A stretch of 64,000 nucleotides of DNA. It comes from a virus. The notes under the pieces are model-generated. The model ran no database searches. It was not told the DNA's origin and was given only the letters and a program-made list of their open reading frames with translations. This document shows positions 1 to 64,000 of the stretch, in pieces. The translations under genes and the position numbers were made by a program. Positions within the stretch are counted from its first letter, which is position 1; every line of letters begins with the position of its first letter. The stretch lies in IMG/VR virus record IMGVR_UViG_3300008116_000011, positions 64,001 to 128,000 of that record, one strand, 5' to 3'.

Positions 1-377
1 ACATTTGGTTGTATTCTCCAAGATGATACAACATATTTTCCATTATGTTTTCTTATTTCATTTAATAAATCTAAATCAAAGTCTTCAGCAACGTAGAAAT
101 CAGACTGCAGGAATATAATGTATTCTGTTTTTACTTTACTAGCACAGAAGTTCATTCCACCACCTATTCCTCTAGCTGGTTCAAAGTATGGTTCGATATA
201 GATTTCTAAATTATATTTATCTTTAACTTCTTCAAGCCATTCATTAGTACCATCCGTACAATTTTCGGCATGTACTATAAATGGAGCATCTTTAAAGTAA
301 GCATTTTGTCTTACAGATTTAATACACCATTTAAGATATTCTAAATTATTATATGTCGAAACTGTAAATGTTATCAT
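1..377 (-). CDS. GT2-family glycosyltransferase (partial, runs off the window)
   Basis: Not in the ORF track. ATG at 377 overlaps the TGA of the upstream ORF; translates MITFTVSTYNNLEYLKWCIKSV...HAENCTDGT, a GT2-type N-terminus. Confidence 0.75.
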   Translation of the reverse strand, partial: MITFTVSTYNNLEYLKWCIKSVRQNAYFKDAPFIVHAENCTDGTNEWLEEVKDKYNLEIYIEPYFEPARGIGGGMNFCASKVKTEYIIFLQSDFYVAEDFDLDLLNEIRKHNGKYVVSSWRIQPN

Positions 378-1108
378 GGCTTATAATTTTGAGCTAAACT
401 CATCATTTTATATTTTTCACTGTCCAACCCATTAATTGAGAAGAAATGATCCATTCCACCTTGAGCCAGCTGGCAGTATTGTTCCAAGGTAATATCAGAT
501 TTTCCTTCTTTTGTTGTTTTAGCTACTAAATGTACGGCTGTAAGGTAATCAACTATTCCTATTTTCCAACCTTTTCTTTCACATACTATTCCTGAGTAGA
601 TGTCTAGTCCCCATCCATAGATCATGCTCATATCAAATTGTTTAATTTCTTCAATTAAACGTCTATGAATTAGAGGAGACATAAAATCAACCCATGGTAC
701 TTGTCTTACATTTTGAGTACCATAGTTAAACATTTGTCGCCACATATCTGATTCTAATCTAACTTGAATAACGGAAGGAGATAATATAGTATAATTTTGT
801 TCAAACATTTCTTTACGTAGTGTTTCTACAAAATTATGTCCGTGTAATAAAACGTCATTACTTAAAAATAATAATGAATCATATTCTTTATTTTCAAGAA
901 TATACTCAAACATTAAATTCATTGCCCCTCCGAAATAACAGTTTTTCTCTGTTTCAAAATGTACTATACTAGGCTTACCTTCAGGACTACTTGCATTATC
1001 TAATACAACCACATCATATAAATTATTTTCATATGGTTTTAATGAATTGTATAAGAAATTAGTATACTCTGGTAGGTTATGGTTGAGTATTGTTACTAGA
1101 GTTTTCAT
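374..1108 (-). CDS. GT2-like glycosyltransferase
   Basis: VVLDNAS, LFLSND, GWGLD motifs typical of GT-A/GT2. Confidence 0.7.
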   Translation of the reverse strand: MKTLVTILNHNLPEYTNFLYNSLKPYENNLYDVVVLDNASSPEGKPSIVHFETEKNCYFGGAMNLMFEYILENKEYDSLLFLSNDVLLHGHNFVETLRKEMFEQNYTILSPSVIQVRLESDMWRQMFNYGTQNVRQVPWVDFMSPLIHRRLIEEIKQFDMSMIYGWGLDIYSGIVCERKGWKIGIVDYLTAVHLVAKTTKEGKSDITLEQYCQLAQGGMDHFFSINGLDSEKYKMMSLAQNYKP

Positions 1109-1131
1109 ATATAACCTTTTTAATTGTCATT

Positions 1132-2124
1132 TTAATTAGTCCAATCCGGGTATAACCCGTTCATTGTTTCATAAGGGGGATGAGAAGATAAAGATCGAGT
1201 TGGTTGTTGTTGTACCCAATTCCACATTTGAGTTAATCCAACATTCAAAGACGTTTCATTAGTTGCCCCAAATAATTGTATTGATTTTGCTATATCAGGA
1301 TATGAATCTTCTATTTCATACCTTGGAGCATCATATACCTTTTGGCTAGTACCTACAACTTGATCAAATATATCACTAGCTTCATTAATAGTAGTAGGTA
1401 CAGATCCTCCTAAATTAATTATTTGTTTTGAACAATTAGATTGAACAGCACTTTTCCAAATATTTTCTAAATAATCATCTATAAAGCTAAAACGCCTTAT
1501 TTGGTTTCCATCTCCAAATATTGTTCTAGGTTGATTATTCAAATATTGGTACATCCAAATTCCAAATATATTTCTATATCTATCCCAAATATTTTGTTTA
1601 GTTCCATATAAGTTATATAAACGCAAAATACACCAGTCTAATCCTTGTTGTTCTCCTGCTATTTGAATATCTTCTTCACTAGTGTATTTTGCCACTCCAT
1701 AAGGATCAATAGGGTTACATGATTGTAATTCATCATAAGGATGTCCATATCCACGACCATAGACAGCAGTCGCAGATGAAAATATTAATTTTCCAACATT
1801 ATAGTTAAGACAATTATTTACTATTTTAGATGTAGCTAGTAGATTATTTTTATAGTTATATACTCTAACAAAAGGAGATAATGTTTCAGGAGCATATGCT
1901 GCAAAATGAAATACATAATCAAATTGATTAGAGGAAAAGCAATTTTCTATAGGGTCATCTACTATATTCATTTGAAATAATGTAACATTAGAATTTACAT
2001 TTTCAATGTATCCCCCACTTAAATCATCTATGCCCACAATTTCTGTAGTTGGGTAATTAGCTACTACCCAATCAGCAAATTTACTGCCTAAAAATCCTGC
2101 TACGCCAGTAATTAGTATTTTCAT
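1132..2124 (-). CDS. NAD-dependent epimerase/dehydratase (extended SDR)
   Basis: GVAGFLG Rossmann motif, YGVAK (YxxxK), IFGDG. Confidence 0.9.
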   Translation of the reverse strand: MKILITGVAGFLGSKFADWVVANYPTTEIVGIDDLSGGYIENVNSNVTLFQMNIVDDPIENCFSSNQFDYVFHFAAYAPETLSPFVRVYNYKNNLLATSKIVNNCLNYNVGKLIFSSATAVYGRGYGHPYDELQSCNPIDPYGVAKYTSEEDIQIAGEQQGLDWCILRLYNLYGTKQNIWDRYRNIFGIWMYQYLNNQPRTIFGDGNQIRRFSFIDDYLENIWKSAVQSNCSKQIINLGGSVPTTINEASDIFDQVVGTSQKVYDAPRYEIEDSYPDIAKSIQLFGATNETSLNVGLTQMWNWVQQQPTRSLSSHPPYETMNGLYPDWTN

Positions 2125-2831
2125 TTTAATATTGTTTTTAATTTATCTAAATTCATTGATATGTTGCCAGGAACATGTTCTGGTTTTTGTGCTGGTTGTG
2201 TTTCTGGTTTTGTTTGTTTTGCTAGGTCAAGCATTGTTTTTAATTCAGTACCTACATTATAAATACCAGTTGCTTTTTTATTTATTAGTTTAATAATTAA
2301 ATCCGCAATTGTATCTATGTAGTCAAAATTGCCTATTTGGTTATACCATGCATATTTAAATTCAAAAGGTCTTGCTTTAAATGAACATCTACAAATTAAA
2401 TGATTATTATTAGTTAATGAAACATATTCATCAGCTAATAATTTATAGTACGTGTACCAATTATTTGAAGGAATAGGCATATCTTCTTCTGTAGCATTGT
2501 TTGTTGATCCGGCATAAATATAGTCTGTTGAAATATGAATTAATTTTATACTATAGGCATTGCAGATATCCGATAAAATAGAAACAGCTTCATAATTTAC
2601 TTTATACATTGCTTCTTTATCTGTTGAATATGTGTCTGTATTTGCAATGCAATTTACTACTGCATCGTACTTTGTTGTAGCTCTATTTCCTGACACATTG
2701 AGTACATAATTAGCTATTTTATTAGAGTCTGTTATTTCAAATCCATCTTTTTTTCTTGAAACATAATCCCAGCCTGTTTGTTTTACAATTTCAGACCCTA
2801 GCATTCCATCTCCTAATACTAATACTTTCAT
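2121..2831 (-). CDS. rmlD: dTDP-4-dehydrorhamnose reductase-like SDR
   Basis: GDGMLG, HISTDY, YTYYK (YxxxK). Confidence 0.8.
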   Translation of the reverse strand: MKVLVLGDGMLGSEIVKQTGWDYVSRKKDGFEITDSNKIANYVLNVSGNRATTKYDAVVNCIANTDTYSTDKEAMYKVNYEAVSILSDICNAYSIKLIHISTDYIYAGSTNNATEEDMPIPSNNWYTYYKLLADEYVSLTNNNHLICRCSFKARPFEFKYAWYNQIGNFDYIDTIADLIIKLINKKATGIYNVGTELKTMLDLAKQTKPETQPAQKPEHVPGNISMNLDKLKTILK

Positions 2832-4111
2832 TTAAATTTTGTTAAAACATCATTAATGTAATCGAATACTGGTTCACGATAATGAGGAGCAGCTCCTATA
2901 AAGAATACTTTATCTAATACTTTATTTGCTTCAGGATAATCTTTATAGTCATCTAAGTGACTAAATCCAGGATGTAATAATATGTTTCCTGCAAAGTAAT
3001 TTCGAGTTTGTATTTTATTATCTTCTAGATATTGAACTAATCTATGCTTTAGTCCAGGTTCGTCACATATAAATGGCGTTCCAAACCAACATGGTTCTGC
3101 TTTACTTAATCTAGACGGTGCTCTTAATCCAGGGATGTTATCAACAAATATTTGTGTAATTGTTTCTTTACTTCTTTTTCTATTTTTTTCTATTTCTTCA
3201 AATTTATCTAATTGAGCTAATCCAATTGCTCCTTGTAAATCTAACGGTTTTAAGTTATACCCCATCTCAGCAAACACATATTTGTGATCGATTATACCAT
3301 CATAATTTTCAAGCCATTTGTCAAATCTATTTCCACAAGTACCACAAGATAATAAATTAGCTGAGCCTACACAGTAACAATCTCTGCCCCACCAACTTAG
3401 ACTAGTAAATAGTTTTTTAAGTGCTTCATCATTAGTACAAATCATTCCCCCTTCACCTGTTGAAATATGGTGTGCTGGGTAAAATGAATTTGAGTGAGCT
3501 ACATAATAATCAGTAAGTAGTTTTCCATTCCATTTACTTCCTAAGCTATCACAGTTATCACCTATCAATTTAAGATTATACTTATTTGCTAATTCTACCA
3601 ATTTATCGAAATCAGGAGGATTACCTAATACAGGTGAAACAAATATACCTTTAGTTTTTGGTGTAATTTTTTCTTCTATTTTAGCTATATCAAAATTTAA
3701 AGTATCCCATTCAATATCTACAAACACTGGTTTTAGTCTGTTTTGATAAATTACAGATACTGTTGTTGCAAATCCAACAGGTGATACAATTATTTCATCT
3801 TCATCTTGCCAATTAAATCGTTTTTTAAGAGCAGTAATCAATACTAAGTTTGCGGATGAGCCTGAGTTCACCATGTGGGCGTACTTTTGATTAAATTTCT
3901 TTGCAAACCTACTTTCAAATTTATGTACTTTTTCTCCTGCTACAATCCATTTCCCATTTAGGAAAGCATCCATAGCAGCTACTATTTCATTACTATCCCA
4001 GTATGGACCTGAATAATATACTGGAGTTATCCCGGGTTCAAAATGATCATTGTAGATATATTTTGGAACGTGATTTCCAGCTAGTGCTTGTATGTTGGAT
4101 AGTTCTATCAT
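2828..4111 (-). CDS. rfbH: NDP-4-keto-6-deoxyglucose 3-dehydrase (RfbH/DdhC)
   Basis: NSGSSAN, DNCDSLGS, SFYPAHHISTGEGG (His in place of the catalytic Lys), RDCYC..CGTCG Fe-S motif, DHKY, GYNLK. Confidence 0.9.
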   Translation of the reverse strand: MIELSNIQALAGNHVPKYIYNDHFEPGITPVYYSGPYWDSNEIVAAMDAFLNGKWIVAGEKVHKFESRFAKKFNQKYAHMVNSGSSANLVLITALKKRFNWQDEDEIIVSPVGFATTVSVIYQNRLKPVFVDIEWDTLNFDIAKIEEKITPKTKGIFVSPVLGNPPDFDKLVELANKYNLKLIGDNCDSLGSKWNGKLLTDYYVAHSNSFYPAHHISTGEGGMICTNDEALKKLFTSLSWWGRDCYCVGSANLLSCGTCGNRFDKWLENYDGIIDHKYVFAEMGYNLKPLDLQGAIGLAQLDKFEEIEKNRKRSKETITQIFVDNIPGLRAPSRLSKAEPCWFGTPFICDEPGLKHRLVQYLEDNKIQTRNYFAGNILLHPGFSHLDDYKDYPEANKVLDKVFFIGAAPHYREPVFDYINDVLTKFK

Positions 4112-4788
4112 GTTGTATAATTTATAATTTGTTCCCAGTTAATTATTGGAGCTAACCATTCTACTTCACAATGCGTTGCTAAGCTAGGAATAGGAGATAA
4201 AATGGTTCTATTTCTATTTTCTCTTAAAAATTCATATCTATTAAAATCACTACAGTTTGTTGAGTGAGTATCAAAATCTTCTTCTAATATTCTTTTTCCA
4301 AATATTACACTTCCTGTTGTATTAGGAACCCATCTCCAATGATGTGTTTTAGTTAAAAACATATATGTAACTAAATCAGGATACATTGTTGAGTTATATT
4401 TGTCATTATGATCATATAAACTAACATAATCTAAACCATTATATGATTCAAATAACTCTAATACTTTATAAGCCCATCCAGGAACATGAACATAGTCATT
4501 TTCTGCTATATATATTAAGTCTTTATCCCCAATATTTAATTTTTTAGCATAATTCCAAGCATAAAAGTATGAGTTACAATCAGAACCAGCAGTGAATATT
4601 TGAGTATGATGGATTCTTGGATCTACAGGAGCATAATCTCCATCAAGTAAAAGATGAAATTTTACAAAATCTAATCCTTCTATTGTAGTAAGAATATTAT
4701 TTAAACTTTTATCATAAGAAAACCAATAAGGTCTATTTTTACCTAATCCACTAGCATTACTTGTATGTCTATAAAGTATATGTATCAT
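4108..4788 (-). CDS. putative GT-A glycosyltransferase
   Basis: YIAENDYVH (DxD-like), YVSLYDH, PSLATH; cluster context. Confidence 0.55.
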   Translation of the reverse strand: MIHILYRHTSNASGLGKNRPYWFSYDKSLNNILTTIEGLDFVKFHLLLDGDYAPVDPRIHHTQIFTAGSDCNSYFYAWNYAKKLNIGDKDLIYIAENDYVHVPGWAYKVLELFESYNGLDYVSLYDHNDKYNSTMYPDLVTYMFLTKTHHWRWVPNTTGSVIFGKRILEEDFDTHSTNCSDFNRYEFLRENRNRTILSPIPSLATHCEVEWLAPIINWEQIINYTT

Positions 4789-5381
4789 TTTATTTTTTTA
4801 GCAGGTGTCCCAATATATACTCCCGGTTCAATAATATCAGTTAGTACTCCTGAATTTAATCCAATTGTTACATCATTGCATATTTTGGTTTTTTGTTTGT
4901 TACATGATCTAGTTCCAAAATATACTCTATCTCCTATAGTACACGTTCCTGAAATTTGAACTCCAGGAGCGGTTGTAAAATAATTTCCAATTATATTATC
5001 ATGTCCTATAGTTGTTATTAAATTCAAATGAGCATGTTTACCTATTTTACAGTTTGTTGTAATAATAGTACCAGCACATATTATACTTCCTTCACCAATT
5101 TCAACATCAGGTCCGTGTATTTGAGCGGACGGGTGAATATACGTAAAAAATTTAGTGTTTCCAGGTAAAGAATTTACTATTCTTTCTCTTACAACAGGAT
5201 CAGCAATAGCTACTATTACCTGATATTCTGTAGGGTCAAATTTAGATAGGGGTAAAGTTTTGTCTTTTCCTTGGTAGTAATTATCATCTATAAAAAATAC
5301 ACATTCATCTTGTTCTTTAAGGGATAAAGTCCAAAATATTTCTGTTCCAAAACCACCAGCACCTATAATTGCTTTTTTCAT
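4785..5381 (-). CDS. sugar acetyltransferase (PglD/NeuD-like, hexapeptide repeat)
   Basis: IIGAGG, IHPSA, IGEGS repeats, GHD, GTPAK. Confidence 0.9.
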   Translation of the reverse strand: MKKAIIGAGGFGTEIFWTLSLKEQDECVFFIDDNYYQGKDKTLPLSKFDPTEYQVIVAIADPVVRERIVNSLPGNTKFFTYIHPSAQIHGPDVEIGEGSIICAGTIITTNCKIGKHAHLNLITTIGHDNIIGNYFTTAPGVQISGTCTIGDRVYFGTRSCNKQKTKICNDVTIGLNSGVLTDIIEPGVYIGTPAKKIK

Positions 5382-5382
5382 A

Positions 5383-6003
5383 TTATTTATTTTTATAATA
5401 CCAACAATTACCTACTATAATTACTTCTAAATTGTTTTCATTAGCAAATTCATGAGCAGCTTGTCTTACTCCAGGCCATGTGTAATCATCTCCTACTATA
5501 GTAGCATTAGGCCAAAATTTATAAGAAACAGTAATATCATGTAATACACTTTCATAATCATGATGTGCATCAATATAAATTACATCAAAAGGTATATTTA
5601 GTTTTCCTAATATTTGTAAACCATCTACTGTTTTAGCTTTAAGAGGTGTCAAACGATCTTTATATTCCCAAGTATTTACTAAAAATGTTTCAAATAATGA
5701 TTTAATATGATGCCATATTTTTCTTACTTCATAGATATTAAACTCCTTTTGAACATAATCATTTTCATCATTACTCCAATGATCAACACATACAATATAA
5801 GCTTCAGGAGCCGCCCTTAATATAAACTTTGTTGAACCAGATCCATTCCAACTTCCCATTTCTAAAATGTATTTTGGCTGTCTTTCCTTTATTACTTGAC
5901 CTAACACAGATGCATTATCTCCACCAAACCAATTATATCCATTTTCTGAGATATTTGGTTTTTCAGTAGGCCATTGGAATAATGTTTCTAATTTTTCTTT
6001 CAT
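5383..6003 (-). CDS. class I SAM-dependent methyltransferase
   Basis: LEMGSWNG, VDHW, IYIDAHHDY, GDDY. Confidence 0.85.
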   Translation of the reverse strand: MKEKLETLFQWPTEKPNISENGYNWFGGDNASVLGQVIKERQPKYILEMGSWNGSGSTKFILRAAPEAYIVCVDHWSNDENDYVQKEFNIYEVRKIWHHIKSLFETFLVNTWEYKDRLTPLKAKTVDGLQILGKLNIPFDVIYIDAHHDYESVLHDITVSYKFWPNATIVGDDYTWPGVRQAAHEFANENNLEVIIVGNCWYYKNK

Positions 6004-6629
6004 TGTTTATATATTTCAAATTTTGATAGATCTGGGTATGGTAATTCCAAGTCAGCATTGTGTTTTTTGGTTCCATCTAGGTTGTAAAATTGGTTCATTA
6101 ATAGTAATCCTCTAGCTGCTAGTTCAGGCATCATATAGAAATTCCATCCTAGCATATCAAAGTTATCATCATGATATGAGCATTCTCTTCTTCCACTATA
6201 TCTTGCTCTTTTAAACCAATGATATGCTTCTAAACTATCTGTTAATATAGCTCCACCTTTACTTAATTTAAAATGCTTATAAGGACCTGTAAATGAAAGA
6301 CACATATGAGTTCCTGGTTTGTACATATCTGCTGTGAAGCATAAAGCACTATCCCAAACATTAGTAGGTGCTAATTGATAAGCTCCTTTTAATGTTTTAC
6401 CTTTTACAGATTTAAACTTTACTTTAGCCCCAGCATGAATAATTTCACAAGGTACAGAAGGATAAGTACGAGCAGGAATTGTTACCTCTTTTCCTTTAAC
6501 ATTTTCAAACATTAAAGCTAAGAACAAAGCATTACTTTGATTATCTACAGTTACTGCATAAGGAGCACCTGTATAATCAGCTAATTTTTGTTCAAACTCT
6601 TCTGTTATTTTGTAAATACCATTTGCCAT
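6000..6629 (-). CDS. compact DegT/DnrJ/EryC1/StrS PLP aminotransferase
   Basis: FEQKLADY, WDSA, SFTGPYKH (catalytic Lys), GGAILT, GWNFYM; only 209 aa. Confidence 0.75.
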   Translation of the reverse strand: MANGIYKITEEFEQKLADYTGAPYAVTVDNQSNALFLALMFENVKGKEVTIPARTYPSVPCEIIHAGAKVKFKSVKGKTLKGAYQLAPTNVWDSALCFTADMYKPGTHMCLSFTGPYKHFKLSKGGAILTDSLEAYHWFKRARYSGRRECSYHDDNFDMLGWNFYMMPELAARGLLLMNQFYNLDGTKKHNADLELPYPDLSKFEIYKQ

Positions 6630-6632
6630 AAC

Positions 6633-7232
6633 TTATAATTTAGAATAAAATTCGTTTTGTCGCTCTTGCCTCTTAATATCTTTAGGATGAAATAAACAAT
6701 ATTCTTCTATTTGTGGTAGTACTGAGTAGGTTTCAAATCCATCTAGGCGTTCATGTACTTTATTTATCCATTTAATTTTCTTATTATTTTTCCAAACACG
6801 CCATTGGTAATCAGGAAAATTAACCCATCCTTTTTCATTTACATTCCATCCCCACTTTCCAATGTGTTGTACAGTTAGTCCTTCAACAGTATTAATTCTA
6901 GGAACTAAAATTACATCTATTGGGTTGTATTCTAATATCTGGGGAAGTGATTGAATTAGAAATGGATGGGGGTATTCATCCGCATCTATCTGGAAGATAT
7001 AATCTTTAGTACAGAATTTAGTTAGGTGATTTTTGAATGTTGCAAAGTCTCCATTTAATGGATGAGCAGTATATTTGTTTGCTACTTCTCTTACTTCTTT
7101 AGTTGCATTGTCTATATCTAGTTGAATTACTATTTCATCCTCGGGACGTATATGCTTACTTAGTAAATCTAAAAGGAACGATAGTTCTTTATGCTCATTA
7201 CAAGCAGTGATAGCATAACTAATTGAAGGCAT
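6633..7232 (-). CDS. GT2 glycosyltransferase
   Basis: YAITACNE, FQIDADE, VHE motifs. Confidence 0.8.
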   Translation of the reverse strand: MPSISYAITACNEHKELSFLLDLLSKHIRPEDEIVIQLDIDNATKEVREVANKYTAHPLNGDFATFKNHLTKFCTKDYIFQIDADEYPHPFLIQSLPQILEYNPIDVILVPRINTVEGLTVQHIGKWGWNVNEKGWVNFPDYQWRVWKNNKKIKWINKVHERLDGFETYSVLPQIEEYCLFHPKDIKRQERQNEFYSKL

Positions 7233-7235
7233 AAC

Positions 7236-7484
7236 TTAATCGTTAAGTTGTTGTTTAGAGGTTGTATATGTTATATCTGTTCCAGAAGGCAAATTAGTTA
7301 AATTATGTCTAGTAGTACCTGTATTTATAAATCCGGTTCCACCTATTCCTATAGACACACCCTTATTATCAGATACCTTCCCCAATTCTTCTTTAATACT
7401 ATCCCATTGTTTAGGTGTAGGAGCAAATTCATTACAAGCTTCTACAAATCCTTTTAACCATATTACAAATTCGCTTGATGTCAT
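7236..7484 (-). CDS. hypothetical phage protein
   Basis: ORF packed into the operon with a 4-nt start/stop overlap. Confidence 0.6.
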   Translation of the reverse strand: MTSSEFVIWLKGFVEACNEFAPTPKQWDSIKEELGKVSDNKGVSIGIGGTGFINTGTTRHNLTNLPSGTDITYTTSKQQLND

Positions 7485-7912
7485 AGTGAATTTAATTTTA
7501 TAACTGCAGATGCAAATGTTTCTTTAGGAAAATGTTCCATTTGATTCATATCAATTTTATGAGTTTGATTCTTTGGGAAGCGTGCTTTTTCTTCTTCCTT
7601 AATTGGTACTAAAGGAGCTACTGTCCATCCCCAAGAGTCTTTACCTCCACCATTTGGAAATAATATACCCTTTTCAGGGATGTTGATAGTACTTGGGTAC
7701 CATACGAATCCATCTTCATCTATGATCTCTAAATCCTTAATTAATTCAGGAAGTGATTCCTTAGCATTTTTTACAAAGTCACTATCTTGAACCATATGTG
7801 AAGTACTACCATAACCACAATTAAAACACATCCATTGTATAAATTGTGAATGATGATATTCGTAGCACATTTCCGCACCACAACAGTGGCATGTAACTAA
7901 ATTGTCAGTCAT
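7481..7912 (-). CDS. zinc-ribbon hypothetical protein
   Basis: CHCC...CFNC; promoter directly upstream. Confidence 0.6.
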   Translation of the reverse strand: MTDNLVTCHCCGAEMCYEYHHSQFIQWMCFNCGYGSTSHMVQDSDFVKNAKESLPELIKDLEIIDEDGFVWYPSTINIPEKGILFPNGGGKDSWGWTVAPLVPIKEEEKARFPKNQTHKIDMNQMEHFPKETFASAVIKLNSL

Positions 7913-7916
7913 ATTA

Positions 7917-7948
7917 TAAATTTACGAACAGTAAATTAGAGTCCCAAA
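7917..7948 (-). promoter_or_regulatory. Bacteroidota-type promoter
   Basis: Minus strand TTTG-N20-TAAATTTA. Confidence 0.65.
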
Positions 7949-8139
7949 AACTTCTTAACTTTATCTAAAAACGATACTTTTGATTCTGATTTGTTATCAT
8001 CGTGGTAAGCTACATATGGTGTTGCTTCCGGAGCGAGGATCGGAGCTTCTTCTAATTTTACTTTTTTAACAATTTTTTTCTTTGGAGCAGCTGTTTTTTT
8101 CTTTGAAGCTGGAGCTTTTTTTAGTTGTTTCTTTTCCAT
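7936..8139 (-). CDS. small Lys-rich protein (histone H1-like N-terminus)
   Basis: KKAPASKKKTAAPKKK; preceded by TATTTATA at 8157-8164. Confidence 0.55.
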   Translation of the reverse strand: MEKKQLKKAPASKKKTAAPKKKIVKKVKLEEAPILAPEATPYVAYHDDNKSESKVSFLDKVKKFLGL

Positions 8140-8168
8140 TTGGTTTATGTTTTGTATATAAATATATG

Positions 8169-9467
8169 TTACTCTATTTTTTTAAGTTTAGGTAATTTTA
8201 ATTCAACATGTTTAGGAAATTCAGGAACATATTGCTTAAGTAATTCATCTAGTTTTTCAGTCATTTTATCTAATGAAAAATTCTGTTTGTTTTTATAAGC
8301 AAGGCGTTTTGCTTTTTCTTGATATTCCTTGTAACGATTAAATACATCCATAAATGCATGTCCTGTTTGATTATCATCTGGTTTAAACCACATTGATTCT
8401 GGGATGATAGTATTTGCTACTACAGCACTAGGGTGTATTTTAGATAATGTTCCTCCAACTATACCACAAAATTCGGGTGTTAAAAAATCCATATGCCCAC
8501 TCCATCCACTAGCAATGATTGGTTTTCCAACTACACTAAATTCAAGTAATGGACGCCCAAATCCTTCACCTTTTGTAAGTGAAATCATTGCTTTTACTTT
8601 TGGATGATTATAGATACAGTTTATTTCTTCATCATTTAAATCACCATGAATTAAATATATGTTAGGTAAATCTTTTGAAGATACTGTTTTTCTAACATTT
8701 TCTATTCTTTTTAATATATCATCTCTATCCATGATAGATGGAGCACCTTGTGATGTTTTTAATATTAATGCAGGTTTATTCTTTTTATCTTTAAACACTT
8801 CTAAAAATGCTTTAACTAAATATCCAACATTTTTTCTATCTTCTCCAAAATCACCTTGTAACCAGTGGCCTACAAATAAATAACAGAATGATTCTTTAAT
8901 TGTATTCAAATCATTATAAACATCAAAACCAGTAAGAACATCAGATTTAAAATATTTAGTTAAATCTGCTCCTTCAAACAATATTTCAATTGGTTTTTTT
9001 AATTCAATTGATCCAACAGTTTGACCCATTTGGTTTCTTTGTTCAAATTTACTACTTTGAAATACTTTTTGAGAGTGTTCTGAAGAGATTAATGTGAGGT
9101 CAATTCTGTTACATCCTTCAATCCAACTAGCATCACATATTGTAGTTTCAATACCTGCTGTAACTCCAATGTTATATTTTCCTAGAGGTTGAAATTCATT
9201 TGGTACTGTAATTTGTATCCAAATATCTGGTTTAAAGGAAAGATTCATTGTTAATGAGCCAATTATTCTATTTTTTAAATCAGCTTCTTCTTTAATATTT
9301 TCATCTAATGCTCCAAAAGGTGTTTGACCCCATCTTTGGGATAATATTTTAATATCCCATTCTTCTCCTTTTGCTTTAATAAGAGACTTTACAAAATCAC
9401 GAGATCTAGCTCCATACCCACTAGAAGTATCAATAGGGCAACTTACTATACAGATTGGTTTATTCAT
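8169..9467 (-). CDS. GT4 (GT-B) glycosyltransferase
   Basis: SGYG, RKN, GEGFGRPLLE, SGHMDF. Confidence 0.85.
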   Translation of the reverse strand: MNKPICIVSCPIDTSSGYGARSRDFVKSLIKAKGEEWDIKILSQRWGQTPFGALDENIKEEADLKNRIIGSLTMNLSFKPDIWIQITVPNEFQPLGKYNIGVTAGIETTICDASWIEGCNRIDLTLISSEHSQKVFQSSKFEQRNQMGQTVGSIELKKPIEILFEGADLTKYFKSDVLTGFDVYNDLNTIKESFCYLFVGHWLQGDFGEDRKNVGYLVKAFLEVFKDKKNKPALILKTSQGAPSIMDRDDILKRIENVRKTVSSKDLPNIYLIHGDLNDEEINCIYNHPKVKAMISLTKGEGFGRPLLEFSVVGKPIIASGWSGHMDFLTPEFCGIVGGTLSKIHPSAVVANTIIPESMWFKPDDNQTGHAFMDVFNRYKEYQEKAKRLAYKNKQNFSLDKMTEKLDELLKQYVPEFPKHVELKLPKLKKIE

Positions 9468-10906
9468 AACGAAACTATGTGTTTGTTTTGTTTTGCAGGT
9501 AATTCTTCAATTTTTATAAAATCATAGGATACTCTTGGCTCCCAAGTATCAAAAGTTTTATCTATATACTTAATAGCATTTTTAGCCATATTTTCAGCTG
9601 TCATCATAGCCTCATCAGATGTAACCCATTTACGAGCAGCCTCTCCTTTATGTTTACGTTCCTCAGAACTTAATTCATACATTGCTTTTATTTGAGCAGC
9701 TGCATCTCTAAAATCAACTCTATCATCAAATATATAAGGTGTTGGGATAGATCCTATTACAGACATATTAGAAGGAAATACGGGGAATGCCCATTTACCA
9801 CATTTTTTATATTTTCCAAAATGATTTGATCCAAATTCTTCTGTAAACTTAACCCAATTACCATTTTCATCTTCAAAACGCATTTGATCTTGCATACCAC
9901 CAGTAACATTAGCAATAATAGGTTTACTACACATCATTGCTTCTGTTAATGATAATCCCCAACCTTCATTTGATGAAAGTAAAATAACTCCATCTGAGCA
10001 GTTATATAGAAGATTCATTTGTTCTGGAGTGAATCTGTTTAGTCCTGTAATGAAGACATTTGGTGGGTTTTTACCCCAAATCATTTCCATTACTGCATAA
10101 AGATCGGTTCCATTTTCATCTACAGGTTGGGTATGAGCTATAAAGGCAACTTTATCTTTTTTATCTTCAGGAAGTTGATCTACAAATAATTTCCAAGCTA
10201 ATAGAGTATCGGGAAATGATTTACGTCTAATGTTTCTAGAATTAAACATTAAAATAAATTCATATTCTTTATCTTTAAATAATTGTTTTTTAAATGTTTG
10301 AAGCTCATCCCATTTATCTGTTCCTTCTTGAATAGGAAAAAATACATTTTTATTTATACCATGAGGTACATATCCTATTACTTTATCTTTAGCTTTATCT
10401 CCTAATACAACATGGTTAATATTTTCTGTTTGTTTAGAAATAGCTAGTAGAGCATCACATGATTCATAATAAGCTCTATTATATAAAGGATAAGGTAATG
10501 AATCCCAAATATTAAGATAAATAATAGGAACTTGAGCACGTATTTCTCTCTCATGCATCCACAACCAAGTCCAATAACGCGGGTCTGTAAATAGCATTAT
10601 TGCGTCTGGTTTTTCTATGGCTAGTAAATCTCTAATTCTTTCAATAGTGCCATATCCAGAGCTAGGATACAGGAATACACTAGAATCTGTTAGTTCATTA
10701 ATTCTGTTTGAGTCTTCGCTTAGATCTAATTTTTTACCTTCATCAGGATGTTTAATTGTGCTTCCTAAATTCACCCAGTTATAATGATGACAAGTTCCTA
10801 CAACTATTTCTCTAGCCATAGTAGCAATACCAGATGTAGTTCTAATGTCATCTGATAATAATAGAATTTTCTTTCGTTGTTCTTTGGGGATATAACCTTC
10901 TTTCAT
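9464..10906 (-). CDS. GT4 (GT-B) glycosyltransferase
   Basis: SGIA, PHG, RNIRRK, NEGWGLSLTEAM, TGG. Confidence 0.85.
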   Translation of the reverse strand: MKEGYIPKEQRKKILLLSDDIRTTSGIATMAREIVVGTCHHYNWVNLGSTIKHPDEGKKLDLSEDSNRINELTDSSVFLYPSSGYGTIERIRDLLAIEKPDAIMLFTDPRYWTWLWMHEREIRAQVPIIYLNIWDSLPYPLYNRAYYESCDALLAISKQTENINHVVLGDKAKDKVIGYVPHGINKNVFFPIQEGTDKWDELQTFKKQLFKDKEYEFILMFNSRNIRRKSFPDTLLAWKLFVDQLPEDKKDKVAFIAHTQPVDENGTDLYAVMEMIWGKNPPNVFITGLNRFTPEQMNLLYNCSDGVILLSSNEGWGLSLTEAMMCSKPIIANVTGGMQDQMRFEDENGNWVKFTEEFGSNHFGKYKKCGKWAFPVFPSNMSVIGSIPTPYIFDDRVDFRDAAAQIKAMYELSSEERKHKGEAARKWVTSDEAMMTAENMAKNAIKYIDKTFDTWEPRVSYDFIKIEELPAKQNKHIVSL

Positions 10907-10923
10907 AACAAATTTTAGAATTA

Positions 10924-11127
10924 TTAAAGACTACCACTCATAACTAAATCAGTATGATTGTGTAATTGCTTGCGAAATTCTTCATCGCTTAAATACAAAT
11001 GAATTGCTCTATTAGTTAATTTTTGCAAATTGAATTTATTTTTAATACTTGCAACTTTAAACTCTTCAAACAAGTCTTGATGTACTTTTACACTTGTAAG
11101 TGTTAATTTTTCATTTTTACCTGCCAT
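10924..11127 (-). CDS. small ribbon-helix-helix-like DNA-binding protein
   Basis: LTSVKV beta strand followed by two predicted helices. Confidence 0.45.
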   Translation of the reverse strand: MAGKNEKLTLTSVKVHQDLFEEFKVASIKNKFNLQKLTNRAIHLYLSDEEFRKQLHNHTDLVMSGSL

Positions 11128-11157
11128 AAACTATATATTTTATATAAATATATACAG

Positions 11158-12102
11158 CTATATAGAAGAGTTCATCTTGTTGCAAAGAGAAGGATTGTTA
11201 TTAAATTGGCACCAATTACATAAAGGACCTACTTGTTTTAAGTGTTCTTTAACTAATGGTTTTCCATCCTTATCAAAGCAATCTTCTATAAATGTACGAA
11301 AACTTTCTAAGGTAGCCGAACGTTTTCTTGAACCTGATGCAGGAATAAATGATTGAATTCTAGGAATTGGGTATTCACTTTCTTCCCATATTTTGCGTTT
11401 TACAATGAAGAATTCAACTTCTATTTTATCTACATCCCAATTAAATAATTTACTAAAGTATTCCTTGTAAAGTATAATTTGTGATATTTTAGTTTCATTT
11501 CGTTTATCCTCATCTCTCCATCCGCGTTTTGAAGTCTTGATATCGTATATTTGAATTTTATCTACTGCTTCATTATATAAAATAAAGTCAATATATCCTC
11601 TAAATTTAACATTAGGGTATTTCTCGTGTGGAGTAAAGGATAAAGGAAATTCAATTCCTATAAGATGTGTTTTACGAGTTGAAAAATATTCGCCTCGTTT
11701 TTTAAGGAAGAATTCAATTATTGATCTTCCATCTTCAAAATATTCAGCCATTTCATCGGCTGAAGAGAAATGTACTTTATTATTTTGTTCAAATCCTTTT
11801 TTATATTCTTCTCTAAAGGTATTTTCAAATAAAGTAAGAATATCTTCTCTGTCAGCGGCGACACCACTTTGTTCATACATTACTTTTAAATAATGTTGAA
11901 TAGCAGTGTGCATTGCTGTTCCAAAAGCAAATTCAATACTTGGAGGGCTTTTATGTTTGTCTACATTTTGAAGTTTCCATTTATGAGGACATTGCCTCCA
12001 AGTAGAATATTGCGAATAAGAAACTATCTTTTCTTTACTCCAATCAATTTCCGTTTCTTTATGCTCAAGTAGAGGCTTTAGATGCTTTGGTAGTTTTTTC
12101 AT
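11158..12102 (-). CDS. PD-(D/E)XK Cas4/RecB-like exonuclease
   Basis: SYS..CP, FGTAMH, GYID, DIKT, Q...Y, C-terminal CNWC..C. Confidence 0.85.
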   Translation of the reverse strand: MKKLPKHLKPLLEHKETEIDWSKEKIVSYSQYSTWRQCPHKWKLQNVDKHKSPPSIEFAFGTAMHTAIQHYLKVMYEQSGVAADREDILTLFENTFREEYKKGFEQNNKVHFSSADEMAEYFEDGRSIIEFFLKKRGEYFSTRKTHLIGIEFPLSFTPHEKYPNVKFRGYIDFILYNEAVDKIQIYDIKTSKRGWRDEDKRNETKISQIILYKEYFSKLFNWDVDKIEVEFFIVKRKIWEESEYPIPRIQSFIPASGSRKRSATLESFRTFIEDCFDKDGKPLVKEHLKQVGPLCNWCQFNNNPSLCNKMNSSI

Positions 12103-12511
12103 CCTTCAATAACTTTTTAATTTCATCGTCGTTTATTCCTCTACTACTTAAGATATCTTTTATTTGATCTTTACTTAGTATGTAAAGATATTCTTTTATT
12201 TCTCTAGTTGATACTTGGAAATGATTTGCTAAAACTTCAAGTAATTCACTATTTGCTTTAGACTTAGTTGACTTAATATATTTTGCAAATACCTTATTTT
12301 CAGGTAAATAATTACAATATATTAAATATATTTGATCCGGTTTTAATTGCCAAAACTGTTGTAAGTAATTAGCTAACTCAATATATGGTTCATACATTGA
12401 TACTAGTCGATGCATCATATAGGGATTAAATGTCGCTTTATCTTCATCGCTAAATGAAGACCAAGGATCCCTAACGTATGTAACTTGTTTAAACCAATCA
12501 AATATTGTCAT
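12065..12511 (-). CDS. clamp loader small subunit (gp62-like)
   Basis: FNPYMMHRLVS, KYIK; located near the RFC subunit. Confidence 0.6.
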   Translation of the reverse strand: MTIFDWFKQVTYVRDPWSSFSDEDKATFNPYMMHRLVSMYEPYIELANYLQQFWQLKPDQIYLIYCNYLPENKVFAKYIKSTKSKANSELLEVLANHFQVSTREIKEYLYILSKDQIKDILSSRGINDDEIKKLLKDEKTTKASKAST

Positions 12512-12735
12512 TACGCTTTGTCTTTAGGCATAAAATCAGCATTTACGTGTCCGCATTTAGAACAAGTAAATACTTGAATAGGCATAAGTGCATCTTGTGA
12601 AGTACCAGCTACAAAACGTGAAATTTTACGTAGCATTACTCCTTCGATAAACACTTCATTTTCACATTCTTCACATTTAATAGGTGTAGTATCTTTTAAT
12701 GCTACATTCATGTTAATTTGTTGTTGTTGACTCAT
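12511..12735 (-). CDS. zinc-ribbon protein
   Basis: CEEC...CSKC. Confidence 0.6.
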   Translation of the reverse strand: MSQQQQINMNVALKDTTPIKCEECENEVFIEGVMLRKISRFVAGTSQDALMPIQVFTCSKCGHVNADFMPKDKA

Positions 12736-12736
12736 T

Positions 12737-13648
12737 TTATTTGATTTTTAAGATTTGAGATATAAACGCCATAAAGTTAATTTCTTTATCAGCGATAGTA
12801 TTATTTTGCCATAGATATTGAGCTGAATGTATTGCTACGTCTGCAGGTTGGGTTGTGTATTCGCTTACACGTTCATATAAGCCTGTAAATAAAGGTACGT
12901 AATCATTTACATCTGCATCTGCTACTGTTTGTCTAATATCAGTCCAAGCTGTTTTACTCTTTAATTTTAAATGTTTTATAACATCATTTAAAACGCCCTC
13001 AACATTAGCTACTAATGCTCCTGGATTTAGAGTATTATTGTCATCTATTGATTGTTGAGATGCATTAATAATTTTTCTAATGTCAGGGTAGTATGTTTTA
13101 ACTATAGCAGCAATATTAGGTAATTCATATTTAACACCCTCTTGATCTAATATCCAGGCTAAATGTTTTGCAACATCACCTTTAGCAGGTGGTTCAATAT
13201 GAAATGTTTGACATCTACTTTTAAGCGGATCAATTATACGTTCAGCATAGTTAGCTGTAAGTATAAATCGTGTTTTTGCAGAATAAGTTTCCATTACATT
13301 ACGTAATGCTGCTTGTGCTTGAGCAGTAATATAATCGGCTTCATCAAGTATTACTACTTTAAGTGGATTAAAACTACTCACAGAGGCAAAATCTACAATT
13401 TTATCTCTAATAGTATCAATTCCTCTTTCATCAGAAGCGTTAATGTACATTATATCACACTTGATATTTTTTGTAATTAACTTAGCTAATGTTGTTTTAC
13501 CTGTACCCGGCTTTCCAAATAGTAATAGATGAGGAATATCATTTGTAGTGATACATTTAGAAATGAAGGCTTTTACACCCTCATTTCCAACGTATGTATC
13601 TAGATTTTGACTACGATATTTCTCAACCCATAGCGAGTTGTTCGTCAT
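12737..13648 (-). CDS. clamp loader AAA+ subunit (gp44/RFC)
   Basis: WVEKYR, GKPGTGKT, DEAD, SRC motifs. Confidence 0.95.
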   Translation of the reverse strand: MTNNSLWVEKYRSQNLDTYVGNEGVKAFISKCITTNDIPHLLLFGKPGTGKTTLAKLITKNIKCDIMYINASDERGIDTIRDKIVDFASVSSFNPLKVVILDEADYITAQAQAALRNVMETYSAKTRFILTANYAERIIDPLKSRCQTFHIEPPAKGDVAKHLAWILDQEGVKYELPNIAAIVKTYYPDIRKIINASQQSIDDNNTLNPGALVANVEGVLNDVIKHLKLKSKTAWTDIRQTVADADVNDYVPLFTGLYERVSEYTTQPADVAIHSAQYLWQNNTIADKEINFMAFISQILKIK

Positions 13649-15254
13649 TTTTATCTTTTTTAGGTTCGTTATAGATTACACATTCAGTTAACAATACAGT
13701 ACCTGCTACTGAAACGGCATTTTCAAGTGCTGTACGAGCTACTTTCATAGGATCGATAATACCTGCTTCAAACATATCTTTTATTGTTTCTGCTTTAATG
13801 TCGTATCCAAATGTACGGCCATTAGTTGGGTTTTCCTCTCTAGACTTCCTAAGAGCAAAGATAATTTCCTCTTTATTTTCAACACCCGCATTATCAAGAA
13901 TCTTAAGGAATGGAGCAGCACAAGCAATATATGCTATTCTCTTTCCTAAATTAAAATCTTCTCCATCTTCTTTCTTAAGTACGATATTTTCTCTTGCTTC
14001 TAGTAAAGCAATACCACCACCTGGGAGTAATCCTTCTTCAAGTGCTGCTTTAGTTGCTTGTAGAGCATCATCAATACGATCTTTCTTTTCTTTAATTTCA
14101 GTTTCTGTAGCTCCACCAATATTAATTACAGCAACTCCACCTACTAATTTTCCAAGACGCTCTTGTAAATGTTCTTTTTCGAACGCTGATTGTGCTTTTG
14201 CAATTTGTTCTTTTAGATCAGCAACACGATTTTGAATATCACCTTCTGCTCCACCACCATCTACAATTGTAGTTGTATCTTTAGTTACTGTTACTACTCT
14301 TGCTTTACCGAACCAATCTGAGTTGAAGCGCTCTAATTTCATTCCTTTCTCAGGTGAAATTACAGTACCACCAGTTACAGTTGCAATATCTTCAAGTACT
14401 GCTAAACGACGATCTCCAAAATCAGGTGCTTTAACAGCAACTGCTTTTAACATACCTCTCATTTTATTTACAATGAGTGTAGATAGTGCTTCACCATCAA
14501 TATCTTCAGCAATGATTAAAAGTGAACTATCTGTTTGTGAAGTACCCTCAAGTACTGGAAGTAGTTCTTTAACTGATGTTAATCGTCCGTTATAGATTAA
14601 AATCAATGGGTCTTTTAGAGCAGCAGACATTGTACTATTATCTGTTGTAAAATACATTGATTTATATCCCCTATCAAATTGAATACCTTCTACTGTTTCA
14701 AGTGATGTTTCACCTGTTTTACTTTCTTCAACAGTAACTACACCATCCATTCCTACCATATTCATGGCTTCAGCTACTAATGCTCCAATTTCTTCGTCAT
14801 TGTTAGCTGAGATAGTAGCTACTTGCTTAATTTGGTCTTCAGAATTAATTTCACGTTTAATTTCTTCTAAACCTTTAACTACTTCTTTAGCAGCCGCTTC
14901 AATACCTTTCTTTACTAATACTACGTTAGTATTAGGATTGATACTATGAAATGCTTTTTGAATTAATGAATTAGAAAGTACAGTTGATGTTGTTGTACCA
15001 TCACCTGCTTTATCTGCTGTTTTAATAGATGCTTGCTTAATCATTTGTGCACCTATATTTTCAATTGGATCTTCAAAATCCTTAAGTGTTTTTGCTACTG
15101 TAACACCATCTTTAGTACTGCGTACAGTTCCGTAGTCATCAATGAATACTACGTTGCGACCATAAGGTCCGAGTGTTGAGCTAACAGCATCAGCAACTTG
15201 CTTGATACCACTAGCTAATTTTTCTTTTGCTTCTTGATTGAATGCTGTCTTCAT
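13623..15254 (-). CDS. groEL: chaperonin GroEL
   Basis: TLGP, KDGVTVA, GDGTTT, FDRGY, GGG; full length. Confidence 0.97.
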
Positions 15255-15273
15255 ATTTTTGTTTTATATATTC

Positions 15274-15405
15274 TTAAAATACAGGAGCAAATCCCCTTTT
15301 TGTTTTATCACATTTTTCACATTTCCATAAAGCAAATGTACCATAAATGTGAACACAAGTCCATTTATGTTTACAAAATAAGGATTTGATATACTGTTTT
15401 ATCAT
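15274..15405 (-). CDS. 43-aa Cys/His-rich microprotein
   Basis: Not in the track. MIKQYIKSLFCKHKWTCVHIYGTFALWKCEKCDKTKRGFAPVF; TAATG overlap with the groES stop. Confidence 0.6.
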   Translation of the reverse strand: MIKQYIKSLFCKHKWTCVHIYGTFALWKCEKCDKTKRGFAPVF

Positions 15406-15695
15406 TAGTCATTAATTAATGCTAATACGTTTGCTTCTGACACTGCAATATATTCTACTCCTTCCCATTCTAGTTTAGTAGGTCCTACTTGAGGTAATAC
15501 TACTTTATCTCCTACTTTAAATGACATAGGGATACGAGCATCTCCTGCGTTGTTCCACCTTCCAGGTCCAACATCAATAATTGTTCCTACAATTGCTTTT
15601 TCTTGTGACAAATCGGGAATAATAAATTTGCCGTGCATTTTTTCTGTTTTTTCATCCACCTTTACAATGATGGCATCCCATACTGCTTTAATCAT
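15405..15695 (-). CDS. groES: co-chaperonin GroES
   Basis: IIPD, VGPG, KVGDKV, E..VLA. Confidence 0.9.
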   Translation of the reverse strand: MIKAVWDAIIVKVDEKTEKMHGKFIIPDLSQEKAIVGTIIDVGPGRWNNAGDARIPMSFKVGDKVVLPQVGPTKLEWEGVEYIAVSEANVLALIND

Positions 15696-15994
15696 AAGTT
15701 TAATGCTTGTTTAAAATTTTCAAGTGTTTGTTTATGTTCGTTTACGTACTCTCTAAAAGTGTAAGTACCTTTTTTATTTACCATACAATTACGAACTAAT
15801 GTATGTAATACGTTTTCAAGTGAATTATAATAACCAACTGCAGTCATATTATCATTATACCCGGGTTCCATTAGAGTATAACATGATTTGTCTTCATGTA
15901 TTTCATAAGGGGCAAAGATAGGGTCTTTAATAATAACAATGTCTTTAGTTTGGCCTTTTTGGCGTCCGCGACGCCCCTTAAATGGATCACTCAT
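15692..15994 (-). CDS. hypothetical protein
   Basis: ORF overlapping the groES start. Confidence 0.6.
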   Translation of the reverse strand: MSDPFKGRRGRQKGQTKDIVIIKDPIFAPYEIHEDKSCYTLMEPGYNDNMTAVGYYNSLENVLHTLVRNCMVNKKGTYTFREYVNEHKQTLENFKQALNL

Positions 15995-16026
15995 AACTTT
16001 TATTTTTGTTTATATATAAATGTATG

Positions 16027-16233
16027 TTATTCAATTGTGTTCTCCACATTTTCTTCGATAATCTCAACATCCATTATTTGTTCACAGAAGAATACTTTAC
16101 CATCCTTTTTAAATGTTTTATGTGATGGTGATAAAGCGTTCCAATCCGGCCCTAAAGGCTCATACTTTTCATCTAATATTGTTTTTACGATGAATAATTC
16201 ATCATTTACTCGTATCATTCCTTTACTAATCAT
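16027..16233 (-). CDS. hypothetical protein
   Basis: ORF in operon. Confidence 0.55.
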   Translation of the reverse strand: MISKGMIRVNDELFIVKTILDEKYEPLGPDWNALSPSHKTFKKDGKVFFCEQIMDVEIIEENVENTIE

Positions 16234-16970
16234 CCTACTTGAACTTCAGGTAAATAATAAACAGCGTTTCCTGTTTCTGTTTTGATATCTAATTTTAAAA
16301 GTCCTTGAGTGCTAATATATCCTTTTGCTTCTATCAAATCATCTTTACTAGCATTAAGTATTTCTTTTACATATGCTGAATTAAATGATAGGAATCCAAT
16401 ATGCATTTCATTAAATGAAGCCTCAGCTGTAAATTCAACTTTATTGGAGTGAGATGTGGGTTCGCCTAGTATTAGTTTAACTTGTTTATTTTGATCTTCA
16501 TTTACATTAGTAGATATTCTAAATACTTCTCTAATATTTGACCCTAGAGCTCCTTTTGCCTTAGCAAAACGCATAATAAACTCAGAATCAATACTAAATG
16601 TTATTTCGTATTCAGGTTCACTTATTGATGGGGTATTTTGAATAATAAATGGATCTGCTAATGAATATTGTAGTGAGAAATTAGAATCTTCAATTAACAA
16701 CTTAGTAGGTACTTTATGTTGTTTATCAACATTAACTAAAATATCCATATCTAGAATAGATAACATTTTAAGTAATCCACTTGTATTAAATATACCTAGT
16801 GTTCCATCTTCTAATTCAACATCACATTCAACATGTCCTACTAGATCCTGATTCGGAGATACAAAGTCAATATTTAATTTATTGTTTGCAACATTCCATT
16901 TAACACTTTCAACAGTGCCATTTAAGTAGTATCGCTCAATGTTTGCTACTAGGTCTAGTTTATTAATCAT
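16230..16970 (-). CDS. sliding clamp (gp45/PCNA-like)
   Basis: 246 aa beta-rich protein; GIFN...L..L, Y.LADP, C-terminal YYL; lies between PolB and the clamp loader. Confidence 0.7.
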   Translation of the reverse strand: MINKLDLVANIERYYLNGTVESVKWNVANNKLNIDFVSPNQDLVGHVECDVELEDGTLGIFNTSGLLKMLSILDMDILVNVDKQHKVPTKLLIEDSNFSLQYSLADPFIIQNTPSISEPEYEITFSIDSEFIMRFAKAKGALGSNIREVFRISTNVNEDQNKQVKLILGEPTSHSNKVEFTAEASFNEMHIGFLSFNSAYVKEILNASKDDLIEAKGYISTQGLLKLDIKTETGNAVYYLPEVQVG

Positions 16971-17167
16971 AATTTTTCAATTTCTTGTTTTACTTCTATC
17001 CAATATGGGAATCTATTTGCGAAGTCTGTTACTATTAATTCTTCAATTATCTCATCTACTGCTATTAATGCACATTTTTTAGCATAATATACATCAGCAT
17101 CGGTATGAAAGTTAAGATAATCAAACATTTTGTTTAGTAATTCTGCTGCTTTTTCTTGTGGTGTCAT
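16967..17167 (-). CDS. hypothetical phage protein
   Basis: MTPQEKA...AKKCALIAVDEII...YW.EVKQEIEKL; own promoter upstream. Confidence 0.6.
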   Translation of the reverse strand: MTPQEKAAELLNKMFDYLNFHTDADVYYAKKCALIAVDEIIEELIVTDFANRFPYWIEVKQEIEKL

Positions 17168-17171
17168 ATTA

Positions 17172-17203
17172 TAAAGGTAATAAGATTTATTAGTTTATCC
17201 AAA
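17172..17203 (-). promoter_or_regulatory. Bacteroidota-type promoter
   Basis: TTTG-N20-TACCTTTA. Confidence 0.65.
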
Positions 17204-19777
17204 TTTAAAGAATTTATTTATGGTATTGTTGAATATTGGTTTTCCCCATTTCAAATCCTCATATAGTGTTTCTAGTTTATTCTTTAACATTGAATCAAAT
17301 AATTGCACTTTGTCTAGGTATTTTTCAATGAATTCAGTAATAAATGGAGGATCATCATAACCGTTAAATCCAATTACGTCAATTCGATATGGATTATCTT
17401 TTAAATATGCTATAAACATTTTATCTCCAATCTGAAATGTATTGTGTTTTTTATCTAGTTTTTTAAATCGAAGTAAATCATTATAGTAAATAGCTGCTTT
17501 AGTATTGATAGGACATTTTAATTCCAATTTAGAGAATATTTCACCTGGTTGAGGTTTTGAAGCAATATATTCGCCTATGTTTTTTAATCCAGTAGGTTTA
17601 AGCAATAAACGCCAATCTACTGTGTTGATACTTTCTCTAAATGTAATAATCTGTTTGTCTATTTCTGGTTTAGGTTTACCAAACATAATGTCTTGAATTA
17701 GACCCTTTGCAAATTTTCTAAAGTAAGGAGCAAAGTTAGATTTCATCAAATCTAATCCTTTAATATCTAATTCCTCTACAGGCACACCTTCTTTATTTAC
17801 AATAAATTGAGCGTAACGTCTTTTACCTGCAAAGTATCCTCGTTCAAGTACAACCTCTTGCTTTAATTCAAAGTAATGAGGACGATCATGTAAATTAAAT
17901 AATTCTACTACTAATGTATTTAGATTTTCGTTTGCTACTTTTTGTATTTCAGTAGCAATTTCTAAAACATACTTTACAGCTTCTTCTCTATTATTAAGAT
18001 TTACATCAGGATATCTTTTTCGGATTAGATCCTTTACTTGGATAAATAACGAATCAGTATCTGATGTTACAATATAATCAATACCCTCAGTTTCCATTTG
18101 TTCATTCATCCATCTATTTACATATTTAATAGATTCCTGAGTTAAACGTTGCCCTGTAAGTGTAATTGCTTTTGAAACGAATTTATGTCCATCTGTATAG
18201 CGCCATCCATTAATAGCATAGCAACCATAAACGTCATTCAATTTAATTTTATATGCGTGTTGTCTACGATTATAGAATTCACCTTTAACAGCATCACCTG
18301 ACTTATATGCTTTTTTCATCAGGTTTTTATATTCAACACGTTTATTAAACCAGTCAGTTAATACATCACATACTATACTTGATCTGTCTTTTCGAAATAT
18401 AACACCAGGAGCAGATATAATCCAATTTTCCTGTTCAATTAATTTAATTATTTTTTCTACAGTTACAATTGAGCGTGAAATACTTTTATTTGGATTTATT
18501 CGCTCAATAGTAATTTCAGTATTTGGGTTTAATAATTTTAATTCTTTTAAAGACCATTGATTATCATATTTGTCTTTATTTACTATTCGTCCTATTAAAG
18601 TTTCAATCCCCATATTTAAGGAACGAATAATAGACGGATATAATGATGTAAAATCTAAATCAATAACCCACTCATATAATCCTGGTACTGGGTCTTTTAG
18701 GTATCCGCCAGCATATTCCTCTTTAATGTCTTTTAAATTAGGATTATAAGTTGTTGGTTTATTAGGTGAAATTACATTTTTACGTTTTAGATAAGTTAAA
18801 ATAGCGCCTTCATTTAATGTTGTAGACATATAAATTTGCTCATAAGGCACATGACACAGGTGGCAAATAATTACTGTTAGATCAATAAATTTAAGTTTAT
18901 CTTCAAGTGCAACTATAATTTCAACGTCTCTAATATTGTAATCAATAAACTTATTTATATCTTCTTTAAATAATTTATCTAATGAACCTAAATAATCTAC
19001 TTTGCCTAAATCAACATATTTTTCTCCAATATTACCTAAGGCATAAGATGGTTCTTGAGCTGTGATGTATTTTTTAAACAGCAACATATAGTCAAGGTGG
19101 TTTACACCTGCTATAGTAGTATATTTTTCTCCAGCAAATTCACCTTCATCTACTTGTTTTAATGGAGATAAACGTACAGCTTGGCTTTCACCTATTACTT
19201 TAGCAATACGATGATATAAGTAAGGAATATCAAAGAACTCACTATTCCACCCAGTTATAATTGTTGGATCTAATTCTTCCCATTTATCAAGGAACTTATA
19301 CATTAATTCCTTTTCTGTAAGGCAAGGTATTACTGTTTTATTTTCACTTGTAGATTCACTCATTGCCTTTGCTTCATCTAGAATGTAACAATAATACATT
19401 TTAGTACTATTGTCGTATAAAGCAATTGCTGTTAATTTACCTGCAGGGTCACGAACACTATCTTGGGTAAGCGCTCCTGCAATTTCACACTCAATATCTA
19501 GATAGACAATGTTTTGATATTCAGGTGTGTCGTCTTGTTCATAATAGGCATCTACTAATACACGAGTAAATTTATCAACATCACTTTCATAAGCATTAGA
19601 ATCTTTCCAATCATATTGTTTAGTTGGAGATACTTTAACGCCCTCTAATGTTTCATATTCACCTTTTTCATTTGCAACGTAGCAGGTAGCTCGATATGGA
19701 AATTCGAGCCACCCCTTTTTATCGTCACGTAGATGATATGTCTTTGTACTTCTGTTGTAATAAATTGCTTGATACAT
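17195..19777 (-). CDS. family B DNA polymerase (gp43-like)
   Basis: Exonuclease DIE, WNSEFFD, YNIRD; polymerase DFTSLYPS, K...N..YG, DTDS, KRRYA. Confidence 0.97.
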   Translation of the reverse strand: MYQAIYYNRSTKTYHLRDDKKGWLEFPYRATCYVANEKGEYETLEGVKVSPTKQYDWKDSNAYESDVDKFTRVLVDAYYEQDDTPEYQNIVYLDIECEIAGALTQDSVRDPAGKLTAIALYDNSTKMYYCYILDEAKAMSESTSENKTVIPCLTEKELMYKFLDKWEELDPTIITGWNSEFFDIPYLYHRIAKVIGESQAVRLSPLKQVDEGEFAGEKYTTIAGVNHLDYMLLFKKYITAQEPSYALGNIGEKYVDLGKVDYLGSLDKLFKEDINKFIDYNIRDVEIIVALEDKLKFIDLTVIICHLCHVPYEQIYMSTTLNEGAILTYLKRKNVISPNKPTTYNPNLKDIKEEYAGGYLKDPVPGLYEWVIDLDFTSLYPSIIRSLNMGIETLIGRIVNKDKYDNQWSLKELKLLNPNTEITIERINPNKSISRSIVTVEKIIKLIEQENWIISAPGVIFRKDRSSIVCDVLTDWFNKRVEYKNLMKKAYKSGDAVKGEFYNRRQHAYKIKLNDVYGCYAINGWRYTDGHKFVSKAITLTGQRLTQESIKYVNRWMNEQMETEGIDYIVTSDTDSLFIQVKDLIRKRYPDVNLNNREEAVKYVLEIATEIQKVANENLNTLVVELFNLHDRPHYFELKQEVVLERGYFAGKRRYAQFIVNKEGVPVEELDIKGLDLMKSNFAPYFRKFAKGLIQDIMFGKPKPEIDKQIITFRESINTVDWRLLLKPTGLKNIGEYIASKPQPGEIFSKLELKCPINTKAAIYYNDLLRFKKLDKKHNTFQIGDKMFIAYLKDNPYRIDVIGFNGYDDPPFITEFIEKYLDKVQLFDSMLKNKLETLYEDLKWGKPIFNNTINKFFKFG

Positions 19778-19803
19778 AACCTTTTAAATATACTAGGGTT
19801 TCT

Positions 19804-22218
19804 TTAATTTTCACGCCTTTCTTCTGGTTTATAGTAAATAATTCTATTATGCCAAACAGGTGCTGCTAATAATATAGCTGGTTTGATATGACCTCTCATT
19901 GTTTCTTGAAATATATAGGACATCCAGGTTTGTTCAAATGGATTTGCCCATTCTGTTTCTAGGAACATTTTATAATTACCTTTTTTATTTGCAATCATAG
20001 GCCAGTTAGCATAATAAATGTCACCAGTAGCATAAGATACTTCATTATGAACTTCAATTCTATCAAATTTAGTTCTGGGAGCATATGGGTCTAATCCTGA
20101 TACTGGTAATTGGTCATAGTCAGGCCATATATAACTTCTAACAGCTTGAGGAACATTATACCAAGATACTTGAATATTATTATCCATGTATACTTCTGTA
20201 TATGATAATTTAAGGAAATCAAATTCTTCCTTAGCCATTATTTCATGAACTTTGTCATATAGGTTAGGAACATATTTTCTAAATCCATTTCTACAGAAAC
20301 CAGTTTCAGTTGAAGGATATAACCCCATATCATCTTCAAAGAAGAAATAATAATCACTATCTGATTCATTGAAATGTTTTGCAGCAAATAGTCTTCCACC
20401 ATTAATTCCTTTGTTTTCATTCATAATGATGTGTTCAAAACCGTATTTGTCTGCTACTTCTTTATTAGTAATTCTAGCTTGTTCGTCTGTTGAGTTATCA
20501 ATTAGAATTTTTTTATGCGGTCTACTTAACCAATCAGGTGAATTTGCTTGCCATGTAGCTAAAGTATGTTCAATTTGTTGAGGAAAATTAAACGTTAACA
20601 TATATAGAGATGTTTTATCTGTATCTCTATTGTATAATCCTTTAGGCAAAACATGAGAGCGAGTACCATTATTTTCTAATTGTACTTGATCATCTAATAA
20701 TGCTTGTACAAATTTAACTACTAAACCATTATCATCTAAAGCATAACGTCTATAGATGTGAGGTTCTAAATGAGCCATAATACTAAAGATACTCTCTTCA
20801 GTGCCCATATATCCTGAATTTAGTGTATCTTGAAGTAAATTATAGTAGGTACCATTTGCTTGACTTAAAAAGTCTTTATGTCCACCAAATAATCCACCTC
20901 TACAAACATAAGTTACTTTTTCACGAGCATATCTGTTAATTGCTTTAAAGTCAAATCCATGAATTTCATCTGCGGCTTCATAGGGGTAACTTAGGAATAG
21001 GAATGTTTTTAGATACGGAATTATTTTATCTAGGCATCTATGCTCAGTAAAATATTTTTCATATACAGTATTTGTAATACCAGCATCAAGCCATAAGAAA
21101 TAATTAGTATCAAATACATTCATTACTTTAGCATCATGCAACATAAACATTTTTGATTGCACAATTGGGTTATACCACTCAAGTGATGCTTGAGGACTAC
21201 CAGGAAGCCATCCATGAGGACCTGTTTGATTCAACCAGTCAGGATTAGTTCTTATTTCTTGAGTTTTATCCCAAAATGGTTGATAGAAATTATTTTTAAT
21301 ACTTTCTAGTTCAAATGTTCTAACATAAGTGTTTTCAGGTTTACGTTTTTTCCATACTAGATATTCATATTCTTTAGGAATATAAATAAACATTTTAACT
21401 GGTATGTCTAGGAATTTATCAAAATTTTCAATGTAGTGGCTAAAATCTCTACCTGGGCGTCCTATGTTCCATAGCCCTGTTACTAGAGTTAAATCTTCAG
21501 TTAAATGTACTTCGGGAGTATTTTCAGATATTTTTACTTGTTCTCTTAGTTTATCTAGTTCATAAAATGCTAATCCTTTTCTAGTTCCTCCTTCATAATT
21601 GTCTACAATTGATTTTTCTTCAATATAAAGTTCAGGTTTAGGAAAATTAAAAGGTTCTGAATGTAGGCAGACAGGATAAAAAGCAGCTGCTCCTCTTTCC
21701 CAGTTTGCATCTACAGTTACAGTATTATCAGCATTAATATGTTTTTGAGAATAATTTTCATCGTTTAAATCATACCAAGTAGTAGTTAGAAGATATTTAC
21801 ATTTTGATTTTAAAATGTTATTTATTGCTTTACGTCCATCTTCTAAACTAAGATGTCCTAACACATCTCTTACAATCAATAAGTCAGCTTCAGGAATTTC
21901 AATATTGTCTTGAGTTAAATCAATTTCTTGAAATTTAATTATTGAATTAGCATACTTTTGGTTGTCTTGGATTAATTCAGGGACAATATCACATCCTGTG
22001 TAGCTTTCAAAACTATACACTATATCTTTCATCCAGTTAAAGTCACCACAAGGAATATCAACTACGGATTTAATCTCTTTGTCTTTAACTAATTGCTTAA
22101 TTTGTTGTCTAATAACTTCAGTTTCATCCATTGTGCTTCCAGGGCCACTTTTACTTTCAGGCCAACCTCCAAATCTCCAGTTTGTGTAAACATCTTGAAA
22201 AACCTCTTTTAAACTCAT
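19804..22218 (-). CDS. three-domain fusion: SAM methyltransferase + HtrL/YibB-like + GT2-like
   Basis: N-terminal SGPGS, DIPCGDFNW, RDVLGH; middle TLVTGLWNIGR, WLDAG, GGLFGG, GTEES; C-terminal IDNS, FFEDD. Confidence 0.7.
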   Translation of the reverse strand: MSLKEVFQDVYTNWRFGGWPESKSGPGSTMDETEVIRQQIKQLVKDKEIKSVVDIPCGDFNWMKDIVYSFESYTGCDIVPELIQDNQKYANSIIKFQEIDLTQDNIEIPEADLLIVRDVLGHLSLEDGRKAINNILKSKCKYLLTTTWYDLNDENYSQKHINADNTVTVDANWERGAAAFYPVCLHSEPFNFPKPELYIEEKSIVDNYEGGTRKGLAFYELDKLREQVKISENTPEVHLTEDLTLVTGLWNIGRPGRDFSHYIENFDKFLDIPVKMFIYIPKEYEYLVWKKRKPENTYVRTFELESIKNNFYQPFWDKTQEIRTNPDWLNQTGPHGWLPGSPQASLEWYNPIVQSKMFMLHDAKVMNVFDTNYFLWLDAGITNTVYEKYFTEHRCLDKIIPYLKTFLFLSYPYEAADEIHGFDFKAINRYAREKVTYVCRGGLFGGHKDFLSQANGTYYNLLQDTLNSGYMGTEESIFSIMAHLEPHIYRRYALDDNGLVVKFVQALLDDQVQLENNGTRSHVLPKGLYNRDTDKTSLYMLTFNFPQQIEHTLATWQANSPDWLSRPHKKILIDNSTDEQARITNKEVADKYGFEHIIMNENKGINGGRLFAAKHFNESDSDYYFFFEDDMGLYPSTETGFCRNGFRKYVPNLYDKVHEIMAKEEFDFLKLSYTEVYMDNNIQVSWYNVPQAVRSYIWPDYDQLPVSGLDPYAPRTKFDRIEVHNEVSYATGDIYYANWPMIANKKGNYKMFLETEWANPFEQTWMSYIFQETMRGHIKPAILLAAPVWHNRIIYYKPEERREN

Positions 22219-23846
22219 AAATTTATGTTTTTTCTAATATAATATTTTTCTGTTATTAATCCATCCATTTGGGAATTTTCAAATACATATAAAGCATCTT
22301 TTAACGTTGTAAGAATAGGCATTCCATTAACATTAAATGATGTATTTAGTATAACACCAATTCCTGTCTTTTCTTCAAATTTAGTTATAAGATCATATAA
22401 CCATTTATTTTGTTCTCTTGTTACTGTTTGAACACGAGCGGTATTATCAACGTGTGTAATAGCTGCTAATTTTTCTCTCCATTCTTCACGTACAACGGGA
22501 GCATAAGACATCCACCTTGCATCTCGATCCCACTCAAAGTATTTATTTACATCTTCTAAACGCACAACAGGAGCAAATGGTCTATACCATTCTCTATGTT
22601 TAACTTTTTGGTTTAAAATATCTTTCATTTCTGGAAATGATGGGTTGCAGATAATACTTCTGTTTCCTAGTGCTCTAGGTCCGTGCTCAGAATTTCCTCT
22701 TACTATTCCTATAATTTTACCTTCAGCTAGTTCATCAATAACCAAATTCATATCTAGATCATCTTTCCACCATGATTGATTATTAAAATAATAATGAAGC
22801 ATATCTTTGTCTAATACAGGCAAACCAGCATATGTTACATCTATTGGTTCTTCTGGTTTGATAAAAGCAGCTAATAAGCCTACAGCTATACCACAGTCAT
22901 TAGGGTTAGGTCCTACGAATACTTCTTTATTAAATTCATTTACTAATCTAGTATTTAACAGAATGTTCAAACCACATCCTCCAGTTATACAAATTGGAAG
23001 ATCAGGAAATAATTCAAAATATGGTAATGCTATTTCTAAAAAGCATTCTTCAAATGCTCTTTGTGAAGTAGTAGCTATATCCCATGCTACTTGTCCTTCC
23101 AATCTGTTATTAAAATCAAATGTAACTCCTATTTTTTCACCTAACACATCTATTTTGGCTTGATAGTTAGTTCCATTAGGATCACTTTTGTAAAAATCTA
23201 TAAAATCATTTAACCATTCCTCTCTTACATTACCATAAGAAACAAGTCCCATTATCTTACCAGAGTAAACTAAATTTCCTTCACTTAAAGGTTCAAACTT
23301 TATATCATTAAGATAATGTCCAAACAACATATAGGGAAATCCTAAATCATATTCTATCCAATGTTGCCCCATAGTAGGATTTGCTAGTCTTTCTAGCAAT
23401 GCAGGTTCTTTACCTCGCACACAATGATAAATGTTAAATTTACCATCATCTCCTCCTCCATCAAATGAAAATACTATTGCTTCCTTGTACGGTGATTGAT
23501 AAAAAGTACCAGCAGCATGAGCTTGATGGTGATGATAATCATAGTAATTATCAGCTTTTATAGCATGTGGGGTGTGTAATAACTGGTTATCTATTACTAG
23601 ATCAGTATTGATGGCAATGCAATTTTCAAATTTATCAATATTATATTCTTTTTTGATAAGATCAACTGCATCTCTAATTAGTCCTTTAAGGTCATTATAT
23701 CCCTTATGTTTAGGTACTTTATATTGAGCTACACCTGCATTTTTATACCCTATATATCTTTCAATTTCAACAACACATACTATTTTGCCGTCTTTTTCAA
23801 CAGCTAAAGCTGCATTGTGTGATCCATAATATCCTATATTAGCCAT
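22215..23846 (-). CDS. carbamoyltransferase (NodU/CmcH/TobZ family)
   Basis: SHNAA, HHQAHA, DGGGD, GKIMGL, GGCGLN, GPRALGNRS, RPFAP, HVDNTARVQT, NTSFN. Confidence 0.95.
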   Translation of the reverse strand: MANIGYYGSHNAALAVEKDGKIVCVVEIERYIGYKNAGVAQYKVPKHKGYNDLKGLIRDAVDLIKKEYNIDKFENCIAINTDLVIDNQLLHTPHAIKADNYYDYHHHQAHAAGTFYQSPYKEAIVFSFDGGGDDGKFNIYHCVRGKEPALLERLANPTMGQHWIEYDLGFPYMLFGHYLNDIKFEPLSEGNLVYSGKIMGLVSYGNVREEWLNDFIDFYKSDPNGTNYQAKIDVLGEKIGVTFDFNNRLEGQVAWDIATTSQRAFEECFLEIALPYFELFPDLPICITGGCGLNILLNTRLVNEFNKEVFVGPNPNDCGIAVGLLAAFIKPEEPIDVTYAGLPVLDKDMLHYYFNNQSWWKDDLDMNLVIDELAEGKIIGIVRGNSEHGPRALGNRSIICNPSFPEMKDILNQKVKHREWYRPFAPVVRLEDVNKYFEWDRDARWMSYAPVVREEWREKLAAITHVDNTARVQTVTREQNKWLYDLITKFEEKTGIGVILNTSFNVNGMPILTTLKDALYVFENSQMDGLITEKYYIRKNINL

Positions 23847-23855
23847 TATATTTAA

Positions 23856-24911
23856 TTAATAGGGTTCAGTATGAGGCCAAGCATTATGTTGATCCATCAT
23901 ATCTTTTATTTCTTTATTTTTCTCCATAAAATCCTCTAAACTAGTCCCTACAGCAAAATTTCCACCAAATCCAGGAATAGAAGGAGGCATAAAATATCTA
24001 TCTTCGAAATGTATTTGTCTGTTATATACAGTGTTAGGGAAATTTAATACTTCTATTTTATGAAAAATATTAGTAGTTGCTACTGGCATATAGTCACATA
24101 ACATATAGCCACCGCATTGTTGGCATGCTTTTAAGAAATGTTCTCCATAAAATATGTTAATACATTCATTCCATATATCAAAGTAATCTTTAACCTTTTC
24201 CGGACTTTCAAAATGATAGTATCTGAATGGTCCCTCAGTTATAGGAAGTTGAGTTATAAATGGATCACCAAATATATTTTTTTGTTTAAATAATTTATTA
24301 AGAACTATTGAGCATGCTTGTAAACCTACTAAAGAACCTGTTGATCCCATAGCCATAGACCATCTTAATCTGTATGAACCTGTTGGAGAATCAAAAGAAA
24401 GAGGATCAATTCCTAAAGTTTCTTTAACACATCCCTTCATTGAATTAATAGGAGTATTAAATTCCTCCCAAAATTCTTCTTCAGTCATAGTTCCATCTAC
24501 TATTTTATCGTATCTGATTTTTACATCACCATCCATAAACACAATTTTCTTATATCCTAATTGTGATATAGTTGGAAATGAAAATCTATGAGCCGAATAA
24601 GAGAAAAAATGACCTCTGCTCATAGCTTCTTTATATTCATTCCCATAAGCATCAGGGTCAATAGCATTTGATGGAATAAATTCTAAATCTTCAGACCATG
24701 GATATGGTTTTCTAGCTTCATGAACATTTATAATGGCTTTAACTTTCCCAGTCTGTTCAGCAAATTCTAAAAAATCTTCAGGATAATCCGTTAAAATAAC
24801 ATAATCCATCATGTTATCATAACCCATAGACATTGCATCTAAAATATTAAGTTTAACGCGTCTACGGTAAGAAGGACCAAATCCCCAAAGTGAAATAATC
24901 GGTTTTTCCAT
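23856..24911 (-). CDS. putative GT-A glycosyltransferase
   Basis: ILTD, VFMDGD (DxD); cluster context. Confidence 0.45.
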   Translation of the reverse strand: MEKPIISLWGFGPSYRRRVKLNILDAMSMGYDNMMDYVILTDYPEDFLEFAEQTGKVKAIINVHEARKPYPWSEDLEFIPSNAIDPDAYGNEYKEAMSRGHFFSYSAHRFSFPTISQLGYKKIVFMDGDVKIRYDKIVDGTMTEEEFWEEFNTPINSMKGCVKETLGIDPLSFDSPTGSYRLRWSMAMGSTGSLVGLQACSIVLNKLFKQKNIFGDPFITQLPITEGPFRYYHFESPEKVKDYFDIWNECINIFYGEHFLKACQQCGGYMLCDYMPVATTNIFHKIEVLNFPNTVYNRQIHFEDRYFMPPSIPGFGGNFAVGTSLEDFMEKNKEIKDMMDQHNAWPHTEPY

Positions 24912-24914
24912 AAC

Positions 24915-25859
24915 TTATTTTAAAAGTTCTAAATCAAAAACATCAAAAAACGACTCTACAATTTTATCCAATAATAAATATTGTTGATAATATTCTACGT
25001 TATTTCTAGATATAGAAGTTAATAATTCTTCGTTATTAATAGCATCTTCAACTGCTTTTATATAATTAGCAGCTGACTGTTCAAAAGGTATTCCTGGAAA
25101 TACTAGACTGGCATTTATAGAGGCTTCATTTCCTTTTATGTAATTTGTCCCAGGAATTAGTTCTTTATAAAAAGGAGTTTTTAATTCTGCTCTTACAAGA
25201 GGAATTCCTAACCCCATTGCTTCTACATCTCTTAAACACCATTCTCCATTACCATTAAGTGAAAGAGCAAGAGCATATTGACTTAATACTTCATAATATT
25301 TTTCTCCTCGAATGTTGTGTTCATGTCCAAATACATCAAATAAAGGGTGTTGTTCTAGTATATCTGTTATTTGTTTTCTTGAATCATATATCCATCCTAT
25401 AAAACATGCCTTTTTAATTTTTTCATTGTAATTATAAGGTATTCTATATTTTTCTATAAGATCATAGGAACGTAAAAATTCTAAAGCATATAAGAACGGA
25501 CTAAACTTAATTCCTGTTCTTTGTAATATTGCTTCAGGGGATTCATAAATACCTAACCCACCTATAAGGTGAACAATATTAAGTGAATCCCATTCAAGAT
25601 GGCCTGTTGTTATATCCATTGCTCTATCCCAAAAACTAAGAACAGTTGCCTTTTTATTATCCGGGTTAATAATTTTTAAACTAGCTATTCCACATCTACC
25701 CCCTGGTGATTGGCAACCAGGGTAAACATCATACACACTTATTTTAGATTTTGTTACTTCAGGATAATGTTTGTCAATATTATTATACACACTATTAAAT
25801 ACATATCCAAATCCTTGATTTCCACCTCCATCAAAAGAGTACTCAAATATTAAATTCAT
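24915..25859 (-). CDS. putative GT-B (exostosin/GT90-like) glycosyltransferase
   Basis: F.G...R, LSLNGNG..C.RDVEAMGLG.P. Confidence 0.55.
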   Translation of the reverse strand: MNLIFEYSFDGGGNQGFGYVFNSVYNNIDKHYPEVTKSKISVYDVYPGCQSPGGRCGIASLKIINPDNKKATVLSFWDRAMDITTGHLEWDSLNIVHLIGGLGIYESPEAILQRTGIKFSPFLYALEFLRSYDLIEKYRIPYNYNEKIKKACFIGWIYDSRKQITDILEQHPLFDVFGHEHNIRGEKYYEVLSQYALALSLNGNGEWCLRDVEAMGLGIPLVRAELKTPFYKELIPGTNYIKGNEASINASLVFPGIPFEQSAANYIKAVEDAINNEELLTSISRNNVEYYQQYLLLDKIVESFFDVFDLELLK

Positions 25860-27154
25860 CTAATTATTTTATAATTATAATCAATGTTACCTTCAATTCG
25901 CTCAGCCCAATCTTTAGATCTGCTGTGTGCCCAAATTACCCAACGTGATGGTACTTTGTCTGTAAGGAAGAATTTTTCTTCCCTATACCAATCTCCAGGT
26001 GATGATAGTATATTTCTTATTTGGTATTCATTATAATCTTCTCTCCACATTTCTTTTCCATCTTCATCATCAAAGGCACAAACCCAAAAATCATAATCAT
26101 TTTCTTTAAAATTAGATTTATTAAATTCAACTAAATGGTAGAAAGAAAACATAAATGAATCTTCCCATTCTTGTTCATTTTCAATTATAGGATTTGGAGG
26201 ATAATTATTTTCATAAGTATAACGCTGTACTGAGCGTTTTTTAAAATGAATACCAGCATATTTTTCATAGTCACGGAGTGTACGTTCAGTTCCTAAATCA
26301 TATCCTGTAAGATCAAATCCATTGTCTTCAGTACGTAATAATTGTCTAATTTTAGAGCGAGCAATATTTTGTTGTGTCCACCAATCTTCACCACGTTTGT
26401 GTTGGTCATCCCAAACTAAAATACCATCACGTTCAGTTCTCATAGTAGCATGCCAAATTACAAGTTTATGAGGATGAAACATATCATATCCATGAGTATA
26501 AGAACGTACTGTTAAATTAAGTTCTTCACCACTAAAGTAAATATCTTGGTCATGTAGTATTGTTTTAGCCCAATGCCCATCAGCAAAGCAGAAATGACCT
26601 GATAAAAATCTTGATGGTGGTGGTTCAGTCATATCTTGCCATCCATGTAACAGTGAAGGACGAATAAAGATAGTACCATGTGGATAAAAACAAGCAAATG
26701 TTTGTTGCCAAGGTTCCATTGTCCTGTCAGCAGGATCATTAAACGGATTATAATAGGGTAGATAAGCGGCTAATATTGGTTTTTTAATACCTTTATCTTT
26801 AAGTTGATCATGCATCTCAATTAATGTAACATCCCAACCCTCAGCAAATCTATGATGTGAATCAAGTTGACAAATATACTCTTCATCTCTTAACATTGTG
26901 TTAATTTGATAACGAGCATAAGGTAAACCTTTAGCTTCAGTGTGCGGAATATCCATTATTCTAAAACGAGGATCATCTCTAAATTCATCTACGTTATCAA
27001 ATCCATCTTCAGGATTAAATTGCCTACAAATACCAAATACTAATCTATCAGGATAAGTAGCATTTTCTAATGCCGATTTAATTGTAGGGACTAATTCTGG
27101 TTCTCTATAGGCAGGTAGATGGATAAAGATTTTTCTTAAATGTGCTTTTTTCAT
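25856..27154 (-). CDS. Skp1-hydroxyproline GlcNAc-transferase-like (GT60) protein, paralog 2
   Basis: IF..LPAYREPEL, QLDSHHRF, SGHF.F, F.GEE, YTHGYD.FHP. Confidence 0.8.
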   Translation of the reverse strand: MKKAHLRKIFIHLPAYREPELVPTIKSALENATYPDRLVFGICRQFNPEDGFDNVDEFRDDPRFRIMDIPHTEAKGLPYARYQINTMLRDEEYICQLDSHHRFAEGWDVTLIEMHDQLKDKGIKKPILAAYLPYYNPFNDPADRTMEPWQQTFACFYPHGTIFIRPSLLHGWQDMTEPPPSRFLSGHFCFADGHWAKTILHDQDIYFSGEELNLTVRSYTHGYDMFHPHKLVIWHATMRTERDGILVWDDQHKRGEDWWTQQNIARSKIRQLLRTEDNGFDLTGYDLGTERTLRDYEKYAGIHFKKRSVQRYTYENNYPPNPIIENEQEWEDSFMFSFYHLVEFNKSNFKENDYDFWVCAFDDEDGKEMWREDYNEYQIRNILSSPGDWYREEKFFLTDKVPSRWVIWAHSRSKDWAERIEGNIDYNYKIIR

Positions 27155-28434
27155 TATCTAGGTATTTCTTGTTCAATAATTTTGTGATTCCATTCTTTTG
27201 ATTTACTATGTGGCCATAATAACCAACTTACAGGTGCTTCTTCACATTCAAACTCTCTCCAAATATGGTAAAATTGATCTGTTGAATCAGACATTTTAAA
27301 ATTTCTAATTTCATTTTCATTAACATCTGCTCTAATCATTTCATTACCATTTTTATCTTTAAAAGCAACTACCCAACAATCATAATCATCATCAGTTAAC
27401 GCTCCTTTCCATACATCTATACAATATTTAAATTTCTTTACAAAATTTTTATTCCATTGTTCTTCACTTTCAAATGGTACTGGGAGTAATTTTTGGTCTA
27501 AAGTATGTCTTTGTATTCGTTTTCCTTTAAAATCAACTCCAATATAACGCTCAAATTCAGCTAATGAACGTTCTTTACCTAAATCAAACCCAACAAAATC
27601 AAGTCCTTCTCTACTTTCATCATCTATTCCAAATAATGCTCTATATTTTCTAAATGAAAATTTATCTAAAGGAGAAAATTGATGATCATCCCAATGACGT
27701 GTTTTTCCATTTCTAGTATATTCATGCCATATTACTGGAAAATGGGGATGGAATAGGTCATATCCATGAGTGTATGCTCTAGCAGATATTGATGTTTCTT
27801 CTCCATGAAAATAAAGATCAGGATCATGTGGAACATCATGTACAAATGATCCTAAAGTAAATCCAAAATGTCCTGAATAAAATCTTGCAGGGATAGGTTC
27901 GGTATATTTTTGCCAGTTATCAACATGAGAAGGAACAATAAATATAGGACCTTCAGGCATAAATCTATCATAATTAGTATGCCATACCTCTATATTACGC
28001 CCAGCAGGGTCATTATTTGGAAAGTATCCAGGTAAATATGCAGTTAATAGTGGTTTTTTATAGCCTTTCTTTTGAAGATTTTTTAGCATGTTAATTAAAC
28101 TTTCATCCCAATCTTTAGTAAATCGATGATGAGAGTCTAATTGTAATGTGTATGTTTCTCCATTATAATATCTTTGTAATCTATTTCTAGCCCAACAAAC
28201 ACCTTTAGCATCTTTGTAATGAATATCTATAATTTTAAAACGAGGATCACCCAAATATTCATCTAAATGATCCCATTTATCTTCCTCAGCATGTTGCCAG
28301 GCAATGCATATCCTTAAATTTTCAGGCCACTTTGCATTATCAAGCATGTCCTTAATTGTAGGACGTAATTCAGGATCGCGATAAGAAGCAATTTGTACGA
28401 ATATTGTTTCTTCTAGTTGTTTCTTTTTTGGCAT
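27154..28434 (-). CDS. Skp1-hydroxyproline GlcNAc-transferase-like (GT60) protein, paralog 1
   Basis: IFVQIASYRDPEL, GVCWAR, QLDSHHRF, DP.LYFHGEE, YTHGYD. Confidence 0.85.
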   Translation of the reverse strand: MPKKKQLEETIFVQIASYRDPELRPTIKDMLDNAKWPENLRICIAWQHAEEDKWDHLDEYLGDPRFKIIDIHYKDAKGVCWARNRLQRYYNGETYTLQLDSHHRFTKDWDESLINMLKNLQKKGYKKPLLTAYLPGYFPNNDPAGRNIEVWHTNYDRFMPEGPIFIVPSHVDNWQKYTEPIPARFYSGHFGFTLGSFVHDVPHDPDLYFHGEETSISARAYTHGYDLFHPHFPVIWHEYTRNGKTRHWDDHQFSPLDKFSFRKYRALFGIDDESREGLDFVGFDLGKERSLAEFERYIGVDFKGKRIQRHTLDQKLLPVPFESEEQWNKNFVKKFKYCIDVWKGALTDDDYDCWVVAFKDKNGNEMIRADVNENEIRNFKMSDSTDQFYHIWREFECEEAPVSWLLWPHSKSKEWNHKIIEQEIPR

Positions 28435-28472
28435 AACAGATTATATAACAATTTATTTGCTATACATATATA

Positions 28473-29012
28473 TTAGAGTGAATTTCTTTGCTTATCATTT
28501 TGCCACTGTCCATTATACATTACATCAGTATTGTTTGATGGGTGGAAATAAATTTGTGCTACACGAGCATCTTTTTCAATGAATATTGTTTCATGAACAT
28601 AAAGCAAAGTACCCATATTATCTGTTTCAAATCCAGGATCAAATACAGGGCTATTGATTATAGCTCCATTTCTGTACAGAGATGAACGTTGCTTAATGAA
28701 TGCAGTACGATTTGATGGAATTTTACATCCCTCCCAAAACGTAATATCATATACACCTTTATAAAGTAACCATCCTTCAGCACCATCTAAATTGATAGTA
28801 TCAACAGGAGTATAAGTAGTTAATTCAGTTTTGTCCTTAAGTACTTTACCTATTTTACCATCTTTAGTTACGTTGTAAGGGTTATTTGCTATGCTAGTAC
28901 CTACTTTCTGTACGGCTTTAAGTGATAAATCATAACCAACTTGTGCTGGTTTTCCTTTAGTGTGCTCTAATTTGAGCAATCCTTCGTCTATAATTTGTTG
29001 TGAATTTAACAT
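28473..29012 (-). CDS. trimeric dUTPase / dCTP deaminase
   Basis: GYDL, RSSL.R.G, FDPGF, RVAQ, YNGQWQ. Confidence 0.8.
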   Translation of the reverse strand: MLNSQQIIDEGLLKLEHTKGKPAQVGYDLSLKAVQKVGTSIANNPYNVTKDGKIGKVLKDKTELTTYTPVDTINLDGAEGWLLYKGVYDITFWEGCKIPSNRTAFIKQRSSLYRNGAIINSPVFDPGFETDNMGTLLYVHETIFIEKDARVAQIYFHPSNNTDVMYNGQWQNDKQRNSL

Positions 29013-29024
29013 AATATAAAGTTA

Positions 29025-29186
29025 TTAAAGTTCTTCTAATATTCCAAGTATTTCTGCTAGTACAAATCCTAATCCTGCGAATTCAAAATCTTGATACATA
29101 ATACCAACACCAGCTATAATTCTAATAACTGATTTGGCTATACTAAACCAGAAATGACTTTTTGATTTACTTTCCTTTGGTTGCAT
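29025..29186 (-). CDS. 53-aa small membrane protein
   Basis: Not in the track. MQPKESKSKSHFWFSIAKSVIRIIAGVGIMYQDFEFAGLGFVLAEILGILEEL fills the gap between PRTase and dUTPase. Confidence 0.65.
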   Translation of the reverse strand: MQPKESKSKSHFWFSIAKSVIRIIAGVGIMYQDFEFAGLGFVLAEILGILEEL

Positions 29187-29580
29187 AGTCTGCTATTGTT
29201 TGTGAATCTTTTTGTTCCCATGGATAAACTATCCATTCATTTTCAGAAGCTAACTTCCACCAAAAATGAGGTTCATATTCTGATGCTGTTTTATAATGAA
29301 GAGTAGCTGTGTAGACATTATCTTCAAATTTAAAACGTTTTAATGTTTTACCTGAGTCGCAAATGTCATCTACAATTAGGATGTTGCTTGTTATTCCTTT
29401 AATGTTAGCTTGAGACACAAAAGGGATATTTAACTTATGAGACAATATAACTGCTGGAATTAATCCTCCACGAGGTAAACCTCCAATAGCTGCTATCTCA
29501 TATTTGCTGTTGGTGATGTTAATGGCTAGTCTTTCAACAGCATCATCAATATCACTCCATGATATAAAACGTTTATCCAT
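29167..29580 (-). CDS. purine phosphoribosyltransferase (Gpt-like)
   Basis: RGGLIP, LIVDDICDSGKT PRPP loop, WIVYPWE. Confidence 0.9.
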   Translation of the reverse strand: MDKRFISWSDIDDAVERLAINITNSKYEIAAIGGLPRGGLIPAVILSHKLNIPFVSQANIKGITSNILIVDDICDSGKTLKRFKFEDNVYTATLHYKTASEYEPHFWWKLASENEWIVYPWEQKDSQTIADYATKGK

Positions 29581-30308
29581 TATCTATAACCTTCCATTCC
29601 TAATTTAAGCATTTCAAGTACCTCAGCTTTAGCTGTTCTAGTATGATCAGCAAATACACCTGATACCTCACTTGTAACCATTGATGCTCCAAAATGTTTT
29701 ACTCCTCTACAACTAACACAGTTGTGGAATGAATGTACTACTACCATTACACCAATGTTATCTTCACAAATAGTATCTACAGCATTGTGTATTGCAACTG
29801 TAAGTTGTTCTTGAATAGCACCTCTACGAGCAAAATGCTCTACAATACGATTTAATTTACTTAAACCTACTACTTTACCATCTTTACCAGGTACATAAGC
29901 AACGTGTGCTTTACCTAAAATTGCTTGGTGGTGGTGAGAACACATTGATACAATTGGAATATCTCTTTCAAGTACAATACCTGTGTAACCATCAGAAGGG
30001 AATGCTGTGATGTCTGTAGGTAACTCATAACGACCTTTCCATAGGTCATTAACGTATGCTTTAGCTACACGGCGAGGTGTTTCCATACTATTTGGATCAT
30101 TTCTCCAATCAACACCCAATGCATCTAAAAATTCACCGTATGCTTTTTCAGCTTGATCAATTATTGCTGTTTTCTCATCTGAATTCAGTGAACGATGATT
30201 ACCAGCATCAATTAATGATTTTAATTGAAGTGACATTCCGTTTGCAAAGCCGGGTTGTGCTGTTTCTAAAGATTCAACTTGTGTAACTTTTCGTCTTTTA
30301 TTTTCCAT
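29580..30308 (-). CDS. folE: GTP cyclohydrolase I
   Basis: ETPRRVAK, CSHH, GLSKLNR, QEQLT, HNCVSCRG. Confidence 0.95.
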   Translation of the reverse strand: MENKRRKVTQVESLETAQPGFANGMSLQLKSLIDAGNHRSLNSDEKTAIIDQAEKAYGEFLDALGVDWRNDPNSMETPRRVAKAYVNDLWKGRYELPTDITAFPSDGYTGIVLERDIPIVSMCSHHHQAILGKAHVAYVPGKDGKVVGLSKLNRIVEHFARRGAIQEQLTVAIHNAVDTICEDNIGVMVVVHSFHNCVSCRGVKHFGASMVTSEVSGVFADHTRTAKAEVLEMLKLGMEGYR

Positions 30309-30328
30309 TTACATAACTATTTTATAAT

Positions 30329-30359
30329 TAAATATACGACCAAATATTTGGTTTTCAAA
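30329..30359 (-). promoter_or_regulatory. Bacteroidota-type promoter for the folE-PRTase-GT block
   Basis: TTTG-N19-TATATTTA. Confidence 0.7.
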
Positions 30360-30360
30360 A

Positions 30361-31248
30361 TTAAATACTAAATTTTTCAAGTAATATTCTAATTTCATTA
30401 GGTATAAGTTCTAATCCTCTCTGTTTTTCTAAAATCCATCCTTTAAAACTATCATAGTCCTCCCAATCTTTTCTATGATCTTCTGGTGAGAATGGGTATA
30501 GTTGTTTAGTGTAGTTATTTTCTTCATACAGAGAATCAAAACAAACATCTCTTAAATGTAATAACTTTATATTAGGTTCCACGGGTATTTTATTATCCTT
30601 ATGTAAATGAAGATGTCTACCGGGCCCCCAATTTATGTTTTTTTGTACTATAATAGGTTTATCGCAAAAGAATGAATTACGTACCCAATAAGAACGTTGC
30701 ATGTATATAGGAGCATTCCATCCTAGTTTTTCCTCATATATGTTTTGGACAATATCATACCCTTCAGGAATAATGTATTCAAAGTCTGTTTCTAATATTT
30801 GGTGAATATTTTCTCCCACTAACAATTCATCTGAATCTAGAAATATAAATTTATATTTTTTATGTATTAATTGAGATTTAATTCTATTAATTACATAAGG
30901 AGTTTCAGATATAAGTAATTTATATATGTTTAAATTTTCTCTGTAAGGGATAAGACATTCATACGGGCAATGAAATATAATAGGAACATTTAAATCAACC
31001 ATGTGCTCTAACAACCCATTAATTTCTTTATTAAACTCATTCTTATTTACTATTTTATTTTTTGTAATAGTTAATACAAATAAATTAGTAAATCCTTGAC
31101 TAATTAAATATTCTTTTAATTCCTCATTGTCTTTTGAGAAATTTATAAATATAAATTGGTTTTTATTAAATACCTGAGTATGGTATTCTACCCATTTTTT
31201 AAAATAATTACTAGGACGTCTGTCTAGAAGCGTTGATATTCGAAACAT
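30361..31248 (-). CDS. GT2-like glycosyltransferase
   Basis: WVEYH, FLDSDELL, KP, W.PG.H. Confidence 0.6.
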   Translation of the reverse strand: MFRISTLLDRRPSNYFKKWVEYHTQVFNKNQFIFINFSKDNEELKEYLISQGFTNLFVLTITKNKIVNKNEFNKEINGLLEHMVDLNVPIIFHCPYECLIPYRENLNIYKLLISETPYVINRIKSQLIHKKYKFIFLDSDELLVGENIHQILETDFEYIIPEGYDIVQNIYEEKLGWNAPIYMQRSYWVRNSFFCDKPIIVQKNINWGPGRHLHLHKDNKIPVEPNIKLLHLRDVCFDSLYEENNYTKQLYPFSPEDHRKDWEDYDSFKGWILEKQRGLELIPNEIRILLEKFSI

Positions 31249-31554
31249 TTATTTATCATCCTTATTTTTTTCTTTAGTTCCAAAATAATAACTAAAGATC
31301 ATTAGTACTAGTGTTTTAATTAGATCAAATAATTCTTCATTTTGTTCTGGAGATATTAAGTTAATTTTCCAAGCTATAGTTTTATCAACGATAAATAAAG
31401 CAACTAAGGCTGTAAATATCATTAATATGAATCTAACTAATATTTCTTGGGTTCCTTGTGCAAATAATTTATATACAAAATAAACAGATCCCATTATAAA
31501 TCCTAAGGCCATAATTATCCCTAGGACCATTGTTAGCCCACCTTCTGAAAACAT
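31249..31554 (-). CDS. 3-TM membrane protein, holin candidate
   Basis: Three hydrophobic segments, YYFG and a charged tail; adjacent to the endolysin. Confidence 0.5.
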   Translation of the reverse strand: MFSEGGLTMVLGIIMALGFIMGSVYFVYKLFAQGTQEILVRFILMIFTALVALFIVDKTIAWKINLISPEQNEELFDLIKTLVLMIFSYYFGTKEKNKDDK

Positions 31555-31560
31555 ATGGTA

Positions 31561-32160
31561 TTATTTTAGTAAGTCGTAATATTCCTTAAAATGTTTCTTA
31601 CGATCTTCTAAACCAATAGTTCCACCGTTTACAAGTTTTGTAACTTTAGTTACTGTATCGTCTCCGGCTCCTAAATCTGCGGTTGCATTAATTTTTCTGC
31701 TGTTCCAATACCAAGCAGCTGATAGTAATGGATATTTAGTTGCAACTAAATCAGGATTTTCAAGAATATTTTCTGTTACTACAGCATCAAATGCTTTATA
31801 ATTATCTTTTCCAGTTAATTGAATATAACCACGTCCTCTAAATTTCCAACCCTCTTTTGTAGCTTCAACACCATTACCCATTCTACCACCATATACTTTA
31901 GAAGCAATTAATTCCGGTTTTCTTTCATATTGTTTTGCTAGTGCTTCAGTTGGGAAATATTTTTTAAAAGTAGTCATCAATCCTTTTGCTCCGTAATTTA
32001 GATTCTCATTTACAAGCTTAAAGCCACCTGATTCGTGACCACATTGAGATAAGAAATGAGAAAGGCGAAGTGGAGTGTTAATTTGAAATTTTTCCATTAC
32101 TCCAGGAATTTGTCCTATTACTGTGTCAGGGATGTGTCCTTTTAATTTATTTAAGTCCAT
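31561..32160 (-). CDS. GH19 chitinase-like endolysin
   Basis: HFLSQCGHESGGF, ENLNY, FRGRGYIQLTGKDNY, VNGG..GL.DR. Confidence 0.92.
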   Translation of the reverse strand: MDLNKLKGHIPDTVIGQIPGVMEKFQINTPLRLSHFLSQCGHESGGFKLVNENLNYGAKGLMTTFKKYFPTEALAKQYERKPELIASKVYGGRMGNGVEATKEGWKFRGRGYIQLTGKDNYKAFDAVVTENILENPDLVATKYPLLSAAWYWNSRKINATADLGAGDDTVTKVTKLVNGGTIGLEDRKKHFKEYYDLLK

Positions 32161-32180
32161 AGCTTATTTTGTTATAAATA

Positions 32181-32573
32181 TTAATTTCCAGTAGTATCTG
32201 TTTTTTCAGTAATTATACTATCGGATTTAATAGTTGTGTTTGTTTTTTCTTTGCCCCAGAAGTTCTTTTTAGTTTCAATATAAACAGTATCTATTTTATA
32301 TACAATCTTTTCAGTGGCTATTGTTTGTTTACTTAATACTTCTTTATATTTTTCAACTTCAGTATTCAAATAGCTAATTTCTTTAACTATTTTAACTACT
32401 TGTTCTTTAGCAGCTGAATCTGATTGATTGTATACTATAACTGCTGTGTCGAAATGTTTTTGGCTGTTTTCAAGTATATTATCTGCTTCTGTTATTTTTT
32501 CATCTACAACTTCATATCCTTCATCTTTGCAACTGAATAGAAACAAAGCAGATAACAATAACAATTTTTTCAT
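32181..32573 (-). CDS. lipoprotein, o-spanin candidate
   Basis: Signal peptide MKKLLLLSALFLFS-C with lipobox-like Cys. Confidence 0.55.
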   Translation of the reverse strand: MKKLLLLSALFLFSCKDEGYEVVDEKITEADNILENSQKHFDTAVIVYNQSDSAAKEQVVKIVKEISYLNTEVEKYKEVLSKQTIATEKIVYKIDTVYIETKKNFWGKEKTNTTIKSDSIITEKTDTTGN

Positions 32574-32575
32574 AA

Positions 32576-32842
32576 TTATTTAATTTTACCCAGTTCTTGT
32601 AATAATGTAATCTTAGAAACAGCAGCAGCTAAAGCACTGTCTGATTTACGAAGTTGATTTGTTAACATATCAACTTTAGTTTCTAATACTACAATTTTAG
32701 CATCTTGTTTAGCCACAATAGAGCTATTTGACATTTTAATATCAACATAAAGATATCCAATTGCAACTAATACAATGAATAATAATCCTTTAACTGGGTC
32801 TTTGGAAAATTCCTTAAATGTAATAGGGGTTTTTACAGGCAT
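32576..32842 (-). CDS. TM + coiled-coil protein, i-spanin candidate
   Basis: Single N-terminal TM then a heptad helix; directly upstream of the lipoprotein. Confidence 0.5.
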   Translation of the reverse strand: MPVKTPITFKEFSKDPVKGLLFIVLVAIGYLYVDIKMSNSSIVAKQDAKIVVLETKVDMLTNQLRKSDSALAAAVSKITLLQELGKIK

Positions 32843-32862
32843 TTTATTTTGGTTTTTATAAG

Positions 32863-33132
32863 TTAATGAACAGCTATACTATCCACAACCTCAATAGGTA
32901 AAGTATCTACAGGAGAAATAATGCTATCTACAGGAACGGATACGCTATCAACAAAAGCATTACTAATATAATCGATTACTACATCTAATTTAACAGCATC
33001 TTCGGCTATATATCCTTTTTGAACAGCAAATACATAAGCAGCAATTGCTACTACTGATAGGATAATTACAATTTTCTTTTTACCTTTTAATTTGTCTACT
33101 AATGGGAATAATTTACTTAATATGTTTTTCAT
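32863..33132 (-). CDS. single-TM hypothetical protein
   Basis: Hydrophobic segment, VDS-rich tail. Confidence 0.5.
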   Translation of the reverse strand: MKNILSKLFPLVDKLKGKKKIVIILSVVAIAAYVFAVQKGYIAEDAVKLDVVIDYISNAFVDSVSVPVDSIISPVDTLPIEVVDSIAVH

Positions 33133-33238
33133 TTTCTAATTTTTTGATTACTTTAATATTTTGATCAATTAACTTACGATCTTTAATACCGTTTTTTCTT
33201 GATTTTCTTGGTTTAAAATTATTGTGTGACCTTGCCAT
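33113..33238 (-). CDS. 41-aa basic microprotein
   Basis: Not in the track. MARSHNNFKPRKSRKNGIKDRKLIDQNIKVIKKLENEKHIK; TAATG-coupled to the upstream ORF. Confidence 0.55.
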   Translation of the reverse strand: MARSHNNFKPRKSRKNGIKDRKLIDQNIKVIKKLENEKHIK

Positions 33239-33495
33239 TATAATGTTTCCTCCTCAGATCCTTGATCCTTTTTATTAATATATTTGTCAATAGATGCAAT
33301 ACCAAAGCATCCTAATGTTAACCATAAGAAGGCGTTGAATATAAAATCTTGTACTAGTAGTTCTTTACCCATTGAGCCGGTAATAATATCGGCAATCGCA
33401 AAGCCTACCATCATTAAAAAAGCTAAAAAACCAATGAAAGATTTTTCATTGATGTTGTTGTTATCACTAAATAGTGACTTGAAGAATTTTTTCAT
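33238..33495 (-). CDS. 2-TM membrane protein, holin candidate
   Basis: Two TM helices and a charged C-terminus; first gene of the lysis block. Confidence 0.5.
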   Translation of the reverse strand: MKKFFKSLFSDNNNINEKSFIGFLAFLMMVGFAIADIITGSMGKELLVQDFIFNAFLWLTLGCFGIASIDKYINKKDQGSEEETL

Positions 33496-33512
33496 ATATA
33501 TATGATAATTAA

Positions 33513-33551
33513 GGGGTTATCGGCGATAAATAGGACACGCGCGATAACCCC
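33513..33551 (-). promoter_or_regulatory. GC-rich hairpin with TATTTAT in the loop
   Basis: Perfect 10-bp inverted repeat GGGGTTATCG/CGATAACCCC; loop contains TATTTAT (33526-33532, minus strand). Confidence 0.6.
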
Positions 33552-33573
33552 CTGCGGTATATATGTAGTAATT

Positions 33574-34593
33574 TTAATCTATAAACGCCTGCTGTATTAA
33601 TTTTTTAGCTGTTTCGTAATCTGTATTATAAATTTTGCGGCGGCGTGTTTCTGCTTTAGTAATTTCTAATTCATCTAATAGATTATAAAAATCTTTTAGT
33701 GATTTTTGTGTTACGTTTAGTTTCTGAGTAGATACTGCTGATTTAAGTTTTGTAGCATTCATTAAAGTATCATTCTTTTTCTTTTTACCCTTAACAAATA
33801 TAATACTGAGTAGTGTTAAGGATTCTTCAAGTTGCTTGTATTTTGGAGTACCAAATAAATCTTTTGTTTCAGTATATGCTCCTAATGTATAATATCCTCT
33901 AAATCCAACGCCTACTAATACTACAATTTCTAGAAAAAATGTTAAAAATACAAGTAACTTATTGTTTTCTTTATTTTTATTAACTTGTGTTTGTACAGTT
34001 AATCCCGTCTTATTTTCAACACTTGCTAGTTTTTGGTCTTTAGTTGTTTGTAGTACAGCTACAATTGAATCTCTATATTTTCTATCTGCTCTAGTACGTG
34101 CAGGTTGGTTACGATAAAAGTCAATTTCCTTATCATAATATTTTGCAATTGAATCAGCCTTAGTAGATACTGTTTGGTCTACTGTGGTAGCAATTTGTGT
34201 ACTTCTATCTATCCAACGATGGGATCCATTTAAAGATAAATAAAATGAACCTACTGTTAGCATAACTACGGCTAAAGCACCACCAATTAATCCAGGTGTT
34301 GCTTTTTTCTGTTTAAATAATCCAGTAATAAACTGTTCAAATGCGAATCGTTTAAATAATTCGTATCCGGTCATGATTAAAACAGCAAATATAAGGAATA
34401 TTGTTGCTTTAATACCAGCTAGATCAGGAATCGAGTTAACTACATCGGCAAAGAAGTAGTATGAAAAATAAATAATCGCTATGTTACCAAGGAATGAAAA
34501 CCAATACAAGGTTTTATCCAAGGTACCGAAATTCAATTCAAAACTGTTTGTTTCTAGCTGCTTTTCGAGTTTTTTATATTTAGAAAAATCCAT
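33574..34593 (-). CDS. multi-TM membrane protein with coiled coil
   Basis: About 4 TM segments. Start moved to the ATG at 34593 (MDFSKY) because a TATTTATA promoter motif lies at 34604-34611. Confidence 0.6.
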   Translation of the reverse strand: MDFSKYKKLEKQLETNSFELNFGTLDKTLYWFSFLGNIAIIYFSYYFFADVVNSIPDLAGIKATIFLIFAVLIMTGYELFKRFAFEQFITGLFKQKKATPGLIGGALAVVMLTVGSFYLSLNGSHRWIDRSTQIATTVDQTVSTKADSIAKYYDKEIDFYRNQPARTRADRKYRDSIVAVLQTTKDQKLASVENKTGLTVQTQVNKNKENNKLLVFLTFFLEIVVLVGVGFRGYYTLGAYTETKDLFGTPKYKQLEESLTLLSIIFVKGKKKKNDTLMNATKLKSAVSTQKLNVTQKSLKDFYNLLDELEITKAETRRRKIYNTDYETAKKLIQQAFID

Positions 34594-34613
34594 TCGTTTT
34601 ATATATAAATATA

Positions 34614-34904
34614 CTACATTCCTAAGCTTTCCCAATATTTTCGCCTAACCAACTCTCCTAAATCAGCGTCATTAGGAGTATTGAATATTTCTTCATGGGA
34701 TACAGTTATTAATGTTGTTCTGCGTTTCATAATATTAGAAACAGAATATTGATCCTCATATTGATCCTCTATAGTTTCTACCCCTGTATAACATGAATAG
34801 CATAATTGTCCTGCGCCTTCAACATAGCCTATTCTGTAATCAATATGTGTTTCAAAATCATAAGCGGTTTCTTTACCGCACATAATACAAGTGTCTTTTG
34901 CCAT
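34614..34904 (-). CDS. zinc-finger hypothetical protein
   Basis: CIMC...YVEGAGQLCYSC. Confidence 0.6.
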   Translation of the reverse strand: MAKDTCIMCGKETAYDFETHIDYRIGYVEGAGQLCYSCYTGVETIEDQYEDQYSVSNIMKRRTTLITVSHEEIFNTPNDADLGELVRRKYWESLGM

Positions 34905-34915
34905 AACTTATTTTT

Positions 34916-35257
34916 TTATTTCCAAAATATTTGTACTAAAATTATCAGGGTTCCTAAACCTAAACAAACAAGTGTTTTAAGAGTTATAGGTTCTTTAAAT
35001 AAAAAGTAAGACATTAATGCAAATGTAATTATACCAACAGCAAATCCAATCAATCGACTAGGCCATATTTCACCATTATACGCAATGACAAAATGTTTTA
35101 CAGATGCCATAAATAAAAGTGATATAGGAGCACCTCCAATAACTGCTACTAATATAGGATGGTTTTTTACCCAATCATATTTCATTTGTCCTTGCAATTG
35201 GATAAATGTAATTACTTGAGCTATAAAACCATATATAATTCCTTTAAGTATGTCCAC
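34916..35257 (-). CDS. small 4-TM DMT/SMR-like membrane protein
   Basis: 113 aa, 4 TMs, LFKEPITLK pattern; GTG start. Confidence 0.5.
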   Translation of the reverse strand: MDILKGIIYGFIAQVITFIQLQGQMKYDWVKNHPILVAVIGGAPISLLFMASVKHFVIAYNGEIWPSRLIGFAVGIITFALMSYFLFKEPITLKTLVCLGLGTLIILVQIFWK

Positions 35258-35260
35258 AAC

Positions 35261-35956
35261 TTATTTTTTAATATATGCTGTAGGGCACATATAATTTAGT
35301 GTTTTTATTTCTAGATTTTTTTCTTGAATAAATTTATCTACACCTTTAGATTCACTCCAACTGTGATATCCATACTCATCAAACACTATTATTCCTCCTT
35401 TTGTAACATTATCCCACATATTACTTAAAGCATCATAAGTAGGCTCAGCAATATCTAAATCCATATACAATAGAGATATTTTAAATCCAGGATATTCAGA
35501 TACAAACTTTTTACTTGTAAGTGAAATATCTCCTTCTACTAAAAGAAAATCTGAGGTACTGAATCCATCTTGTAAGAGTTTATTTTGGAATTGTTCTTTA
35601 AAGGATGAATCATGGTTAAAACTTCTTCCTTCAAATAAAGTATTCATTGTTTCTTTATCTGTTGAATTTTGAATAGAAGAAAGTAAACCATCAGTATTAA
35701 AGAAATCAAACCCAATAACTTTTTTAGCTGAATTAGGGTTGTATATATTTTTTAGTTTAAGAAATGTATACATTCCTGTTCCTTTAAATACTCCACACTC
35801 TACTATATCTCCAGGAATATCTTTAACCTCATTATATAGTAATGTTCTAGCAACTAATTTATTAAAAACCCTTCTATCATTACTTAAAATAAAATTATTA
35901 AAGTTATCAAATAGACTTTGAGGATTTTGTGTTAATTCTATCTTATTTAAATCCAT
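35261..35956 (-). CDS. TylF/MycF-family sugar O-methyltransferase
   Basis: GDIVECGVFKG, GFDFF, YMDLD..EPT, GGIIVFDEY. Confidence 0.85.
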   Translation of the reverse strand: MDLNKIELTQNPQSLFDNFNNFILSNDRRVFNKLVARTLLYNEVKDIPGDIVECGVFKGTGMYTFLKLKNIYNPNSAKKVIGFDFFNTDGLLSSIQNSTDKETMNTLFEGRSFNHDSSFKEQFQNKLLQDGFSTSDFLLVEGDISLTSKKFVSEYPGFKISLLYMDLDIAEPTYDALSNMWDNVTKGGIIVFDEYGYHSWSESKGVDKFIQEKNLEIKTLNYMCPTAYIKK

Positions 35957-37326
35957 TATTTTTTATTTTCAATAAAGTAACGAAGATCTTCTGGGGTTCC
36001 CAAACCCCACATTTTGTCTATATGGAATATTTTTATATGCTTTCCATTAGCTATTGCTTCGTTAAATGTAGGACATATATAAAATTCATTATTTGTCCTA
36101 ATATTTTTAGATATCATCTGTTCAGCAGAATTAACATAATCAGAACCCTTAGCCCAATAATATATACCAACAGTTGCTATATCAGATATAGGATTTTTTT
36201 CTGCTACTTCAATTACATGACCATATTCATCAACCTTAGCAAATGACCATTTAGGGTGTGTAGCGGTAAATGTAAGTATACCTCCATCAGCTCCTGTTTC
36301 TTGCATCTTGTACATAAATTCATTCGAATCCCATTCTACAAATTGATCAGAATTTGCCATTAATAAAGGAGAATCATTGTTGATATATTCTTTAGCTAAC
36401 AATGTAGTAACAGCTGATCCTTCCGTAACACCATTTACTTCTACTATTTTACATCCTGGTGTTATTAGGTTAAGTAATGTATCTAGGTTATATTTTTCGC
36501 GGTGTGATTTTTGTACAAGGTAAATATAATTAGCATCTATATTTAGATTTTCAATTACTACTTGGATCATTGGTTTTCCTTTAACCTCAATAAGTGGTTT
36601 TGGGAATGTGTATCCTGCTTGTTCAAATCTAGAACCAGCACCAGCCATTGGAATTAAAACATTTAATTTTTCATCTTTCCATTTTGGTATTGCCATATCT
36701 TTACCATTTTCTATTTCCATTAATTTTAAAATAATTCTAGTGTAAGTAACATCTTGAGGATTTTTTACTCGCATTACATTAGCACAACTTCTATGTGCTG
36801 CAAGCAAGCCATAAGGGCTATCTTCAATAATTAATGTTTCTTCAGGTAGTACTCCTAAACCACTCATTGCTTTCCAATACATCTCAGGATGTGGTTTACT
36901 ATTTTTTACGTCTTCATTCGATAAAATCAAATCAACAAATTCAGTAAGACCTAGTTTAGATAATACTGTTAATACTGTTTTACGAACACTATTAGAACAT
37001 ACAGCTATTTTATATCCATCTTCAGACAAAGCACTAAATACCGATTGTAATGTTAAATTTGGTTTTAATTGCTTTAAAGCCTCAATAGTTAAATATTGTT
37101 TTTTATGCCAAATATCATCATAAAATTTAGGATGTAATCCTTTATTTTTAGTAAGTAACTCTAACTTTTGAGTTGTTTTTAAACCATCATATATTGAAAG
37201 ATGTTCTGCTTCTGTAATTATATATTGCTCTCCAATTTCTTTAAGAGCTTGATTTAATGTATCAAAGTGTATCTGTTTGGCCTCAACCAAAACACCATCC
37301 ATATCAAATATGATTAATTTTACCAT
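35956..37326 (-). CDS. HAD phosphatase fused to a nucleotidyltransferase-like domain
   Basis: FDMDGV, KPHP, EDS; IPMAGAGSRF, PKPLI, NSDQ, EKNP, LGTPED. Confidence 0.85.
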   Translation of the reverse strand: MVKLIIFDMDGVLVEAKQIHFDTLNQALKEIGEQYIITEAEHLSIYDGLKTTQKLELLTKNKGLHPKFYDDIWHKKQYLTIEALKQLKPNLTLQSVFSALSEDGYKIAVCSNSVRKTVLTVLSKLGLTEFVDLILSNEDVKNSKPHPEMYWKAMSGLGVLPEETLIIEDSPYGLLAAHRSCANVMRVKNPQDVTYTRIILKLMEIENGKDMAIPKWKDEKLNVLIPMAGAGSRFEQAGYTFPKPLIEVKGKPMIQVVIENLNIDANYIYLVQKSHREKYNLDTLLNLITPGCKIVEVNGVTEGSAVTTLLAKEYINNDSPLLMANSDQFVEWDSNEFMYKMQETGADGGILTFTATHPKWSFAKVDEYGHVIEVAEKNPISDIATVGIYYWAKGSDYVNSAEQMISKNIRTNNEFYICPTFNEAIANGKHIKIFHIDKMWGLGTPEDLRYFIENKK

Positions 37327-38147
37327 ATAAAAAGACTTTTATCAAACCCAATATACTTATTATATTCGGGATTATTAAGTAAATTATTTTCTTTAATAAG
37401 TTGTTTTACAAATGTATCCCCATGAGTTCCTGTTAGAGTTTCATGGCCATTCAAATCCATTAAAAATGCACCATGGCGTATTATTTCTTTATACCCTATA
37501 ATAAAATATTCTGCAGGGTATGCTAAATCATAGATATAGTATTTAGTGCATATTATTTTATAGTGATTCTTATTAGCTATTTCTGAGCAATCTAGTTCAT
37601 GAGGATTTATATCAGGGTTGTCTTGTAATAATTGTGTTAGTGATGATTTTTTCCATATACATGGTTGGATACTAAAAGCATGCCTGTAATTAGGATCCAT
37701 GTGGTGGAATATATTATTTTCAAATCCGTATTTGCTATAATCGATATTAAATAAAGGTCTATTATATTGATTAGCGTATGATGAAGCAAATGAGAATAAA
37801 TCTATGTTTTCATCATTCATTAATTTAACAAGATTATTTAGCCCTGTTATATCTATAGGATCTGTTAGAATATAGTCTTCGCAAAAATAGAATATATAAT
37901 CTTCTTTAATTTGAGGAAGTACATTGTTTAATGTTTTTGAGAAATGACCCCCAATAGAATCAAATTCTACATCCCCTGCTAAGTATTTTACTCTATCTAA
38001 ATATGGTAGATCGAATATTGTAAATTTGTTAGCTACAACATATATTGGTAAATTAAAATTTGGATTATGTTTAAAAAAATAATCTAAAAATAATCGTAGT
38101 ATGGGCAAATTAGTTTCATTAGTATAAACTACTATAGCTAAATTCAT
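37320..38147 (-). CDS. putative GT-A glycosyltransferase
   Basis: YIFYFCEDY, QPCIWKK; context. Confidence 0.45.
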   Translation of the reverse strand: MNLAIVVYTNETNLPILRLFLDYFFKHNPNFNLPIYVVANKFTIFDLPYLDRVKYLAGDVEFDSIGGHFSKTLNNVLPQIKEDYIFYFCEDYILTDPIDITGLNNLVKLMNDENIDLFSFASSYANQYNRPLFNIDYSKYGFENNIFHHMDPNYRHAFSIQPCIWKKSSLTQLLQDNPDINPHELDCSEIANKNHYKIICTKYYIYDLAYPAEYFIIGYKEIIRHGAFLMDLNGHETLTGTHGDTFVKQLIKENNLLNNPEYNKYIGFDKSLFIW

Positions 38148-38371
38148 AAAACATCTTTATCAAATATAACTATTATTTCTCCTGGGTTATGTGCAGGGAT
38201 ATTATATTCAAAGTTATATTTAGTCAAAACTTCACTTACTATTTTCTTCATAAATTCAGAATATCCAGTAATTATTCTTAAAGGTAGTTGTTTTGAATTA
38301 AGTAATACAAAATTTTCTACCACACCCCATACTTGATGATGATATAAACCATGTAAATCTAATTCTTTCAT
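38144..38371 (-). CDS. stand-alone Smr-domain protein
   Basis: LDLHG, IITG, NPG. Confidence 0.75.
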   Translation of the reverse strand: MKELDLHGLYHHQVWGVVENFVLLNSKQLPLRIITGYSEFMKKIVSEVLTKYNFEYNIPAHNPGEIIVIFDKDVL

Positions 38372-39261
38372 TATACATTTAATGTTTTATTCCAAGCTGC
38401 AATATGCAAACGAGTCAATCCTCTAAATTTATACTTTTTAGCCATTTCAAGAACAAATTGAGTACGCTCTTCAAAATTAGCTACATCATCTAGTCCTGGC
38501 ATACAAACCACGTTGGAAAGAGGTATATTAAGTGGTACGATAAAGTCGCTAAAAATCTCGTGTACATCTTCTTCATTGGATATAACAAATTTAAATTGAT
38601 AGTTTCTATGTTCCATAATACGTTTAAGAGCAGCTTCGTTAAAGCGTTGACTCTTACTCATTCCTGAGTTTGCTAACTTAGGTGAACAGTTGATTTGGTC
38701 TAAATAATCGAATAATAGTTCATCAATTACTACAGTACCATTTGTTTCAATTTCATTAAAAGCTGTTACTTTTCTAACTTTAGATGATTCACCTGTTTCT
38801 AAGTTATATTTTGTAAAAATATTTTTTACGCTAGGATCCTGGTTAATCCAATATTCAAAGAAGTTACAAATTGCTTGTTGGTGTCCTTTAATTGTAGGTT
38901 CACCACCAGTCCAAATAATATGAATAGTACCGTTTTTAATATCATCATAGATACCTTCTTCTTTCCACCTATCAATTAGATATTGGAATTCTTTATCTTC
39001 ACCTCTCCACAACCATTGGCTTGTAGAATCACAAGTCCAAGTTGCTTTACCTTCTTTAACTAAATCACCTTCGAATATTTCTCCGTCCTCTAAATTTTGA
39101 TCTTTCATTAATTGATTTGCAAATTGACGGCTCATACCGCAAGTCAAGTTACAAATACCTAAACGAACAAAGTAAGAGGGCACACCTGAGGAGATACCCT
39201 CGCCTTGGACAGAGTAGAAGTCGGAACTTATTAATAGCTTATTCGGATCAATTTTACTCAT
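38371..39261 (-). CDS. queE: 7-carboxy-7-deazaguanine synthase (radical SAM)
   Basis: FYSVQGEG, FVRL..CNL.C, CDS, TGGEP, IETNG, SPKL, KFV, RLH. Confidence 0.92.
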   Translation of the reverse strand: MSKIDPNKLLISSDFYSVQGEGISSGVPSYFVRLGICNLTCGMSRQFANQLMKDQNLEDGEIFEGDLVKEGKATWTCDSTSQWLWRGEDKEFQYLIDRWKEEGIYDDIKNGTIHIIWTGGEPTIKGHQQAICNFFEYWINQDPSVKNIFTKYNLETGESSKVRKVTAFNEIETNGTVVIDELLFDYLDQINCSPKLANSGMSKSQRFNEAALKRIMEHRNYQFKFVISNEEDVHEIFSDFIVPLNIPLSNVVCMPGLDDVANFEERTQFVLEMAKKYKFRGLTRLHIAAWNKTLNV

Positions 39262-39383
39262 TTAAATAATGTTTTTATATAACTAAATATAGGACTAAAG
39301 TTTTGCCAATCCAAAATTACTGATAGTATGTTGAAATGTTTTTCTCCACATAGTCCTAATATATGTTGTATTTCGTGAATCAT
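39258..39383 (-). CDS. 41-aa microprotein
   Basis: Not in the track. MIHEIQHILGLCGEKHFNILSVILDWQNFSPIFSYIKTLFK; ATGA overlap with the queE start. Confidence 0.5.
   Translation of the reverse strand: MIHEIQHILGLCGEKHFNILSVILDWQNFSPIFSYIKTLFK
39284..39315 (-). promoter_or_regulatory. Bacteroidota-type promoter for queE
   Basis: TTTG-N20-TATATTTA. Confidence 0.7.
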
Positions 39384-39395
39384 AATTAATTAATT

Positions 39396-39427
39396 AAAGA
39401 AGGTCCCAACAATTAAGTTGGGACCTT
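39396..39427 (-). terminator. intrinsic terminator
   Basis: AAGGTCCCAAC/GTTGGGACCTT stem followed by a T-rich tail on the minus strand. Confidence 0.75.
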
Positions 39428-39434
39428 AGTTAAA

Positions 39435-39647
39435 TTAGGCAGTTGGCAACTGGCTGTTTTTTACGCGGCGGCGTGAAATAGAATACATTGCATTTGCAAG
39501 TACTTCATTTACTGTTCTTTCTCCTGCTTTAACATAATTGATAAAACGGGTTGTGAAACCAGTAGTTTCAGCAAGGCGAGTAGTGTCACCTTTGCGTTCG
39601 CGAGCCATGTAAAATGCTAATTTCGCTGTGCGATTCAATTTACTCAT
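39435..39647 (-). CDS. small basic HTH (Cro/XRE-like) protein
   Basis: RLAETTGFTTRFINYVKAGER HTH pattern; monocistronic. Confidence 0.6.
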   Translation of the reverse strand: MSKLNRTAKLAFYMARERKGDTTRLAETTGFTTRFINYVKAGERTVNEVLANAMYSISRRRVKNSQLPTA

Positions 39648-39683
39648 AACAATTTTTGTTTGTTTAACAATTTATTTACAATG

Positions 39684-39715
39684 TAAATATATAGACAGTA
39701 AATTGGGTTTCCAAA
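39684..39715 (-). promoter_or_regulatory. Bacteroidota-type promoter for the HTH gene
   Basis: TTTG-N20-TATATTTA. Confidence 0.7.
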
Positions 39716-39719
39716 AGAG

Positions 39720-39791
39720 TTGTTGTACCAAGATTCGAACTTAGTCTTTATGTTCCGGAAACATACGTGCTATCCCTTACACTATACAACA
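39720..39791 (-). tRNA. tRNA-Arg(CCG)
   Basis: Folded by hand: acceptor TGTTGTA/TACAACA, D arm GTGT/GCAC, anticodon arm TATGT-TTCCGGA-ACATA, T arm CTAAG-TTCGAAT-CTTGG, A73, no encoded CCA. Confidence 0.85.
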
Positions 39792-39795
39792 AAGG

Positions 39796-39830
39796 AATAA
39801 AAAAAGGGACTGATTAGGTCCCTTTTTATT
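39796..39830. terminator. bidirectional intrinsic terminator
   Basis: AAAAAGGGAC-N7-GTCCCTTTTT. Confidence 0.75.
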
Positions 39831-39923
39831 GAGTACACCTTTCGGTGGTTTGAACAACTCGCAAAGGGTTCTTTGTATAAGCTCAAACCAGGTTCTTTGT
39901 ATAAGCTCAAACCACGGAGTACT
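39831..39923 (-). ncRNA. candidate structured ncRNA segment
   Basis: AGTAC/GTACT closing stem, 11-bp GTGGTTTGAGC/GTTCAAACCAC stem, CACC-GAAA-GGTG tetraloop. Confidence 0.45.
39867..39914. repeat. perfect 24-bp tandem duplication
   Basis: GGTTCTTTGTATAAGCTCAAACCA x2 with no spacer. Confidence 0.95.
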
Positions 39924-39938
39924 TAAGTTTCCGAAGCT

Positions 39939-40013
39939 TGGAGCCACCAGTCAGGCTTGATCTGACACCTCTCCCGGTCGGAGTGGGAGGCTTCTACATT
40001 GAACTATGGCGGC
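39939..40013 (-). tRNA. atypical tRNA-like RNA (CCG-centred loop, U73, encoded CCA)
   Basis: GCCGCCA/TGGTGGC-T-CCA acceptor; CTCCC-ACTCCGACC-GGGAG anticodon arm; GTCAG-ATCAAGC-CTGAC T arm; no GG in the D loop. Confidence 0.7.
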
Positions 40014-40125
40014 GAGTATCTTTTAAAGGATACTCAAACCTGCCTTGCGACAGTTTATTCGAGTTGTCTGCTCTAGATAGCTATAAAAACCGATTTGGTC
40101 GGTAAGGATTGATCTATCTAGTCCC
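40014..40125 (-). ncRNA. candidate structured ncRNA segment
   Basis: CTAGATAG/CTATCTAG stem enclosing ACCGA/TCGGT, a GACA/TGTC hairpin, and a GAGTATC/GATACTC hairpin; downstream of TATTTATA at 40148-40155. Confidence 0.45.
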
Positions 40126-40162
40126 TTTGTTGTTTGCTTAGTGCGTATATAAATATATAATA

Positions 40163-40522
40163 TTATCCAAAAACAGCTACTCCTACTACAGTTCCTATAG
40201 AAGCACAAATTACAAATACTATTTGGTCTACTCTAGTTCCGTAAGTTACCCTTTGCACATTTAATGCAAATGAAATCCAGAAAAAGAAAGCTACAAAAAA
40301 TAGACCAATATCTGCTTGCATTGTTTCATTAGCCCATCTAGCACTAATATTACTTCTCATAAATGCATGAATAAATGCTGACATAAATGCTACTACAAAT
40401 GTAATAGGATTATAACTATTTACTTTAAGATACTCAGTAAATAATGATTTATTACCTTGTGTTAGTATCTTTTTTGCTTTTGGCTTTTTTCGAGGTTGTA
40501 ATTGATTATTTTCCATATTCAT
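40163..40522 (-). CDS. 3-TM hypothetical membrane protein
   Basis: Hydrophobic segments. Confidence 0.55.
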   Translation of the reverse strand: MNMENNQLQPRKKPKAKKILTQGNKSLFTEYLKVNSYNPITFVVAFMSAFIHAFMRSNISARWANETMQADIGLFFVAFFFWISFALNVQRVTYGTRVDQIVFVICASIGTVVGVAVFG

Positions 40523-41333
40523 TTAAAACTTTTTCTACGTGTGCTTTAGCTACTTCCCAAGATACAGGACCTGTTTCATCAGCATACTCTACAGAATCCG
40601 GACGACCCAATTTGATAAATGCTTCAATACGTTCTACTGATGCTGCTGATTTGTAGTCAGAATACCATTTACCTTCAAAATCAGACCATGGATGTTTAAT
40701 AAAGATTGGTTTATAAGATGTATTAGTACGTTTATACACTTCATTAAAATCTAAACCTAATATTTCACAAGCTTTTAAACCATCTTCTAAAATATCAAAT
40801 TTATTCATTTCAAGATATGGAGTATAATGTGATATTCTTTCAGCATCCCAATTACCAATCATAAACGCTTCAAAATCAGCATCACGGAATTCTTGTCTAC
40901 AATCAGGATAAATTGCATGGTCACCAGCATGAATACCCATTGCAATAGCACATTCAGTACTATGTTTAGTTGCTATAGATAATGCTACTGCTTGTATAAG
41001 TGAAGCAAAAATTTTATTACGATTAGGAACAACAGTATCTTTCATGTTGTCTTGTTCGTAATGTCCTTCAGGTACATCCCACCCACCTTCAACTAATGCT
41101 GAGTTGAGTAGTTGAGATAGGCCATCAATTTTGATTATTTGGTGTTTTACTTTGTAAACTAGTCTAGTGTTTACATATTCAACTAATGAAGTTGCTCGTT
41201 CAAGTTCTACTCTATGTTTTTGACCATAATCAAAAGATAGAGCTGTTACTTGATAACCATTTGCTAATAGGTGGAGGAGTAAAGTTGATGAATCCATTCC
41301 ACCTGACAGTGATAATACTGCTTGTTTTTTCAT
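40506..41333 (-). CDS. queC: 7-cyano-7-deazaguanine synthase
   Basis: SGGMDS, FDYGQKH..E, VPNRN, GIHAGD, YPDCR. Confidence 0.93.
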   Translation of the reverse strand: MKKQAVLSLSGGMDSSTLLLHLLANGYQVTALSFDYGQKHRVELERATSLVEYVNTRLVYKVKHQIIKIDGLSQLLNSALVEGGWDVPEGHYEQDNMKDTVVPNRNKIFASLIQAVALSIATKHSTECAIAMGIHAGDHAIYPDCRQEFRDADFEAFMIGNWDAERISHYTPYLEMNKFDILEDGLKACEILGLDFNEVYKRTNTSYKPIFIKHPWSDFEGKWYSDYKSAASVERIEAFIKLGRPDSVEYADETGPVSWEVAKAHVEKVLNEYGK

Positions 41334-41376
41334 TTAAAATAATTGTTAAAATTTAGGCGGTATTTTAACGTTTAGC

Positions 41377-42168
41377 CTATTTAATAAACGATTTAAACTT
41401 TTGTACGTTGAATTTAATATCATCTAATTGGGTATCCAAATTCTTTTCAAAATAATGTTCGAGCTTATCTTTAGGTTTAAAGGTAATTCCACTATTAGAA
41501 TATCTTACTCCTTCAGCTCCAACTAGAATTGGATTTGATGTATCACATGAATTAACAAATTTCCAATCACTATAAGCCATAAATTCTTGAGGCAAAGAGC
41601 AACCAAGCAAATGGTGATAGCAGCTTGTATCTATAATATTTTTTTCTACTAATCGCCTAATAAATTCCATTCTACCATACATTTGGGCTTTTAGTATAGG
41701 CATTTCACCTGGATATTCTTTTTGGTATGCTGCACTGGAGTGGTTGAGTGCAATGTATTTGTATCCTAAATCAATTAATGTTTGATATGTAATTATTAAT
41801 TCACCCATATCTTTACCTTGGCATACAGCCATTAATTCAACATCTAATTCTCTCAGTTTTTCTCCATAGTTATTCATCCAATGTTTAGCATTTCTAAGAG
41901 TAGTAATGCTATCATTCCAAGCATCAGGAACAATGAATATATTTGGTTGTAGTAATTCGATTTTTGAAAGTAAATCTTCTGTTGTATGTGTTACTCCTTC
42001 AAATAATCCATTATCCATAATAATGAATCGTTTATCTTTTTTAGATTTTTGAAAGAATAAATTATACTGTTGTGATTGATCTAACAAATGAGGGAGGCAG
42101 TAATCATAGTCATTCCACTCATAAGCATATTGTAGTAGACTAAGAGGTAATTCGTGTGATACTTTCAT
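41377..42168 (-). CDS. dpdA: TGT-fold transglycosylase, DpdA-like
   Basis: MDNG, VPD, VCQG, HLLG, SCDTS motifs in TGT order; directly upstream of queC. Confidence 0.7.
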   Translation of the reverse strand: MKVSHELPLSLLQYAYEWNDYDYCLPHLLDQSQQYNLFFQKSKKDKRFIIMDNGLFEGVTHTTEDLLSKIELLQPNIFIVPDAWNDSITTLRNAKHWMNNYGEKLRELDVELMAVCQGKDMGELIITYQTLIDLGYKYIALNHSSAAYQKEYPGEMPILKAQMYGRMEFIRRLVEKNIIDTSCYHHLLGCSLPQEFMAYSDWKFVNSCDTSNPILVGAEGVRYSNSGITFKPKDKLEHYFEKNLDTQLDDIKFNVQKFKSFIK

Positions 42169-42175
42169 ATAGCTA

Positions 42176-42454
42176 TTAAAATATTTTATTATTATTTTCC
42201 TCCTCAGCCATTCTAAAACTATCTTCCATTAATTGAGTATTAATATCGGTAAAATCAGTATCAATGAATATTTTTTCAGCTTCGAAATATTCATTCAAAA
42301 ATTCTTCAGGATATAAAAGTACTTCCCCTGTATATTTTGGGTTTGAAACAAAACGTTTTTCTGGGGTAATGTTTTTTAACTTAGCATAGCCTGCTACTCG
42401 TTTACCCAATGCAGGGCCAGCAGCATATCCTAAATAATCATAAAGCGAAACCAT
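42176..42454 (-). CDS. hypothetical phage protein
   Basis: SLYDYLG.AAG...G..V, Y.G.V.LYP. Confidence 0.6.
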   Translation of the reverse strand: MVSLYDYLGYAAGPALGKRVAGYAKLKNITPEKRFVSNPKYTGEVLLYPEEFLNEYFEAEKIFIDTDFTDINTQLMEDSFRMAEEENNNKIF

Positions 42455-42466
42455 AATTATATGTTT

Positions 42467-42709
42467 TTAACTTAGTAATTGAATATAATAACTTTTTGGT
42501 TGGGGACCTACCTTTCTTTCAGTTTCCTTTCCATTAACTAATAAAATAGTTGTTGGAATAGAAGTAATTCCATATTCACGAGCAATTTCAGGTTGATTGT
42601 CTATATTAATTTTTTTAATAGGATATTGTGTTGATAATTCATCTAAAATAGGACCTAGTGCTCTACAAGGACCACACCAGGGTGCAGAAAAGTAAAGTAA
42701 TTGTTTCAT
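42467..42709 (-). CDS. thioredoxin
   Basis: WCGPC, SIPT. Confidence 0.95.
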   Translation of the reverse strand: MKQLLYFSAPWCGPCRALGPILDELSTQYPIKKINIDNQPEIAREYGITSIPTTILLVNGKETERKVGPQPKSYYIQLLS

Positions 42710-42957
42710 TGGTATCGTTTTAGTTTTCTTTTTAATTTATCAATTTGTATTTGGCAGTACCATTTTCCCATATTACTAGAGGCTTCATCATACTTTTTCT
42801 GCCATTTATCAATTTTTTTATAAATAGAAGCGTTTGCATTATTAAGAATGTCTATATCATAATAGCTATTATTTTCCAACATAGCTTCTTCCCATTCTTC
42901 TTTTTTAGTTTTACTCATATATAGCAGTATTTTTGTTATGCTCCATAAATTCAACAC
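42706..42957 (-). CDS. hypothetical protein (true start possibly the internal MSKTKK)
   Basis: ORF between queD and thioredoxin. Confidence 0.5.
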   Translation of the reverse strand: MLNLWSITKILLYMSKTKKEEWEEAMLENNSYYDIDILNNANASIYKKIDKWQKKYDEASSNMGKWYCQIQIDKLKRKLKRYQ

Positions 42958-43372
42958 GTGCTACCTTAACTCGTCCATTTGTTTCCTCCTGGATAAATGT
43001 ATTTAGTTTTTCAAATATATATTTTGCAAATTGTTCAGCACCAACAGCAGGAATAACTCTAATTTGAGCAGCGCCTACTTTATCCATTTCAAGGAATGCA
43101 GGTAAAAACGGATCATCTTCGGCTATAATAGTAGTGTGATCAAACATGTAATCCATCCATGCTTTAGGATTCTTACCATCAATAGTACCTTTAGCACGTT
43201 TCATACCTCCAAAATCCCAAACCCAATTACGTTCATCAAGTTCACCTTCGAACCATACTCTAAACGATACTCCATAACCATGGATATATTTGCAGTGTGT
43301 ACCTTCGGCTCTCCATTGTCTAAAAACACAACTAAAACCGTCAAATAACTTTGTTGATTGAAACTTTGGCAT
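42911..43372 (-). CDS. queD: 6-carboxytetrahydropterin synthase
   Basis: HCKYIHGY, WVWDFG, FDH, AE, C-terminal E...N.A. Confidence 0.9.
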   Translation of the reverse strand: MPKFQSTKLFDGFSCVFRQWRAEGTHCKYIHGYGVSFRVWFEGELDERNWVWDFGGMKRAKGTIDGKNPKAWMDYMFDHTTIIAEDDPFLPAFLEMDKVGAAQIRVIPAVGAEQFAKYIFEKLNTFIQEETNGRVKVARVEFMEHNKNTAIYE

Positions 43373-43377
43373 AACGT

Positions 43378-43554
43378 TTAATTTTCTTTATTATCTAAAT
43401 TTATTATTTTAGTATCTATATTGTTAAGTATATCAAGTAAATAATCTATATCTTTTTGTTCTAATTGTCCTCCATTAGATTTTTCGTATAATTTTTTAAC
43501 CTCATCTTCCATATTGGACATAAATGAAGATAAATCTAAAAGTTCGTTTTCCAT
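43378..43554 (-). CDS. 58-aa acidic hypothetical protein
   Basis: Not in the track. MENELLDLSSFMSNMEDEVKKLYE...; fills the gap downstream of a promoter. Confidence 0.55.
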   Translation of the reverse strand: MENELLDLSSFMSNMEDEVKKLYEKSNGGQLEQKDIDYLLDILNNIDTKIINLDNKEN

Positions 43555-43559
43555 ATATA

Positions 43560-43758
<199 letters not shown>

Positions 43759-44184
43759 TTATTTTAATTTGTAAATATCACGTATTTTATCTTTTAAATG
43801 ATTTTTCATAAAGTCTTCTACTTCTTCAAATGTATCAAATTGATAATAGTAGGTTCTATGACCTAAAGGATCCCAATCTCCATCATCTTCATATTTTTCA
43901 AGAGGATCTTTTGTCCATAAACCGGCTCCCAACCAATCTACATATTCTTCTAAATCTCCAGAAGCTACATATTTTTTAGGGGTTGGATAATTTCCAATGT
44001 CTATGTATTCTTCTTTTTTTGGGTCAAAATAAAGTAATTGAACAAATACTCCATTTATATAATCTTCATCATCTTCTATTATTTCTCCATCTTCTATTGT
44101 TACTTGAAAATCATATAAATCTTCTAGTTTATTATTGCTAAGAACGTATGTTGTTTCGTTTAATATGTCTATTAGCTTTATCAT
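43759..44184 (-). CDS. acidic hypothetical protein, possible internal head protein
   Basis: N-terminus MIKLIDILNE; TATTTATA 3 nt upstream. Confidence 0.5.
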   Translation of the reverse strand: MIKLIDILNETTYVLSNNKLEDLYDFQVTIEDGEIIEDDEDYINGVFVQLLYFDPKKEEYIDIGNYPTPKKYVASGDLEEYVDWLGAGLWTKDPLEKYEDDGDWDPLGHRTYYYQFDTFEEVEDFMKNHLKDKIRDIYKLK

Positions 44185-44195
44185 ATATATAAATA

Positions 44196-46067
44196 CTAAA
44201 CTATTTCACAGGCACCACCAGCACACGCTGCTTGATCCATCAAGGCAGTTTCATCGCTAAATTCTACTACTTTAGATAAATCAATTGAGTGAAGGTGTTG
44301 AGCCATTTCTTCAAATTGTTCTTTAGTAATATCTTCGAATGGTGCTTGAATGTAGCTACCTCCAAAATAAGGTAATACTGATAAGCCATTAAATGTTTCT
44401 TTGTATTTCCACATCCATTCACCTACTTCTTTCCATTCATTTTCTTTAATTGAAATAGTAGCGGATACGTTATTTGTATTTGCTCCTCTTCTATGGCCTT
44501 TTCTAACCCATTCTACATTGAATTTACGAACACGTTCTAACAAGTCAATAGCTGATTCTGTTCTTAAAATAGCGCCTTCTGGTGCTTTTTGAGGTACTGA
44601 AATTACAGCTTGGATTGTTGGTTTAAAGTATTCATCTTCTACTAGTTCAGGATGATGAACAGCCAAGTGAGTATATAGTGCTTCATTTTTACCTACTCTC
44701 ATTCGGCGAACATAATAATCGTTATGCCATGCATGAATACCACTTGAAGTACCTAATACTAATGATGAAGTACCAGATGGTTTAATTGTAGTAACACGAG
44801 CTGCTGTGTTAATATTTAAAATTTCAGCTACACGAGCATTTTCTACTTTAGCAATTTCAGCTGCTTCTTTTAAGTTATACTTTAATACAGCACCAGAACC
44901 AATACCTGTTTGACCAACACCAATTAAAGCGTCTTTTTCAGTTGTTTTACGCCATACATCTCTCAAGTAATGGAAATCAGTGTATGATGCTTGTAATGTA
45001 CCAATAAAGGCAGCAGCACGAGCTCTTTCATTTAGATCTTCTTGTGATTCAACATCTGAAACGTTTAATTCACATAAGTTACAGAATTGGTAAGGGCGAA
45101 GAGCAATTTCGCAACATGGGTTTGTACCCCAATCCTTATCGTTTGAAAAATAAATACCGGGTTCACCACTGCCGCTCATTTCAATTTTTTTCCACAGCTT
45201 AAAGAATTCTTCTTCTGTGATTTTGTGGCGTAACACAACGGCAGAATTGTTAGCGCGACCACGTTGAGGATTTTCTTCCCACCAATTTCCAAATTTACAC
45301 GTCAACATATCTTCATCGTTTAAATTAAACAATGAAATCAATGCTGCTCTTCTAATACCACCTGATAATACTGCATCTGCAATATGACAAATAATATCAT
45401 GTGCTTCAAGTGAAGTTACTTTATCGCCATTTTGCTTGCGATCAAATATCTTCTGAATTTGGAATAGACATTCTTTTAATGGCTCAGGACCAGGTGCTTT
45501 GCCACCTGCAGTAATTAAACGAGCCCCTTTAGGACGAATATCTCTAAAGTCAAATAATGGAAGTGGAGATCCAGTAAAATATGCTTTAACTAGTATTTTA
45601 ACTGAGTCAGCCCATCCTTCAATGCTATCACTTACTAGATAGCGTTTATGTTTGGTAGGAATTTTAATTTCAGGAAGTTGTTCAATGTGGTGTTGTTGTA
45701 CACTAAATCCTACTCCACAACCACTTAACAATAAAAACATTGTTTCGCTAAATGAACGATAATCATCTACAGGTAAATAAGCACAATTGTAAATACGTGC
45801 ATTATTAATTTCAATTGGTTTACCAGCAAATTGTAATGAACGCATTGATGGTAAAATCTTTTTTGCATATACTAATTCATATGCTTTTTCAATTTCATCT
45901 TTTAAATTTGGAAACTTAGATATATGCATATCCTTATTTCTCGTAACTATTTCGTCCCATGTTTCTCTCCTTTCTAATTCAGGAATATACTTTGCGTACT
46001 TGTTATAAACTGTAATGTCAGAGAGAATGCTCACCGAAGGATGAACGTCATGTTTTCCTTTGTCCAT
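44196..46067 (-). CDS. nrdJ: class II (B12-dependent) ribonucleotide reductase
   Basis: YNC, GVGFS, GGIRRAALI, TNPCCEI, FCNL, TIKPSGT, C-terminal ACAGGACEI. Confidence 0.9.
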   Translation of the reverse strand: MDKGKHDVHPSVSILSDITVYNKYAKYIPELERRETWDEIVTRNKDMHISKFPNLKDEIEKAYELVYAKKILPSMRSLQFAGKPIEINNARIYNCAYLPVDDYRSFSETMFLLLSGCGVGFSVQQHHIEQLPEIKIPTKHKRYLVSDSIEGWADSVKILVKAYFTGSPLPLFDFRDIRPKGARLITAGGKAPGPEPLKECLFQIQKIFDRKQNGDKVTSLEAHDIICHIADAVLSGGIRRAALISLFNLNDEDMLTCKFGNWWEENPQRGRANNSAVVLRHKITEEEFFKLWKKIEMSGSGEPGIYFSNDKDWGTNPCCEIALRPYQFCNLCELNVSDVESQEDLNERARAAAFIGTLQASYTDFHYLRDVWRKTTEKDALIGVGQTGIGSGAVLKYNLKEAAEIAKVENARVAEILNINTAARVTTIKPSGTSSLVLGTSSGIHAWHNDYYVRRMRVGKNEALYTHLAVHHPELVEDEYFKPTIQAVISVPQKAPEGAILRTESAIDLLERVRKFNVEWVRKGHRRGANTNNVSATISIKENEWKEVGEWMWKYKETFNGLSVLPYFGGSYIQAPFEDITKEQFEEMAQHLHSIDLSKVVEFSDETALMDQAACAGGACEIV

Positions 46068-46131
46068 AGCTGGTTCAGATTTTATGTTTTGTAATTCTTA
46101 AAGTGTGCCAATAAATACAATATATACAACA

Positions 46132-47499
46132 TTAGGATGAACTAAGAATAAAGTTTTTCAGGAAATCCTTCTCATCTCTATCTAAAGTATTGTAATCAGT
46201 AGGTTTTTTAGATACTCCATTAGTCGGTTCTTCTATATCTAGAAAATCCTCGTATATATCTATATGTCCTGTTGAAGTATCTATTTTAGAGGCAAATGTC
46301 ATACCATCGGCACCTAATCTGTTCTTCATAATATGCCAACGTCCCGTACCTTCTAATTTGTCTTTTCTATTACGTGCTAATGATACCACTATATCCCCAA
46401 TCATCAATTTAGAATAAGAACCTGCTATATTATCTCCTTCAATAATATCACTTTTAGCACCTGTTCTATTTGCTTGTGAAGGTGTTACAATAGGTAATCC
46501 TAATTCACGAGCTAATCCTCGAACACTAGTGTATATATCTTCTGTTCCTTCTAATCTATCACGAGCTGTGTTTTTAAGCAAGTCGATATAATCAATAAAG
46601 ATGATATCTGGTATAAATTCATATTGAGTTTTAAGTTGTTCAATATGTTGTTCAATATTGTCTAGTGTAGTTTTTCCTGATGCAAATTCTTTAATTTTAA
46701 TTTTACCAGGTAAATTTTCTACTATTTGTTCAATTTCAGCTCTATGTTTTGTAATTTGATCTACAGGTACATTTAGAATGTTTGCGTCAATACGTCTTGC
46801 AACATATGTTTCACTTAATTCAAGTGTATAATACAATACATTATATCCTAATTTAGCAGCATGAGCAGCCATTGCAATAATAGCCCACGATTTACCTCCA
46901 CCAGGATTACCAAATACAATACCTAATTCACCTTTACCAATACCTCCTTGTGTAATATTATTAAATGTATCCCAAGGAAATGGAATAGGTCCTCTATTAT
47001 CTTCACGATAACGAGTTTCAACATCTTTTTCATATTCATGTCCTATTGATCTTACTTCACCTATTTTAAGTGCGTTAAGAATAATTTGACGAATAGAATC
47101 AAAATCATTTGTAACAAGCAAATCTGCTGATGTTACAATTGCTTTTTTCATTTGTTGGTTTTTACAAAAACCTAAAAATTCATCTTTAATGTATTGGATA
47201 TCTGTTTGTTCTGATTCACGATATGCTTGTACTAGCTGTTCTTTAATAGCAATTTTAAGTACATCGTTATCTATTTTTTGCACTTCAACTTTAATAGCAT
47301 CCATTGACGGAACAGTGTGATACTTATTAAAATATTTAAGTATTTCTTTGATAATCCATTGATGAGACGTGTTTTCAAAGTATTCATCGCTTAATGATTC
47401 AGAAATAGTAATTAAAAAATCTCGATCTGTCAGCAAGGCACCCATTACTTTTGTTTGGAAAGTAGGTCCGTACTGAGATAATTTACTCAGAGTTGTCAT
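46132..47499 (-). CDS. replicative helicase (DnaB/gp41)
   Basis: GNPGGGKS, TLEL, IDYID, SQANR, KNR.G. Confidence 0.92.
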   Translation of the reverse strand: MTTLSKLSQYGPTFQTKVMGALLTDRDFLITISESLSDEYFENTSHQWIIKEILKYFNKYHTVPSMDAIKVEVQKIDNDVLKIAIKEQLVQAYRESEQTDIQYIKDEFLGFCKNQQMKKAIVTSADLLVTNDFDSIRQIILNALKIGEVRSIGHEYEKDVETRYREDNRGPIPFPWDTFNNITQGGIGKGELGIVFGNPGGGKSWAIIAMAAHAAKLGYNVLYYTLELSETYVARRIDANILNVPVDQITKHRAEIEQIVENLPGKIKIKEFASGKTTLDNIEQHIEQLKTQYEFIPDIIFIDYIDLLKNTARDRLEGTEDIYTSVRGLARELGLPIVTPSQANRTGAKSDIIEGDNIAGSYSKLMIGDIVVSLARNRKDKLEGTGRWHIMKNRLGADGMTFASKIDTSTGHIDIYEDFLDIEEPTNGVSKKPTDYNTLDRDEKDFLKNFILSSS

Positions 47500-47517
47500 A
47501 CGTAACTTTTATTTTTG

Positions 47518-47549
47518 TAAATATACTATTTTAAAATAAGGGATCCAAA
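47518..47549 (-). promoter_or_regulatory. Bacteroidota-type promoter
   Basis: TTTG-N20-TATATTTA. Confidence 0.7.
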
Positions 47550-48551
47550 AGTTTCTACTAACCATCCTTGGGTGTTACCAATAGAATTTTTTAGACCATC
47601 AGTCTCATAAAGCATTAAAAAACCACCTATATTTAAATTATTTATATCCTCATTTAGTGATTCAAATATAACCTGTTGATCAGGTTGAGAAATATTAGGT
47701 GATCTAAGATTCATCAATTGATAATTAATATCTAGTTGATGTTTAAAATCTAAAACACTACCATATAAAGCATTAACGTCAATATTATCTTGACATACTT
47801 CATATATTTCTCTTAAAGTATATTCAATATCATCACTTAGAGCAAATAATTTTACTGCTTTTTTAGGTCCTATTCCTTTTACTCCTGGAAGATTATCTGA
47901 TTGATCTCCCATTAGTGTTTTGTAAAGTAAAAAATTATTAGGATGCACTCCAAATTCTTCAAGTACATCTTTAGTTTTATATGTTTTACGTTTAGTAGGA
48001 GAGTAAACTGATGTTTTGTCACTAATTAATTGGTAGAAGTCTTTATCAGCAGACATAATAGTAATTTCTTTACATTCTTTATCATTTTCAAAATGATTAA
48101 CAATGTATCCTATACTATCATCTGCTTCTATTTTATCAATTGAAACTAAAGTGACAGGAAGCTGTTTTAAATATTGGATAAGGCGAGTCATTTGCCCAAC
48201 CATCGCTTCGCTTTCATCGTCCTTATTTTCAAATACATCCCAATTAGTAACGCGAGTAACATTTCTATTTCCTTTGTATTGTGGATATAGGTTTTTCTTA
48301 TTATTAGTACTACCTAAACCATCAAATACTAGTACTACTCGGGTAGGACGGAAAGTTTTAATAGCGTATCCAACACTTCTTAGATATCCCACAAGACCAC
48401 CAATATGGTGGCCTGCAGGATTCATAAGGTTAACAGTAGAGAAACTACGAATAAAAGTATTCATTGAATCTACTATAAGTATTCTACTGTTACGTGTTGG
48501 TTTTTCTCCTAAGGAATTAATAATTTGGTTTAAAAACTTTTTGTCAAACAT
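47526..48551 (-). CDS. 5'-3' exonuclease / flap endonuclease (T4 RNase H-like)
   Basis: VD..N, VFDG, YKGNR, EADD, SADKD, GD.SDNLPGV.GIG.K. Confidence 0.93.
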   Translation of the reverse strand: MFDKKFLNQIINSLGEKPTRNSRILIVDSMNTFIRSFSTVNLMNPAGHHIGGLVGYLRSVGYAIKTFRPTRVVLVFDGLGSTNNKKNLYPQYKGNRNVTRVTNWDVFENKDDESEAMVGQMTRLIQYLKQLPVTLVSIDKIEADDSIGYIVNHFENDKECKEITIMSADKDFYQLISDKTSVYSPTKRKTYKTKDVLEEFGVHPNNFLLYKTLMGDQSDNLPGVKGIGPKKAVKLFALSDDIEYTLREIYEVCQDNIDVNALYGSVLDFKHQLDINYQLMNLRSPNISQPDQQVIFESLNEDINNLNIGGFLMLYETDGLKNSIGNTQGWLVETFGSLILK

Positions 48552-49633
48552 TATTCTGGTTCTTGTTCAAATCCCACATCATGAATAAGATCATCTCTTT
48601 CCTCAACAATATCAAAATCGTTTGTACCAAGTTTTTCAAGCCACTCTGCTGAGTGTAGCTTTTTGTATTCATCAATTGCTTTTTTATCATCATCAATAAA
48701 ACCATGAGTAGTCATGATGATAGTTCCTTTTGATGAAATACCATTTACGTGGTTCTTTTCAACTTGAATTTTAGTACGTTTAGCAAATTCAACGTCTTTA
48801 CCGTTTTTGGTTGCTTTAATTTTGTTTGTACCAGCATTTGATACATTACCAAATGTAATGATAAATGTTGCATCATACCACATTGCCATTCCACCTTTAT
48901 TCATCATTTTAGGTTGAGACATTGGTGTTTCTGCCTTTGCTGTCCAAACTTTATTAACACATACTAATGTATTTGTATAGGGGTAAGATTCCTTACGTGA
49001 TAATAGGATCTTTTGGTTTACACCGTTAGAAAATTGAGTTGACATTGCACCTGCAATCCACTCATTATTATTTTTTCCTGAGTTGAGTGACATTTGGCAC
49101 GTAATACTTCCAATTGAATCCCAAAAGAATGCTAAGTCATGAGGCAGATTACCTTTCTTTTGTTCATCTAATAAATCAGAAATAAAAGATGCTACGTCTT
49201 CAACTGTATTTAGGTTGCTTCTATCAGCAAATATAAAGAAACCATTATAATCCGCTACGGCACCATTTTCATCAGGTATTTCCTCAAATTGCAGACCCAT
49301 TTCACGAGCATGCTCCCAATTCCATTTCATCTCTGTGATTAGGAATACAGGTAATACACCCATTTTTTGAGCTGCTACTGCTGCTTCTAACATTGCTGTT
49401 GTTTTGCCTGTATCCGAGTGACCACGTAACAAAGTTATGTGGCCCATCGGAATACCAGGTACAGAAGTAACATCTTGAAAAGCTTGTGATAGTGGAATCC
49501 ACTTTTGTTCTTTAAATTTAACAGCTGTAGTTAGATATTTTGCCTGTTTAAAAGCATCTAAATCAAATGACTTGCCAGGAGAACTTTTAATGGCAGAAGA
49601 TGCTGCCTCATTTAAACTTTTACCACGAGCCAT
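48551..49633 (-). CDS. RecA/UvsX-like recombinase
   Basis: GIPMG, GHSDTGKT, WDSIG, GG, KNH. Confidence 0.85.
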   Translation of the reverse strand: MARGKSLNEAASSAIKSSPGKSFDLDAFKQAKYLTTAVKFKEQKWIPLSQAFQDVTSVPGIPMGHITLLRGHSDTGKTTAMLEAAVAAQKMGVLPVFLITEMKWNWEHAREMGLQFEEIPDENGAVADYNGFFIFADRSNLNTVEDVASFISDLLDEQKKGNLPHDLAFFWDSIGSITCQMSLNSGKNNNEWIAGAMSTQFSNGVNQKILLSRKESYPYTNTLVCVNKVWTAKAETPMSQPKMMNKGGMAMWYDATFIITFGNVSNAGTNKIKATKNGKDVEFAKRTKIQVEKNHVNGISSKGTIIMTTHGFIDDDKKAIDEYKKLHSAEWLEKLGTNDFDIVEERDDLIHDVGFEQEPE

Positions 49634-49635
49634 AA

Positions 49636-50442
49636 TTATTCGTTAAATAGGTCATTAAATTTGTCTGCTTTAGATTGCTTAGCCTGCAAGTTAAAATTTT
49701 GGTCTTGCTTTTTTTCCCAAGGTAAATCACCCTCTTCCTCTTCGTCCTTAGCAACAATTGGCTCTTCAGTATCTTCTTCAGGATTAGCCCATTTTTGGAA
49801 GATTTCGTTCAAGCTCTCATAAGTGTGATGCTTATTAATTGCTAAAATGTCAGGTTGCTCTTCAAGCCAACCATTAATGGCATCAGCATCATCAGAAAGT
49901 GGAGTTGTTTTTACACGTGGGGTAAGGTTACATTTAATACCTTTACGACCTGCAATGTCTGCTTCAACAGCTTCAATGACAAAATCACGACCATCTTGAA
50001 TATCGGTATAATCACCGTAATCTTCATTCATGGCAATGTTCATAAGTTGTGTGTAAAGTTCTTTACCAAATTCCCACAAACGAACACCCATTTGCTCTTC
50101 ACCACGTACAATAACAGGAGCAAATACTCTCATTTTAGGAGTAATTTTCTTTGCCATCTGCCAATGATCAGGATTGTCTGATTTGCGAAGCTTTTGAGCT
50201 GCTTCTACAATTGGATCAGCTTCACCCCAGTTGGTTAGTGCAAGGATAGGTCCTTTTGTGTAGCCATAGTGAAAATAAATTTCACGGAATGGAGTCGATT
50301 TGTTAAACTTAGAAGGAACAATACGAATCTGGTATTTACCAGCTTTTGGTTTCCAGAAAATCTTTGTGTAGTCGATTTTCTCTCTTTTTTCTCCTTTACT
50401 CTGGAAGGAGTCCAGTTTGTTTTTAATTAATGATAAATCCAT
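49636..50442 (-). CDS. single-stranded DNA-binding protein (gp32-like)
   Basis: FWKP..G...IRIVP, LWEFGK, D.TD...GRD, acidic tail ending FNDLF. Confidence 0.8.
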   Translation of the reverse strand: MDLSLIKNKLDSFQSKGEKREKIDYTKIFWKPKAGKYQIRIVPSKFNKSTPFREIYFHYGYTKGPILALTNWGEADPIVEAAQKLRKSDNPDHWQMAKKITPKMRVFAPVIVRGEEQMGVRLWEFGKELYTQLMNIAMNEDYGDYTDIQDGRDFVIEAVEADIAGRKGIKCNLTPRVKTTPLSDDADAINGWLEEQPDILAINKHHTYESLNEIFQKWANPEEDTEEPIVAKDEEEEGDLPWEKKQDQNFNLQAKQSKADKFNDLFNE

Positions 50443-50464
50443 AACATTTTTTATTTTGTGACAA

Positions 50465-50496
50465 TAAATATAAGAAATTAGGATTGGGTATCCAAA
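50465..50496 (-). promoter_or_regulatory. Bacteroidota-type promoter for SSB-recA
   Basis: TTTG-N20-TATATTTA. Confidence 0.7.
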
Positions 50497-50520
50497 AACG
50501 GTACTGGTTTTATTTTATTA

Positions 50521-50841
50521 TTACATAAGATCCCTTAACCATTGCAATACTTCCCTTAATTCATCATCTTTTAAATGATATATATCTTCAGAAGTAATAT
50601 AACCTTTTTCATCAAAAGCATCAATAAAACCATATTCTAATCCTATACGCTCTAATTCCTCGCGTAAAACATTATAATACCCCACATATGGATCACCATC
50701 CCACTGATGTTCAGCTTTACGAGCTAAATTATTAAATAAATCAACTATACCTAGGAATTGTGGTTGTACAGGTACAACTTTAGCCTCATTAATTCCTGCT
50801 AGTTTTTGCAGGCGTTGAGCTTCTGTGATGTACTGTTTCAT
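50521..50841 (-). CDS. hypothetical protein, possible internal head protein
   Basis: N-terminus MKQYITEAQRLQKLAGINE; TATTTATA 3 nt upstream. Confidence 0.5.
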   Translation of the reverse strand: MKQYITEAQRLQKLAGINEAKVVPVQPQFLGIVDLFNNLARKAEHQWDGDPYVGYYNVLREELERIGLEYGFIDAFDEKGYITSEDIYHLKDDELREVLQWLRDLM

Positions 50842-50852
50842 GGATATAAATA

Positions 50853-51314
50853 CTAGATCTCTACTATCTTGTAGATCTTAGTGTGTACTTTCCTTAAACC
50901 ACCGTCTTGAGTAAGCAATATAGTATTGCGGTGATCCAACCAATTAACTCTATAATTAGTATCTAATATACCTCCGTTTAATTCACGAATTAATGCATTA
51001 AGAGCATTAATTGTATATAATGTATTACTTTCTTTTTTGCGATGCAGCAATATTGTATTGGAAAGAGCATTTTGTGAATTGTTATTCACAATATCAATGT
51101 TGTAAGTAAGAATTAATTCATCTGTATCTGGTGATTCCAATACAAATATTTTATTATATAAAATAGCATAACGCGTAGTTAAGCTATTTAATGTCTCATC
51201 TAATCTGTTGTGCTCAATAAAGGTGCAAAATAATTTATTTCCCGCCATTTCATCAATAAGAATGTTCTCAAATTCATAACTGGTCATAAATATGGGGTGT
51301 TCTAGTGTAGACAT
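50853..51314 (-). CDS. hypothetical phage protein
   Basis: LFCTF, HRKKESNTLYTINALN. Confidence 0.6.
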   Translation of the reverse strand: MSTLEHPIFMTSYEFENILIDEMAGNKLFCTFIEHNRLDETLNSLTTRYAILYNKIFVLESPDTDELILTYNIDIVNNNSQNALSNTILLHRKKESNTLYTINALNALIRELNGGILDTNYRVNWLDHRNTILLTQDGGLRKVHTKIYKIVEI

Positions 51315-51320
51315 TATGTT

Positions 51321-52598
51321 TTAGTTTAATCCGTTATAGTTAGTTCCTGTTTTTACTCGTACAGGGTATTGGAGTTTAGCGATAAGTTCATTGATTTTTT
51401 GCGTTTCTTCACGCGATACATCAATAAGCACAGAATCGTATGTGTATAGTATTATACGTGATTTTAATGGTCTAAATTCATTAAATAATGAATAAAATTG
51501 TGTGACATTCTGCGAAGTCTCATAATTCTGAATGTAGTAGTTTAATATTTTTTGTGGGTTAGGGTTGTCAATATCTTTTAGTCTAAAGCGTTTACCAGAT
51601 AGCATTTCAATAAACCCACTATAGTTAATAGTGTCCCATAGATCTTCGGTAAATGCTTGTATATTTTTAAAAAATGGTTTACTTTGCAATTCAGGTCTAA
51701 TACCTCCATACAAATTTTGGAATGTTATTTCTTTAACTTTAGATGTATCGGGGTTGTTTAGTATTTTTCCTATTTGACTATATACACTTGTTTCTTTATC
51801 AAACTTGTAGTCTACAATTGTACCAAGAAGACGCGGATGGTACCCGTTAAAGTCAATTTCAATAAATAAATCGTTGTGTGGTATAAAACATTCACGTTCA
51901 CCATTTTCTTTATTTAAGGCAGCAAAGTTTATACCATTGAAGCTATTAGAAGGGCGCCCAGTGAGAGTAAATAAATTATAAGAAGTGTAAATAACTCCTT
52001 GTTTGACTGAAAAATGCGGTGTAAGGTGGTTTTCATGATACTTAATAAAACATGTTTTATCTAATTTAATACCTTCTTTTTCTATCTTAAAAAACACCTC
52101 GATTGCTTTATTCATAGCATCAGTGTTTTTAAGTAGGTAAGGTTTTACTACATCATAAATATTCTCACAATACTCATAATGTTTAGAGATAGGTATAAGC
52201 TCATTAACATTTTTTAAAGAACCATGCTCACGATAAAAATTAGAGATAATTATTGGTTCGCATTTATCAAAATCAAACCTACTATTTTCTGTTAAAGCAT
52301 AATGAAATGAGGCATCATTAATTTTACCACTAAGAAAATATTTAGTATACTTTGCATCAACAGCATACAATTCCTTTTCGGATAGATATTTTTTAATTGT
52401 TTGCCATTTTAAACTAAGCGATTCACTATGCTTAATACAAAATATATAACCTTTACTATTAAATGGCTTTACATACACAAGTGAAACTTCGGCAATAGCA
52501 GGATGATAATTGTTGTTATTTGTAATTATATGAACAAAACATTTATCAAAGGGAGGTATGTGTTGTAACTGTTCTTCTTTCTCAATAATATAAAACAT
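51321..52598 (-). CDS. compact family A DNA polymerase-like protein
   Basis: TGRPS, DFNGYHPRL (motif A), K...FQNLYG (motif B), NYYIQ, YTYDS (motif C). Confidence 0.8.
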   Translation of the reverse strand: MFYIIEKEEQLQHIPPFDKCFVHIITNNNNYHPAIAEVSLVYVKPFNSKGYIFCIKHSESLSLKWQTIKKYLSEKELYAVDAKYTKYFLSGKINDASFHYALTENSRFDFDKCEPIIISNFYREHGSLKNVNELIPISKHYEYCENIYDVVKPYLLKNTDAMNKAIEVFFKIEKEGIKLDKTCFIKYHENHLTPHFSVKQGVIYTSYNLFTLTGRPSNSFNGINFAALNKENGERECFIPHNDLFIEIDFNGYHPRLLGTIVDYKFDKETSVYSQIGKILNNPDTSKVKEITFQNLYGGIRPELQSKPFFKNIQAFTEDLWDTINYSGFIEMLSGKRFRLKDIDNPNPQKILNYYIQNYETSQNVTQFYSLFNEFRPLKSRIILYTYDSVLIDVSREETQKINELIAKLQYPVRVKTGTNYNGLN

Positions 52599-52617
52599 AA
52601 CCTTTATCTTTATACAT

Positions 52618-52649
52618 TAAATGTATGTATAAAACTTTAGGTTACCAAA
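52618..52649 (-). promoter_or_regulatory. Bacteroidota-type promoter
   Basis: TTTG-N20-TACATTTA. Confidence 0.65.
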
Positions 52650-53110
52650 AATTCTCTTAACCCTGGCATTTGTTGATTGGCTTCATCTAACGTTGTTGTA
52701 TTAGGATTGTATTGTATTACCTGATAATCTGAAGCTGATTTATTTGTTAATTCATTGTATGCTTTTTGATCTATTTCTTTTATAAGGATGTTTGGATTAG
52801 TTAAGTCTTTATAGAAATATCTTATCTCACTTCCTTTTGTATTAAAAACAGAACCTGCTTTTGTAGGTAAAGTACCAGCAGCTAATGCACCGGCAGCAGC
52901 TGCAGCAGCTCCTAAAAGATTATATTTTTCTAATGGTTTAGAATTTTCAGTATATGTTTTGCCACTAAAATATTTGTTACCATTTATTATACTGTAGAAC
53001 CCAATGTATGGAAGTTTTGATCGTACAAAACGTAAAGAAATATTTTTTCCAATACCAGTACCATTGGTATATTGATTTTCTACAATTTTATTTTTTGGCA
53101 CTTGAATCAT
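52637..53110 (-). CDS. hypothetical protein (baseplate operon)
   Basis: Coupled to the hub gene. Confidence 0.55.
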   Translation of the reverse strand: MIQVPKNKIVENQYTNGTGIGKNISLRFVRSKLPYIGFYSIINGNKYFSGKTYTENSKPLEKYNLLGAAAAAAGALAAGTLPTKAGSVFNTKGSEIRYFYKDLTNPNILIKEIDQKAYNELTNKSASDYQVIQYNPNTTTLDEANQQMPGLREFLVT

Positions 53111-56100
53111 TAGAATACAATTTTAATATCTTTAACACCCAGTACAGATTTTTTTCCTACTCCCGTACGAGTATAAGTTAATGTTACTCCTATTTGTGCT
53201 AGTTTTGCTTTTATAGAATCAGTTGTTATTAAATCTTCGTCTCCAAGTTCACTGTTTAATATATTTTCTATATTTACAAGTTTATTTATTTGAGCAAATG
53301 TTTCTTTATCTTTTATTCTACCTATTGCATTAACTAAACCTTTTTCATCCGTTCCAGCTCCTCCAATTCCAGGAGAGGCAGCTTTGTTAATGTCACTAAT
53401 AATAGAATTTATCTCAGCGTTAGGATCAGTAGGTGATGTATAATTACCAAATTCACCAGCTCTTATACGTGCTAATATGTCTTGAGTATATTCTATTCTT
53501 TTACCTGTTTCTGGTGCCCTTAATACTTCATCATATGTTACTCCATCTAGTATAGTTATGCCAGCGTATCTTTCATAAAAAGCAGCAGCTACAATTGCTT
53601 CTTCTAATGTTTTGGATCTTTTTAATCTATCTCCTGCATTTTTTTCATCCTCGCTAAATTCTTCAATAACAAAATTTAATTGAGTTATTAAACTAGTAGG
53701 TTCTGCTTTAGATAATAATTTTGTTTTTCTATAACTTAACCATTGAGCTATTCCTATTGCTCCTATACTGTTTACTATTTCAGGATTTACTCTAGATTCT
53801 TGAACAAATCCTCCTACTAAAGCAGCTACCTGGATGTCAGTAAATCCTTTATCTAAGAAGAAACGAACTGCCTTTCTTAAATTATTTTGATTTATAGTTT
53901 TAGTACTTAATCGTGCAATAGGTACTCCTCCAGCAGATATAGTAATAATTCGTTCTCCAGGTTTAGGTCCAGGATATTCTTGTTGTTTCCAATCTTTAAG
54001 AACATTTGTTCCTTGTTTAAGCTCATATATAATAGGATATGCTTTTAATGTTGTAGTCCAATCATTATCTTGAATAGTATGTTCTATTCTAGTTACTATG
54101 TATGCTACTCGTCTGTCAGATGTTGATTTATAGCCTTTAGGGATAATATCTTGATTTATAGTGAAAATATTACCTATTACAATTCCTCCAATGCCATCTA
54201 AAGTAACAGATAATTCTGTTGGTATAATTGCTTTAAAATTATTTCTTTCATCAATTCTAGCTAGGTATGCTAAAAAATCTCTATAAGCAAAATTTAACCC
54301 TCCATAAGCAAAGCTAAGATTATCTTTAGCACGTCCTTGAGTAGCTTGAAAATAATCGTACATTTTAGTTAAAAAAGGATATATAAAAGTAACAGGATTA
54401 TCTTCTTTATCTAATTTAATTAAAGAGGTAAAATCACGTTTTGGTATTAATCTATCAACTATCCCATTATTCCATGCTACTAATGTAGCGTTATCATATC
54501 CCAATTTACCAATACCCGTAACATCTTGAGCACTAATCGCTATAATTGACCCCATTTCTGGGAATATTTTAGATTGGAAACTATAGCTACGTACTATGGA
54601 ATTTAGATTATGTATTTGTAGTAGAAAGAGATCTTCTGTTGGTTCTTCTGTATAATTAATATCTATAATTCTTCCAATTGCATTTCTATTATCTACTTGT
54701 AGATCAAAATTATTTATGTTTCCTAAACTATTTTGTATTTCTCTTAAAATACCTTGTAAATATTCTCTAATAGATATTACGCTTTTATTTTGGGTGTCAT
54801 TAGAAGCAACATTTCTAGAAATAGCTTGTGAATATAAGAAATTTATATTTACATAAATATTTGCAATATTACCTATAGATTTTGTTTGTTCTGAAGTAAT
54901 AGGGAGTAAAAATTCATTTATATCTGAGCTTACTCCGGGAGCTTTGGATGCTTCATTAGCTAATGCATCTACTACCTCAGGTATTTCTTTAGTTAGTTGT
55001 TCTTGAATAAGGGTATTTATTGGTACTCGTGTAAGAGCAGATTCCAATAAAGCTTTTATATCTTCACGTTTCCATGTTCTATTTTGATCTCTAAGAATAT
55101 TTCTTCCACCCGCTGGGTCTTCATCAAATCCCCATATTCTATTTCCATCATAATCTTCTATAAATAAATCTTTATATGCTTGGTTTATTTTTTCTTCAAA
55201 AGTAAGAGAAGTAATTTCGGCTCCTTTTTTACCTGTTCTATCAGCTTCTGTTTGGCTTTGATAAAAATAATCAAAAAAGTTTATTGTTTTTGCATTCTCA
55301 GCAAATGTAGAAGAAATAAATGATCTTGCTCCATTTGGTGCAAACAAGAAAGTAGGAACTTGTTTACCGTTAACGTTCCTTACATCTACTTTTAAAATAG
55401 CATTTAATAAATCAGAAGCTAATGCTTCAACATCTGCTGCTAAGTCTCCTGCATACACGTAATTATTGTCATCTGCAGGATTGGTTATTTTATTTTGAAA
55501 TCTGTTAGCTACATTTCCTGGGTTTTCAAATGATCCTTTACTAATAGCTATTAAAATATCATTTTTTACAGATTTAGCTGGGAGTGTTGTGGTTTGGTTT
55601 GATTCTTCATCTTTAGCTGCATTTTCTGCTTGTATTACTAGTGATTGCCAGTTATCATTTCTTACTAGGCAAACTCCTAAGTTGGTAGATATAGAAAGAG
55701 GATTAGCTATACATTTTAAAGAAGAAGGAACTTCAATTGAATTTGAAGGTATAGGAATTTGTGGTATTTTACTTGAATTTAAAAACTCATTAGGCTTATA
55801 TAATGGAAGTTTAGTAAAATCCTTTACTACTTGTTTCTTCTCAGTTAATACTCGACCACTAGCATCCATTTCATATGCTGTTACTTGAGATAAAGGATTA
55901 TTATTTACGCCTTTAAGTAAAACATAGTTATTTAATAAGTCACAAAAACTACCTAAAGTTATATAGGCTTCAGCTAATATATCTTTTCCTAATGGTTTAG
56001 GATATCCGTTTCTATCATTTTGTGTAATAGCTGTATTGTTTGGATTTTTGTATAAGTCATATTTAGTTTTAAAAGTAGGATCAATAAATTGCTCACTAGC

Positions 56101-57018
56101 AGCACTACTAACAGTTTTAGACTCTAAATAAATCCATAATTCATGAAGTAATCCAGGAATTATACCTTGTTCATATGATGTAGCTATTTCTTGATATTTT
56201 CCTAATGATCCTTGACCAAGTAATCCGGAGCCATTTGTATCAAAAGCATATGTGTTAATTGGTACCCAGTTTACTTTTAATGATTCTAATACTTCACCTA
56301 ATGATATAATTGTAGTAGTGCAATCATAACCCCCATCATCACGAGCAGACCAATTATAGTTTGTTACGTACCCTAATAAAGCATCATAATTACCTTTACT
56401 ATCTGTAATTTTTTGGTATATTTCAACAAATGCTTCAGTTAATTCAATATCTTTTTTATTTAAAATATCATATTCAGGTATTATAGGTTTGGCAAAATCC
56501 CAACCAAATTCTAAAAGTACAGTATACCCTGGGCGCATGAATAGTAGTTCTAATTCTTCTAGTTGTCTAACATCCCAAGCAACAAATGATACTGTTGCTT
56601 CTTGTAATGAGCCATAAGCACCTTTATTTTTTACAGATACCCCAGTAATACCGGCCATTGGTCTTATACCTAATCGATATTTTTCACCAGAGGCATTAGC
56701 AGTACCGTATGCATTAGTAGAAAATGCACCTCCTAAACCTGCTTTTAAAGCATATGCATTAGAAATTTCTCCTGTTTTCTCATCAACAACTGAACCTTTA
56801 TATGTTAGTGTACCTGCTTGAAGAACATATTTTTTAGCTAAATCATTACTTACAATCCCGTCTTTGTTCGCAGTATTTACTCCTGAGGTCATTCTAACCC
56901 AGGCACTTCTGGTGTTAAGTTCATGAACAAATCTAGGAGTACGTGTAAATATTCCATTTTGTCTTCTATCTAACTCTTCTTGTATAAATTCAGGAAATGT
57001 TTCGCGAAATATTGACAT
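53110..57018 (-). CDS. baseplate hub-like protein with phage tail lysozyme domain and C-terminal annexin-like repeat
   Basis: N-terminal PG...LLEFGW; late H.I....W.T.L; AALVG.F.QES..NP, GIAQW; G.GTDE. Confidence 0.7.
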   Translation of the reverse strand: MSIFRETFPEFIQEELDRRQNGIFTRTPRFVHELNTRSAWVRMTSGVNTANKDGIVSNDLAKKYVLQAGTLTYKGSVVDEKTGEISNAYALKAGLGGAFSTNAYGTANASGEKYRLGIRPMAGITGVSVKNKGAYGSLQEATVSFVAWDVRQLEELELLFMRPGYTVLLEFGWDFAKPIIPEYDILNKKDIELTEAFVEIYQKITDSKGNYDALLGYVTNYNWSARDDGGYDCTTTIISLGEVLESLKVNWVPINTYAFDTNGSGLLGQGSLGKYQEIATSYEQGIIPGLLHELWIYLESKTVSSAASEQFIDPTFKTKYDLYKNPNNTAITQNDRNGYPKPLGKDILAEAYITLGSFCDLLNNYVLLKGVNNNPLSQVTAYEMDASGRVLTEKKQVVKDFTKLPLYKPNEFLNSSKIPQIPIPSNSIEVPSSLKCIANPLSISTNLGVCLVRNDNWQSLVIQAENAAKDEESNQTTTLPAKSVKNDILIAISKGSFENPGNVANRFQNKITNPADDNNYVYAGDLAADVEALASDLLNAILKVDVRNVNGKQVPTFLFAPNGARSFISSTFAENAKTINFFDYFYQSQTEADRTGKKGAEITSLTFEEKINQAYKDLFIEDYDGNRIWGFDEDPAGGRNILRDQNRTWKREDIKALLESALTRVPINTLIQEQLTKEIPEVVDALANEASKAPGVSSDINEFLLPITSEQTKSIGNIANIYVNINFLYSQAISRNVASNDTQNKSVISIREYLQGILREIQNSLGNINNFDLQVDNRNAIGRIIDINYTEEPTEDLFLLQIHNLNSIVRSYSFQSKIFPEMGSIIAISAQDVTGIGKLGYDNATLVAWNNGIVDRLIPKRDFTSLIKLDKEDNPVTFIYPFLTKMYDYFQATQGRAKDNLSFAYGGLNFAYRDFLAYLARIDERNNFKAIIPTELSVTLDGIGGIVIGNIFTINQDIIPKGYKSTSDRRVAYIVTRIEHTIQDNDWTTTLKAYPIIYELKQGTNVLKDWKQQEYPGPKPGERIITISAGGVPIARLSTKTINQNNLRKAVRFFLDKGFTDIQVAALVGGFVQESRVNPEIVNSIGAIGIAQWLSYRKTKLLSKAEPTSLITQLNFVIEEFSEDEKNAGDRLKRSKTLEEAIVAAAFYERYAGITILDGVTYDEVLRAPETGKRIEYTQDILARIRAGEFGNYTSPTDPNAEINSIISDINKAASPGIGGAGTDEKGLVNAIGRIKDKETFAQINKLVNIENILNSELGDEDLITTDSIKAKLAQIGVTLTYTRTGVGKKSVLGVKDIKIVF

Positions 57019-57023
57019 AACAT

Positions 57024-57323
57024 TTATTGTTGATTTTCAGCATTAAATAATTCTATAACATTATTTAGATTGATTGGTATTCTTAATTGAGTACCAGGTT
57101 CAGGAAACATAGATCCAAATGTAATATTACTATTAGCAACAGATATTACCCACCATAATGTTGGATCTTTATAATATTGATATGATAACAAATCTAATCT
57201 GTCACCTTGAACAGTAACTACATATACGTCACTTTCTTGTGGTGGAATAGGTGGATATTTTTTAGCCTTATAATATTTTACACCTCTAGAAGTTGTTAAT
57301 ATATCAGTTGCATTGTATATCAT
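57024..57323 (-). CDS. LysM-like baseplate wedge protein (gp53/gpX-like)
   Basis: GDRLDLLSYQYY.DP.LWWVI..AN, G.QLRIP. Confidence 0.8.
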   Translation of the reverse strand: MIYNATDILTTSRGVKYYKAKKYPPIPPQESDVYVVTVQGDRLDLLSYQYYKDPTLWWVISVANSNITFGSMFPEPGTQLRIPINLNNVIELFNAENQQ

Positions 57324-57326
57324 AAG

Positions 57327-59303
57327 TTATGGTACTATTTTTCCTTCAGGAATTTCTTTATTTCCATTTGCCGTAAATATATCAGTAAGCCATTTATTTT
57401 CCTTCTCTACTCTATCAACAGTAAATGCGGGGAGATTAGCCCAATCCCCTGGAATATTGCTAAATTTATTTGGAAATTTGCGAGGTAAGAAATCATGCAC
57501 AGGAGTAAATGTCATTTGCACAGTCATTACATGAGGTAATTCATACATATTAACACCAGCACCTCCTTCAGGATCATCTATTGCTATTTCCCAAGGTGAC
57601 TTATCATCTATAGTATAAGTTAAATTTTTAATAATTCCTGGTTGGCGATACATGTAATTACCCATAGTGAGTTTCATATATGGTCCTCTCATATTTATGC
57701 CATCATAATCGGGCATTGTGTTTGAGTATAAATAATTTAACTTTTGCCACATCGGTTTCATTTCAGCTTCAGACATTGCTGCTACTTGAAATGTAAATGA
57801 AACATTTCTTTCAAATCCTTTATAGATATAAAAGGGTTCTCCTCTACCTACATAATTCACAGTATTCCAAGTTGGATTAGGATTATCAGATATACTTGTT
57901 AAATAAGATCTAAATATCATCCATGTACTAAGTCCTGGATTAGTTCCATCAACAGCCTCTATTCTAAATTTAATAAGGTCTCTTACGGTAAAGCTCTTTC
58001 CATTTACATTTATTTTGGTATTTGGAGGAGCACCACTTATATATAAAGGGGTAAGGTTAATTTGATCTTGTCTAGGATATTCTGAGTCTGTAGGATTATA
58101 TCCTAATCGTCTTTCAATATTGAATTGTTCTAATGGTAAACCCTTATCAGCATATGACCCTGTTGTAGGTTTATATTTTGAAAATCCTTTAAATGTAAAT
58201 GTTATAGGCCTATCTAAATAGCCTTGGCGGCTTATAGTGCCAGGACCTACTATATCATTATTTGCTTTAACTATATTAGCTGTTCCTATAGCAAAACTTC
58301 CGGTTTGTTGGTTAATTGCATTTATTAAATTATTATAAAGTTTACCTGCCTCTGGGTAATTTATAGCATTTTGATCAATCTGGGAGGGTTTATGTGTGAG
58401 AGAACCAGTAGTTATATTATTATACTCTAAAATTTGATCTCGATTCCAATCAAAATACTCTTCAGAAACACCTTGTGCTAAAAAATAATCAATATCAGGA
58501 ATAGGACGTCTAAATTTAGAAGCCATATTAGAAAGTGATACAACACGAGCTGTACCTGTGTCTACAAGATTAGCAGTAAACCCAGGAAGGGAAGCATCAA
58601 TAGGTAAAACTCTACGTCCACCACCATATTGATTATATTGTTGATTTCCTAATGTATTATAATATCTTGGTATAGTAGTTCGTCCTATACCATCAATAGA
58701 TCCAGGACCGCTAACATATTGATTAATATTAACAGTAGTATTATTACCTGCTGCTACTAATTTATCTTTTAATAATACTAATCTATTATTAGCTCCATTA
58801 GAACCACGAGCATCATTAGCAACTACTACATTTTTATATAATTGACCTTCATTTAATACCGGTAATAAACCATGTCTAGTAATGTGACCACCAAACGCTG
58901 TAATTGGTACTTGAGCTAATGTATTGATACCTAAATTATAGATACGAGTAGGACCTATTTTACCTAATAGTTGTCCTAAAGCATCTGTTCTAGTTTCAAG
59001 TTGAGGATTTGATAATTGTAATCCTACTTGTTTTGCTATAAATAAAGGTCCACGAGGTGGATCAACAAGAAATTTTCCAATACGGAGAGTATCACGAGCA
59101 GAAGCTAGTGTAGCACCAGCAAAACCACCTCTGATTAAACCATTATCTGAGTTCCATATAGTTGTAGATGGAACTTGTTGTTGGTATGGTGGTGGTATTT
59201 TTGTAGTAATATATGGCTCACCACTACTACCTCCTCCTGGTTGATCATTTCCGTATTTAAGACCTCTTAATGCAGTTAATCCAGCTTGTGTAATTATTGG
59301 CAT
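57327..59303 (-). CDS. baseplate / tail-tube initiator protein (gp48/gp54-like C-terminal domain)
   Basis: W....YVGRGEP.Y.Y.GF.R...F.F, LT.G, PG.I..L. Confidence 0.6.
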   Translation of the reverse strand: MPIITQAGLTALRGLKYGNDQPGGGSSGEPYITTKIPPPYQQQVPSTTIWNSDNGLIRGGFAGATLASARDTLRIGKFLVDPPRGPLFIAKQVGLQLSNPQLETRTDALGQLLGKIGPTRIYNLGINTLAQVPITAFGGHITRHGLLPVLNEGQLYKNVVVANDARGSNGANNRLVLLKDKLVAAGNNTTVNINQYVSGPGSIDGIGRTTIPRYYNTLGNQQYNQYGGGRRVLPIDASLPGFTANLVDTGTARVVSLSNMASKFRRPIPDIDYFLAQGVSEEYFDWNRDQILEYNNITTGSLTHKPSQIDQNAINYPEAGKLYNNLINAINQQTGSFAIGTANIVKANNDIVGPGTISRQGYLDRPITFTFKGFSKYKPTTGSYADKGLPLEQFNIERRLGYNPTDSEYPRQDQINLTPLYISGAPPNTKINVNGKSFTVRDLIKFRIEAVDGTNPGLSTWMIFRSYLTSISDNPNPTWNTVNYVGRGEPFYIYKGFERNVSFTFQVAAMSEAEMKPMWQKLNYLYSNTMPDYDGINMRGPYMKLTMGNYMYRQPGIIKNLTYTIDDKSPWEIAIDDPEGGAGVNMYELPHVMTVQMTFTPVHDFLPRKFPNKFSNIPGDWANLPAFTVDRVEKENKWLTDIFTANGNKEIPEGKIVP

Positions 59304-59578
59304 TATCTAGGTAGATTGTCTGTGTATTTTTTTCCAGCTTGGTTTCTATAAGTACTTGTATTCAAAGCATCTTCAGAATCGAGTGCTGTTGGGGCAGGCT
59401 TTGGTGGAACAAACCCAGCACCAACACCATTAATGTTAGGATTTCCGTCAAGAGAGTAAGTATCATGACGTGATCCTGGAGGATTTGGGTTAACCTTAGA
59501 CATCCTATTAGATGGTACAGGACCACCTCCCCAGCCTAATTTGCTTACGCCGCCAAATAATAAATTAAGTAATCCCAT
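59303..59578 (-). CDS. Pro/Gly-rich hypothetical structural-module protein
   Basis: TATTTATA upstream; coupled to the next gene. Confidence 0.55.
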   Translation of the reverse strand: MGLLNLLFGGVSKLGWGGGPVPSNRMSKVNPNPPGSRHDTYSLDGNPNINGVGAGFVPPKPAPTALDSEDALNTSTYRNQAGKKYTDNLPR

Positions 59579-59613
59579 ATTTGTTGTATTTTATATTTGA
59601 TATAAATATTAAA

Positions 59614-61944
59614 TTATGGTAAATTGGTACCAAACATCATTTGAGCTGTGCCTACTTGTTGAATATCAACACCAGCTACAAGTTTCTTATTGACAAATTT
59701 ACCAGTATTTTCTCTAGTAGCACGCAGTTCATTACGCATATCTGTAAATAGTTTTATCATTTCTGAATTGTCTTGGGCAGCGGCCGTTTGTCTATTAGAA
59801 TTACTAATAATATCTTGTAGATCACTTAATGGAGCAATAACTTCAGGATTGTTTGCAGCACCAGAATATTCACCAACAATAGCGTTTGTTTTCCCATATA
59901 CTAAACCACCATTTGCAAATTCAGTAGCATCTTCAGCATTATTCATAGCAGAAGCAATTACACCTACAGCAGTTGCTAAAGCAGCTACTCCTAAAATTAA
60001 GTTTACTGGGTTTAAAAAAGCACTAGTGGCTGCTCCTGCTATTGCTGCTACTCTTAATTGGGCACTCATTAGAGCAATACTACTAACAGTTCTAGCTAGT
60101 GAAAGACCAGCTATTGCTGTTAATACTCCATATAAAACCCCAGTATTACTAGCTATAGAAGCTATAATATCAGCCATTGTTCCTAAAGGACCACCAACAA
60201 GTCTAGCAACAATATCTTGCATTTTTTCCATTGCAAGATTAAATCTATCTTGTGCATTTATTGCTTCTAATCTTTTAGCTACCTCATCACCAGCCAATGC
60301 CCTAACTTCTTCTGTTGATTTATTTAAGTATTGTTGTTTTAATAATTGATCAGATAGTGTATCTGATGTTGTTCCTAAAGCAGCTGCTATTTTATCTTGA
60401 GCAATAACATTCATGTTAGAAAACTTATTAAAATCAATATTTTGATTATTAAGTTCTTTCATTACTGTTGTCATATCACCCATTAAAGCTGCTGTTCTAG
60501 CTCTTTCTAGGTTTAATTGTTGACCAGTTAATAACTCAGCTTGTAATTCATTTTCAATTGATGTTTCAAAATCAAGTAAAGCAGATGCTTGTTTTCTTGT
60601 ATTATCAAGAGTAGTACCTAATAATTTAGCTTGTGCTACCGCTTGTGTTAAGGCAGGAACACTACCTTTAAACATTGCTAAGGTTTGCCCAGATATTTTA
60701 CCTACTTCTTCAAGTACTTCTTTTTGATTTAACTGAATACCATATTGTGAAGATAAATTTTGTGTTGTTTCAAAAGCAATGTTTTTAGATTCTTTTAATG
60801 TTTTACCAGATGCAATAGAAAGTTTTGCTAAACCACCAGCTGCTTCTTCACTTAATCCAATTTGTTTAGTTAATAGAACAAATTGAGAATTTAAGTCATC
60901 TGTAAATTTAGAAGAAAATCCTAATTGTTCACCTAATTTAGCATTAGCTTCTACTAAACGATTAGTATTAAGAGCAACATTTCCTGATTCAACAGCCATT
61001 CTATTGAATTCCTGTCTTACAGTATATGCTTCTTCTCTACTTAATACTAAATTCTTTTGTAATCTAGTTACTTGATCTGAAACTTCTAATGCTACTTTTT
61101 TTAGGTAAGTAAAAATAGTAGTTAAAGATAATGTATTGTGGATATTATCTTTTATTCTTTTTCCTATACCCTCAATTTCATCTTTAAACTTTTTAGCACT
61201 ACTATTTTGTTCTTTTAAAGCTCCAGATAAAGCTTCATTTTTTAAAATTTGTTCCTCTATTAGTTTTAATAATTCTCTATAAAAATCAACTATTTTATCT
61301 GTTTCTTCTTTTTCTTTCTTTTTTTGAATTAAATTCTTTTCATTTAAAGATTGAGTTTTTTCTATAGTATTTATAGAAATATTATTATCTTTTATTCTTT
61401 CTCTAAGTGATTCTTGTTGTGCTTTAGCAAAATCTTTTTGTGTTGTGTTATTAGCATTGTTATAAGCTTCAGTTGCTCTTTCTAACTGTTGTGTTAAATC
61501 AAGTTGATCTTCTAATCGCTCAGTATAACGTGCTCTTATAGCTATTCCTTCGTCTTCTAATTTTTTTACATCCTCTTGTAATTTACTTTGAAGAGATTTA
61601 GCTTGGTTTATTTTGCTATTTTCGTTTTGTTCTTCTTTAGCATATTCGTTTTTTAAACGAGCAAGTGTCTCTAATTGTTTATCAATGTCTATTTGCTTTA
61701 ATTTTCCTGCATATAGCTTATCTGATAGTTTAAGAGTATTAGTAAGTGCTCTGCCTATTTCTTTAGTGCCATCTATTAATTTTCTATCTTCTACATTAAC
61801 TCCTCCTAATCTTTTAGCAAAAGTTTGAATATTATCAGAAAGTACCCTAGATAAACTAATGGATTCTCTAAGAGAATCATTGTACTCAGCTAATCGTTCT
61901 TGAGCACTTCTTATATCTTTTTCATTAGGTGTATTATCAGCCAT
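59614..61944 (-). CDS. tape measure protein
   Basis: Long helical/coiled-coil protein with an Ala-rich hydrophobic region, FANGGLV..GE...PEVI.PL; follows the tail chaperone. Confidence 0.8.
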   Translation of the reverse strand: MADNTPNEKDIRSAQERLAEYNDSLRESISLSRVLSDNIQTFAKRLGGVNVEDRKLIDGTKEIGRALTNTLKLSDKLYAGKLKQIDIDKQLETLARLKNEYAKEEQNENSKINQAKSLQSKLQEDVKKLEDEGIAIRARYTERLEDQLDLTQQLERATEAYNNANNTTQKDFAKAQQESLRERIKDNNISINTIEKTQSLNEKNLIQKKKEKEETDKIVDFYRELLKLIEEQILKNEALSGALKEQNSSAKKFKDEIEGIGKRIKDNIHNTLSLTTIFTYLKKVALEVSDQVTRLQKNLVLSREEAYTVRQEFNRMAVESGNVALNTNRLVEANAKLGEQLGFSSKFTDDLNSQFVLLTKQIGLSEEAAGGLAKLSIASGKTLKESKNIAFETTQNLSSQYGIQLNQKEVLEEVGKISGQTLAMFKGSVPALTQAVAQAKLLGTTLDNTRKQASALLDFETSIENELQAELLTGQQLNLERARTAALMGDMTTVMKELNNQNIDFNKFSNMNVIAQDKIAAALGTTSDTLSDQLLKQQYLNKSTEEVRALAGDEVAKRLEAINAQDRFNLAMEKMQDIVARLVGGPLGTMADIIASIASNTGVLYGVLTAIAGLSLARTVSSIALMSAQLRVAAIAGAATSAFLNPVNLILGVAALATAVGVIASAMNNAEDATEFANGGLVYGKTNAIVGEYSGAANNPEVIAPLSDLQDIISNSNRQTAAAQDNSEMIKLFTDMRNELRATRENTGKFVNKKLVAGVDIQQVGTAQMMFGTNLP

Positions 61945-61969
61945 AGTAAAATATTACCAATATAAATAT

Positions 61970-61997
61970 AAAAGCGCCTTATTTTTTAGGCGCTTTT
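61970..61997 (-). terminator. terminator hairpin directly followed by TATTTATA
   Basis: AAAAGCGCCT/AGGCGCTTTT stem; the motif at 61961-61968 precedes the tape measure gene. Confidence 0.65.
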
Positions 61998-62239
61998 GCT
62001 GTGTATGTTGGTTTTATATTAGGTTTTGCTGTTTGAGCTGTTTTGGATTTTAGTGATTTTTGTTGTTTTTCTTGGTCTTTTGCTTGTTTTTCATAATGTT
62101 CTCGTAATTGTCTATAAATAAAATCACGATATCTTATAGGTAAGCTATAAACAGTATCCCAATCGTAACCACCATTTCCGAAAAATACAATTTCATGTAT
62201 TCTAGAGAATAGGTATTCCCTATATTTAGGATTCAGGCC
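61979..62239 (-). CDS. start-less ORF: frameshift extension of the tail chaperone (gpT/gp51-like)
   Basis: 86 codons, GLNPKYREYLFSRIHEIVFFGNGGYDWDTVYSLPIRYRDF...; no in-frame ATG/GTG/TTG; begins right after a T7 run. Confidence 0.75.
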   Translation of the reverse strand, partial: GLNPKYREYLFSRIHEIVFFGNGGYDWDTVYSLPIRYRDFIYRQLREHYEKQAKDQEKQQKSLKSKTAQTAKPNIKPTYTAKAPKK

Positions 62240-62981
62240 AAAAAAAGTTAATATTAATAGGAATAATTACGCCCTCCTGTACGTAACCATCCTTATTAAT
62301 CGTAATTTCAGTATTAATATCTGGAGATAGTTGACTGTAGTATTTTTTAAATGCTCTAGAATCGGGAACAAGTAAGTAGTTGTCTACAAAATCACGTATA
62401 GATGCTTGATCGGCTTTACCATTAATAGAAGTAATCATGTGCTTCAAACGAGTAGTATTTTCAAAAGCACCATTAGGATCAATTTTTTCTAAACCTTTAA
62501 TTTCAGCATCAATTGCTTTTTCATCTTTACCTGTTAGTAATTTGAATGTAACAACATTTTCTGATTGAGGTAAGGTAAATTTAAATTCATTTTTGCCTTT
62601 TTCAAATAATGATTCGTTAATTTCTTTTTCTTTTAATGTAGTTAAATCAACAGTATAATCTTCATCTTTACCAGTTGATTCATTTCTAAATCTAAAAGAA
62701 TATTCCTTACCATATCCTAAAATACGAGCAGCAAATAAAATTGCATTTTTATCACCTACAATCAATTCATCAATGTCAATTGGTGTAACAATTAATGATT
62801 TTAGCAATTTATCAATTGCCGTACCTTGTTTGATAAAGTTAATATTAGTTAATATGTCTTCATCTTTAGCAGACATATAACGCATTTCAATTTCGCCTTT
62901 AGATAATAGTGATGTTTCAGGATATACAAGACCTTTTGAAGGTAATGAAACCGTTTCTGTTGGAATTTTTAATTCAGCCAT
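62226..62981 (-). CDS. tail/baseplate hub assembly chaperone (gp26-like, gpG analogue)
   Basis: LPSKG..YP, M.AKDEDIL, GDKNAIL..AR..GYG, C-terminal FFWP; between tail tube and tape measure. Confidence 0.75.
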   Translation of the reverse strand: MAELKIPTETVSLPSKGLVYPETSLLSKGEIEMRYMSAKDEDILTNINFIKQGTAIDKLLKSLIVTPIDIDELIVGDKNAILFAARILGYGKEYSFRFRNESTGKDEDYTVDLTTLKEKEINESLFEKGKNEFKFTLPQSENVVTFKLLTGKDEKAIDAEIKGLEKIDPNGAFENTTRLKHMITSINGKADQASIRDFVDNYLLVPDSRAFKKYYSQLSPDINTEITINKDGYVQEGVIIPININFFWPES

Positions 62982-63030
62982 AAACTAATTTGTTTTATAT
63001 ATATAAATATAAACACTTTAAATTTTTAGC

Positions 63031-63058
63031 AAAAAGAAACCCGGTATTTCTACCGGGT
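63031..63058 (-). terminator. intrinsic terminator
   Basis: ACCCGGTA-GAAA-TACCGGGT followed by TTCTTTTT. Confidence 0.8.
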
Positions 63059-63095
63059 CCTTCCTCCAACGAGTGATTACACCATTATCACCCAA

Positions 63096-63356
63096 TTATT
63101 TATTAGAAGCAGATACTTCTTCTTTCAAGGCTTTAAAAGCTTCAGCTAATTTTTTATACTTAGATTTAGCTGCTTTTTCACCAGCAGCGTATCCAGCACC
63201 GTATACTTCCTCTTCACCTTTATCTTTAGCTACTTTACCTTTTACACCTTTATCAACGCGTTTAAATTCGTCGTCGCCTTTGCTTTTCTTTTTTCTTTCT
63301 TCTAGTACTTCAGAAATGCATTCTTGCACTAATGATTGTAGATCTTGTTTTTTCAT
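63096..63356 (-). CDS. small charged protein, possible internal head protein
   Basis: N-terminus MKKQDLQSLVQECISEVLEE. Confidence 0.5.
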   Translation of the reverse strand: MKKQDLQSLVQECISEVLEERKKKSKGDDEFKRVDKGVKGKVAKDKGEEEVYGAGYAAGEKAAKSKYKKLAEAFKALKEEVSASNK

Positions 63357-63362
63357 TGATAA

Positions 63363-63854
63363 TTAGTAGTTTAAGATGCAATAATCCATTCCAACACTCA
63401 TAGTAAGGTTGATAGCTTCAGTATAAGTAGACCAATCATAATCGTCAAAGTTTGCAGTCTTAATGAAAGCACCTTTAACAATCCATTCTGATACTACGTC
63501 ACCTACTGGGCCTAAGCCATTGAATGTTAAATCTTTCTTATAGAAGTCAGAATAACCAGCGCGGCCAGTTACTGATTCGTATGCTAAACGAGCCCATTCC
63601 ATTACAGCTTGAGCACCGCTTGGAGCGATTGGATCAAATAAGGTGAAAGTCATATCACCCCAAAGTCTTTTACCGCTACGAATTTTTCTATAAGTGTTAA
63701 TATGATCTAATATAATCTCACCATCATCGAATGTTACGGCACTTACTCCTTTAACAATATATGATGGGATACCGTCTATATACATTATGAACCTATTAGG
63801 AACTTTAGGTTCATATTGTGTAAACATAATTTCGTTTGCGTCTAATACAGGCAT
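63363..63854 (-). CDS. tail tube protein (gp19-like)
   Basis: EPK..NRF, G...W......L.DPI, ME W, YKKD, W...GAF, final DY. Confidence 0.88.
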   Translation of the reverse strand: MPVLDANEIMFTQYEPKVPNRFIMYIDGIPSYIVKGVSAVTFDDGEIILDHINTYRKIRSGKRLWGDMTFTLFDPIAPSGAQAVMEWARLAYESVTGRAGYSDFYKKDLTFNGLGPVGDVVSEWIVKGAFIKTANFDDYDWSTYTEAINLTMSVGMDYCILNY

Positions 63855-63881
63855 GTTATGTTGTGTTTAATATTTGTTTAT

Positions 63882-63889
63882 TATAAATA
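63882..63889 (-). promoter_or_regulatory. putative late promoter TATTTATA
   Basis: Recurs just upstream of structural and lysis genes (also 63002, 61961, 59601, 50845, 44188, 32173). Confidence 0.6.
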
Positions 63890-63893
63890 TTTT

Positions 63894-64000
63894 TTAAGCT
63901 GGGAATTCAACACCTGTTGGTAAGATTGTGAAATCTAAGATGACAAATTCTGCAGTTTTAGTTGGCTGGATATAAATCTGGCCAATTAATTGGTTACGAT
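63894..64000 (-). CDS. tail sheath protein, C-terminus (partial)
   Basis: RNQLIGQIYIQPTKTAEFVILDFTILPTGVEFPA*, a gp18-type C-terminus. Confidence 0.88.
   Translation of the reverse strand, partial: RNQLIGQIYIQPTKTAEFVILDFTILPTGVEFPA

Follow-up and report, generated by a model that had tools for sequence, protein, structure and literature searches.

What is made by a tightly packed run of transferase genes that ends at a DNA polymerase gene? We considered this question for positions 17195–30308 of a 64,000-nucleotide stretch of viral DNA (the window). An earlier note on this DNA had read the run as a single system that builds a carbamoylated and methylated glycan, either on DNA or on virion or host-surface molecules. 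ORF and profile searches bear out its gene order, tight packing and domain calls: the 11 genes are where it had placed them, all on the minus strand (like every window gene described below), with intergenic gaps of −20 to +38 nt. As it had also said, there is no convincing terminator inside the run. A sigma-70-like site (TTGAAA-16-TATATT, 30358–30331) is indeed present where a promoter was proposed (30329–30359), but shuffled sequences have such sites at least as often (92.8 expected versus 89 found), and it is therefore given no weight. Not one system but two make up the block, as unrelated modules that adjoin each other ahead of the polymerase gene.

The first module begins with folE, encoding GTP cyclohydrolase I (29580..30308; PF01227, 150 bits; TIGR00063), and a small XPRT/HGPRT-like phosphoribosyltransferase, or PRTase (29167..29580; PF00156, NF006613). 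These two genes belong to a DpdA3-type 7-deazaguanine DNA-modification system and not to the glycan-building set, contrary to the idea of a single folE-to-PolB system. The remaining que/dpdA3 genes are 8–13 kb upstream of them (38–43 kb of the window). They encode a QueE-like radical-SAM enzyme (38371..39261; phrog_2076, E 3e-37; QueE TIGRfams matched weakly), QueC (40506..41333; PF06508, 135 bits), a homologue of DpdA3-type DNA guanine transglycosylases (41377..42168) and a member of the QueD/6-pyruvoyl-tetrahydropterin synthase family (42911..43372; PF01242, 58 bits). The DpdA3 homologue was missed by PF01702 and recognized by tblastn and BLASTP. It matches a gene annotated as "DNA guanine transglycosylase" in the cultured Flavobacterium phage immuto_2-6A (tblastn, 99% coverage, E 5e-34; BLASTP, 33% identity over the full length, E 3e-43), and also the Campylobacter CP220 group (tblastn). 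The DpdA3 class was defined previously (PMC10516641), and immuto_2-6A is a DpdA3 phage in whose DNA fdPreQ1 has been measured.

The PRTase is 49% identical (E 7e-44) to that of immuto_2-6A, which also adjoins FolE, and the two genes are adjacent in 10–14 related loci. FolE would catalyze the first step of the 7-deazaguanine pathway, and the PRTase probably salvages the guanine excised by DpdA3, returning it via GMP to GTP for FolE. The window shares with known DpdA3-type systems FolE, QueD, QueE, QueC, a DpdA3 homologue and a PRTase next to FolE. Unlike those systems, the window has its genes split into two groups 8–13 kb apart, and it lacks a DpdN-like formyltransferase neighbor and QueF, the latter being absent from the whole genome. 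In immuto_2-6A, the order QueD-QueE-PRT-FolE-DpdA is followed by the polymerase and GroEL, and neither GT60 nor two-GT-A-domain homologues (see below) were found in this phage. Since its que cluster runs to the polymerase without them, the glycan genes of the window look inserted between que-associated genes and PolB.

Two smaller genes follow the PRTase. A hydrophobic ORF of 53 aa (29025..29186) has no family match and a highest Kyte-Doolittle 19-residue mean of 1.59; tblastn matches it in eight related loci. The other encodes an enzyme of the dUTPase/dCTP-deaminase superfamily (28473..29012; PF22769, PF00692) that is PRK02253-like (81.7 bits, under that model's cut-off). Because it occurs in only 9 of the 79 related loci, it is not a component of the glycan set, and it is probably also part of the nucleotide-metabolism module.

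The second module (19804–28434) is a self-contained glycan cassette, which is soluble, cytoplasmic and laterally mobile. Transmembrane segments were predicted for none of its enzymes. It starts with GT60a (27154..28434; PF11397, 238 bits; phrog_24687, 490 bits), which resembles initiating polypeptide-HexNAc-transferases, and its tandem paralogue GT60b (25856..27154; PF11397, 181 bits). A D-S-H motif, which binds the metal in mucin-type polypeptide HexNAc-transferases, is invariant in 118 members of the GT60 family, and GT60b retains it together with every other column that is at least 90% conserved.

The next two genes had been guessed to encode GT-B and GT-A enzymes, and structure comparisons agree. 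The 314-aa protein (24915..25859) has no match in Pfam or PHROG, an Atlas feature score of 0.97 and a TM-score of 0.66–0.71 to the Glyco_trans_1_2/GT1, CgeB, GT90 and RXYLT1_C clusters, and is GT-B-like. The 351-aa protein (23856..24911), for which Pfam gives no match, has an AlphaFold model (pLDDT 81.7, pTM 0.83) that in Foldseek retrieves GT-A enzymes only, including CmsA/Ktr4, B3GalT5, XXYLT1 and LgtC (E 1e-5 to 1e-3); D127-G-D129 is invariant.

A NodU/TobZ-type O-carbamoyltransferase follows (22215..23846; PF02543 and PF16861; phrog_1601, 412 bits). Its matches in the PDB are 7xb6, NovN, TobZ and GdmN (E 1e-49 to 1e-42), and it probably caps a sugar hydroxyl. The last cassette gene encodes an 804-aa fusion (19804..22218; phrog_3382, PF09612, TIGR02192) of a SAM methyltransferase (residues ~20–203), an HtrL_YibB GT-A domain (~240–520) and a second GT-A domain (~535–804). 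The model of residues 240–804 (pLDDT 90.5) has two Rossmann-like domains, and its top Foldseek matches are Mimivirus R699, LH3, K4CP, LARGE1, COLGALT1 and PmHS2 (E 4e-11 to 1e-6). W-x-D and E-D-D motifs are invariant in the two-GT-A-domain enzyme, the latter in the C-terminal domain. For this middle part of the block, the earlier description of a glycan-building set with a NodU-type carbamoyltransferase and a methyltransferase holds. The T4 gp43-like family B polymerase (PolB; 17195..19777; PF00136, PF03104), whose best cultured relative is in Microcystis phage Mel-JY01 (35% identity), is a neighbor of the cassette and not a member.

The boundaries of the cassette are clear from comparison of the 79 related viral loci. 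Residues 240–804 of the fusion, which mark the 3′ boundary, occur in all 79, and GT60a, which marks the 5′ boundary, in 73. The layout of a GT60 5′ end, a variable middle and a two-GT-A-domain 3′ end is kept in these 73 loci at 45–88% identity. Within it, the carbamoyltransferase is present in 35–36 of the 79 loci, the GT-B-like gene in 28–29 and the 351-aa GT-A gene in only 5, and the methyltransferase is fused to the two-GT-A-domain enzyme in only some. The repertoire of middle genes across loci includes GT2, GT10 fucosyltransferase, GDP-mannose 4,6-dehydratase, FkbM and CmcI O-methyltransferases, and the carbamoyltransferase. Cultured examples are few, with GT60 in only 4 of 50,697 cultured phage records. 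XacN1 and Xoo-sp13 have the order GT60, carbamoyltransferase, two ORFs and two-GT-A-domain homologue, and Stenotrophomonas phages CM1 and RAS14 have homologues of both end genes. According to the earlier note, a variable island unlinked to que and pol genes, together with DNA that has only simple deazaguanine, would speak against its reading. The cassette is unlinked from que, as QueC is absent from the complete cassette-bearing genomes G002, G005, XacN1 and Xoo-sp13, but it adjoins PolB in two or more lineages that have diverged greatly; in others it adjoins primase or RNR.

Three further genes of the window are associated with the cassette. A TylF-like sugar O-methyltransferase (35261..35956; PF05711, E 2e-11) is likely an accessory of the glycan pathway. 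A protein that joins a HAD phosphatase/mutase to a sugar-1-phosphate nucleotidyltransferase (35956..37326; PF13419 and PF00483) probably supplies an NDP-sugar; a 66% identical homologue sits within the cassette of locus L064. Locus comparison also revealed a 275-aa protein that travels with the cassette (37320..38147). It has no match in Pfam, PHROG, NCBIfam or cultured phages, and its homologues are cassette genes in L019 and L064, and in L034 the homologue follows the cassette immediately.

Candidate acceptors are found outside the window, where the same genome encodes three Thr/Ser/Pro-rich repeat proteins of 219, 2350 and 1730 aa (genome positions 11931–12590, 13255–20307 and 130079–135271). 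Their combined content is ~1300 Thr and 555 Ser. One of them, the 1730-aa protein, has a C-terminal PF21722 domain and matches to tail-fibre PHROGs, and its gene has the tail sheath gene on one side and an S74-chaperone fibre gene on the other. Based on this position and the C-terminal homology, the repeat proteins may be located in the virion.

We looked in the flanks of the 79 loci for proteins in which Ser, Thr and Pro make up 60% or more of a stretch of 40 aa or longer. Such a protein is present in 42, and none is in the fetched flank of the other 37. In 27–29 loci the repeat gene is the immediate neighbor of the cassette, and in sister loci L028–L030 two repeat ORFs lie between the cassette and PolB. 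The cassette-adjoining proteins represent at least 13 families that do not cluster together. In a permutation test, direct adjacency was observed 27 times versus 13.2 ± 2.8 expected (19 versus 10.1 ± 2.4 after dereplication), so the enrichment is approximately two-fold and not absolute. In the lineage of the window, the repeat genes are 60–70 kb away from the cassette, and the evidence for a link therefore comes from co-occurrence and from other lineages. A codon pattern for T-P-[ST]-x-T-x-T-P occurs in 318, 17 and 103 copies in three complete cassette-bearing genomes and is found in neither immuto_2-6A nor Mel-JY01, two relatives that lack the cassette; the sample is small, with three positives and two negatives. 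Conversely, when 80 viral loci were picked by a repeat DNA pattern alone, GT60, the two-GT-A-domain gene or both turned up in 7.

Given these observations, it is reasonably likely that the cassette performs cytoplasmic mucin-type O-glycosylation of the phage's own giant fibre proteins, with carbamoyl and methyl caps. We infer that GT60a and GT60b would attach the initial HexNAc to Ser/Thr residues in the repeat proteins and that the GT-B and GT-A enzymes would then extend the chain. The terminal two-GT-A-domain enzyme may add two further sugars or polymerize a disaccharide, and the O-carbamoyltransferase and fused methyltransferase would cap sugar hydroxyls. The three proteins encoded at 35–38 kb would assist the pathway as a whole. 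The outcome would be virion fibres with a mucin-like sugar coat, which the swapping of middle enzymes could vary from strain to strain. Of the targets listed in the earlier note, the evidence favors virion molecules. The location of the cassette in a replication/nucleotide module (PolB, primase or RNR) in several lineages counts against a fibre target. The T4 gene for DNA beta-glucosyltransferase has a comparable position.

It is unlikely that the cassette glycosylates other proteins (capsid, tail-tube or host), in the manner of mycobacteriophage virion glycosylation or an effector-type takeover, with the Thr/Pro-repeat genes as mere passengers of hypervariable regions. The GT60 and LH3/COLGALT-like folds do suggest protein acceptors generally, the 37 loci without a nearby repeat gene fit this explanation, and XacN1 has glycoproteins, yet the giant protein neighboring its cassette has only a ~30-aa PT linker. 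Against it count adjacency that recurs across at least 13 unrelated protein families, genome-level co-occurrence in three of three cassette-bearing and neither of two cassette-less genomes, and the recovery of GT60 by a search that starts from the repeats. Moreover, the known acceptors of protist GT60 enzymes are Thr-rich mucins and a hydroxyproline.

Modification of DNA, the lead reading of the earlier note, is very unlikely. Under this explanation, the carbamoylated and methylated glycan is built on a 7-deazaguanine derivative or a hydroxymethyl-pyrimidine and blocks host nucleases. The setting is suggestive: the cassette lies among nucleotide-metabolism and replication genes, adjoins PolB in the lineage of the window and in a second, very diverged one (where PolB is cluster c11), and is within 10 kb of que genes in two lineages. 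In T4, beta-gt is two genes away from gene 43. A NodU-type enzyme is, furthermore, a proven 5hmC carbamoyltransferase (PMC8670742). T4-type DNA glucosylation and 5hmC carbamoylation share with the window sugar and carbamoyl transferases near polymerase or nucleotide-metabolism genes, but their defining partner, a ThyA-like dCMP hydroxymethylase, is missing from this genome. TET/JBP was also not detected, a weak negative because the TET control search itself matched nowhere. Since a ThyA-type hydroxymethylase and QueF are absent and TET/JBP was not detected, neither a hydroxyl nor an amine is predicted on the bases. In the study of 5hmC carbamoylation, the DNA-active carbamoyltransferases co-occur with ThyA homologues, and glycosyltransferase-flanked ones sat on contigs without cytosine modification (PMC8670742). 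The four QueC-less genomes have the cassette, and immuto_2-6A has fdPreQ1 in its DNA without it. The DNA of cassette-bearing XacN1 is cut by BssHII, NaeI and SpeI (PMC5852040). Finally, the GT60 family is protein-directed, and the presence of a fucosyltransferase, a GDP-mannose dehydratase and as many as eight transferases points to an oligosaccharide that exceeds any known DNA glycan.

It is highly improbable that the product is neither protein nor DNA, with the cassette remodeling a polysaccharide of the host envelope or, during infection, making a free glycoside or a molecule like a natural product. In favor of this, HtrL/YibB takes its name from an E. coli gene in the LPS-core region, the carbamoyltransferases of known structure that come nearest act on small molecules (tobramycin, novobiocin, geldanamycin) and capsule polymerases K4CP and PmHS2 have the two-GT-A-domain architecture. 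Against it, Pfam and PHROG revealed neither an undecaprenyl-phosphate transferase nor a flippase, a polymerase or a membrane protein of the Gtr type, every enzyme is predicted to be soluble, a lytic T4-like genome has little to gain by seroconversion and the linkage to repeat-protein genes would stay unexplained.

O-glycosylation of fibre proteins has several partial precedents. CAZy family GT60 includes protist polypeptide alpha-GlcNAc-transferases, namely the Trypanosoma cruzi mucin pp-alpha-GlcNAcT and Gnt1 of Dictyostelium and Toxoplasma, which acts on Skp1. Membership in PF11397, the D-S-H motif and solubility are shared with the window enzymes, and this genome also encodes Thr/Pro-rich candidate acceptors. 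By contrast, the window enzymes are phage-encoded, are predicted to act in the bacterial cytoplasm and are tandem paralogues that head a multi-enzyme cassette. In its model, the two-GT-A-domain enzyme is a tandem of GT-A domains that both have a conserved acidic motif, and it most resembles Mimivirus R699 of the giant-virus glycosylation machinery, the human collagen and dystroglycan glycan enzymes (LH3/COLGALT1, LARGE1) and the capsule polymerases K4CP and PmHS2. Sequence identity is ~10%, and TM-scores are low (0.23–0.29) because the orientation of the domains differs.

Mycobacteriophages reportedly glycosylate their virions, as Freeman et al. are said to have described in Cell Host Microbe in 2023. 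There too, enzymes encoded by the phage are proposed, or have been shown, to glycosylate Ser/Thr-rich tracts in its structural proteins. However, those glycans are on short C-terminal tails of capsid or tail-tube subunits, and the glycosyltransferase genes adjoin the genes for these subunits. In the present genome, the glycans would go onto giant repeat proteins that offer hundreds of sites, a GT60 would start the chain and the cassette is in a replication module.

A related system in a cultured phage is ORF330–334 of the Xanthomonas jumbo phage XacN1, with counterparts in Xoo-sp13 and Stenotrophomonas phages CM1 and RAS14. It differs from the window in having a single GT60, a larger carbamoyltransferase fusion, no methyltransferase fusion and no que genes. 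At least two virion glycoproteins were detected in XacN1, and its authors proposed the phage's own glycosyltransferases, including ORF334, as their source (PMC5852040). We found that ORF334 is a GT60 homologue. The similarity to the window extends to GT60 (41–43% identity), to the two-GT-A-domain enzyme (37–39%) and to the carbamoyltransferase located between them.

The parent viral record, of which the window is bases 64001-128000, is a complete genome of 174,437 bp with direct terminal repeats. The window has a G+C content of ~30%, and almost all of its genes are on the minus strand. Every gene that the earlier note had listed for the run from folE to PolB was found in its place, and the spacing between neighboring genes ranges from -20 to +38 nt. 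The domain calls also held: FolE, an XPRT-like phosphoribosyltransferase (PRTase), a 53-aa hydrophobic ORF, a DCD/dUTPase-superfamily protein, two GT60 proteins, a NodU/TobZ carbamoyltransferase and PolB. The GT60 proteins score 238 and 181 bits with PF11397 (cut-off 21), and theirs are the only PF11397 genes in the genome. Two guesses for proteins without a Pfam match agree with what was found, as the 314-aa protein is GT-B-like and the 351-aa protein yields a confident GT-A model with an invariant D-G-D. The 804-aa protein (19804-22218, minus strand) is a methyltransferase fused to an HtrL_YibB domain and one further domain. PolB (17195-19777) resembles T4 gp43, and its nearest relative in culture, from Microcystis phage Mel-JY01, is just 35% identical. 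Megablast of the cassette against cultured phages gave no match. A sigma-70-like site is present at 30358-30331, where a promoter had been proposed, but such sites are not more frequent than in shuffled sequence, so the site carries no weight. As previously claimed, no convincing terminator was seen within the run, although the scan is uninformative, with site counts equal to those in shuffles.

The run had been regarded as one unit. Using the 804-aa protein, we retrieved 79 related viral loci for a comparison of genes; what is conserved among them is instead a cassette (19804-28434 in the window, minus strand) that opens with a single GT60 gene or two and closes with the part of the fusion containing two GT-A domains (residues 240-804, the terminal enzyme). 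This arrangement occurs in 73 of the 79 loci, with 45-88% identity. The genes between these fixed ends are variable: the GT-B gene occurs in about 29 loci, the carbamoyltransferase in about 35 and the 351-aa GT-A in 5. Depending on the strain, the middle can elsewhere contain a GT2, a GT10 fucosyltransferase, a GDP-mannose 4,6-dehydratase, or FkbM- or CmcI-type O-methyltransferases. It differs even among close relatives of the window, whose PolB proteins are 81-90% identical, and the methyltransferase is fused to the terminal enzyme in some loci only.

The surroundings of the cassette vary as well. The folE, PRTase and dUTPase-like genes are beside it only in the window's lineage and one sister lineage (9-17 loci). 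In other lineages, its neighbors are a very diverged PolB (protein cluster c11), a SegE-type endonuclease and a primase, RNR and que genes, or none of these. From these differing contexts only, we infer that the cassette is laterally mobile. In about 14 loci (L020, L033, L035, L036, L040, L047 and others), a gene for a SegE-type GIY-YIG homing endonuclease is located directly 3' of the terminal cassette gene, e.g., at 2381-2863 in L035. This endonuclease is a possible vehicle for transfer of the cassette between phage genomes. The complete 183-kb relative G002 (L086-L095) encodes a GroEL that is 51% identical to that of the window, and the window's PolB has no tblastn match in it at E below 1e-6.

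The relationship of the cassette to folE is clarified by Flavobacterium phage immuto_2-6A, whose gene order is QueD-QueE-...-PRTase-FolE-...-DpdA-...-polymerase-GroES-GroEL. Its PRTase is 49% identical to the window's, and neither a GT60 nor a two-GT-A-domain homologue was found in this phage. Because of this gene order, the PRTase identity and the lack of the cassette, folE (29580-30308) and the PRTase gene (29167-29580) are, to judge from the comparison, members of a deazaguanine module and not of the cassette, which looks like an insertion between this module and the polymerase. The small PRTase-FolE gene pair is common to the window (29167-30308, minus strand) and immuto_2-6A (L112 31931-33107). 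The earlier interpretation is supported in part: the run encodes a carbamoylating and methylating glycan pathway, but this pathway does not form one system with folE.

The rest of the deazaguanine module, all on the minus strand, consists of genes for a QueE-like protein (38371-39261), QueC (40506-41333), a 263-aa homologue of DpdA3-type DNA guanine transglycosylases (41377-42168) and QueD (42911-43372). A PF01702 (TGT) search of the genome found no transglycosylase, but the absence that this result suggested is ruled out, since the model missed the DpdA3 homologue, which matches genes of immuto_2-6A and of the Campylobacter CP220 group in tblastn and BLASTP. We also rejected a ThyX identity for this ORF, as the PDB sequence search gave only noise, with a weak ThyX match (E 0.45). 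FolE, QueD, QueE, QueC and a DpdA-family transglycosylase homologue, the components by which a DpdA3-type system is recognized, are thus together in one genome. Complete guanine replacement was reported for the DpdA3 subfamily (PMC10516641). The identification of such a system in this uncultured T4-like phage predicts that guanine is completely replaced by a preQ0-, ADG- or CDG-type base. The PRTase might salvage guanine excised by DpdA3 and return it to GTP for the pathway, a role of which we found no description in the DpdA3 paper. One phage lineage encodes, inside the queC...queD cluster and apart from the cassette copy, a second NodU-type carbamoyltransferase that is diverged (17391-19121 in both L039 and L067, 16126-17775 in L042 and 17927-19588 in L034). 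This copy could be directed at the base.

Evidence on the target of the cassette comes from its other neighbors. In some lineages, the cassette is flanked by large proteins (clusters c23 and c47) that were considered as diverged polymerases, but BLASTP showed no similarity and the proteins instead consist of long Thr/Ser/Pro tandem repeats. A repeat protein (Ser/Thr/Pro content of 60% or more across a stretch of 40 residues or longer) is encoded within the flank in 42 of the 79 loci. In 27-29 loci, the repeat gene immediately adjoins the first GT60 gene or that of the terminal enzyme, mostly with under 250 bp between them, and the adjacent proteins fall into at least 13 protein clusters, among which there is no grouping. 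If the repeat genes present were placed at random, 13.2 +/- 2.8 direct adjacencies would be expected, and 27 were observed; after dereplication, 10.1 +/- 2.4 would be expected, and 19 were observed. In the sister loci L028-L030, the cassette and PolB are separated by two repeat ORFs. In G002, four repeat genes are arranged in tandem at 119.8-127.1 kb, distant from the cassette.

The window's own genome encodes three repeat proteins, all outside the window, which together contain about 1300 Thr and 555 Ser. The largest has 2350 aa (genome 13255-20307, L084 2256-9308, minus strand), about 1900 of which are repeat residues; its repeat tracts alternate with small domains of ~60-100 aa that contain Cys and match no family. 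A 219-aa protein is encoded at genome positions 11931-12590. The third (1730 aa, genome 130079-135271, L085 2079-7271, minus strand) has its repeat in residues 41-1180 and a C-terminus that matches PF21722 and tail-fibre PHROGs, and its gene is located between that of the tail sheath and that of a 1424-aa fibre with an S74 chaperone. With 38-40% G+C, the giant Thr/Pro-repeat genes exceed the 30% of the genome, and they encode the same peptide repeat by varied codons.

We searched for the repeat as a codon pattern, T-P-[ST]-x-T-x-T-P. Three complete genomes with the cassette contain it 318, 17 and 103 times, nearly always on one strand, versus at most one match per genome for the reversed pattern that served as a control, and it is absent from the cassette-less relatives immuto_2-6A and Mel-JY01. 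In the reverse direction, 7 of 80 viral loci picked solely by the repeat DNA pattern have a GT60 gene and/or the terminal enzyme within a few kb, and GT60 occurs in only 4 of 50,697 cultured phage records. The most likely target of the cassette, and in our assessment a reasonably probable one, is the phage's own mucin-like fibre proteins and not DNA.

The enzymes are consistent with such a target. GT60 enzymes are polypeptide alpha-GlcNAc-transferases that start mucin-type chains in protists. A D-S-H motif is invariant or nearly so in 118 phage GT60 sequences, including both window paralogues, and presumably corresponds to the metal-binding D-x-H motif of the GT27/GT60 lineage, which includes the related mucin-type GalNAc-transferases. 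A sequence search with GT60a, one of these paralogues, found no match in the PDB. Both are predicted to transfer alpha-GlcNAc from UDP-GlcNAc to Thr, Ser or Hyp of a protein, with indirect support from their linkage to Thr/Pro-repeat genes. The carbamoyltransferase has both PF02543 and PF16861 (Carbam_trans_N and Carbam_trans_C) and matches TobZ, NovN and GdmN with E-values of 1e-49 to 1e-42; on these matches, it is a regular TobZ/NovN-type O-carbamoyltransferase. The model of the terminal enzyme (pLDDT 90.5) has two Rossmann-like GT-A domains, each with one acidic motif, W137-x-D139 and E389-D390-D391, that is invariant in 39 sequences. The structures most similar to this model are those of Mimivirus R699, human LH3 and COLGALT1, LARGE1, K4CP and PmHS2 (Foldseek, E 4e-11 to 1e-6).

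Some genes elsewhere in the window could belong to the same pathway. A TylF-like O-methyltransferase, a HAD-nucleotidyltransferase fusion and a 275-aa protein, encoded at 35-38 kb, probably serve it, because in L019, L034 and L064 homologues are located within the cassette or right next to it. For the 275-aa ORF, neither the libraries searched nor the cultured phages gave a match. A 353-aa protein without a family match (33574-34635, minus strand) has its gene directly upstream of the first GT60 in the sister loci L022 and L028-L030, and may be a further accessory. Apart from these candidates, the window encodes a 199-aa protein (31561-32160, minus strand) with a weak GH19 (chitinase/lysozyme-like) match, which is in the same place in eight related loci and is probably an endolysin.

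The glycan might alternatively be attached to the host envelope or to DNA. The cassette enzymes all lack hydrophobic segments, and family searches of the block revealed no membrane-bound initiating transferase, flippase, polymerase or Gtr protein. This fits direct glycosylation of proteins in the cytoplasm before assembly, and argues against envelope remodelling. DNA hypermodification, which the earlier note had allowed, now appears very improbable. Its sole remaining support is position, as PolB, primase or RNR adjoins the cassette in several lineages, like beta-gt and gene 43 in T4. However, QueC is lacking in four complete or near-complete genomes with the cassette, namely G002 (183 kb), G005 (297 kb), XacN1 and Xoo-sp13. 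A ThyA-like hydroxymethylase is also absent, as PF00303 had no match in the complete 174-kb genome and matched in control genomes. Genome searches for QueF and Tet_JBP were negative, although the TET/JBP result is weak because the TET control matched nowhere. Therefore, the genome is not predicted to provide a base that has a free hydroxyl or amine, and the route to a hydroxyl-bearing base through a hydroxymethylase or (with the same weakness) TET/JBP, as expected for T4-type DNA glycosylation, was not found.

By contrast, in the phage 5hmC carbamoyltransferase system, the sole proven DNA carbamoyltransferase family, co-occurring ThyA-like dCMP hydroxymethylases supply the 5-hydroxymethyl acceptor, and carbamoyltransferases flanked by glycosyltransferases are on contigs without cytosine modification (PMC8670742). 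In addition, XacN1 DNA was mapped with BssHII, NaeI and SpeI (PMC5852040) and so is cleavable, which counts against a DNA target, and the gene content implies an oligosaccharide far bigger than any known DNA glycan. Glycosyl- and carbamoyltransferases beside a polymerase and que genes are thus not in themselves evidence of DNA hypermodification, and a tempting mis-annotation is avoided.

A tentative and rather unlikely extension of the reading on fibre proteins is that this T4-like phage builds a genuine mucin- or proteoglycan-like coat. In that case, about 1850 Ser/Thr sites of the three giant fibre proteins would be primed by the GT60 enzymes, the two-GT-A-domain enzyme would polymerise a repeating disaccharide in the manner of LARGE1 or K4CP, and carbamoyl and methyl groups would cap the chains. 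The resulting glycocalyx on the virion would vary between strains and govern adsorption, stickiness or escape from grazers and defences.

The cassette is also present in culture. The Xanthomonas jumbo phages XacN1 and Xoo-sp13 share the order GT60 - carbamoyltransferase - two ORFs - two-GT-A-domain enzyme, and the Stenotrophomonas phages CM1 and RAS14 have both conserved end genes. At least two virion glycoproteins were detected in XacN1, and their source was suggested to be phage glycosyltransferases, with ORF334 named (PMC5852040). We found that ORF334 is a GT60 homologue; the link of the glycoproteins to the cassette or to particular acceptors is our proposal only. Because the cassette occurs in cultured XacN1, Xoo-sp13, RAS14 and CM1 and glycoproteins were seen in XacN1, the idea is directly testable. 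If it is true, many abundant aquatic phages and some plant-pathogen jumbo phages bear a portable cassette for decorating giant Thr/Pro-repeat fibres, in which the initiating and terminal enzymes are fixed and the middle can be swapped. The adsorption, aggregation, environmental persistence and antigenicity of these phages would then hinge on a layer overlooked in genome annotation.

To our knowledge, glycosylation of phage particles is experimentally documented in very few systems. Virus-encoded virion glycosylation as such is known, but in the literature we found no description of GT60-initiated glycosylation of Thr/Pro-repeat proteins or of mucin-type glycosylation in phages, so the action of GT60 on such proteins has apparently not been described before. 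Among the proteins that share the fold of the terminal enzyme, LH3 and COLGALT1 act in collagen glycosylation and LARGE1 in that of dystroglycan with matriglycan, whereas K4CP and PmHS2 are capsule polymerases. Mucin-type O-glycosylation is viewed as a trait of eukaryotes. If the proposed coat exists, it would be the bacterial-virus counterpart of eukaryotic mucins, made wholly in the bacterial cytoplasm.

Follow-up and report, generated by a model that had tools for sequence, protein, structure and literature searches.

The minus strand of the analysed window (64,000 nucleotides, positions 64,001 to 128,000 of IMG/VR record IMGVR_UViG_3300008116_000011) carries a conserved non-coding RNA of ~335 nt in the tRNA region of a T4-like myophage, and our analysis identifies it as a genuine RNA gene that lies outside every described family and matches tRNA alone in Rfam. 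In order, the locus comprises a promoter-type motif, a structured leader of 120 nt, a tRNA-Arg(CCG)-like cloverleaf, a trailer of ~145 nt with a terminator-type hairpin and, finally, a canonical tRNA-Arg(CCG); all features described below lie on the minus strand. An earlier note on this DNA had proposed a self-contained structured RNA wrapped around an odd tRNA, and the present results confirm this in part, the feature being real and in part different from its first description. On balance we consider it probable, by a modest degree, that the locus produces a tRNA-operon precursor whose flanks, as we infer, form a functional scaffold RNA.

The source phage and its relatives

The source phage is a T4-like myophage that probably has Flavobacterium hosts, its nearest cultured relative being the Flavobacterium phage immuto, with a TerL that is 60% identical. 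The alignment comprised 21 distinct homologues from uncultured relatives, that is, this genome compared against 20 relatives. A single copy of the RNA is present in the genome, in which a search for paralogues returned nothing, and extra tRNAs occur near the locus in relatives. When the cultured-phage collection was searched by DNA (in distant mode) and with the neighbouring protein, no match was obtained, and scans of IMG/VR with four DNA patterns and two protein queries yielded just two related records. Eighteen further IMG/VR 16-mer matches were rejected as belonging to an unrelated coding region, while a 19-mer match in a Polynucleobacter assembly and 16-mer matches in L091 and L098 were attributed to chance.

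The G+C content is 0.45-0.50 over positions 39825-40124, compared with 0.27-0.37 in the flanks and 0.32 in the genome, and no ATG-started ORF of at least 25 aa was found in this sequence or in 14 of the 20 other homologues, as expected from the earlier claim of a G+C-rich stretch devoid of any credible ORF. Moreover, the homologues differ by indels of 1, 22, 24, 31 and 37 nt, which break any reading frame. The mean pairwise identity was 0.93 for nt 1-65 of the RNA, 0.90 for the cloverleaf and 0.89 for a trailer element that we call the hub, while the canonical tRNA-Arg reached 0.79 and the upstream gene 0.71, demonstrating that the leader and the tRNA-like part are conserved above both the canonical tRNA and the neighbouring protein gene. 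The proposal of an undescribed phage RNA or tRNA-containing precursor is supported by 21 homologues, a covarying structure, the enrichment of the upstream motif on the gene strand, and tRNA as the sole Rfam match, other families appearing at E-values up to 10 only as chance sRNA matches far under threshold.

Boundaries of the putative transcription unit

The promoter-type motif TATTTATA was found on the minus strand at 40148-40155, where it had been predicted, 14 nt upstream of the conserved start of the RNA. In the genome TATTTATA occurs 55 times on the gene strand and 14 times on the opposite one; 34 gene-strand copies are intergenic, although intergenic DNA makes up 7% of the genome, and 32 lie at most 120 nt upstream of a gene start. 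The tmRNA gene is also preceded by TATTTATA, a variant of the motif was found in all relatives, and the conserved RNA start lies 3-14 nt downstream of it. Judged by this strand-specific and intergenic-enriched distribution, TATTTATA behaves as a promoter signal of the phage's own. At the other end, a consensus scan bore out the strong terminator that had been postulated: a terminator-type hairpin with a U-tract, AAAAAGGGACC-TAATCA-GTCCCTTTTT plus a T-run, occupies 39827-39799 and has four pairs with changes on both sides across the relatives.

The end of the unit had been placed at 39831, yet the unit continues past this position, and the claim that it is self-contained did not hold either. 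The canonical tRNA-Arg(CCG), the 3' member of the unit (39720-39791; called by ARAGORN, 56.4 bits in Rfam), starts only 8 nt beyond the U-tract, and the 12 nt at the 5' end of the RNA are complementary to a strand reaching into this tRNA. Since the 8-nt gap contains no TATTTATA, the canonical tRNA-Arg most likely depends on read-through.

Conserved fold of leader and trailer

The relatives' copies of the region, whose comparison the earlier note had recommended, support one consensus fold, in which 97.3% of 1629 cells are paired and 13 pairs show changes on both sides among the 21 homologues, a sample from one narrow phage clade in which many double changes are reducible to one or two events. 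None of 500 shuffles equalled the observed covariation, and slid controls were paired in 35-48% of cells. Folding z-scores were -5.45 (with an MFE of -106.9 kcal/mol) and -5.15, values of equilibrium folding that is blind to co-transcriptional order, tRNA tertiary structure and proteins. The fold thus exceeds chance, and the helices of leader, cloverleaf and trailer are maintained by compensatory change. Supported stems are CTAGATAG/CTATCTAG, CCGA/TCGG, GAGTATC/GATACTC, the cloverleaf, GGUUUG/CAAACC and the terminator. The three stems that had been read in the leader from the single sequence, CTAGATAG/CTATCTAG, ACCGA/TCGGT and GAGTATC/GATACTC, are kept in 21/21 homologues, the latter two with compensatory changes.

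Where only one side of a pair has changed, the result is G-U and not A-C, a sign that the RNA lies on this strand. These strand-specific G-U pairs are frequent and argue against a DNA-level element, such as an attP site with a piece of a host tRNA, an origin or an operator, as do the compensatory changes in a cloverleaf unlike any canonical host tRNA and the flanking promoter motif and terminator. The tRNA-like part, with 58% G+C in a phage of 32% G+C, and the perfect inverted repeats would fit such an element. However, the genome was searched without finding an integrase, upon which attP was dropped, and we regard a DNA-level function in general as extremely improbable.

In the leader, the P1 domain (40073-40121) consists of CUAGAUAG/CUAUCUAG around an internal loop and the hairpin P1a (CCGA/UCGG); P1 is 100% paired, and in P1a the divergent clade has replaced C-G by U-A, a compensatory change. 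It is followed by the hairpin P4 (40040-40053), CUGUC-GCAA-GGCAG with a GNRA loop into which hairpins of 31 and 37 nt have been inserted in two independent events. P4 has a pairing probability of 0.86, compared with ~0.02 for the competing GACA/TGTC stem of the earlier description, which is therefore not supported. A CCUUGC/GCAAGG pseudoknot was dropped, being perfect only in variants with G at the position in question and weaker in both insertion clades. The hairpin P5 (GAGUAUC/GAUACUC, 40014-40035), which abuts G1 of the tRNA-like element, contains two pairs with changes on both sides and a compensated 1-bp insertion in one clade. In the trailer, the peripheral hairpin H6 (CGGA/UCCG, 39915-39933) is 100% paired where present and deleted as an entire element in the L028/L031 clade. 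The variable hairpin H (39836-39847), here CACC-GAAA-GGUG, is conserved in position and retains its pairing while the clades differ in its sequence and length. An 11-bp stem had been assigned to this 3' domain; 6-8 bp of it are conserved and the remainder is not.

The tRNA-like cloverleaf

The tRNA-like element that had been noticed in the sequence corresponds to a divergent tRNA-Arg(CCG)-like cloverleaf at 39942-40013, scoring 35 bits on the Rfam tRNA model (RF00005; hit at 40013-39942) against a threshold of 29. Its four arms are kept by covariation: acceptor, anticodon and T stems contain pairs with changes on both sides, while the D stem persists with a single bulged base. The anticodon loop (39977-39983) has 7 nt, U33 and a purine at position 37, and reads YUCCGAM in 21/21 sequences; pair 31-39 next to it is A.C in 18, G-U in two and A-U in one of them. 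The canonical elbow (G18 G19; T54, U55, C56, A58), on the other hand, is lacking in the tRNA-like element. The D loop is a 6-nt AAUGUA with a single G, and position 73 is U. In the T loop, U55, C56 and R57 alone are retained, while any of the four bases may stand at position 54 and any but G at position 58. CCA after the element is not conserved, relatives having TCCA, TCTA, TCAG or TCAA.

These features bear on the view that the locus is an ordinary two-tRNA operon, in which the odd cloverleaf would be a second working tRNA-Arg(CCG) that is matured by RNase P and 3' trimming, receives CCA and is charged, while leader and trailer would be mere spacers with processing and stability signals. The invariant anticodon loop U33-C-C-G-A37 (21/21), the covariation in three cloverleaf stems and a class I core that can be placed by reading of the sequence (U8, A14, A15-U48, C13-G22-G46, U12-A23-A9) are consistent with this view. 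ARAGORN calls a tRNA-Arg(ccg) in four relatives, although it misses the element here, and the anticodon of the canonical neighbour is UCG in three relatives, so that the two genes need not be redundant. However, the elbow is degenerate, with its single-G D loop and freely varying T-loop positions 54 and 58, and U73 and the want of a clear A20 depart from bacterial ArgRS identity. Where the element is detected among relatives (8 of 12 scanned) it scores 31-42 bits, compared with 50-69 bits for neighbouring tRNAs, and four of the 12 (L048, L053, L109 and L111) fall below the Rfam gathering score. Moreover, a conserved hairpin begins at position -1 of the cloverleaf, spacers would not be expected to exceed a canonical tRNA in conservation, and a second tRNA would have merely 16 CGG codons to read among the 51,361 codons of this genome. 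We therefore consider a plain two-tRNA operon somewhat unlikely.

The scarcity of CGG, the codon targeted by both tRNA-type genes, would also suit a decoy, as would the constancy of the anticodon loop and D arm beside a decaying elbow. It is well established that phage tRNAs can act against defences that cut tRNAs. According to this interpretation, the scaffold would presumably keep the cloverleaf unprocessed, with the long-range helix LR (see below) enclosing it, so that its anticodon arm sequesters a host factor that recognises it, for example ArgRS, a modification enzyme or a nuclease that cuts anticodons, and the real tRNA-Arg would replace what the host has lost. A tRNA-repair context, though, was dropped after a search of the phage genome for RNA ligase, RtcB and CCA enzyme found none of them; a decoy or anti-defence role is in our estimate unlikely. 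As for the codon itself, CGG in relatives aligns with CGA, AGA or Lys codons, and this alignment with other Arg or Lys codons indicates that it is read as Arg. Reassignment of CGG by the odd tRNA was dropped, the corresponding repeat positions being otherwise AGA, AGG, CGA or CGT, and quadruplet or frameshift reading was likewise discarded, the CGG-bearing ORFs being open in frame 0.

The proposed terminal helix P0 and the canonical tRNA-Arg

Conservation of the RNA begins exactly at its first nucleotide: nt 1-12, ACAACAAAGGGA (40122-40133), are invariant in 21/21 sequences and complementary to UUCCUUUGUUGU (39786-39797), which comprises the last 6 nt before the canonical tRNA-Arg and nt 1-6 of this tRNA. 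These strands would form the 5' and 3' sides of the proposed terminal helix P0, in which 97.6% of cells of the 12 pairs are paired (54-66% in slid controls) and nine pairs are invariant, a regularity to be read with the caveat that seven of the pairs may descend from a tRNA-Arg 3' end that was duplicated. P0 is part of the MFE structure of this sequence and has a predicted pairing probability of ~0.98 in 20 of the 21 full-length sequences.

The canonical tRNA-Arg cloverleaf, which shares its acceptor 5' strand with P0, is 99.8% paired and has nine pairs with changes on both sides, four of the five pairs in each of the anticodon and T stems among them and none in the acceptor stem. The acceptor 5' strand has changed in only one of the 21 sequences; since this frozen strand consists of U and G and tolerates changes of the partner strand only, the asymmetry is weak evidence for P0.

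The hub and its predicted partners

The hub (39847-39868) is a nearly invariant stretch of 22 nt, CCCUUUG-CGAGUUGUU-CAAACC, whose first 15 nt are invariant and whose other seven hold changes and one-base insertions in three relatives. It is complementary to three strands, namely RNA nt 5-11, nt 66-74 (helix LR) and the trailer GGUUUG (helix X). In LR, the leader strand GACAACUCG (40060-40068) would pair with CGAGUUGUU (39853-39861); eight of the nine pairs are invariant, while two sequences have G-C in place of G-U at the ninth. This helix appears in the RNAalifold consensus and in the MFE structure of this sequence, a 9-bp leader-trailer match with G-U allowed being expected about once by chance. 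For helix X (GGUUUG/CAAACC) a compensatory change from G-C to A-U was found together with a change from U-A to U-G. LR and X are mutually exclusive in nested folding, with mean probabilities of 0.55 and 0.43, respectively. The remaining complementarity joins two invariant strands, CAAAGGG at the 5' end and CCCUUUG in the hub, over 7 bp; it was set aside with a probability of 0.00 in nested folding, which counts neither as support nor as disproof. Since P0, LR and P4 vary too little, covariation speaks neither for nor against these helices. In summary, the models predict two sets of competing pairings, LR versus the GGUUUG/CAAACC helix and the terminal helix versus the tRNA-Arg acceptor stem.

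The repeat from which a conformational switch had been proposed, GGTTTGAG, is indeed present three times, at 40033-40040, 39906-39913 and 39882-39889. The third GGTTTGAG/GGUUUGAG copy originates, however, from a perfect 24-nt tandem duplication at 39867-39914 (TRF: period 24, 2.0 copies, 100% matches), which is private to this genome, a single copy being present in 20/20 relatives; the second copy of the duplication bears the conserved GGUUUG, the 5' strand of helix X. A switch among three GGUUUGAG copies is thus not supported. In a broader form, a cis-acting switch would employ alternative pairings (LR versus X; the leader or trailer GGUUUGAG with UUCAAACC; the 5' AAAGGGAC with the terminator 3' arm) to decide whether the terminator forms and thereby set the tRNA-Arg level. 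This would fit the near-equal energies and mutual exclusion of LR and X in nested folding, the invariance of the leader GGUUUGAG, including the unpaired GUUU linker, and the match of the 5' AAAGGGACU to the terminator 3' arm over 9 nt, as read from the sequence of this genome. LR and X can, though, coexist as a pseudoknot, an 8-mer repeated in 330 nt is estimated to occur ~0.8 times by chance, and the third GGUUUGAG is the private duplication. Moreover, the sole compensatory change favours the trailer copy of GGUUUGAG, the leader copy still being possible via a G-U pair. The terminator stems covary internally while the 5' end stays fixed, and in other clades the match between the two shrinks to 3-7 bp, so that this pairing was dropped as not kept across clades. 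As no ligand or signal can be proposed either, we judge such a switch very unlikely.

Proposed mechanism and significance

In the tRNA-operon precursor that we favour, the hairpin would terminate part of transcription, giving a stable RNA of ~335 nt as the main product, while a minority of transcripts would read through into tRNA-Arg. The hub strand would knit the RNA together by pairing with the leader (LR, enclosing the cloverleaf) and with the trailer (X), either as a pseudoknot or as two alternative states. In read-through transcripts, P0 would close the molecule and compete with the tRNA-Arg acceptor stem, and release of tRNA-Arg would then depend on the opening of P0. The cloverleaf may serve as a built-in tRNA module, either as an RNase P handle through which the scaffold is cut into defined pieces or as a mimic that stays in place. 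A self-gating device that joins these elements, in which a closed, pseudoknotted scaffold displays an unchargeable tRNA-Arg(CCG) mimic as a decoy for a host factor and strand exchange between the 5' end of this RNA (P0) and the acceptor stem governs how the real tRNA-Arg matures, is a doubtful proposition that we put forward with little confidence.

Stable RNAs from phage tRNA regions have been without an assigned function for decades, T4 RNAC and RNAD being the classic case, and the large phage RNAs GOLLD and ROOL near tRNA islands are likewise unexplained. The present RNA offers a compact case of ~335 nt that is amenable to bench work, with a defined fold, a tRNA look-alike in a fixed place and, in P0, a specific and mutable complementarity to a neighbouring tRNA; the nearest cultured relatives of its clade infect Flavobacterium. 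Should the scaffold gate the release of a tRNA or be a tRNA decoy, phages would have a previously undescribed means of handling a rare-codon tRNA or of withstanding an attack on tRNAs; if it is neither gate nor decoy, it is still a well-supported new RNA family that is fit for Rfam.

Comparison with known RNAs

Functional tRNA-operon spacers such as E. coli 3'ETS-leuZ and RNase P-punctuated RNAs such as MALAT1/mascRNA are comparable in that the ends of functional RNA pieces are defined, within one transcript, by a tRNA or tRNA-like element next to them. Spacers of the 3'ETS-leuZ type are short, weakly structured sponges, or the systems are eukaryotic, whereas the flanks described here form a large covarying fold tied around the tRNA-like element.

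The bacterial Y RNA YrlA is a non-coding RNA with a tRNA-like module that occurs in phages as well; its module is permuted (T arm, closed acceptor-like stem, D arm), its ends form a Ro60-binding stem and it lies beside rsr (PMC4201824). In contrast, the cloverleaf of the present RNA has the normal arm order and a full anticodon arm. A search for a Ro60 (TROVE) gene gave no PF05731 match in the 174-kb genome, while control genomes were matched, and identity with a Y RNA was dropped in view of this and of the wrong topology.

GOLLD and ROOL are large structured RNAs of phages and prophages that often lie near tRNA islands, contain pseudoknots and have no known protein partner, and in GOLLD a tRNA is sometimes found in a linker (10.1101/2024.12.08.627333). 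The RNA described here likewise lies near tRNA genes of a phage and holds a tRNA-like element, a resemblance of setting only. Their Rfam models found no match here, even at E-values up to 10, and they measure 500-800+ nt compared with ~335 nt and no evidence of multimers for the present RNA.

The T4 RNAs RNAC and RNAD (species 1 and 2 RNAs), late RNAs with no assigned role (PMC3014915, PMC9697503), are the closest analogues. A search for rnaC/rnaD homology with nhmmer, filters off, found nothing in the T4 region at the level of sequence. RNAC and RNAD are stable and non-coding, their genes lie in the tRNA region of T4, where tRNA-Arg, rnaD and rnaC directly abut one another, and the 3' end of RNAC reads as a tRNA-type T arm. 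The T4 RNAs measure 119 and 139 nt and contain no full cloverleaf, compared with ~335 nt here, and the order in T4 is tRNA-Arg, RNAD, RNAC, while in the present phage the structured RNA comes first. Similar to the T4 pair, however, the RNA described here is a non-coding RNA that abuts a tRNA-Arg in the tRNA region of a T4-type phage, and its arrangement may be likened to that of these stable late RNAs beside tRNA-Arg.

Results

The virus record is complete (174,437 bp with direct terminal repeats; the window represents its bases 64001-128000), and its minus strand carries every feature of the RNA locus together with 204 of 211 crude gene calls. Upstream of the RNA lie genes for a small DUF1761-like membrane protein, queC and queD. 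A promoter-type motif, TATTTATA, recognized by sequence match at 40155-40148 (-), is followed by a conserved block starting at 40133 (-), where conservation in the alignment begins exactly at nt 1 of the RNA. A tRNA-like element found with the Rfam tRNA model (40013-39942, -) and a terminator-type hairpin with U-tract found by terminator scan (39827-39799, -) complete the RNA, and a canonical tRNA-Arg(CCG), called by ARAGORN and Rfam (39791-39720, -), begins 8 nt past the U-tract. The anatomy outlined in the earlier note from the sequence alone was largely right, except for one stem, the meaning of a repeat and the self-containment of the unit. As it had stated, the locus is more GC-rich than its surroundings (G+C 0.45-0.50 vs 0.32 genome-wide) and holds no credible reading frame, with no ATG-started ORF of at least 25 aa; when compared with Rfam, it matched no family other than tRNA. 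The phage genome contains no second copy of the RNA and encodes no Ro60, integrase, RNA ligase, RtcB or CCA enzyme.

Neither the DNA of the RNA locus nor the neighboring protein had a match in the cultured-phage collection, and IMG/VR held only two related records, while 98 metagenome relatives of the protein (59-88% identity) were found. Contigs encoding these relatives, together with one metagenome pattern scan, yielded 21 distinct full-length RNA copies; chance pattern matches were inspected and discarded. In every copy the RNA and tRNA-Arg lie directly 3' of the neighboring-protein gene. On the 21-sequence alignment, a fold model of 78 pairs in 13 helices had 97.3% of cells paired and double-sided changes at 13 pairs, values that none of 500 shuffled controls reached, and partner-sliding controls gave 35-48% pairing. 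One-sided changes in the stems yield G-U, an indication of a minus-strand RNA. Double-sided changes support the leader helix P1a (CCGA/UCGG), the hairpin P5 before the cloverleaf (GAGUAUC/GAUACUC), the acceptor, anticodon and T stems of the cloverleaf, the trailer helix X (GGUUUG/CAAACC), the variable hairpin H and the terminator. The leader helix P1 (CUAGAUAG/CUAUCUAG) is fully paired, its sole change being A-U to G-U in one relative. A GACA/UGUC stem proposed earlier (pairing probability 0.02) loses to a CUGUC-GCAA-GGCAG hairpin (0.86), whose loop holds a hairpin insertion in each of two clades, the two being unrelated. The three copies of GGUUUGAG do exist, but the alternative folds read into them are not supported; the third copy was created by a 24-nt tandem repeat private to this genome. 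Hairpin H6, after the cloverleaf, is absent in one clade (contigs L028/L031). Its 5' strand includes UCGGA (39929-39933, -), 8 nt past the cloverleaf and exactly complementary to UCCGA of the anticodon loop (39977-39981, -); since the H6 region is deleted in that clade, any such contact is not universal.

The cloverleaf itself scores 35 bits on the Rfam tRNA model here and 31-42 bits in 8 of the 12 relatives scanned, falling below threshold in the other four; neighboring tRNAs score 50-69 bits. ARAGORN calls it tRNA-Arg(ccg) in 4 relatives only. Its anticodon loop (YUCCGAM) and entire D arm never vary. Eighteen sequences close that loop with A.C, two with G-U and one with A-U. The elbow, with one G in the D loop and freely varying T-loop positions 54 and 58, is degenerate; the discriminator is U and CCA is not conserved. 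The canonical tRNA-Arg has the anticodon UCG, not CCG, in L036, L109 and L110, and C33 in place of the near-universal U33 in L002 (3693-3764). The odd cloverleaf retains UCCGA in all sequences.

A nearly invariant 22-nt hub strand of the trailer, CCCUUUG-CGAGUUGUU-CAAACC, has complementarity to three distinct segments upstream of it. The middle of this strand pairs with GACAACUCG of the leader to form a 9-bp long-range helix (LR), present in both the RNAalifold consensus and the minimum free energy fold of this genome's sequence, and this predicted helix would enclose the cloverleaf. LR is without variation among the aligned sequences and thus stays a predicted, unproven helix. LR and X cross and exclude each other in nested folding (0.55 vs 0.43), implying either a pseudoknot or alternative states.

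Nucleotides 1-12 of the RNA are complementary to UUCCUUUGUUGU, which comprises the trailer end and nt 1-6 of tRNA-Arg. This proposed terminal helix, P0, has 97.6% of cells paired and 9 of 12 pairs invariant (slid controls, 54-66%), stacks on P1 in the minimum free energy fold of this genome's sequence, and in equilibrium folding is predicted with a probability of about 0.98 in 20 of 21 full-length sequences, at the cost of the tRNA-Arg acceptor stem. The canonical tRNA-Arg is a genuine tRNA: it covaries, is 99.8% paired, and has four double changes each in the anticodon and T stems and 0 in the acceptor stem. However, P0 shows no variation, seven of the pairs could be left over from a tRNA 3' end, and the acceptor-stem argument is weakened because a strand of U and G tolerates changes only on its partner. 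Since no TATTTATA-type motif occurs in the 8 nt between U-tract and tRNA-Arg, the tRNA most likely depends on read-through of the terminator. With the proposed P0 also reaching into tRNA-Arg, the unit is not self-contained as the earlier note had it.

The genome has 55 gene-strand copies of TATTTATA against 14 on the opposite strand. Of the gene-strand copies, 34 fall in intergenic DNA, which makes up 7% of the genome. One copy of the motif precedes the phage tmRNA gene (G000:C1, the full record, 59339-59751, outside the window). Another, at 58067 (~58000-58067, outside the window), lies just downstream of tRNA-Leu and tRNA-Thr, and the sequence after it, lacking an obvious ORF start, may be another non-coding RNA. 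3' of tRNA-Arg (~39683-39716, -), TTTGGAAACC is followed after 13 nt by TATATTTACA. This same arrangement of GTTTGGARACC, ~20 nt and TATTTATA precedes the tmRNA gene and the gene at genome position 49411, suggesting a second class of promoter that has an upstream element, and not a terminator hairpin.

CGG accounts for 16 of 51,361 codons in the genome. Thirteen encode the Arg of PSITPT-R-TITPS repeats in two giant Thr-rich proteins, the same residue being encoded by AGA, AGG, CGA or CGT in other copies of the repeat. Comparison with relatives places CGG opposite CGA, AGA or Lys codons. CGG thus encodes Arg, and reassignment of the codon by the odd tRNA was dropped. The giant Thr/Pro/Ser-rich repeat proteins (G000:C1:130079-135271 and 13255-20307, outside the window; 1731 and 2351 aa) contain 14 of the 16 CGG codons, which makes them the chief users of the phage tRNA-Arg(CCG). 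At codon 11 of the DUF1761-like gene (40163-40522, -), the Arg of an N-terminal QP-R-KK motif is encoded by CGG in six relatives (L025, L031, L035, L110, L111, L112) and by CGA in this genome and L101; each of the two codons is rare in these phages. Translation of this gene may depend on the neighboring tRNA, or shared ancestry alone may explain the codon.

Discussion

The RNA is real, conserved and structured, and belongs to no described family. It surrounds a degenerate look-alike of tRNA-Arg(CCG), and a canonical tRNA-Arg is coupled to it. We favor a three-part mechanism, in which transcription would partially terminate at the hairpin, the 22-nt hub strand would hold the scaffold together, and P0 would gate the release of tRNA-Arg.

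In the relative L111, ~190 nt between tRNA-Arg and tRNA-Leu (2051-2240), in which ARAGORN and Rfam call nothing, include an acceptor stem (GTCAGG/CCTGAC) and a T arm (GAAGG-TTCGAAT-CCTTC) of tRNA type, with an interrupting insertion of ~110 nt. Flavobacterium phage immuto, T4-type and the nearest cultured relative, has a large terminase with 60% identity to that of this phage. The corresponding immuto locus, which follows queC, a small protein gene and ycfL, has an annotated 86-nt 'tRNA-Cys' (L123:1247-1332; NC_055915.1 20246-20331) that escapes both ARAGORN and the Rfam tRNA model. This 'tRNA-Cys' is preceded by a G+C-richer stretch of ~130 nt with several inverted repeats; the locus may show the same theme without being related. 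No sequence similarity to rnaC or rnaD of T4 was found. These are late RNAs of unknown role (PMC3014915, PMC9697503), and in T4, tRNA-Arg, rnaD and rnaC abut one another.

Follow-up and report, generated by a model that had tools for sequence, protein, structure and literature searches.

The window analysed here is a 64,000-nt stretch of viral DNA (positions 64,001 to 128,000 of the IMG/VR record IMGVR_UViG_3300008116_000011), and all features described below lie on its minus strand. Specifically, the gene of a DUF1761-like membrane protein of 119 aa (40163..40522; a weak Pfam DUF1761 match, below the cut-off) is followed by a conserved RNA of approximately 340 nt, which runs from a putative promoter to a terminator, and then by a canonical tRNA-Arg(CCG) gene. 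A tRNA-like element of 72 nt is the middle domain of this pseudoknotted RNA. The element is thus no free-standing gene but is embedded in the longer RNA leading into tRNA-Arg(CCG), a context that does not figure in the initial annotation. The RNA is previously undescribed and has no counterpart in Rfam: the GOLLD and ROOL models gave no match even at E up to 10, and among the Rfam models as a whole only tRNA matches passed, the rest being far below their cut-offs.

Gene neighbourhood

Homologues of the membrane-protein gene form 81 clusters, and the RNA comes directly after the DUF1761-like gene in every contig that reaches far enough, while the remaining gene neighbours differ among relatives. 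The tRNA-Arg(CCG) (39719..39791) lies 150 nt downstream of the tRNA-like domain and follows the RNA in all 19 complete loci. It is called by ARAGORN at default settings, scores 56.4 bits with Rfam, and has the D-loop GG, A73 and a T loop of the form UUCGANU; the D loop GGAU(U)A and A73 are found in all loci, compensatory changes are many, and the 5′ strand of the acceptor stem is invariant with a variable 3′ strand. A promoter scan detected none between the terminator and this gene, and therefore tRNA-Arg(CCG) would be obtainable only by read-through of the same transcript.

Of the 52,399 codons of the phage, 17 are CGG, and 14 of these are located in two giant Thr/Pro-rich proteins, probably virion proteins. 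Thirteen CGG codons occupy a variable position of Thr-rich repeats. The idea that they are programmed recoding sites was rejected, since the arginine of this PT-R-T motif has AGA as its codon in most cases.

The tRNA-like domain

The domain spans 39942..40013, and the sequence reading of 39939-40013 (75 nt, minus strand) given initially was borne out on re-reading: the T loop AUCAAGC with A54, the discriminator U73 and a D loop without GG are all seen again in the window element. The acceptor stem has 7 bp (G1-C72, C2-G71, C3-G70, G4.U69 and three more pairs), the T stem is GUCAG/CUGAC, the D loop has 6 nt (AAUGUA, in all 17 variants described below), and the anticodon region reads CUCCC-ACUCCGACC-GGGAG, with CUCCGAC as the anticodon loop and CCG as the anticodon. 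With the Rfam tRNA model (RF00005) the domain reaches 35.0 bits (E about 1e-5; gathering cut-off 29), as a four-stem cloverleaf whose stems are backed by covariation. ARAGORN misses it at the default threshold and calls tRNA-Arg(ccg) at 95% (-ps95) and lower thresholds. The minimum free energy (MFE) fold of the isolated 75 nt, which has an alternative anticodon-arm pairing and a weak z-score (-1.6), was discarded as it clashes with the compensatory change at 28-42, and coding via overlapping ORFs was discarded because the indels among homologues (1, 2 and 23 nt) are not multiples of three.

The CCA after U73 (39939..39941) falls within a linker of variable length, where relatives have CCA(A), CUA or CA. 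Besides the window, only the L025 group, L047, L034 and L038 encode CCA; the other loci have U-CUA or U-CA, and in these the invariant AGCUUCGG comes next, 3′ of the U73 linker. The stems had been described as intact with an encoded CCA, and of this description the stems stand but the CCA, not being conserved among relatives, does not.

The loss of tertiary motifs was likewise only partly confirmed, as G18G19 and the T-loop consensus are gone but the tRNA core is kept. U8, A14, A15-U48 and C13-G22 plus G46, A9, U33, U55, C56 and a purine at 57 are present and invariant, and the core interactions U8-A14, A15-U48 and C13-G22-G46 are intact. The features kept (core, U33, Y32, purine 37, U55-C56-R57 and anticodon) are also those that a working tRNA keeps. 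T-loop positions 54 and 58-60 vary freely, whereas U55, C56 and R57 are fixed: nine T loops occur among the 17 variants, all four bases are found at positions 54 and 58, and no variant has the elbow combination of G18G19 with T54-psi55-C56-R57-A58. An A54.A58 combination is known in eukaryotic initiator tRNAs. In the neighbouring tRNA-Arg the T loop UUCGANU varies at position 59 only, and a loop that is free to vary, next door to one that is near-fixed, points to a constraint pattern unlike that of a decoder.

An anticodon loop of either 9 or 7 nt had been considered initially, but Rfam and ARAGORN both put A.C at 31-39 under a 7-nt loop, and in this placement C26-G44 forms an extra pair and U33, Y32 and R37 are present. 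The pair 31-39 is A.C in 16 of the 17 variants; in the remaining one (L035) it becomes A-U while the adjacent pair weakens, which favours the 7-nt loop and, in turn, disfavours the frameshift-promoting tRNA that had been proposed. The anticodon loop YUCCGAC and the entire D arm are invariant.

Identity elements of the E. coli synthetases are A20, C35, G/U36 and A/G73 for ArgRS, and G1-C72, C2-G71, G35 and U36 for ThrRS. As first noted, A20 and A/G73 are absent from the domain and C35 and G36 kept (U73 is invariant, and the Rfam alignment has a deletion at position 20), and the ThrRS set is incomplete, with the acceptor pairs present but C and G at positions 35-36; by these E. coli rules, which may not hold in the host, no synthetase would find its identity set complete in the domain. 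The acceptor stem and U73 are nearly identical to those of the phage tRNA-Thr and unlike those of tRNA-Arg, and R1, a model of the domain, matches the phage tRNA-Thr with 46.5 bits and has no match to tRNA-Arg.

Conservation and covariation

The same odd 72-nt element was found in 19 related freshwater-phage loci, amounting to 17 distinct variants with no indels, so that relatives carry the same aberrant element at this place rather than the canonical tRNA that, according to the initial annotation, would have spoken against selection. Among the 17 variants, 55 of its 72 positions are invariant, as opposed to 35 of 75 in tRNA-Arg(CCG); the homologues are all rather similar, with 82% identity or more in the tRNA-like domain, and most positions therefore never vary. 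Mean pairwise identity is 91% for the domain and 82% for tRNA-Arg; the adjacent protein gene has 73%. The check for covariation over related phages that the initial annotation had recommended places the stems under selection: 95% of stem cells are paired across the variants, and the covariation, which rests on the three compensatory pairs 7-66, 28-42 and 52-62, was reached in none of 500 shuffles.

Being more conserved than the genuine tRNA next door and showing compensatory changes, the element is selected and not decaying; it is selectively maintained, no pseudogene in decay and probably no ordinary decoder either. Preserved stems and lost motifs had been taken as a sign of selection for another job, of which selection and a relaxed elbow are borne out and the job itself is a matter of interpretation (see below).

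In the pattern scans, 13 chance matches of the 16-mer GTTCAATGTAGAAGCC (L005-L018) were set aside beside the true loci, as was a 17-mer match (L052) inside a GC-rich coding region. Bacterial genome contigs gave no match to the anchor pattern and provided no host or prophage clue, and the cultured phage collection had no match to the region (blastn) or to the membrane protein (tblastn). Judged by PolB, Microcystis phage Mel-JY01 comes nearest among cultured phages (35% identity), and model R1 gives no match in it.

The surrounding RNA

The alignment of the whole RNA comprises 16 sequences, namely the window copy and 15 others; the RNA folds with a z-score of -5.3 and its insertions are confined to loops. 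At the 5′ end, a promoter-like motif, ATATTTATATA (40146..40156), which may function as the promoter, comes right after the stop codon of the upstream gene; its core, TATTTATA, has 55 occurrences in the genome on the minus strand, as against 14 on the plus strand, and is kept upstream in relatives. Next is the segment ACAACAAAGGGAC (40121..40133), which all 16 aligned sequences share unchanged. Its complements are the leader and 5′ acceptor strand of tRNA-Arg (CCUUUGUUGU, 39784-39795), an internal CCCUUUG (39862-39868) and the 3′ arm of the terminator; this complementarity is a unique pair in the 174-kb genome, and covariation is silent on the partner used.

Hairpin H1 (CUAGAUAG/CUAUCUAG, 40073..40121) encloses an inner hairpin, ACCGA-CCAAA-UCGGU, followed by U5, which the terminator scan also flagged as terminator-like; 100% of the cells of H1 are paired, and its changes are one-sided only (G.U). 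The 5′ strand of helix P1, ACAACUCG (40060..40067), pairs with CGAGUUGU at 39854-39861 and so encloses two further hairpins (H2 and H3) and the tRNA-like domain. P1 appears in the MFE and consensus folds and is paired in 16 of 16 sequences, but it is nearly invariant and covariation speaks neither for nor against it. H2, CUGUC-GCAA-GGCAG (40040..40053), has a GNRA tetraloop and an invariant stem, and a 34-nt insertion in L019 lies exactly within its loop. For a candidate pseudoknot of CCUU(A/G)C with GCAAGG, the sequences offer G-C and A.C combinations and, in one instance, A-U; the pairing shares bases with the H2 stem, though, and the insertion of L019 disrupts it. H3, GAGUAUC/GAUACUC (40014..40035), has two compensatory pairs (U-A to C-G or A-U; C-G to U-A) and a loop differing by 1-3 nt in length, and its 3′ strand abuts G1 of the tRNA-like domain with no spacer.

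On the 3′ side of the domain lies a nearly invariant box, AGCUUCGGA(A/G)AC (39927..39938), of which AGCUUCGGA is identical in all 16 sequences. The box contains UCGGA, complementary to UCCGA of the CCG anticodon loop, and the two may pair. Further on, the 5′ strand of helix Px, GUGGUUUGA (39907..39915), pairs with UCAAACCAC at 39845-39853, beyond the 3′ strand of P1, which makes a pseudoknot; the partners of P1 and Px form one continuous 3′ strand, CGAGUUGU-UCAAACCAC (39845..39861). Two Px pairs are changed on both sides in L019 and L039 (G-C to A-U, U-A to C-G), and 97% of cells are paired. A competing helix from RNAalifold, AGCU.CGGA/UCCG.UGGU, located 3′ of the domain, has wobble changes only and several broken cells and was rejected, Px being the preferred prediction. 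The window genome has a 23-nt tandem duplication here, with two copies of GGUUUGAGCUUAUACAAAGAACC (39867..39913), which is single in the 15 others.

Hairpin H6, CACC-GAAA-GGUG (39836..39847), is short in the window and longer in relatives, where it is kept with other sequence, length and loops (GGAA, GUAA, UUUU and longer ones); H6 and the 3′ strand of Px share CAC, so the boundary between them is uncertain. The unit ends with an intrinsic terminator hairpin and a U7 tract (39799..39827), identified by the terminator scan, several stem pairs of which covary. The 5′ segment was tried as an antiterminator against the 3′ arm of this hairpin (9 bp, perfect in the window) and gained no support, as the relatives do not track the pairing: in L003, L025, L030 and L035 the terminator arms differ, the 5′ segment is constant, and only AAAGGG(A) stays complementary. 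More generally, an attenuator or tRNA-sensing leader would be expected to have mutually exclusive terminator and antiterminator pairings that covary; several complementary invariant segments are present, and the 5′ AAAGGGAC stays the same where the terminator arms change.

Comparison with known RNAs

Several known systems share parts of this organization. In Bacillus cereus, tRNA-Other is a pseudo-tRNA inside a larger regulatory RNA (PMC3399842); as in the phage, a non-translational tRNA shape belongs to a longer RNA that continues beyond it in both directions, and has been proposed as a structural module. However, tRNA-Other is chromosomal and iron-regulated, flanks a genomic island and bears no sequence relation to the phage element, and no tRNA of the same anticodon comes after it, whereas the phage RNA is a promoter-to-terminator unit with pseudoknots. 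Some GOLLD RNAs have covalently linked tRNAs in a linker region (bioRxiv 10.1101/2024.12.08.627333; PMC5737381). GOLLD and ROOL are likewise large structured phage or prophage RNAs beside tRNA genes, but they measure 580-800+ nt and their embedded tRNAs are ordinary, while the present RNA has about 340 nt and an aberrant, strongly conserved tRNA domain.

The bacterial Y RNA YrlA has a tRNA-mimicking module and is bound with Ro60/Rsr (PMC4201824). It is comparable as a non-coding RNA whose module mimics the D, T and acceptor arms of tRNA and does not serve decoding; on the other hand, the mimic in YrlA is permuted, lacks an anticodon loop and works with Ro60, whereas a search of the phage found no TROVE (Ro60) or RtcB gene, and no Rfam match was obtained.

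Phage tRNAs can also counter tRNA-targeting defences (PMC10264068, PMC11464382, PMC11555353), as reported for T5 tRNA-Lys against PARIS (PMC11464382), for retron evasion (PMC11555353) and for anticodon-loop variants (PMC10264068). The resemblance lies in a tRNA-type RNA with altered surroundings of the anticodon loop, whose value would be in nuclease conflict and not in codon supply. Those tRNAs, however, are functional and chargeable and replace cleaved host tRNAs, while the phage element is embedded, is without a synthetase identity set and has a normal tRNA of identical anticodon as its neighbour. No CCA-adding gene was found in the phage; a search for tRNA-repair genes found none either, and is uninformative since the Rnl1 control had no match anywhere.

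The non-proteinogenic tRNA-Gly of staphylococci lacks G18G19 and the T-psi-C consensus with its stems preserved, and in this it is like the phage element, but it is free and charged, with a full GlyRS set and a Fem transferase as partner, neither of which is evident in the phage. Finally, phage T4 has two stable RNAs in its tRNA cluster, species 1 and 2, of 120-140 nt and with tRNA-like ends. Compared by description, these are also small stable phage RNAs co-transcribed with tRNAs, yet they have no full internal cloverleaf.

Interpretation

The CCG anticodon of the domain equals that of the co-transcribed tRNA in all loci, and our tentative preference is for a non-decoding mimic of tRNA-Arg(CCG) that acts within the larger RNA, probably in a regulatory or decoy job. 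The mimic would present the invariant CCG anticodon loop, the D arm and the core together with a tRNA-Thr-type acceptor end bearing U73. Because the T loop is free to vary and G18G19 is missing, partners that depend on the elbow (the ribosome, T-loop modification enzymes and perhaps RNase P) would probably not read it, and the likely partner would be a protein or RNA that recognises tRNA-Arg(CCG) via the anticodon arm. Candidates are (i) a host anticodon nuclease, soaked up by the mimic as a decoy, and (ii) a synthetase or processing enzyme, in which case the mimic could be a sensor tuning termination, read-through and maturation of tRNA-Arg(CCG). The real tRNA would be needed for the 17 CGG codons of the phage.

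A genuine, if unusual, tRNA is doubtful but is the alternative that fares best. Such a tRNA would be cut from the precursor by RNase P and by RNase Z or exonucleases, receive its CCA from the host enzyme where needed, be charged, and read CGG as Arg or, for example, as Thr. The full cloverleaf with canonical core, U33, Y32, purine 37, invariant CCG and U55-C56-R57 is what one would expect of it, as are the compensatory stem changes without indels and the Rfam score above the cut-off; the acceptor stem and U73 nearly match tRNA-Thr, and at the variable position of Thr-rich repeats, where 13 CGG codons lie, a substitution would be tolerable. However, with a canonical tRNA-Arg(CCG) 150 nt away there would be no need of a second Arg decoder, and a decoder for another residue would make CGG ambiguous, and the mostly AGA-encoded PT-R-T motif implies that Arg is the intended residue. 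Furthermore, T54-A58 is unconstrained and G18G19 missing, A20 and A/G73 (ArgRS) and G35-U36 (ThrRS) are absent by the E. coli rules, with H3 directly at the 5′ end there is no room for a single-stranded leader, and the flanks, joined by P1 and Px, are as conserved as the domain itself.

It is improbable, to a greater degree, that the domain is a scaffold for processing or folding only, with a tRNA shape that recruits RNase P and RNase Z and an anticodon without a role, comparable to mascRNA in MALAT1 and the tRNA-like units of MHV68, where the tRNA shape is a cleavage handle. The cuts would release the flanking RNAs or help to mature the downstream tRNA-Arg. The place of the domain amid flanks that are conserved and structured, in a transcription unit shared with a tRNA, the variable length of the linker after U73 and the relaxed elbow fit this explanation; nonetheless, the YUCCGAC loop and D arm are invariant whereas constraint is weakest in the T loop, a part used by RNase P, and the anticodon equals that of the co-transcribed tRNA in every locus, neither of which a mere cleavage handle needs.

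An aminoacyl donor for a non-ribosomal reaction, on the model of the staphylococcal tRNA-Gly of cell-wall bridges, is very unlikely. The missing GG and T-psi-C consensus are parallel, but no homologue of FemAB, Leu/Phe-transferase, ATE (ATE_C) or MprF-C (LPG_synthase_C) was found in the phage (the host may encode a partner), relatives have different gene neighbours apart from the small membrane protein, and there is no complete synthetase identity set. Hardly credible at all are two further readings, a duplicated tRNA gene in decay and a tRNA whose 9-nt anticodon loop promotes frameshifting, for even though ARAGORN rejects the element by default and the loop can be drawn with 9 nt, decay is at odds with 91% identity where the neighbouring protein gene has 73% and with compensatory changes and no indels, and frameshifting with the A.C to A-U change in L035, accompanied by a weakened adjacent pair, as expected of a stem position.

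The preferred reading, a non-decoding mimic, has a more specific and decidedly speculative form, in which the mimic, with its Thr-type acceptor and Arg CCG anticodon, acts in cis to sense or compete for a tRNA-Arg(CCG) factor and thereby gates read-through into, and maturation of, tRNA-Arg. If true, a tRNA-shaped sensor would control a tRNA gene and time the translation of the giant, CGG-containing Thr/Pro-rich (presumed virion) proteins. An even bolder variant would have the mimic charged with threonine and recoding CGG.

Non-decoding tRNA look-alikes are few (tmRNA, Y RNAs, viral tRNA-like structures and B. cereus tRNA-Other), and phage RNAs beside tRNA genes such as GOLLD and ROOL are still without known function. 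The RNA of about 340 nt is compact, supported by covariation and absent from Rfam, and its tRNA-shaped domain shares the anticodon with a tRNA of the same transcript. As a decoy or sensor, it would join phage tRNAs as counter-defence with the ornate phage RNAs and offer a tractable model for the reuse of the tRNA shape. The division between fixed parts (anticodon loop, D arm, core and acceptor end) and free ones (T-loop positions 54 and 58-60) predicts the surfaces that a partner would contact.

The tRNA-like domain

The tRNA-like domain is a 72-nt cloverleaf on the minus strand (40013-39942), directly followed by CCA (39941-39939). It reads as the initial annotation had described it, with a 7-bp acceptor stem (GCCGCCA/UGGUGGC, with G4.U69), discriminator U73, a 6-nt D loop without GG (AAUGUA) and the T arm GUCAG-AUCAAGC-CUGAC. 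The Rfam tRNA model scores it at 35.0 bits (cut-off 29; E of about 1e-5, local search), and ARAGORN, which had been proposed as a check, calls it tRNA-Arg(ccg) at the 95% threshold but leaves it out at default settings. For the anticodon region, CUCCC-ACUCCGACC-GGGAG, loops of 9 or 7 nt had both been considered; the Rfam and ARAGORN drawings both have 7 nt in the loop (CUCCGAC), closed by a 5-bp stem that ends in A.C at 31-39. In one relative (L035) this mismatch becomes A-U and the adjacent pair is weakened to U.G, a change that fits a stem position at 31-39 and argues against the 9-nt loop. In the 7-nt-loop numbering the extra C-G is the 26-44 pair and the canonical core is preserved in full (U8, A14, A15-U48, C13-G22 with G46, A9 with U12-A23, and U33), so that the reported loss of tertiary motifs holds for the D-loop GG and for part of the T loop, but not for the core.

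Folded in isolation, the 75 nt are unremarkable (z-score -1.6), and the case for the domain thus rests on comparison with relatives. These were gathered by exact-pattern scans and by look-ups via the 119-aa membrane protein encoded upstream (81 homologue clusters, 61-88% identity), and yielded 19 loci with the complete region, every one from metagenomic phage contigs, among which the 72-nt element occurs in 17 distinct versions. Their alignment needs no gaps, and 95.2% of cells are paired on the cloverleaf; sliding the partners drops pairing to 28-54%. The covariation check suggested at the outset gave both-sided changes at three pairs, namely 7-66 (A-U, G-C or G.U), 28-42 (C-G or U-A) and 52-62 (A-U or G-C), a level reached by none of 500 shuffles. 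Mean pairwise identity is 91% in the domain (55 of 72 columns invariant), compared with 86% in the 5′ domain of the larger RNA (85/155), 83% in its 3′ domain (42/101), 82% in the genuine tRNA-Arg (35/75), 73% in the membrane-protein gene (126/343) and 67% in the terminator region (13/79). The domain is therefore conserved, tRNA-shaped and under selection.

Constraint is unevenly distributed. Invariant are acceptor positions 1-6, U73, the whole D arm, the variable loop, and U33, C34, C35, G36, A37 and C38 of the anticodon loop (position 32 is C or U); in the T loop U55 and C56 are invariant and position 57 is always a purine. Free are T-loop positions 54 and 58-60, which give nine different T loops and the 54/58 combinations A/A, C/C, C/U, U/G, G/U and A/U. 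At the same loci the neighbouring tRNA-Arg has a T loop UUCGANU variable at position 59 only, and keeps G18G19 (loop GGAU(U)A) and A73. The encoded CCA, initially listed as a feature, is incidental, since in relatives the bases between U73 and the invariant AGCUUCGG are CCA(A), CUA or CA.

When the genome was searched with a covariance model of the element, no second copy turned up; the next match was the phage tRNA-Thr(UGU) (46.5 bits; G000:C1:58474-58547 on the whole phage record), and the tRNA-Arg was unmatched. Acceptor stem and discriminator are nearly identical in the two (GCCGCCA/UGGUGGC-U in the element, GCCACCU/AGGUGGC-U in tRNA-Thr), which suggests a chimeric or Thr-derived origin. 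In E. coli, ArgRS recognizes anticodon elements, A20 and A/G73, and ThrRS recognizes acceptor elements, G35 and U36. By these rules the domain has the anticodon elements for ArgRS without A20 or A/G73 (as had been pointed out, and U73 is invariant) and the acceptor elements for ThrRS without G35 and U36, and hence no complete synthetase identity set.

The larger RNA and its genomic context

The phage record (174,437 bp, terminal repeats, 32% G+C) encodes a family B polymerase whose closest counterpart in a cultured phage, that of Microcystis phage Mel-JY01, is only 35% identical. ARAGORN finds tRNA-Leu(UAA), tRNA-Thr(UGU), a tmRNA and the tRNA-Arg(CCG); the latter (39719-39791, minus strand, like the odd element, and 150 nt downstream of it) is fully canonical, at 56 bits. 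A search of the phage genome found no CCA-adding enzyme, RtcB or Ro60.

On all long-enough contigs the order is constant: membrane-protein gene, ATATTTATA-type motif, a non-coding stretch of about 320-370 nt with the odd element mid-way, terminator and tRNA-Arg(CCG). In the window this stretch, from about 40140 to 39799, forms one unit, with a promoter-like motif ATATTTATATA at 40146-40156 and an intrinsic terminator at 39799-39827 (terminator scan). The promoter-like motif contains TATTTATA, a sequence with 55 copies on the minus strand, which is gene-rich, and 14 on the plus strand. Folding of the entire RNA gives z = -5.3; its structure was derived from a 16-sequence alignment by consensus folding and pair counts. 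Hairpin H1 encloses an inner hairpin that is followed by a U tract; the long-range helix P1 (ACAACUCG/CGAGUUGU) is paired in all sequences and nearly invariant; H2 has a GCAA loop, where one relative (L019) carries a 34-nt insertion; H3 directly adjoins G1 of the cloverleaf and carries two compensatory pairs, as does helix Px (GUGGUUUGA/UCAAACCAC), which crosses P1 and thus forms a pseudoknot; hairpin H6 varies between relatives in length, stem sequence and loop; and the terminator covaries. Insertions are confined to loops or linkers and are of lengths incompatible with a conserved reading frame. The domain thus lies within a conserved, pseudoknotted, non-coding transcription unit leading into tRNA-Arg(CCG), for which Rfam holds no family. 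A 23-nt tandem duplication (GGTTTGAGCTTATACAAAGAACC, two copies; 39867-39913), unique to the window, duplicates the 5′ strand of Px. One contig end (L044 1253-1286) is an assembly artefact, Illumina adapter (AGATCGGAAGAGC...) being joined inside H1.

The gene contexts of the module differ (a Que cluster, beside a holin, or upstream of genes for heme oxygenase and bilin reductase), and the QueE-, QueC- and QueD-like 7-deazaguanine genes that surround it in the window are not kept in relatives. The small DUF1761-like membrane protein (window 40163-40522; 112-125 aa with relatives) is always encoded immediately 5′ of the RNA, in any context. A 70-aa basic protein, encoded just after the tRNA-Arg (39435-39647), is kept (70-78 aa) in those relatives whose module sits in the Que cluster, and the other relatives lack it. 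Heme oxygenase and ferredoxin-dependent bilin reductase genes, which lie 3′ of the module in one relative (L047 1089-2214), are auxiliary genes of a kind usual in phages that infect phototrophs or aquatic bacteria.

Link to tRNA-Arg(CCG) and CGG codons

A promoter scan found no promoter-like site between terminator and tRNA-Arg, so the tRNA-Arg must come from read-through. The leader of the tRNA-Arg together with its 5′ acceptor strand, CCUUUGUUGU, is matched in complement by an invariant 5′ segment of the larger RNA, ACAACAAAGG, a pair unique in the genome; this acceptor strand is invariant in 19/19 loci and its 3′ partner shifts to wobble pairs, consistent with an additional constraint on the 5′ strand. 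The segment ACAACAAAGG is also complementary to an internal CCCUUUG and to the terminator arm, and a box with UCGGA, complementary to the CCG anticodon loop, is invariant. Because these candidate pairings vary too little for covariation to discriminate among them, and changes in the terminator arm are not mirrored in ACAACAAAGG, an attenuator is only possible. At one locus (L003 4693-4765) the canonical tRNA-Arg(CCG) has C33 (loop UCCCGGU), and in the closely related L046 the usual U33 is present.

CGG makes up 17 of 52,399 codons in long ORFs of the phage, and 14 of the 17 lie outside the window in two giant Thr/Pro-rich ORFs of 2350 and 1730 aa (about 31% Thr; G000:C1:13257-20307 and 130081-135271, minus strand), which explains why a CGG reader matters for those proteins. 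Thirteen of these 14 occupy the variable first position of X-T-(I/V)-T-P hexapeptide-like repeats, in the form PT-R-T(I/V). The PT-R-T motif is mostly encoded by AGA, and codon context gives no evidence of CGG recoding.

Possible roles

The element is best described as a tRNA-like module that forms part of a larger phage RNA, for which B. cereus tRNA-Other (PMC3399842), GOLLD RNAs with linked tRNAs, and YrlA (PMC4201824) offer precedents. Our preferred reading, held tentatively and at somewhat less than even confidence, is that it mimics tRNA-Arg(CCG) and does not decode, either as a decoy for a factor that attacks or binds this tRNA or as a sensor that would tune its production. This would fit the fixed anticodon loop, D arm, core and acceptor end beside a free elbow-forming T loop, the incomplete synthetase identity, the conserved flanks knotted around the domain, and the predicted co-transcription of a normal tRNA with the same anticodon. 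Phage tRNAs that counter tRNA-targeting defences (PMC10264068, PMC11464382, PMC11555353) offer a further precedent.

The main rival is a released, charged, unusual tRNA, which we consider unlikely, at perhaps one chance in four. That the domain is purely a processing scaffold within the unit that leads into tRNA-Arg, a part its tRNA shape might suit, is less probable again, the anticodon loop being nearly invariant. A non-ribosomal aminoacyl donor, one of the jobs first proposed, is very improbable, and no FemAB, L/F-transferase, ATE or MprF-C homologues were found in the phage genome. Pseudogene decay and a frameshift tRNA are jointly the least credible. As to decay, relatives carry the same aberrant element, conserved and covarying, in place of the canonical tRNA that random decay of this copy would imply.

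Other RNA features of the phage

A further promoter motif, ATATATTTATATA, lies at about G000:C1:58055-58070 (locus L048, about 150-270, minus strand). It precedes a GC-richer, apparently non-coding stretch, located 3′ of the tRNA-Leu/Thr pair, for which no Rfam match passes its cut-off and which does not obviously resemble the RNA of about 340 nt that holds the tRNA-like domain. The tmRNA (G000:C1:59339-59726, minus strand, about 4.3 kb before the window start; locus L048 1538-1927) scores 56.8 bits on Rfam RF00023 (cut-off 47), has the TATTTATA motif just upstream, and is predicted by ARAGORN to encode an unusually long tag of 23 residues.
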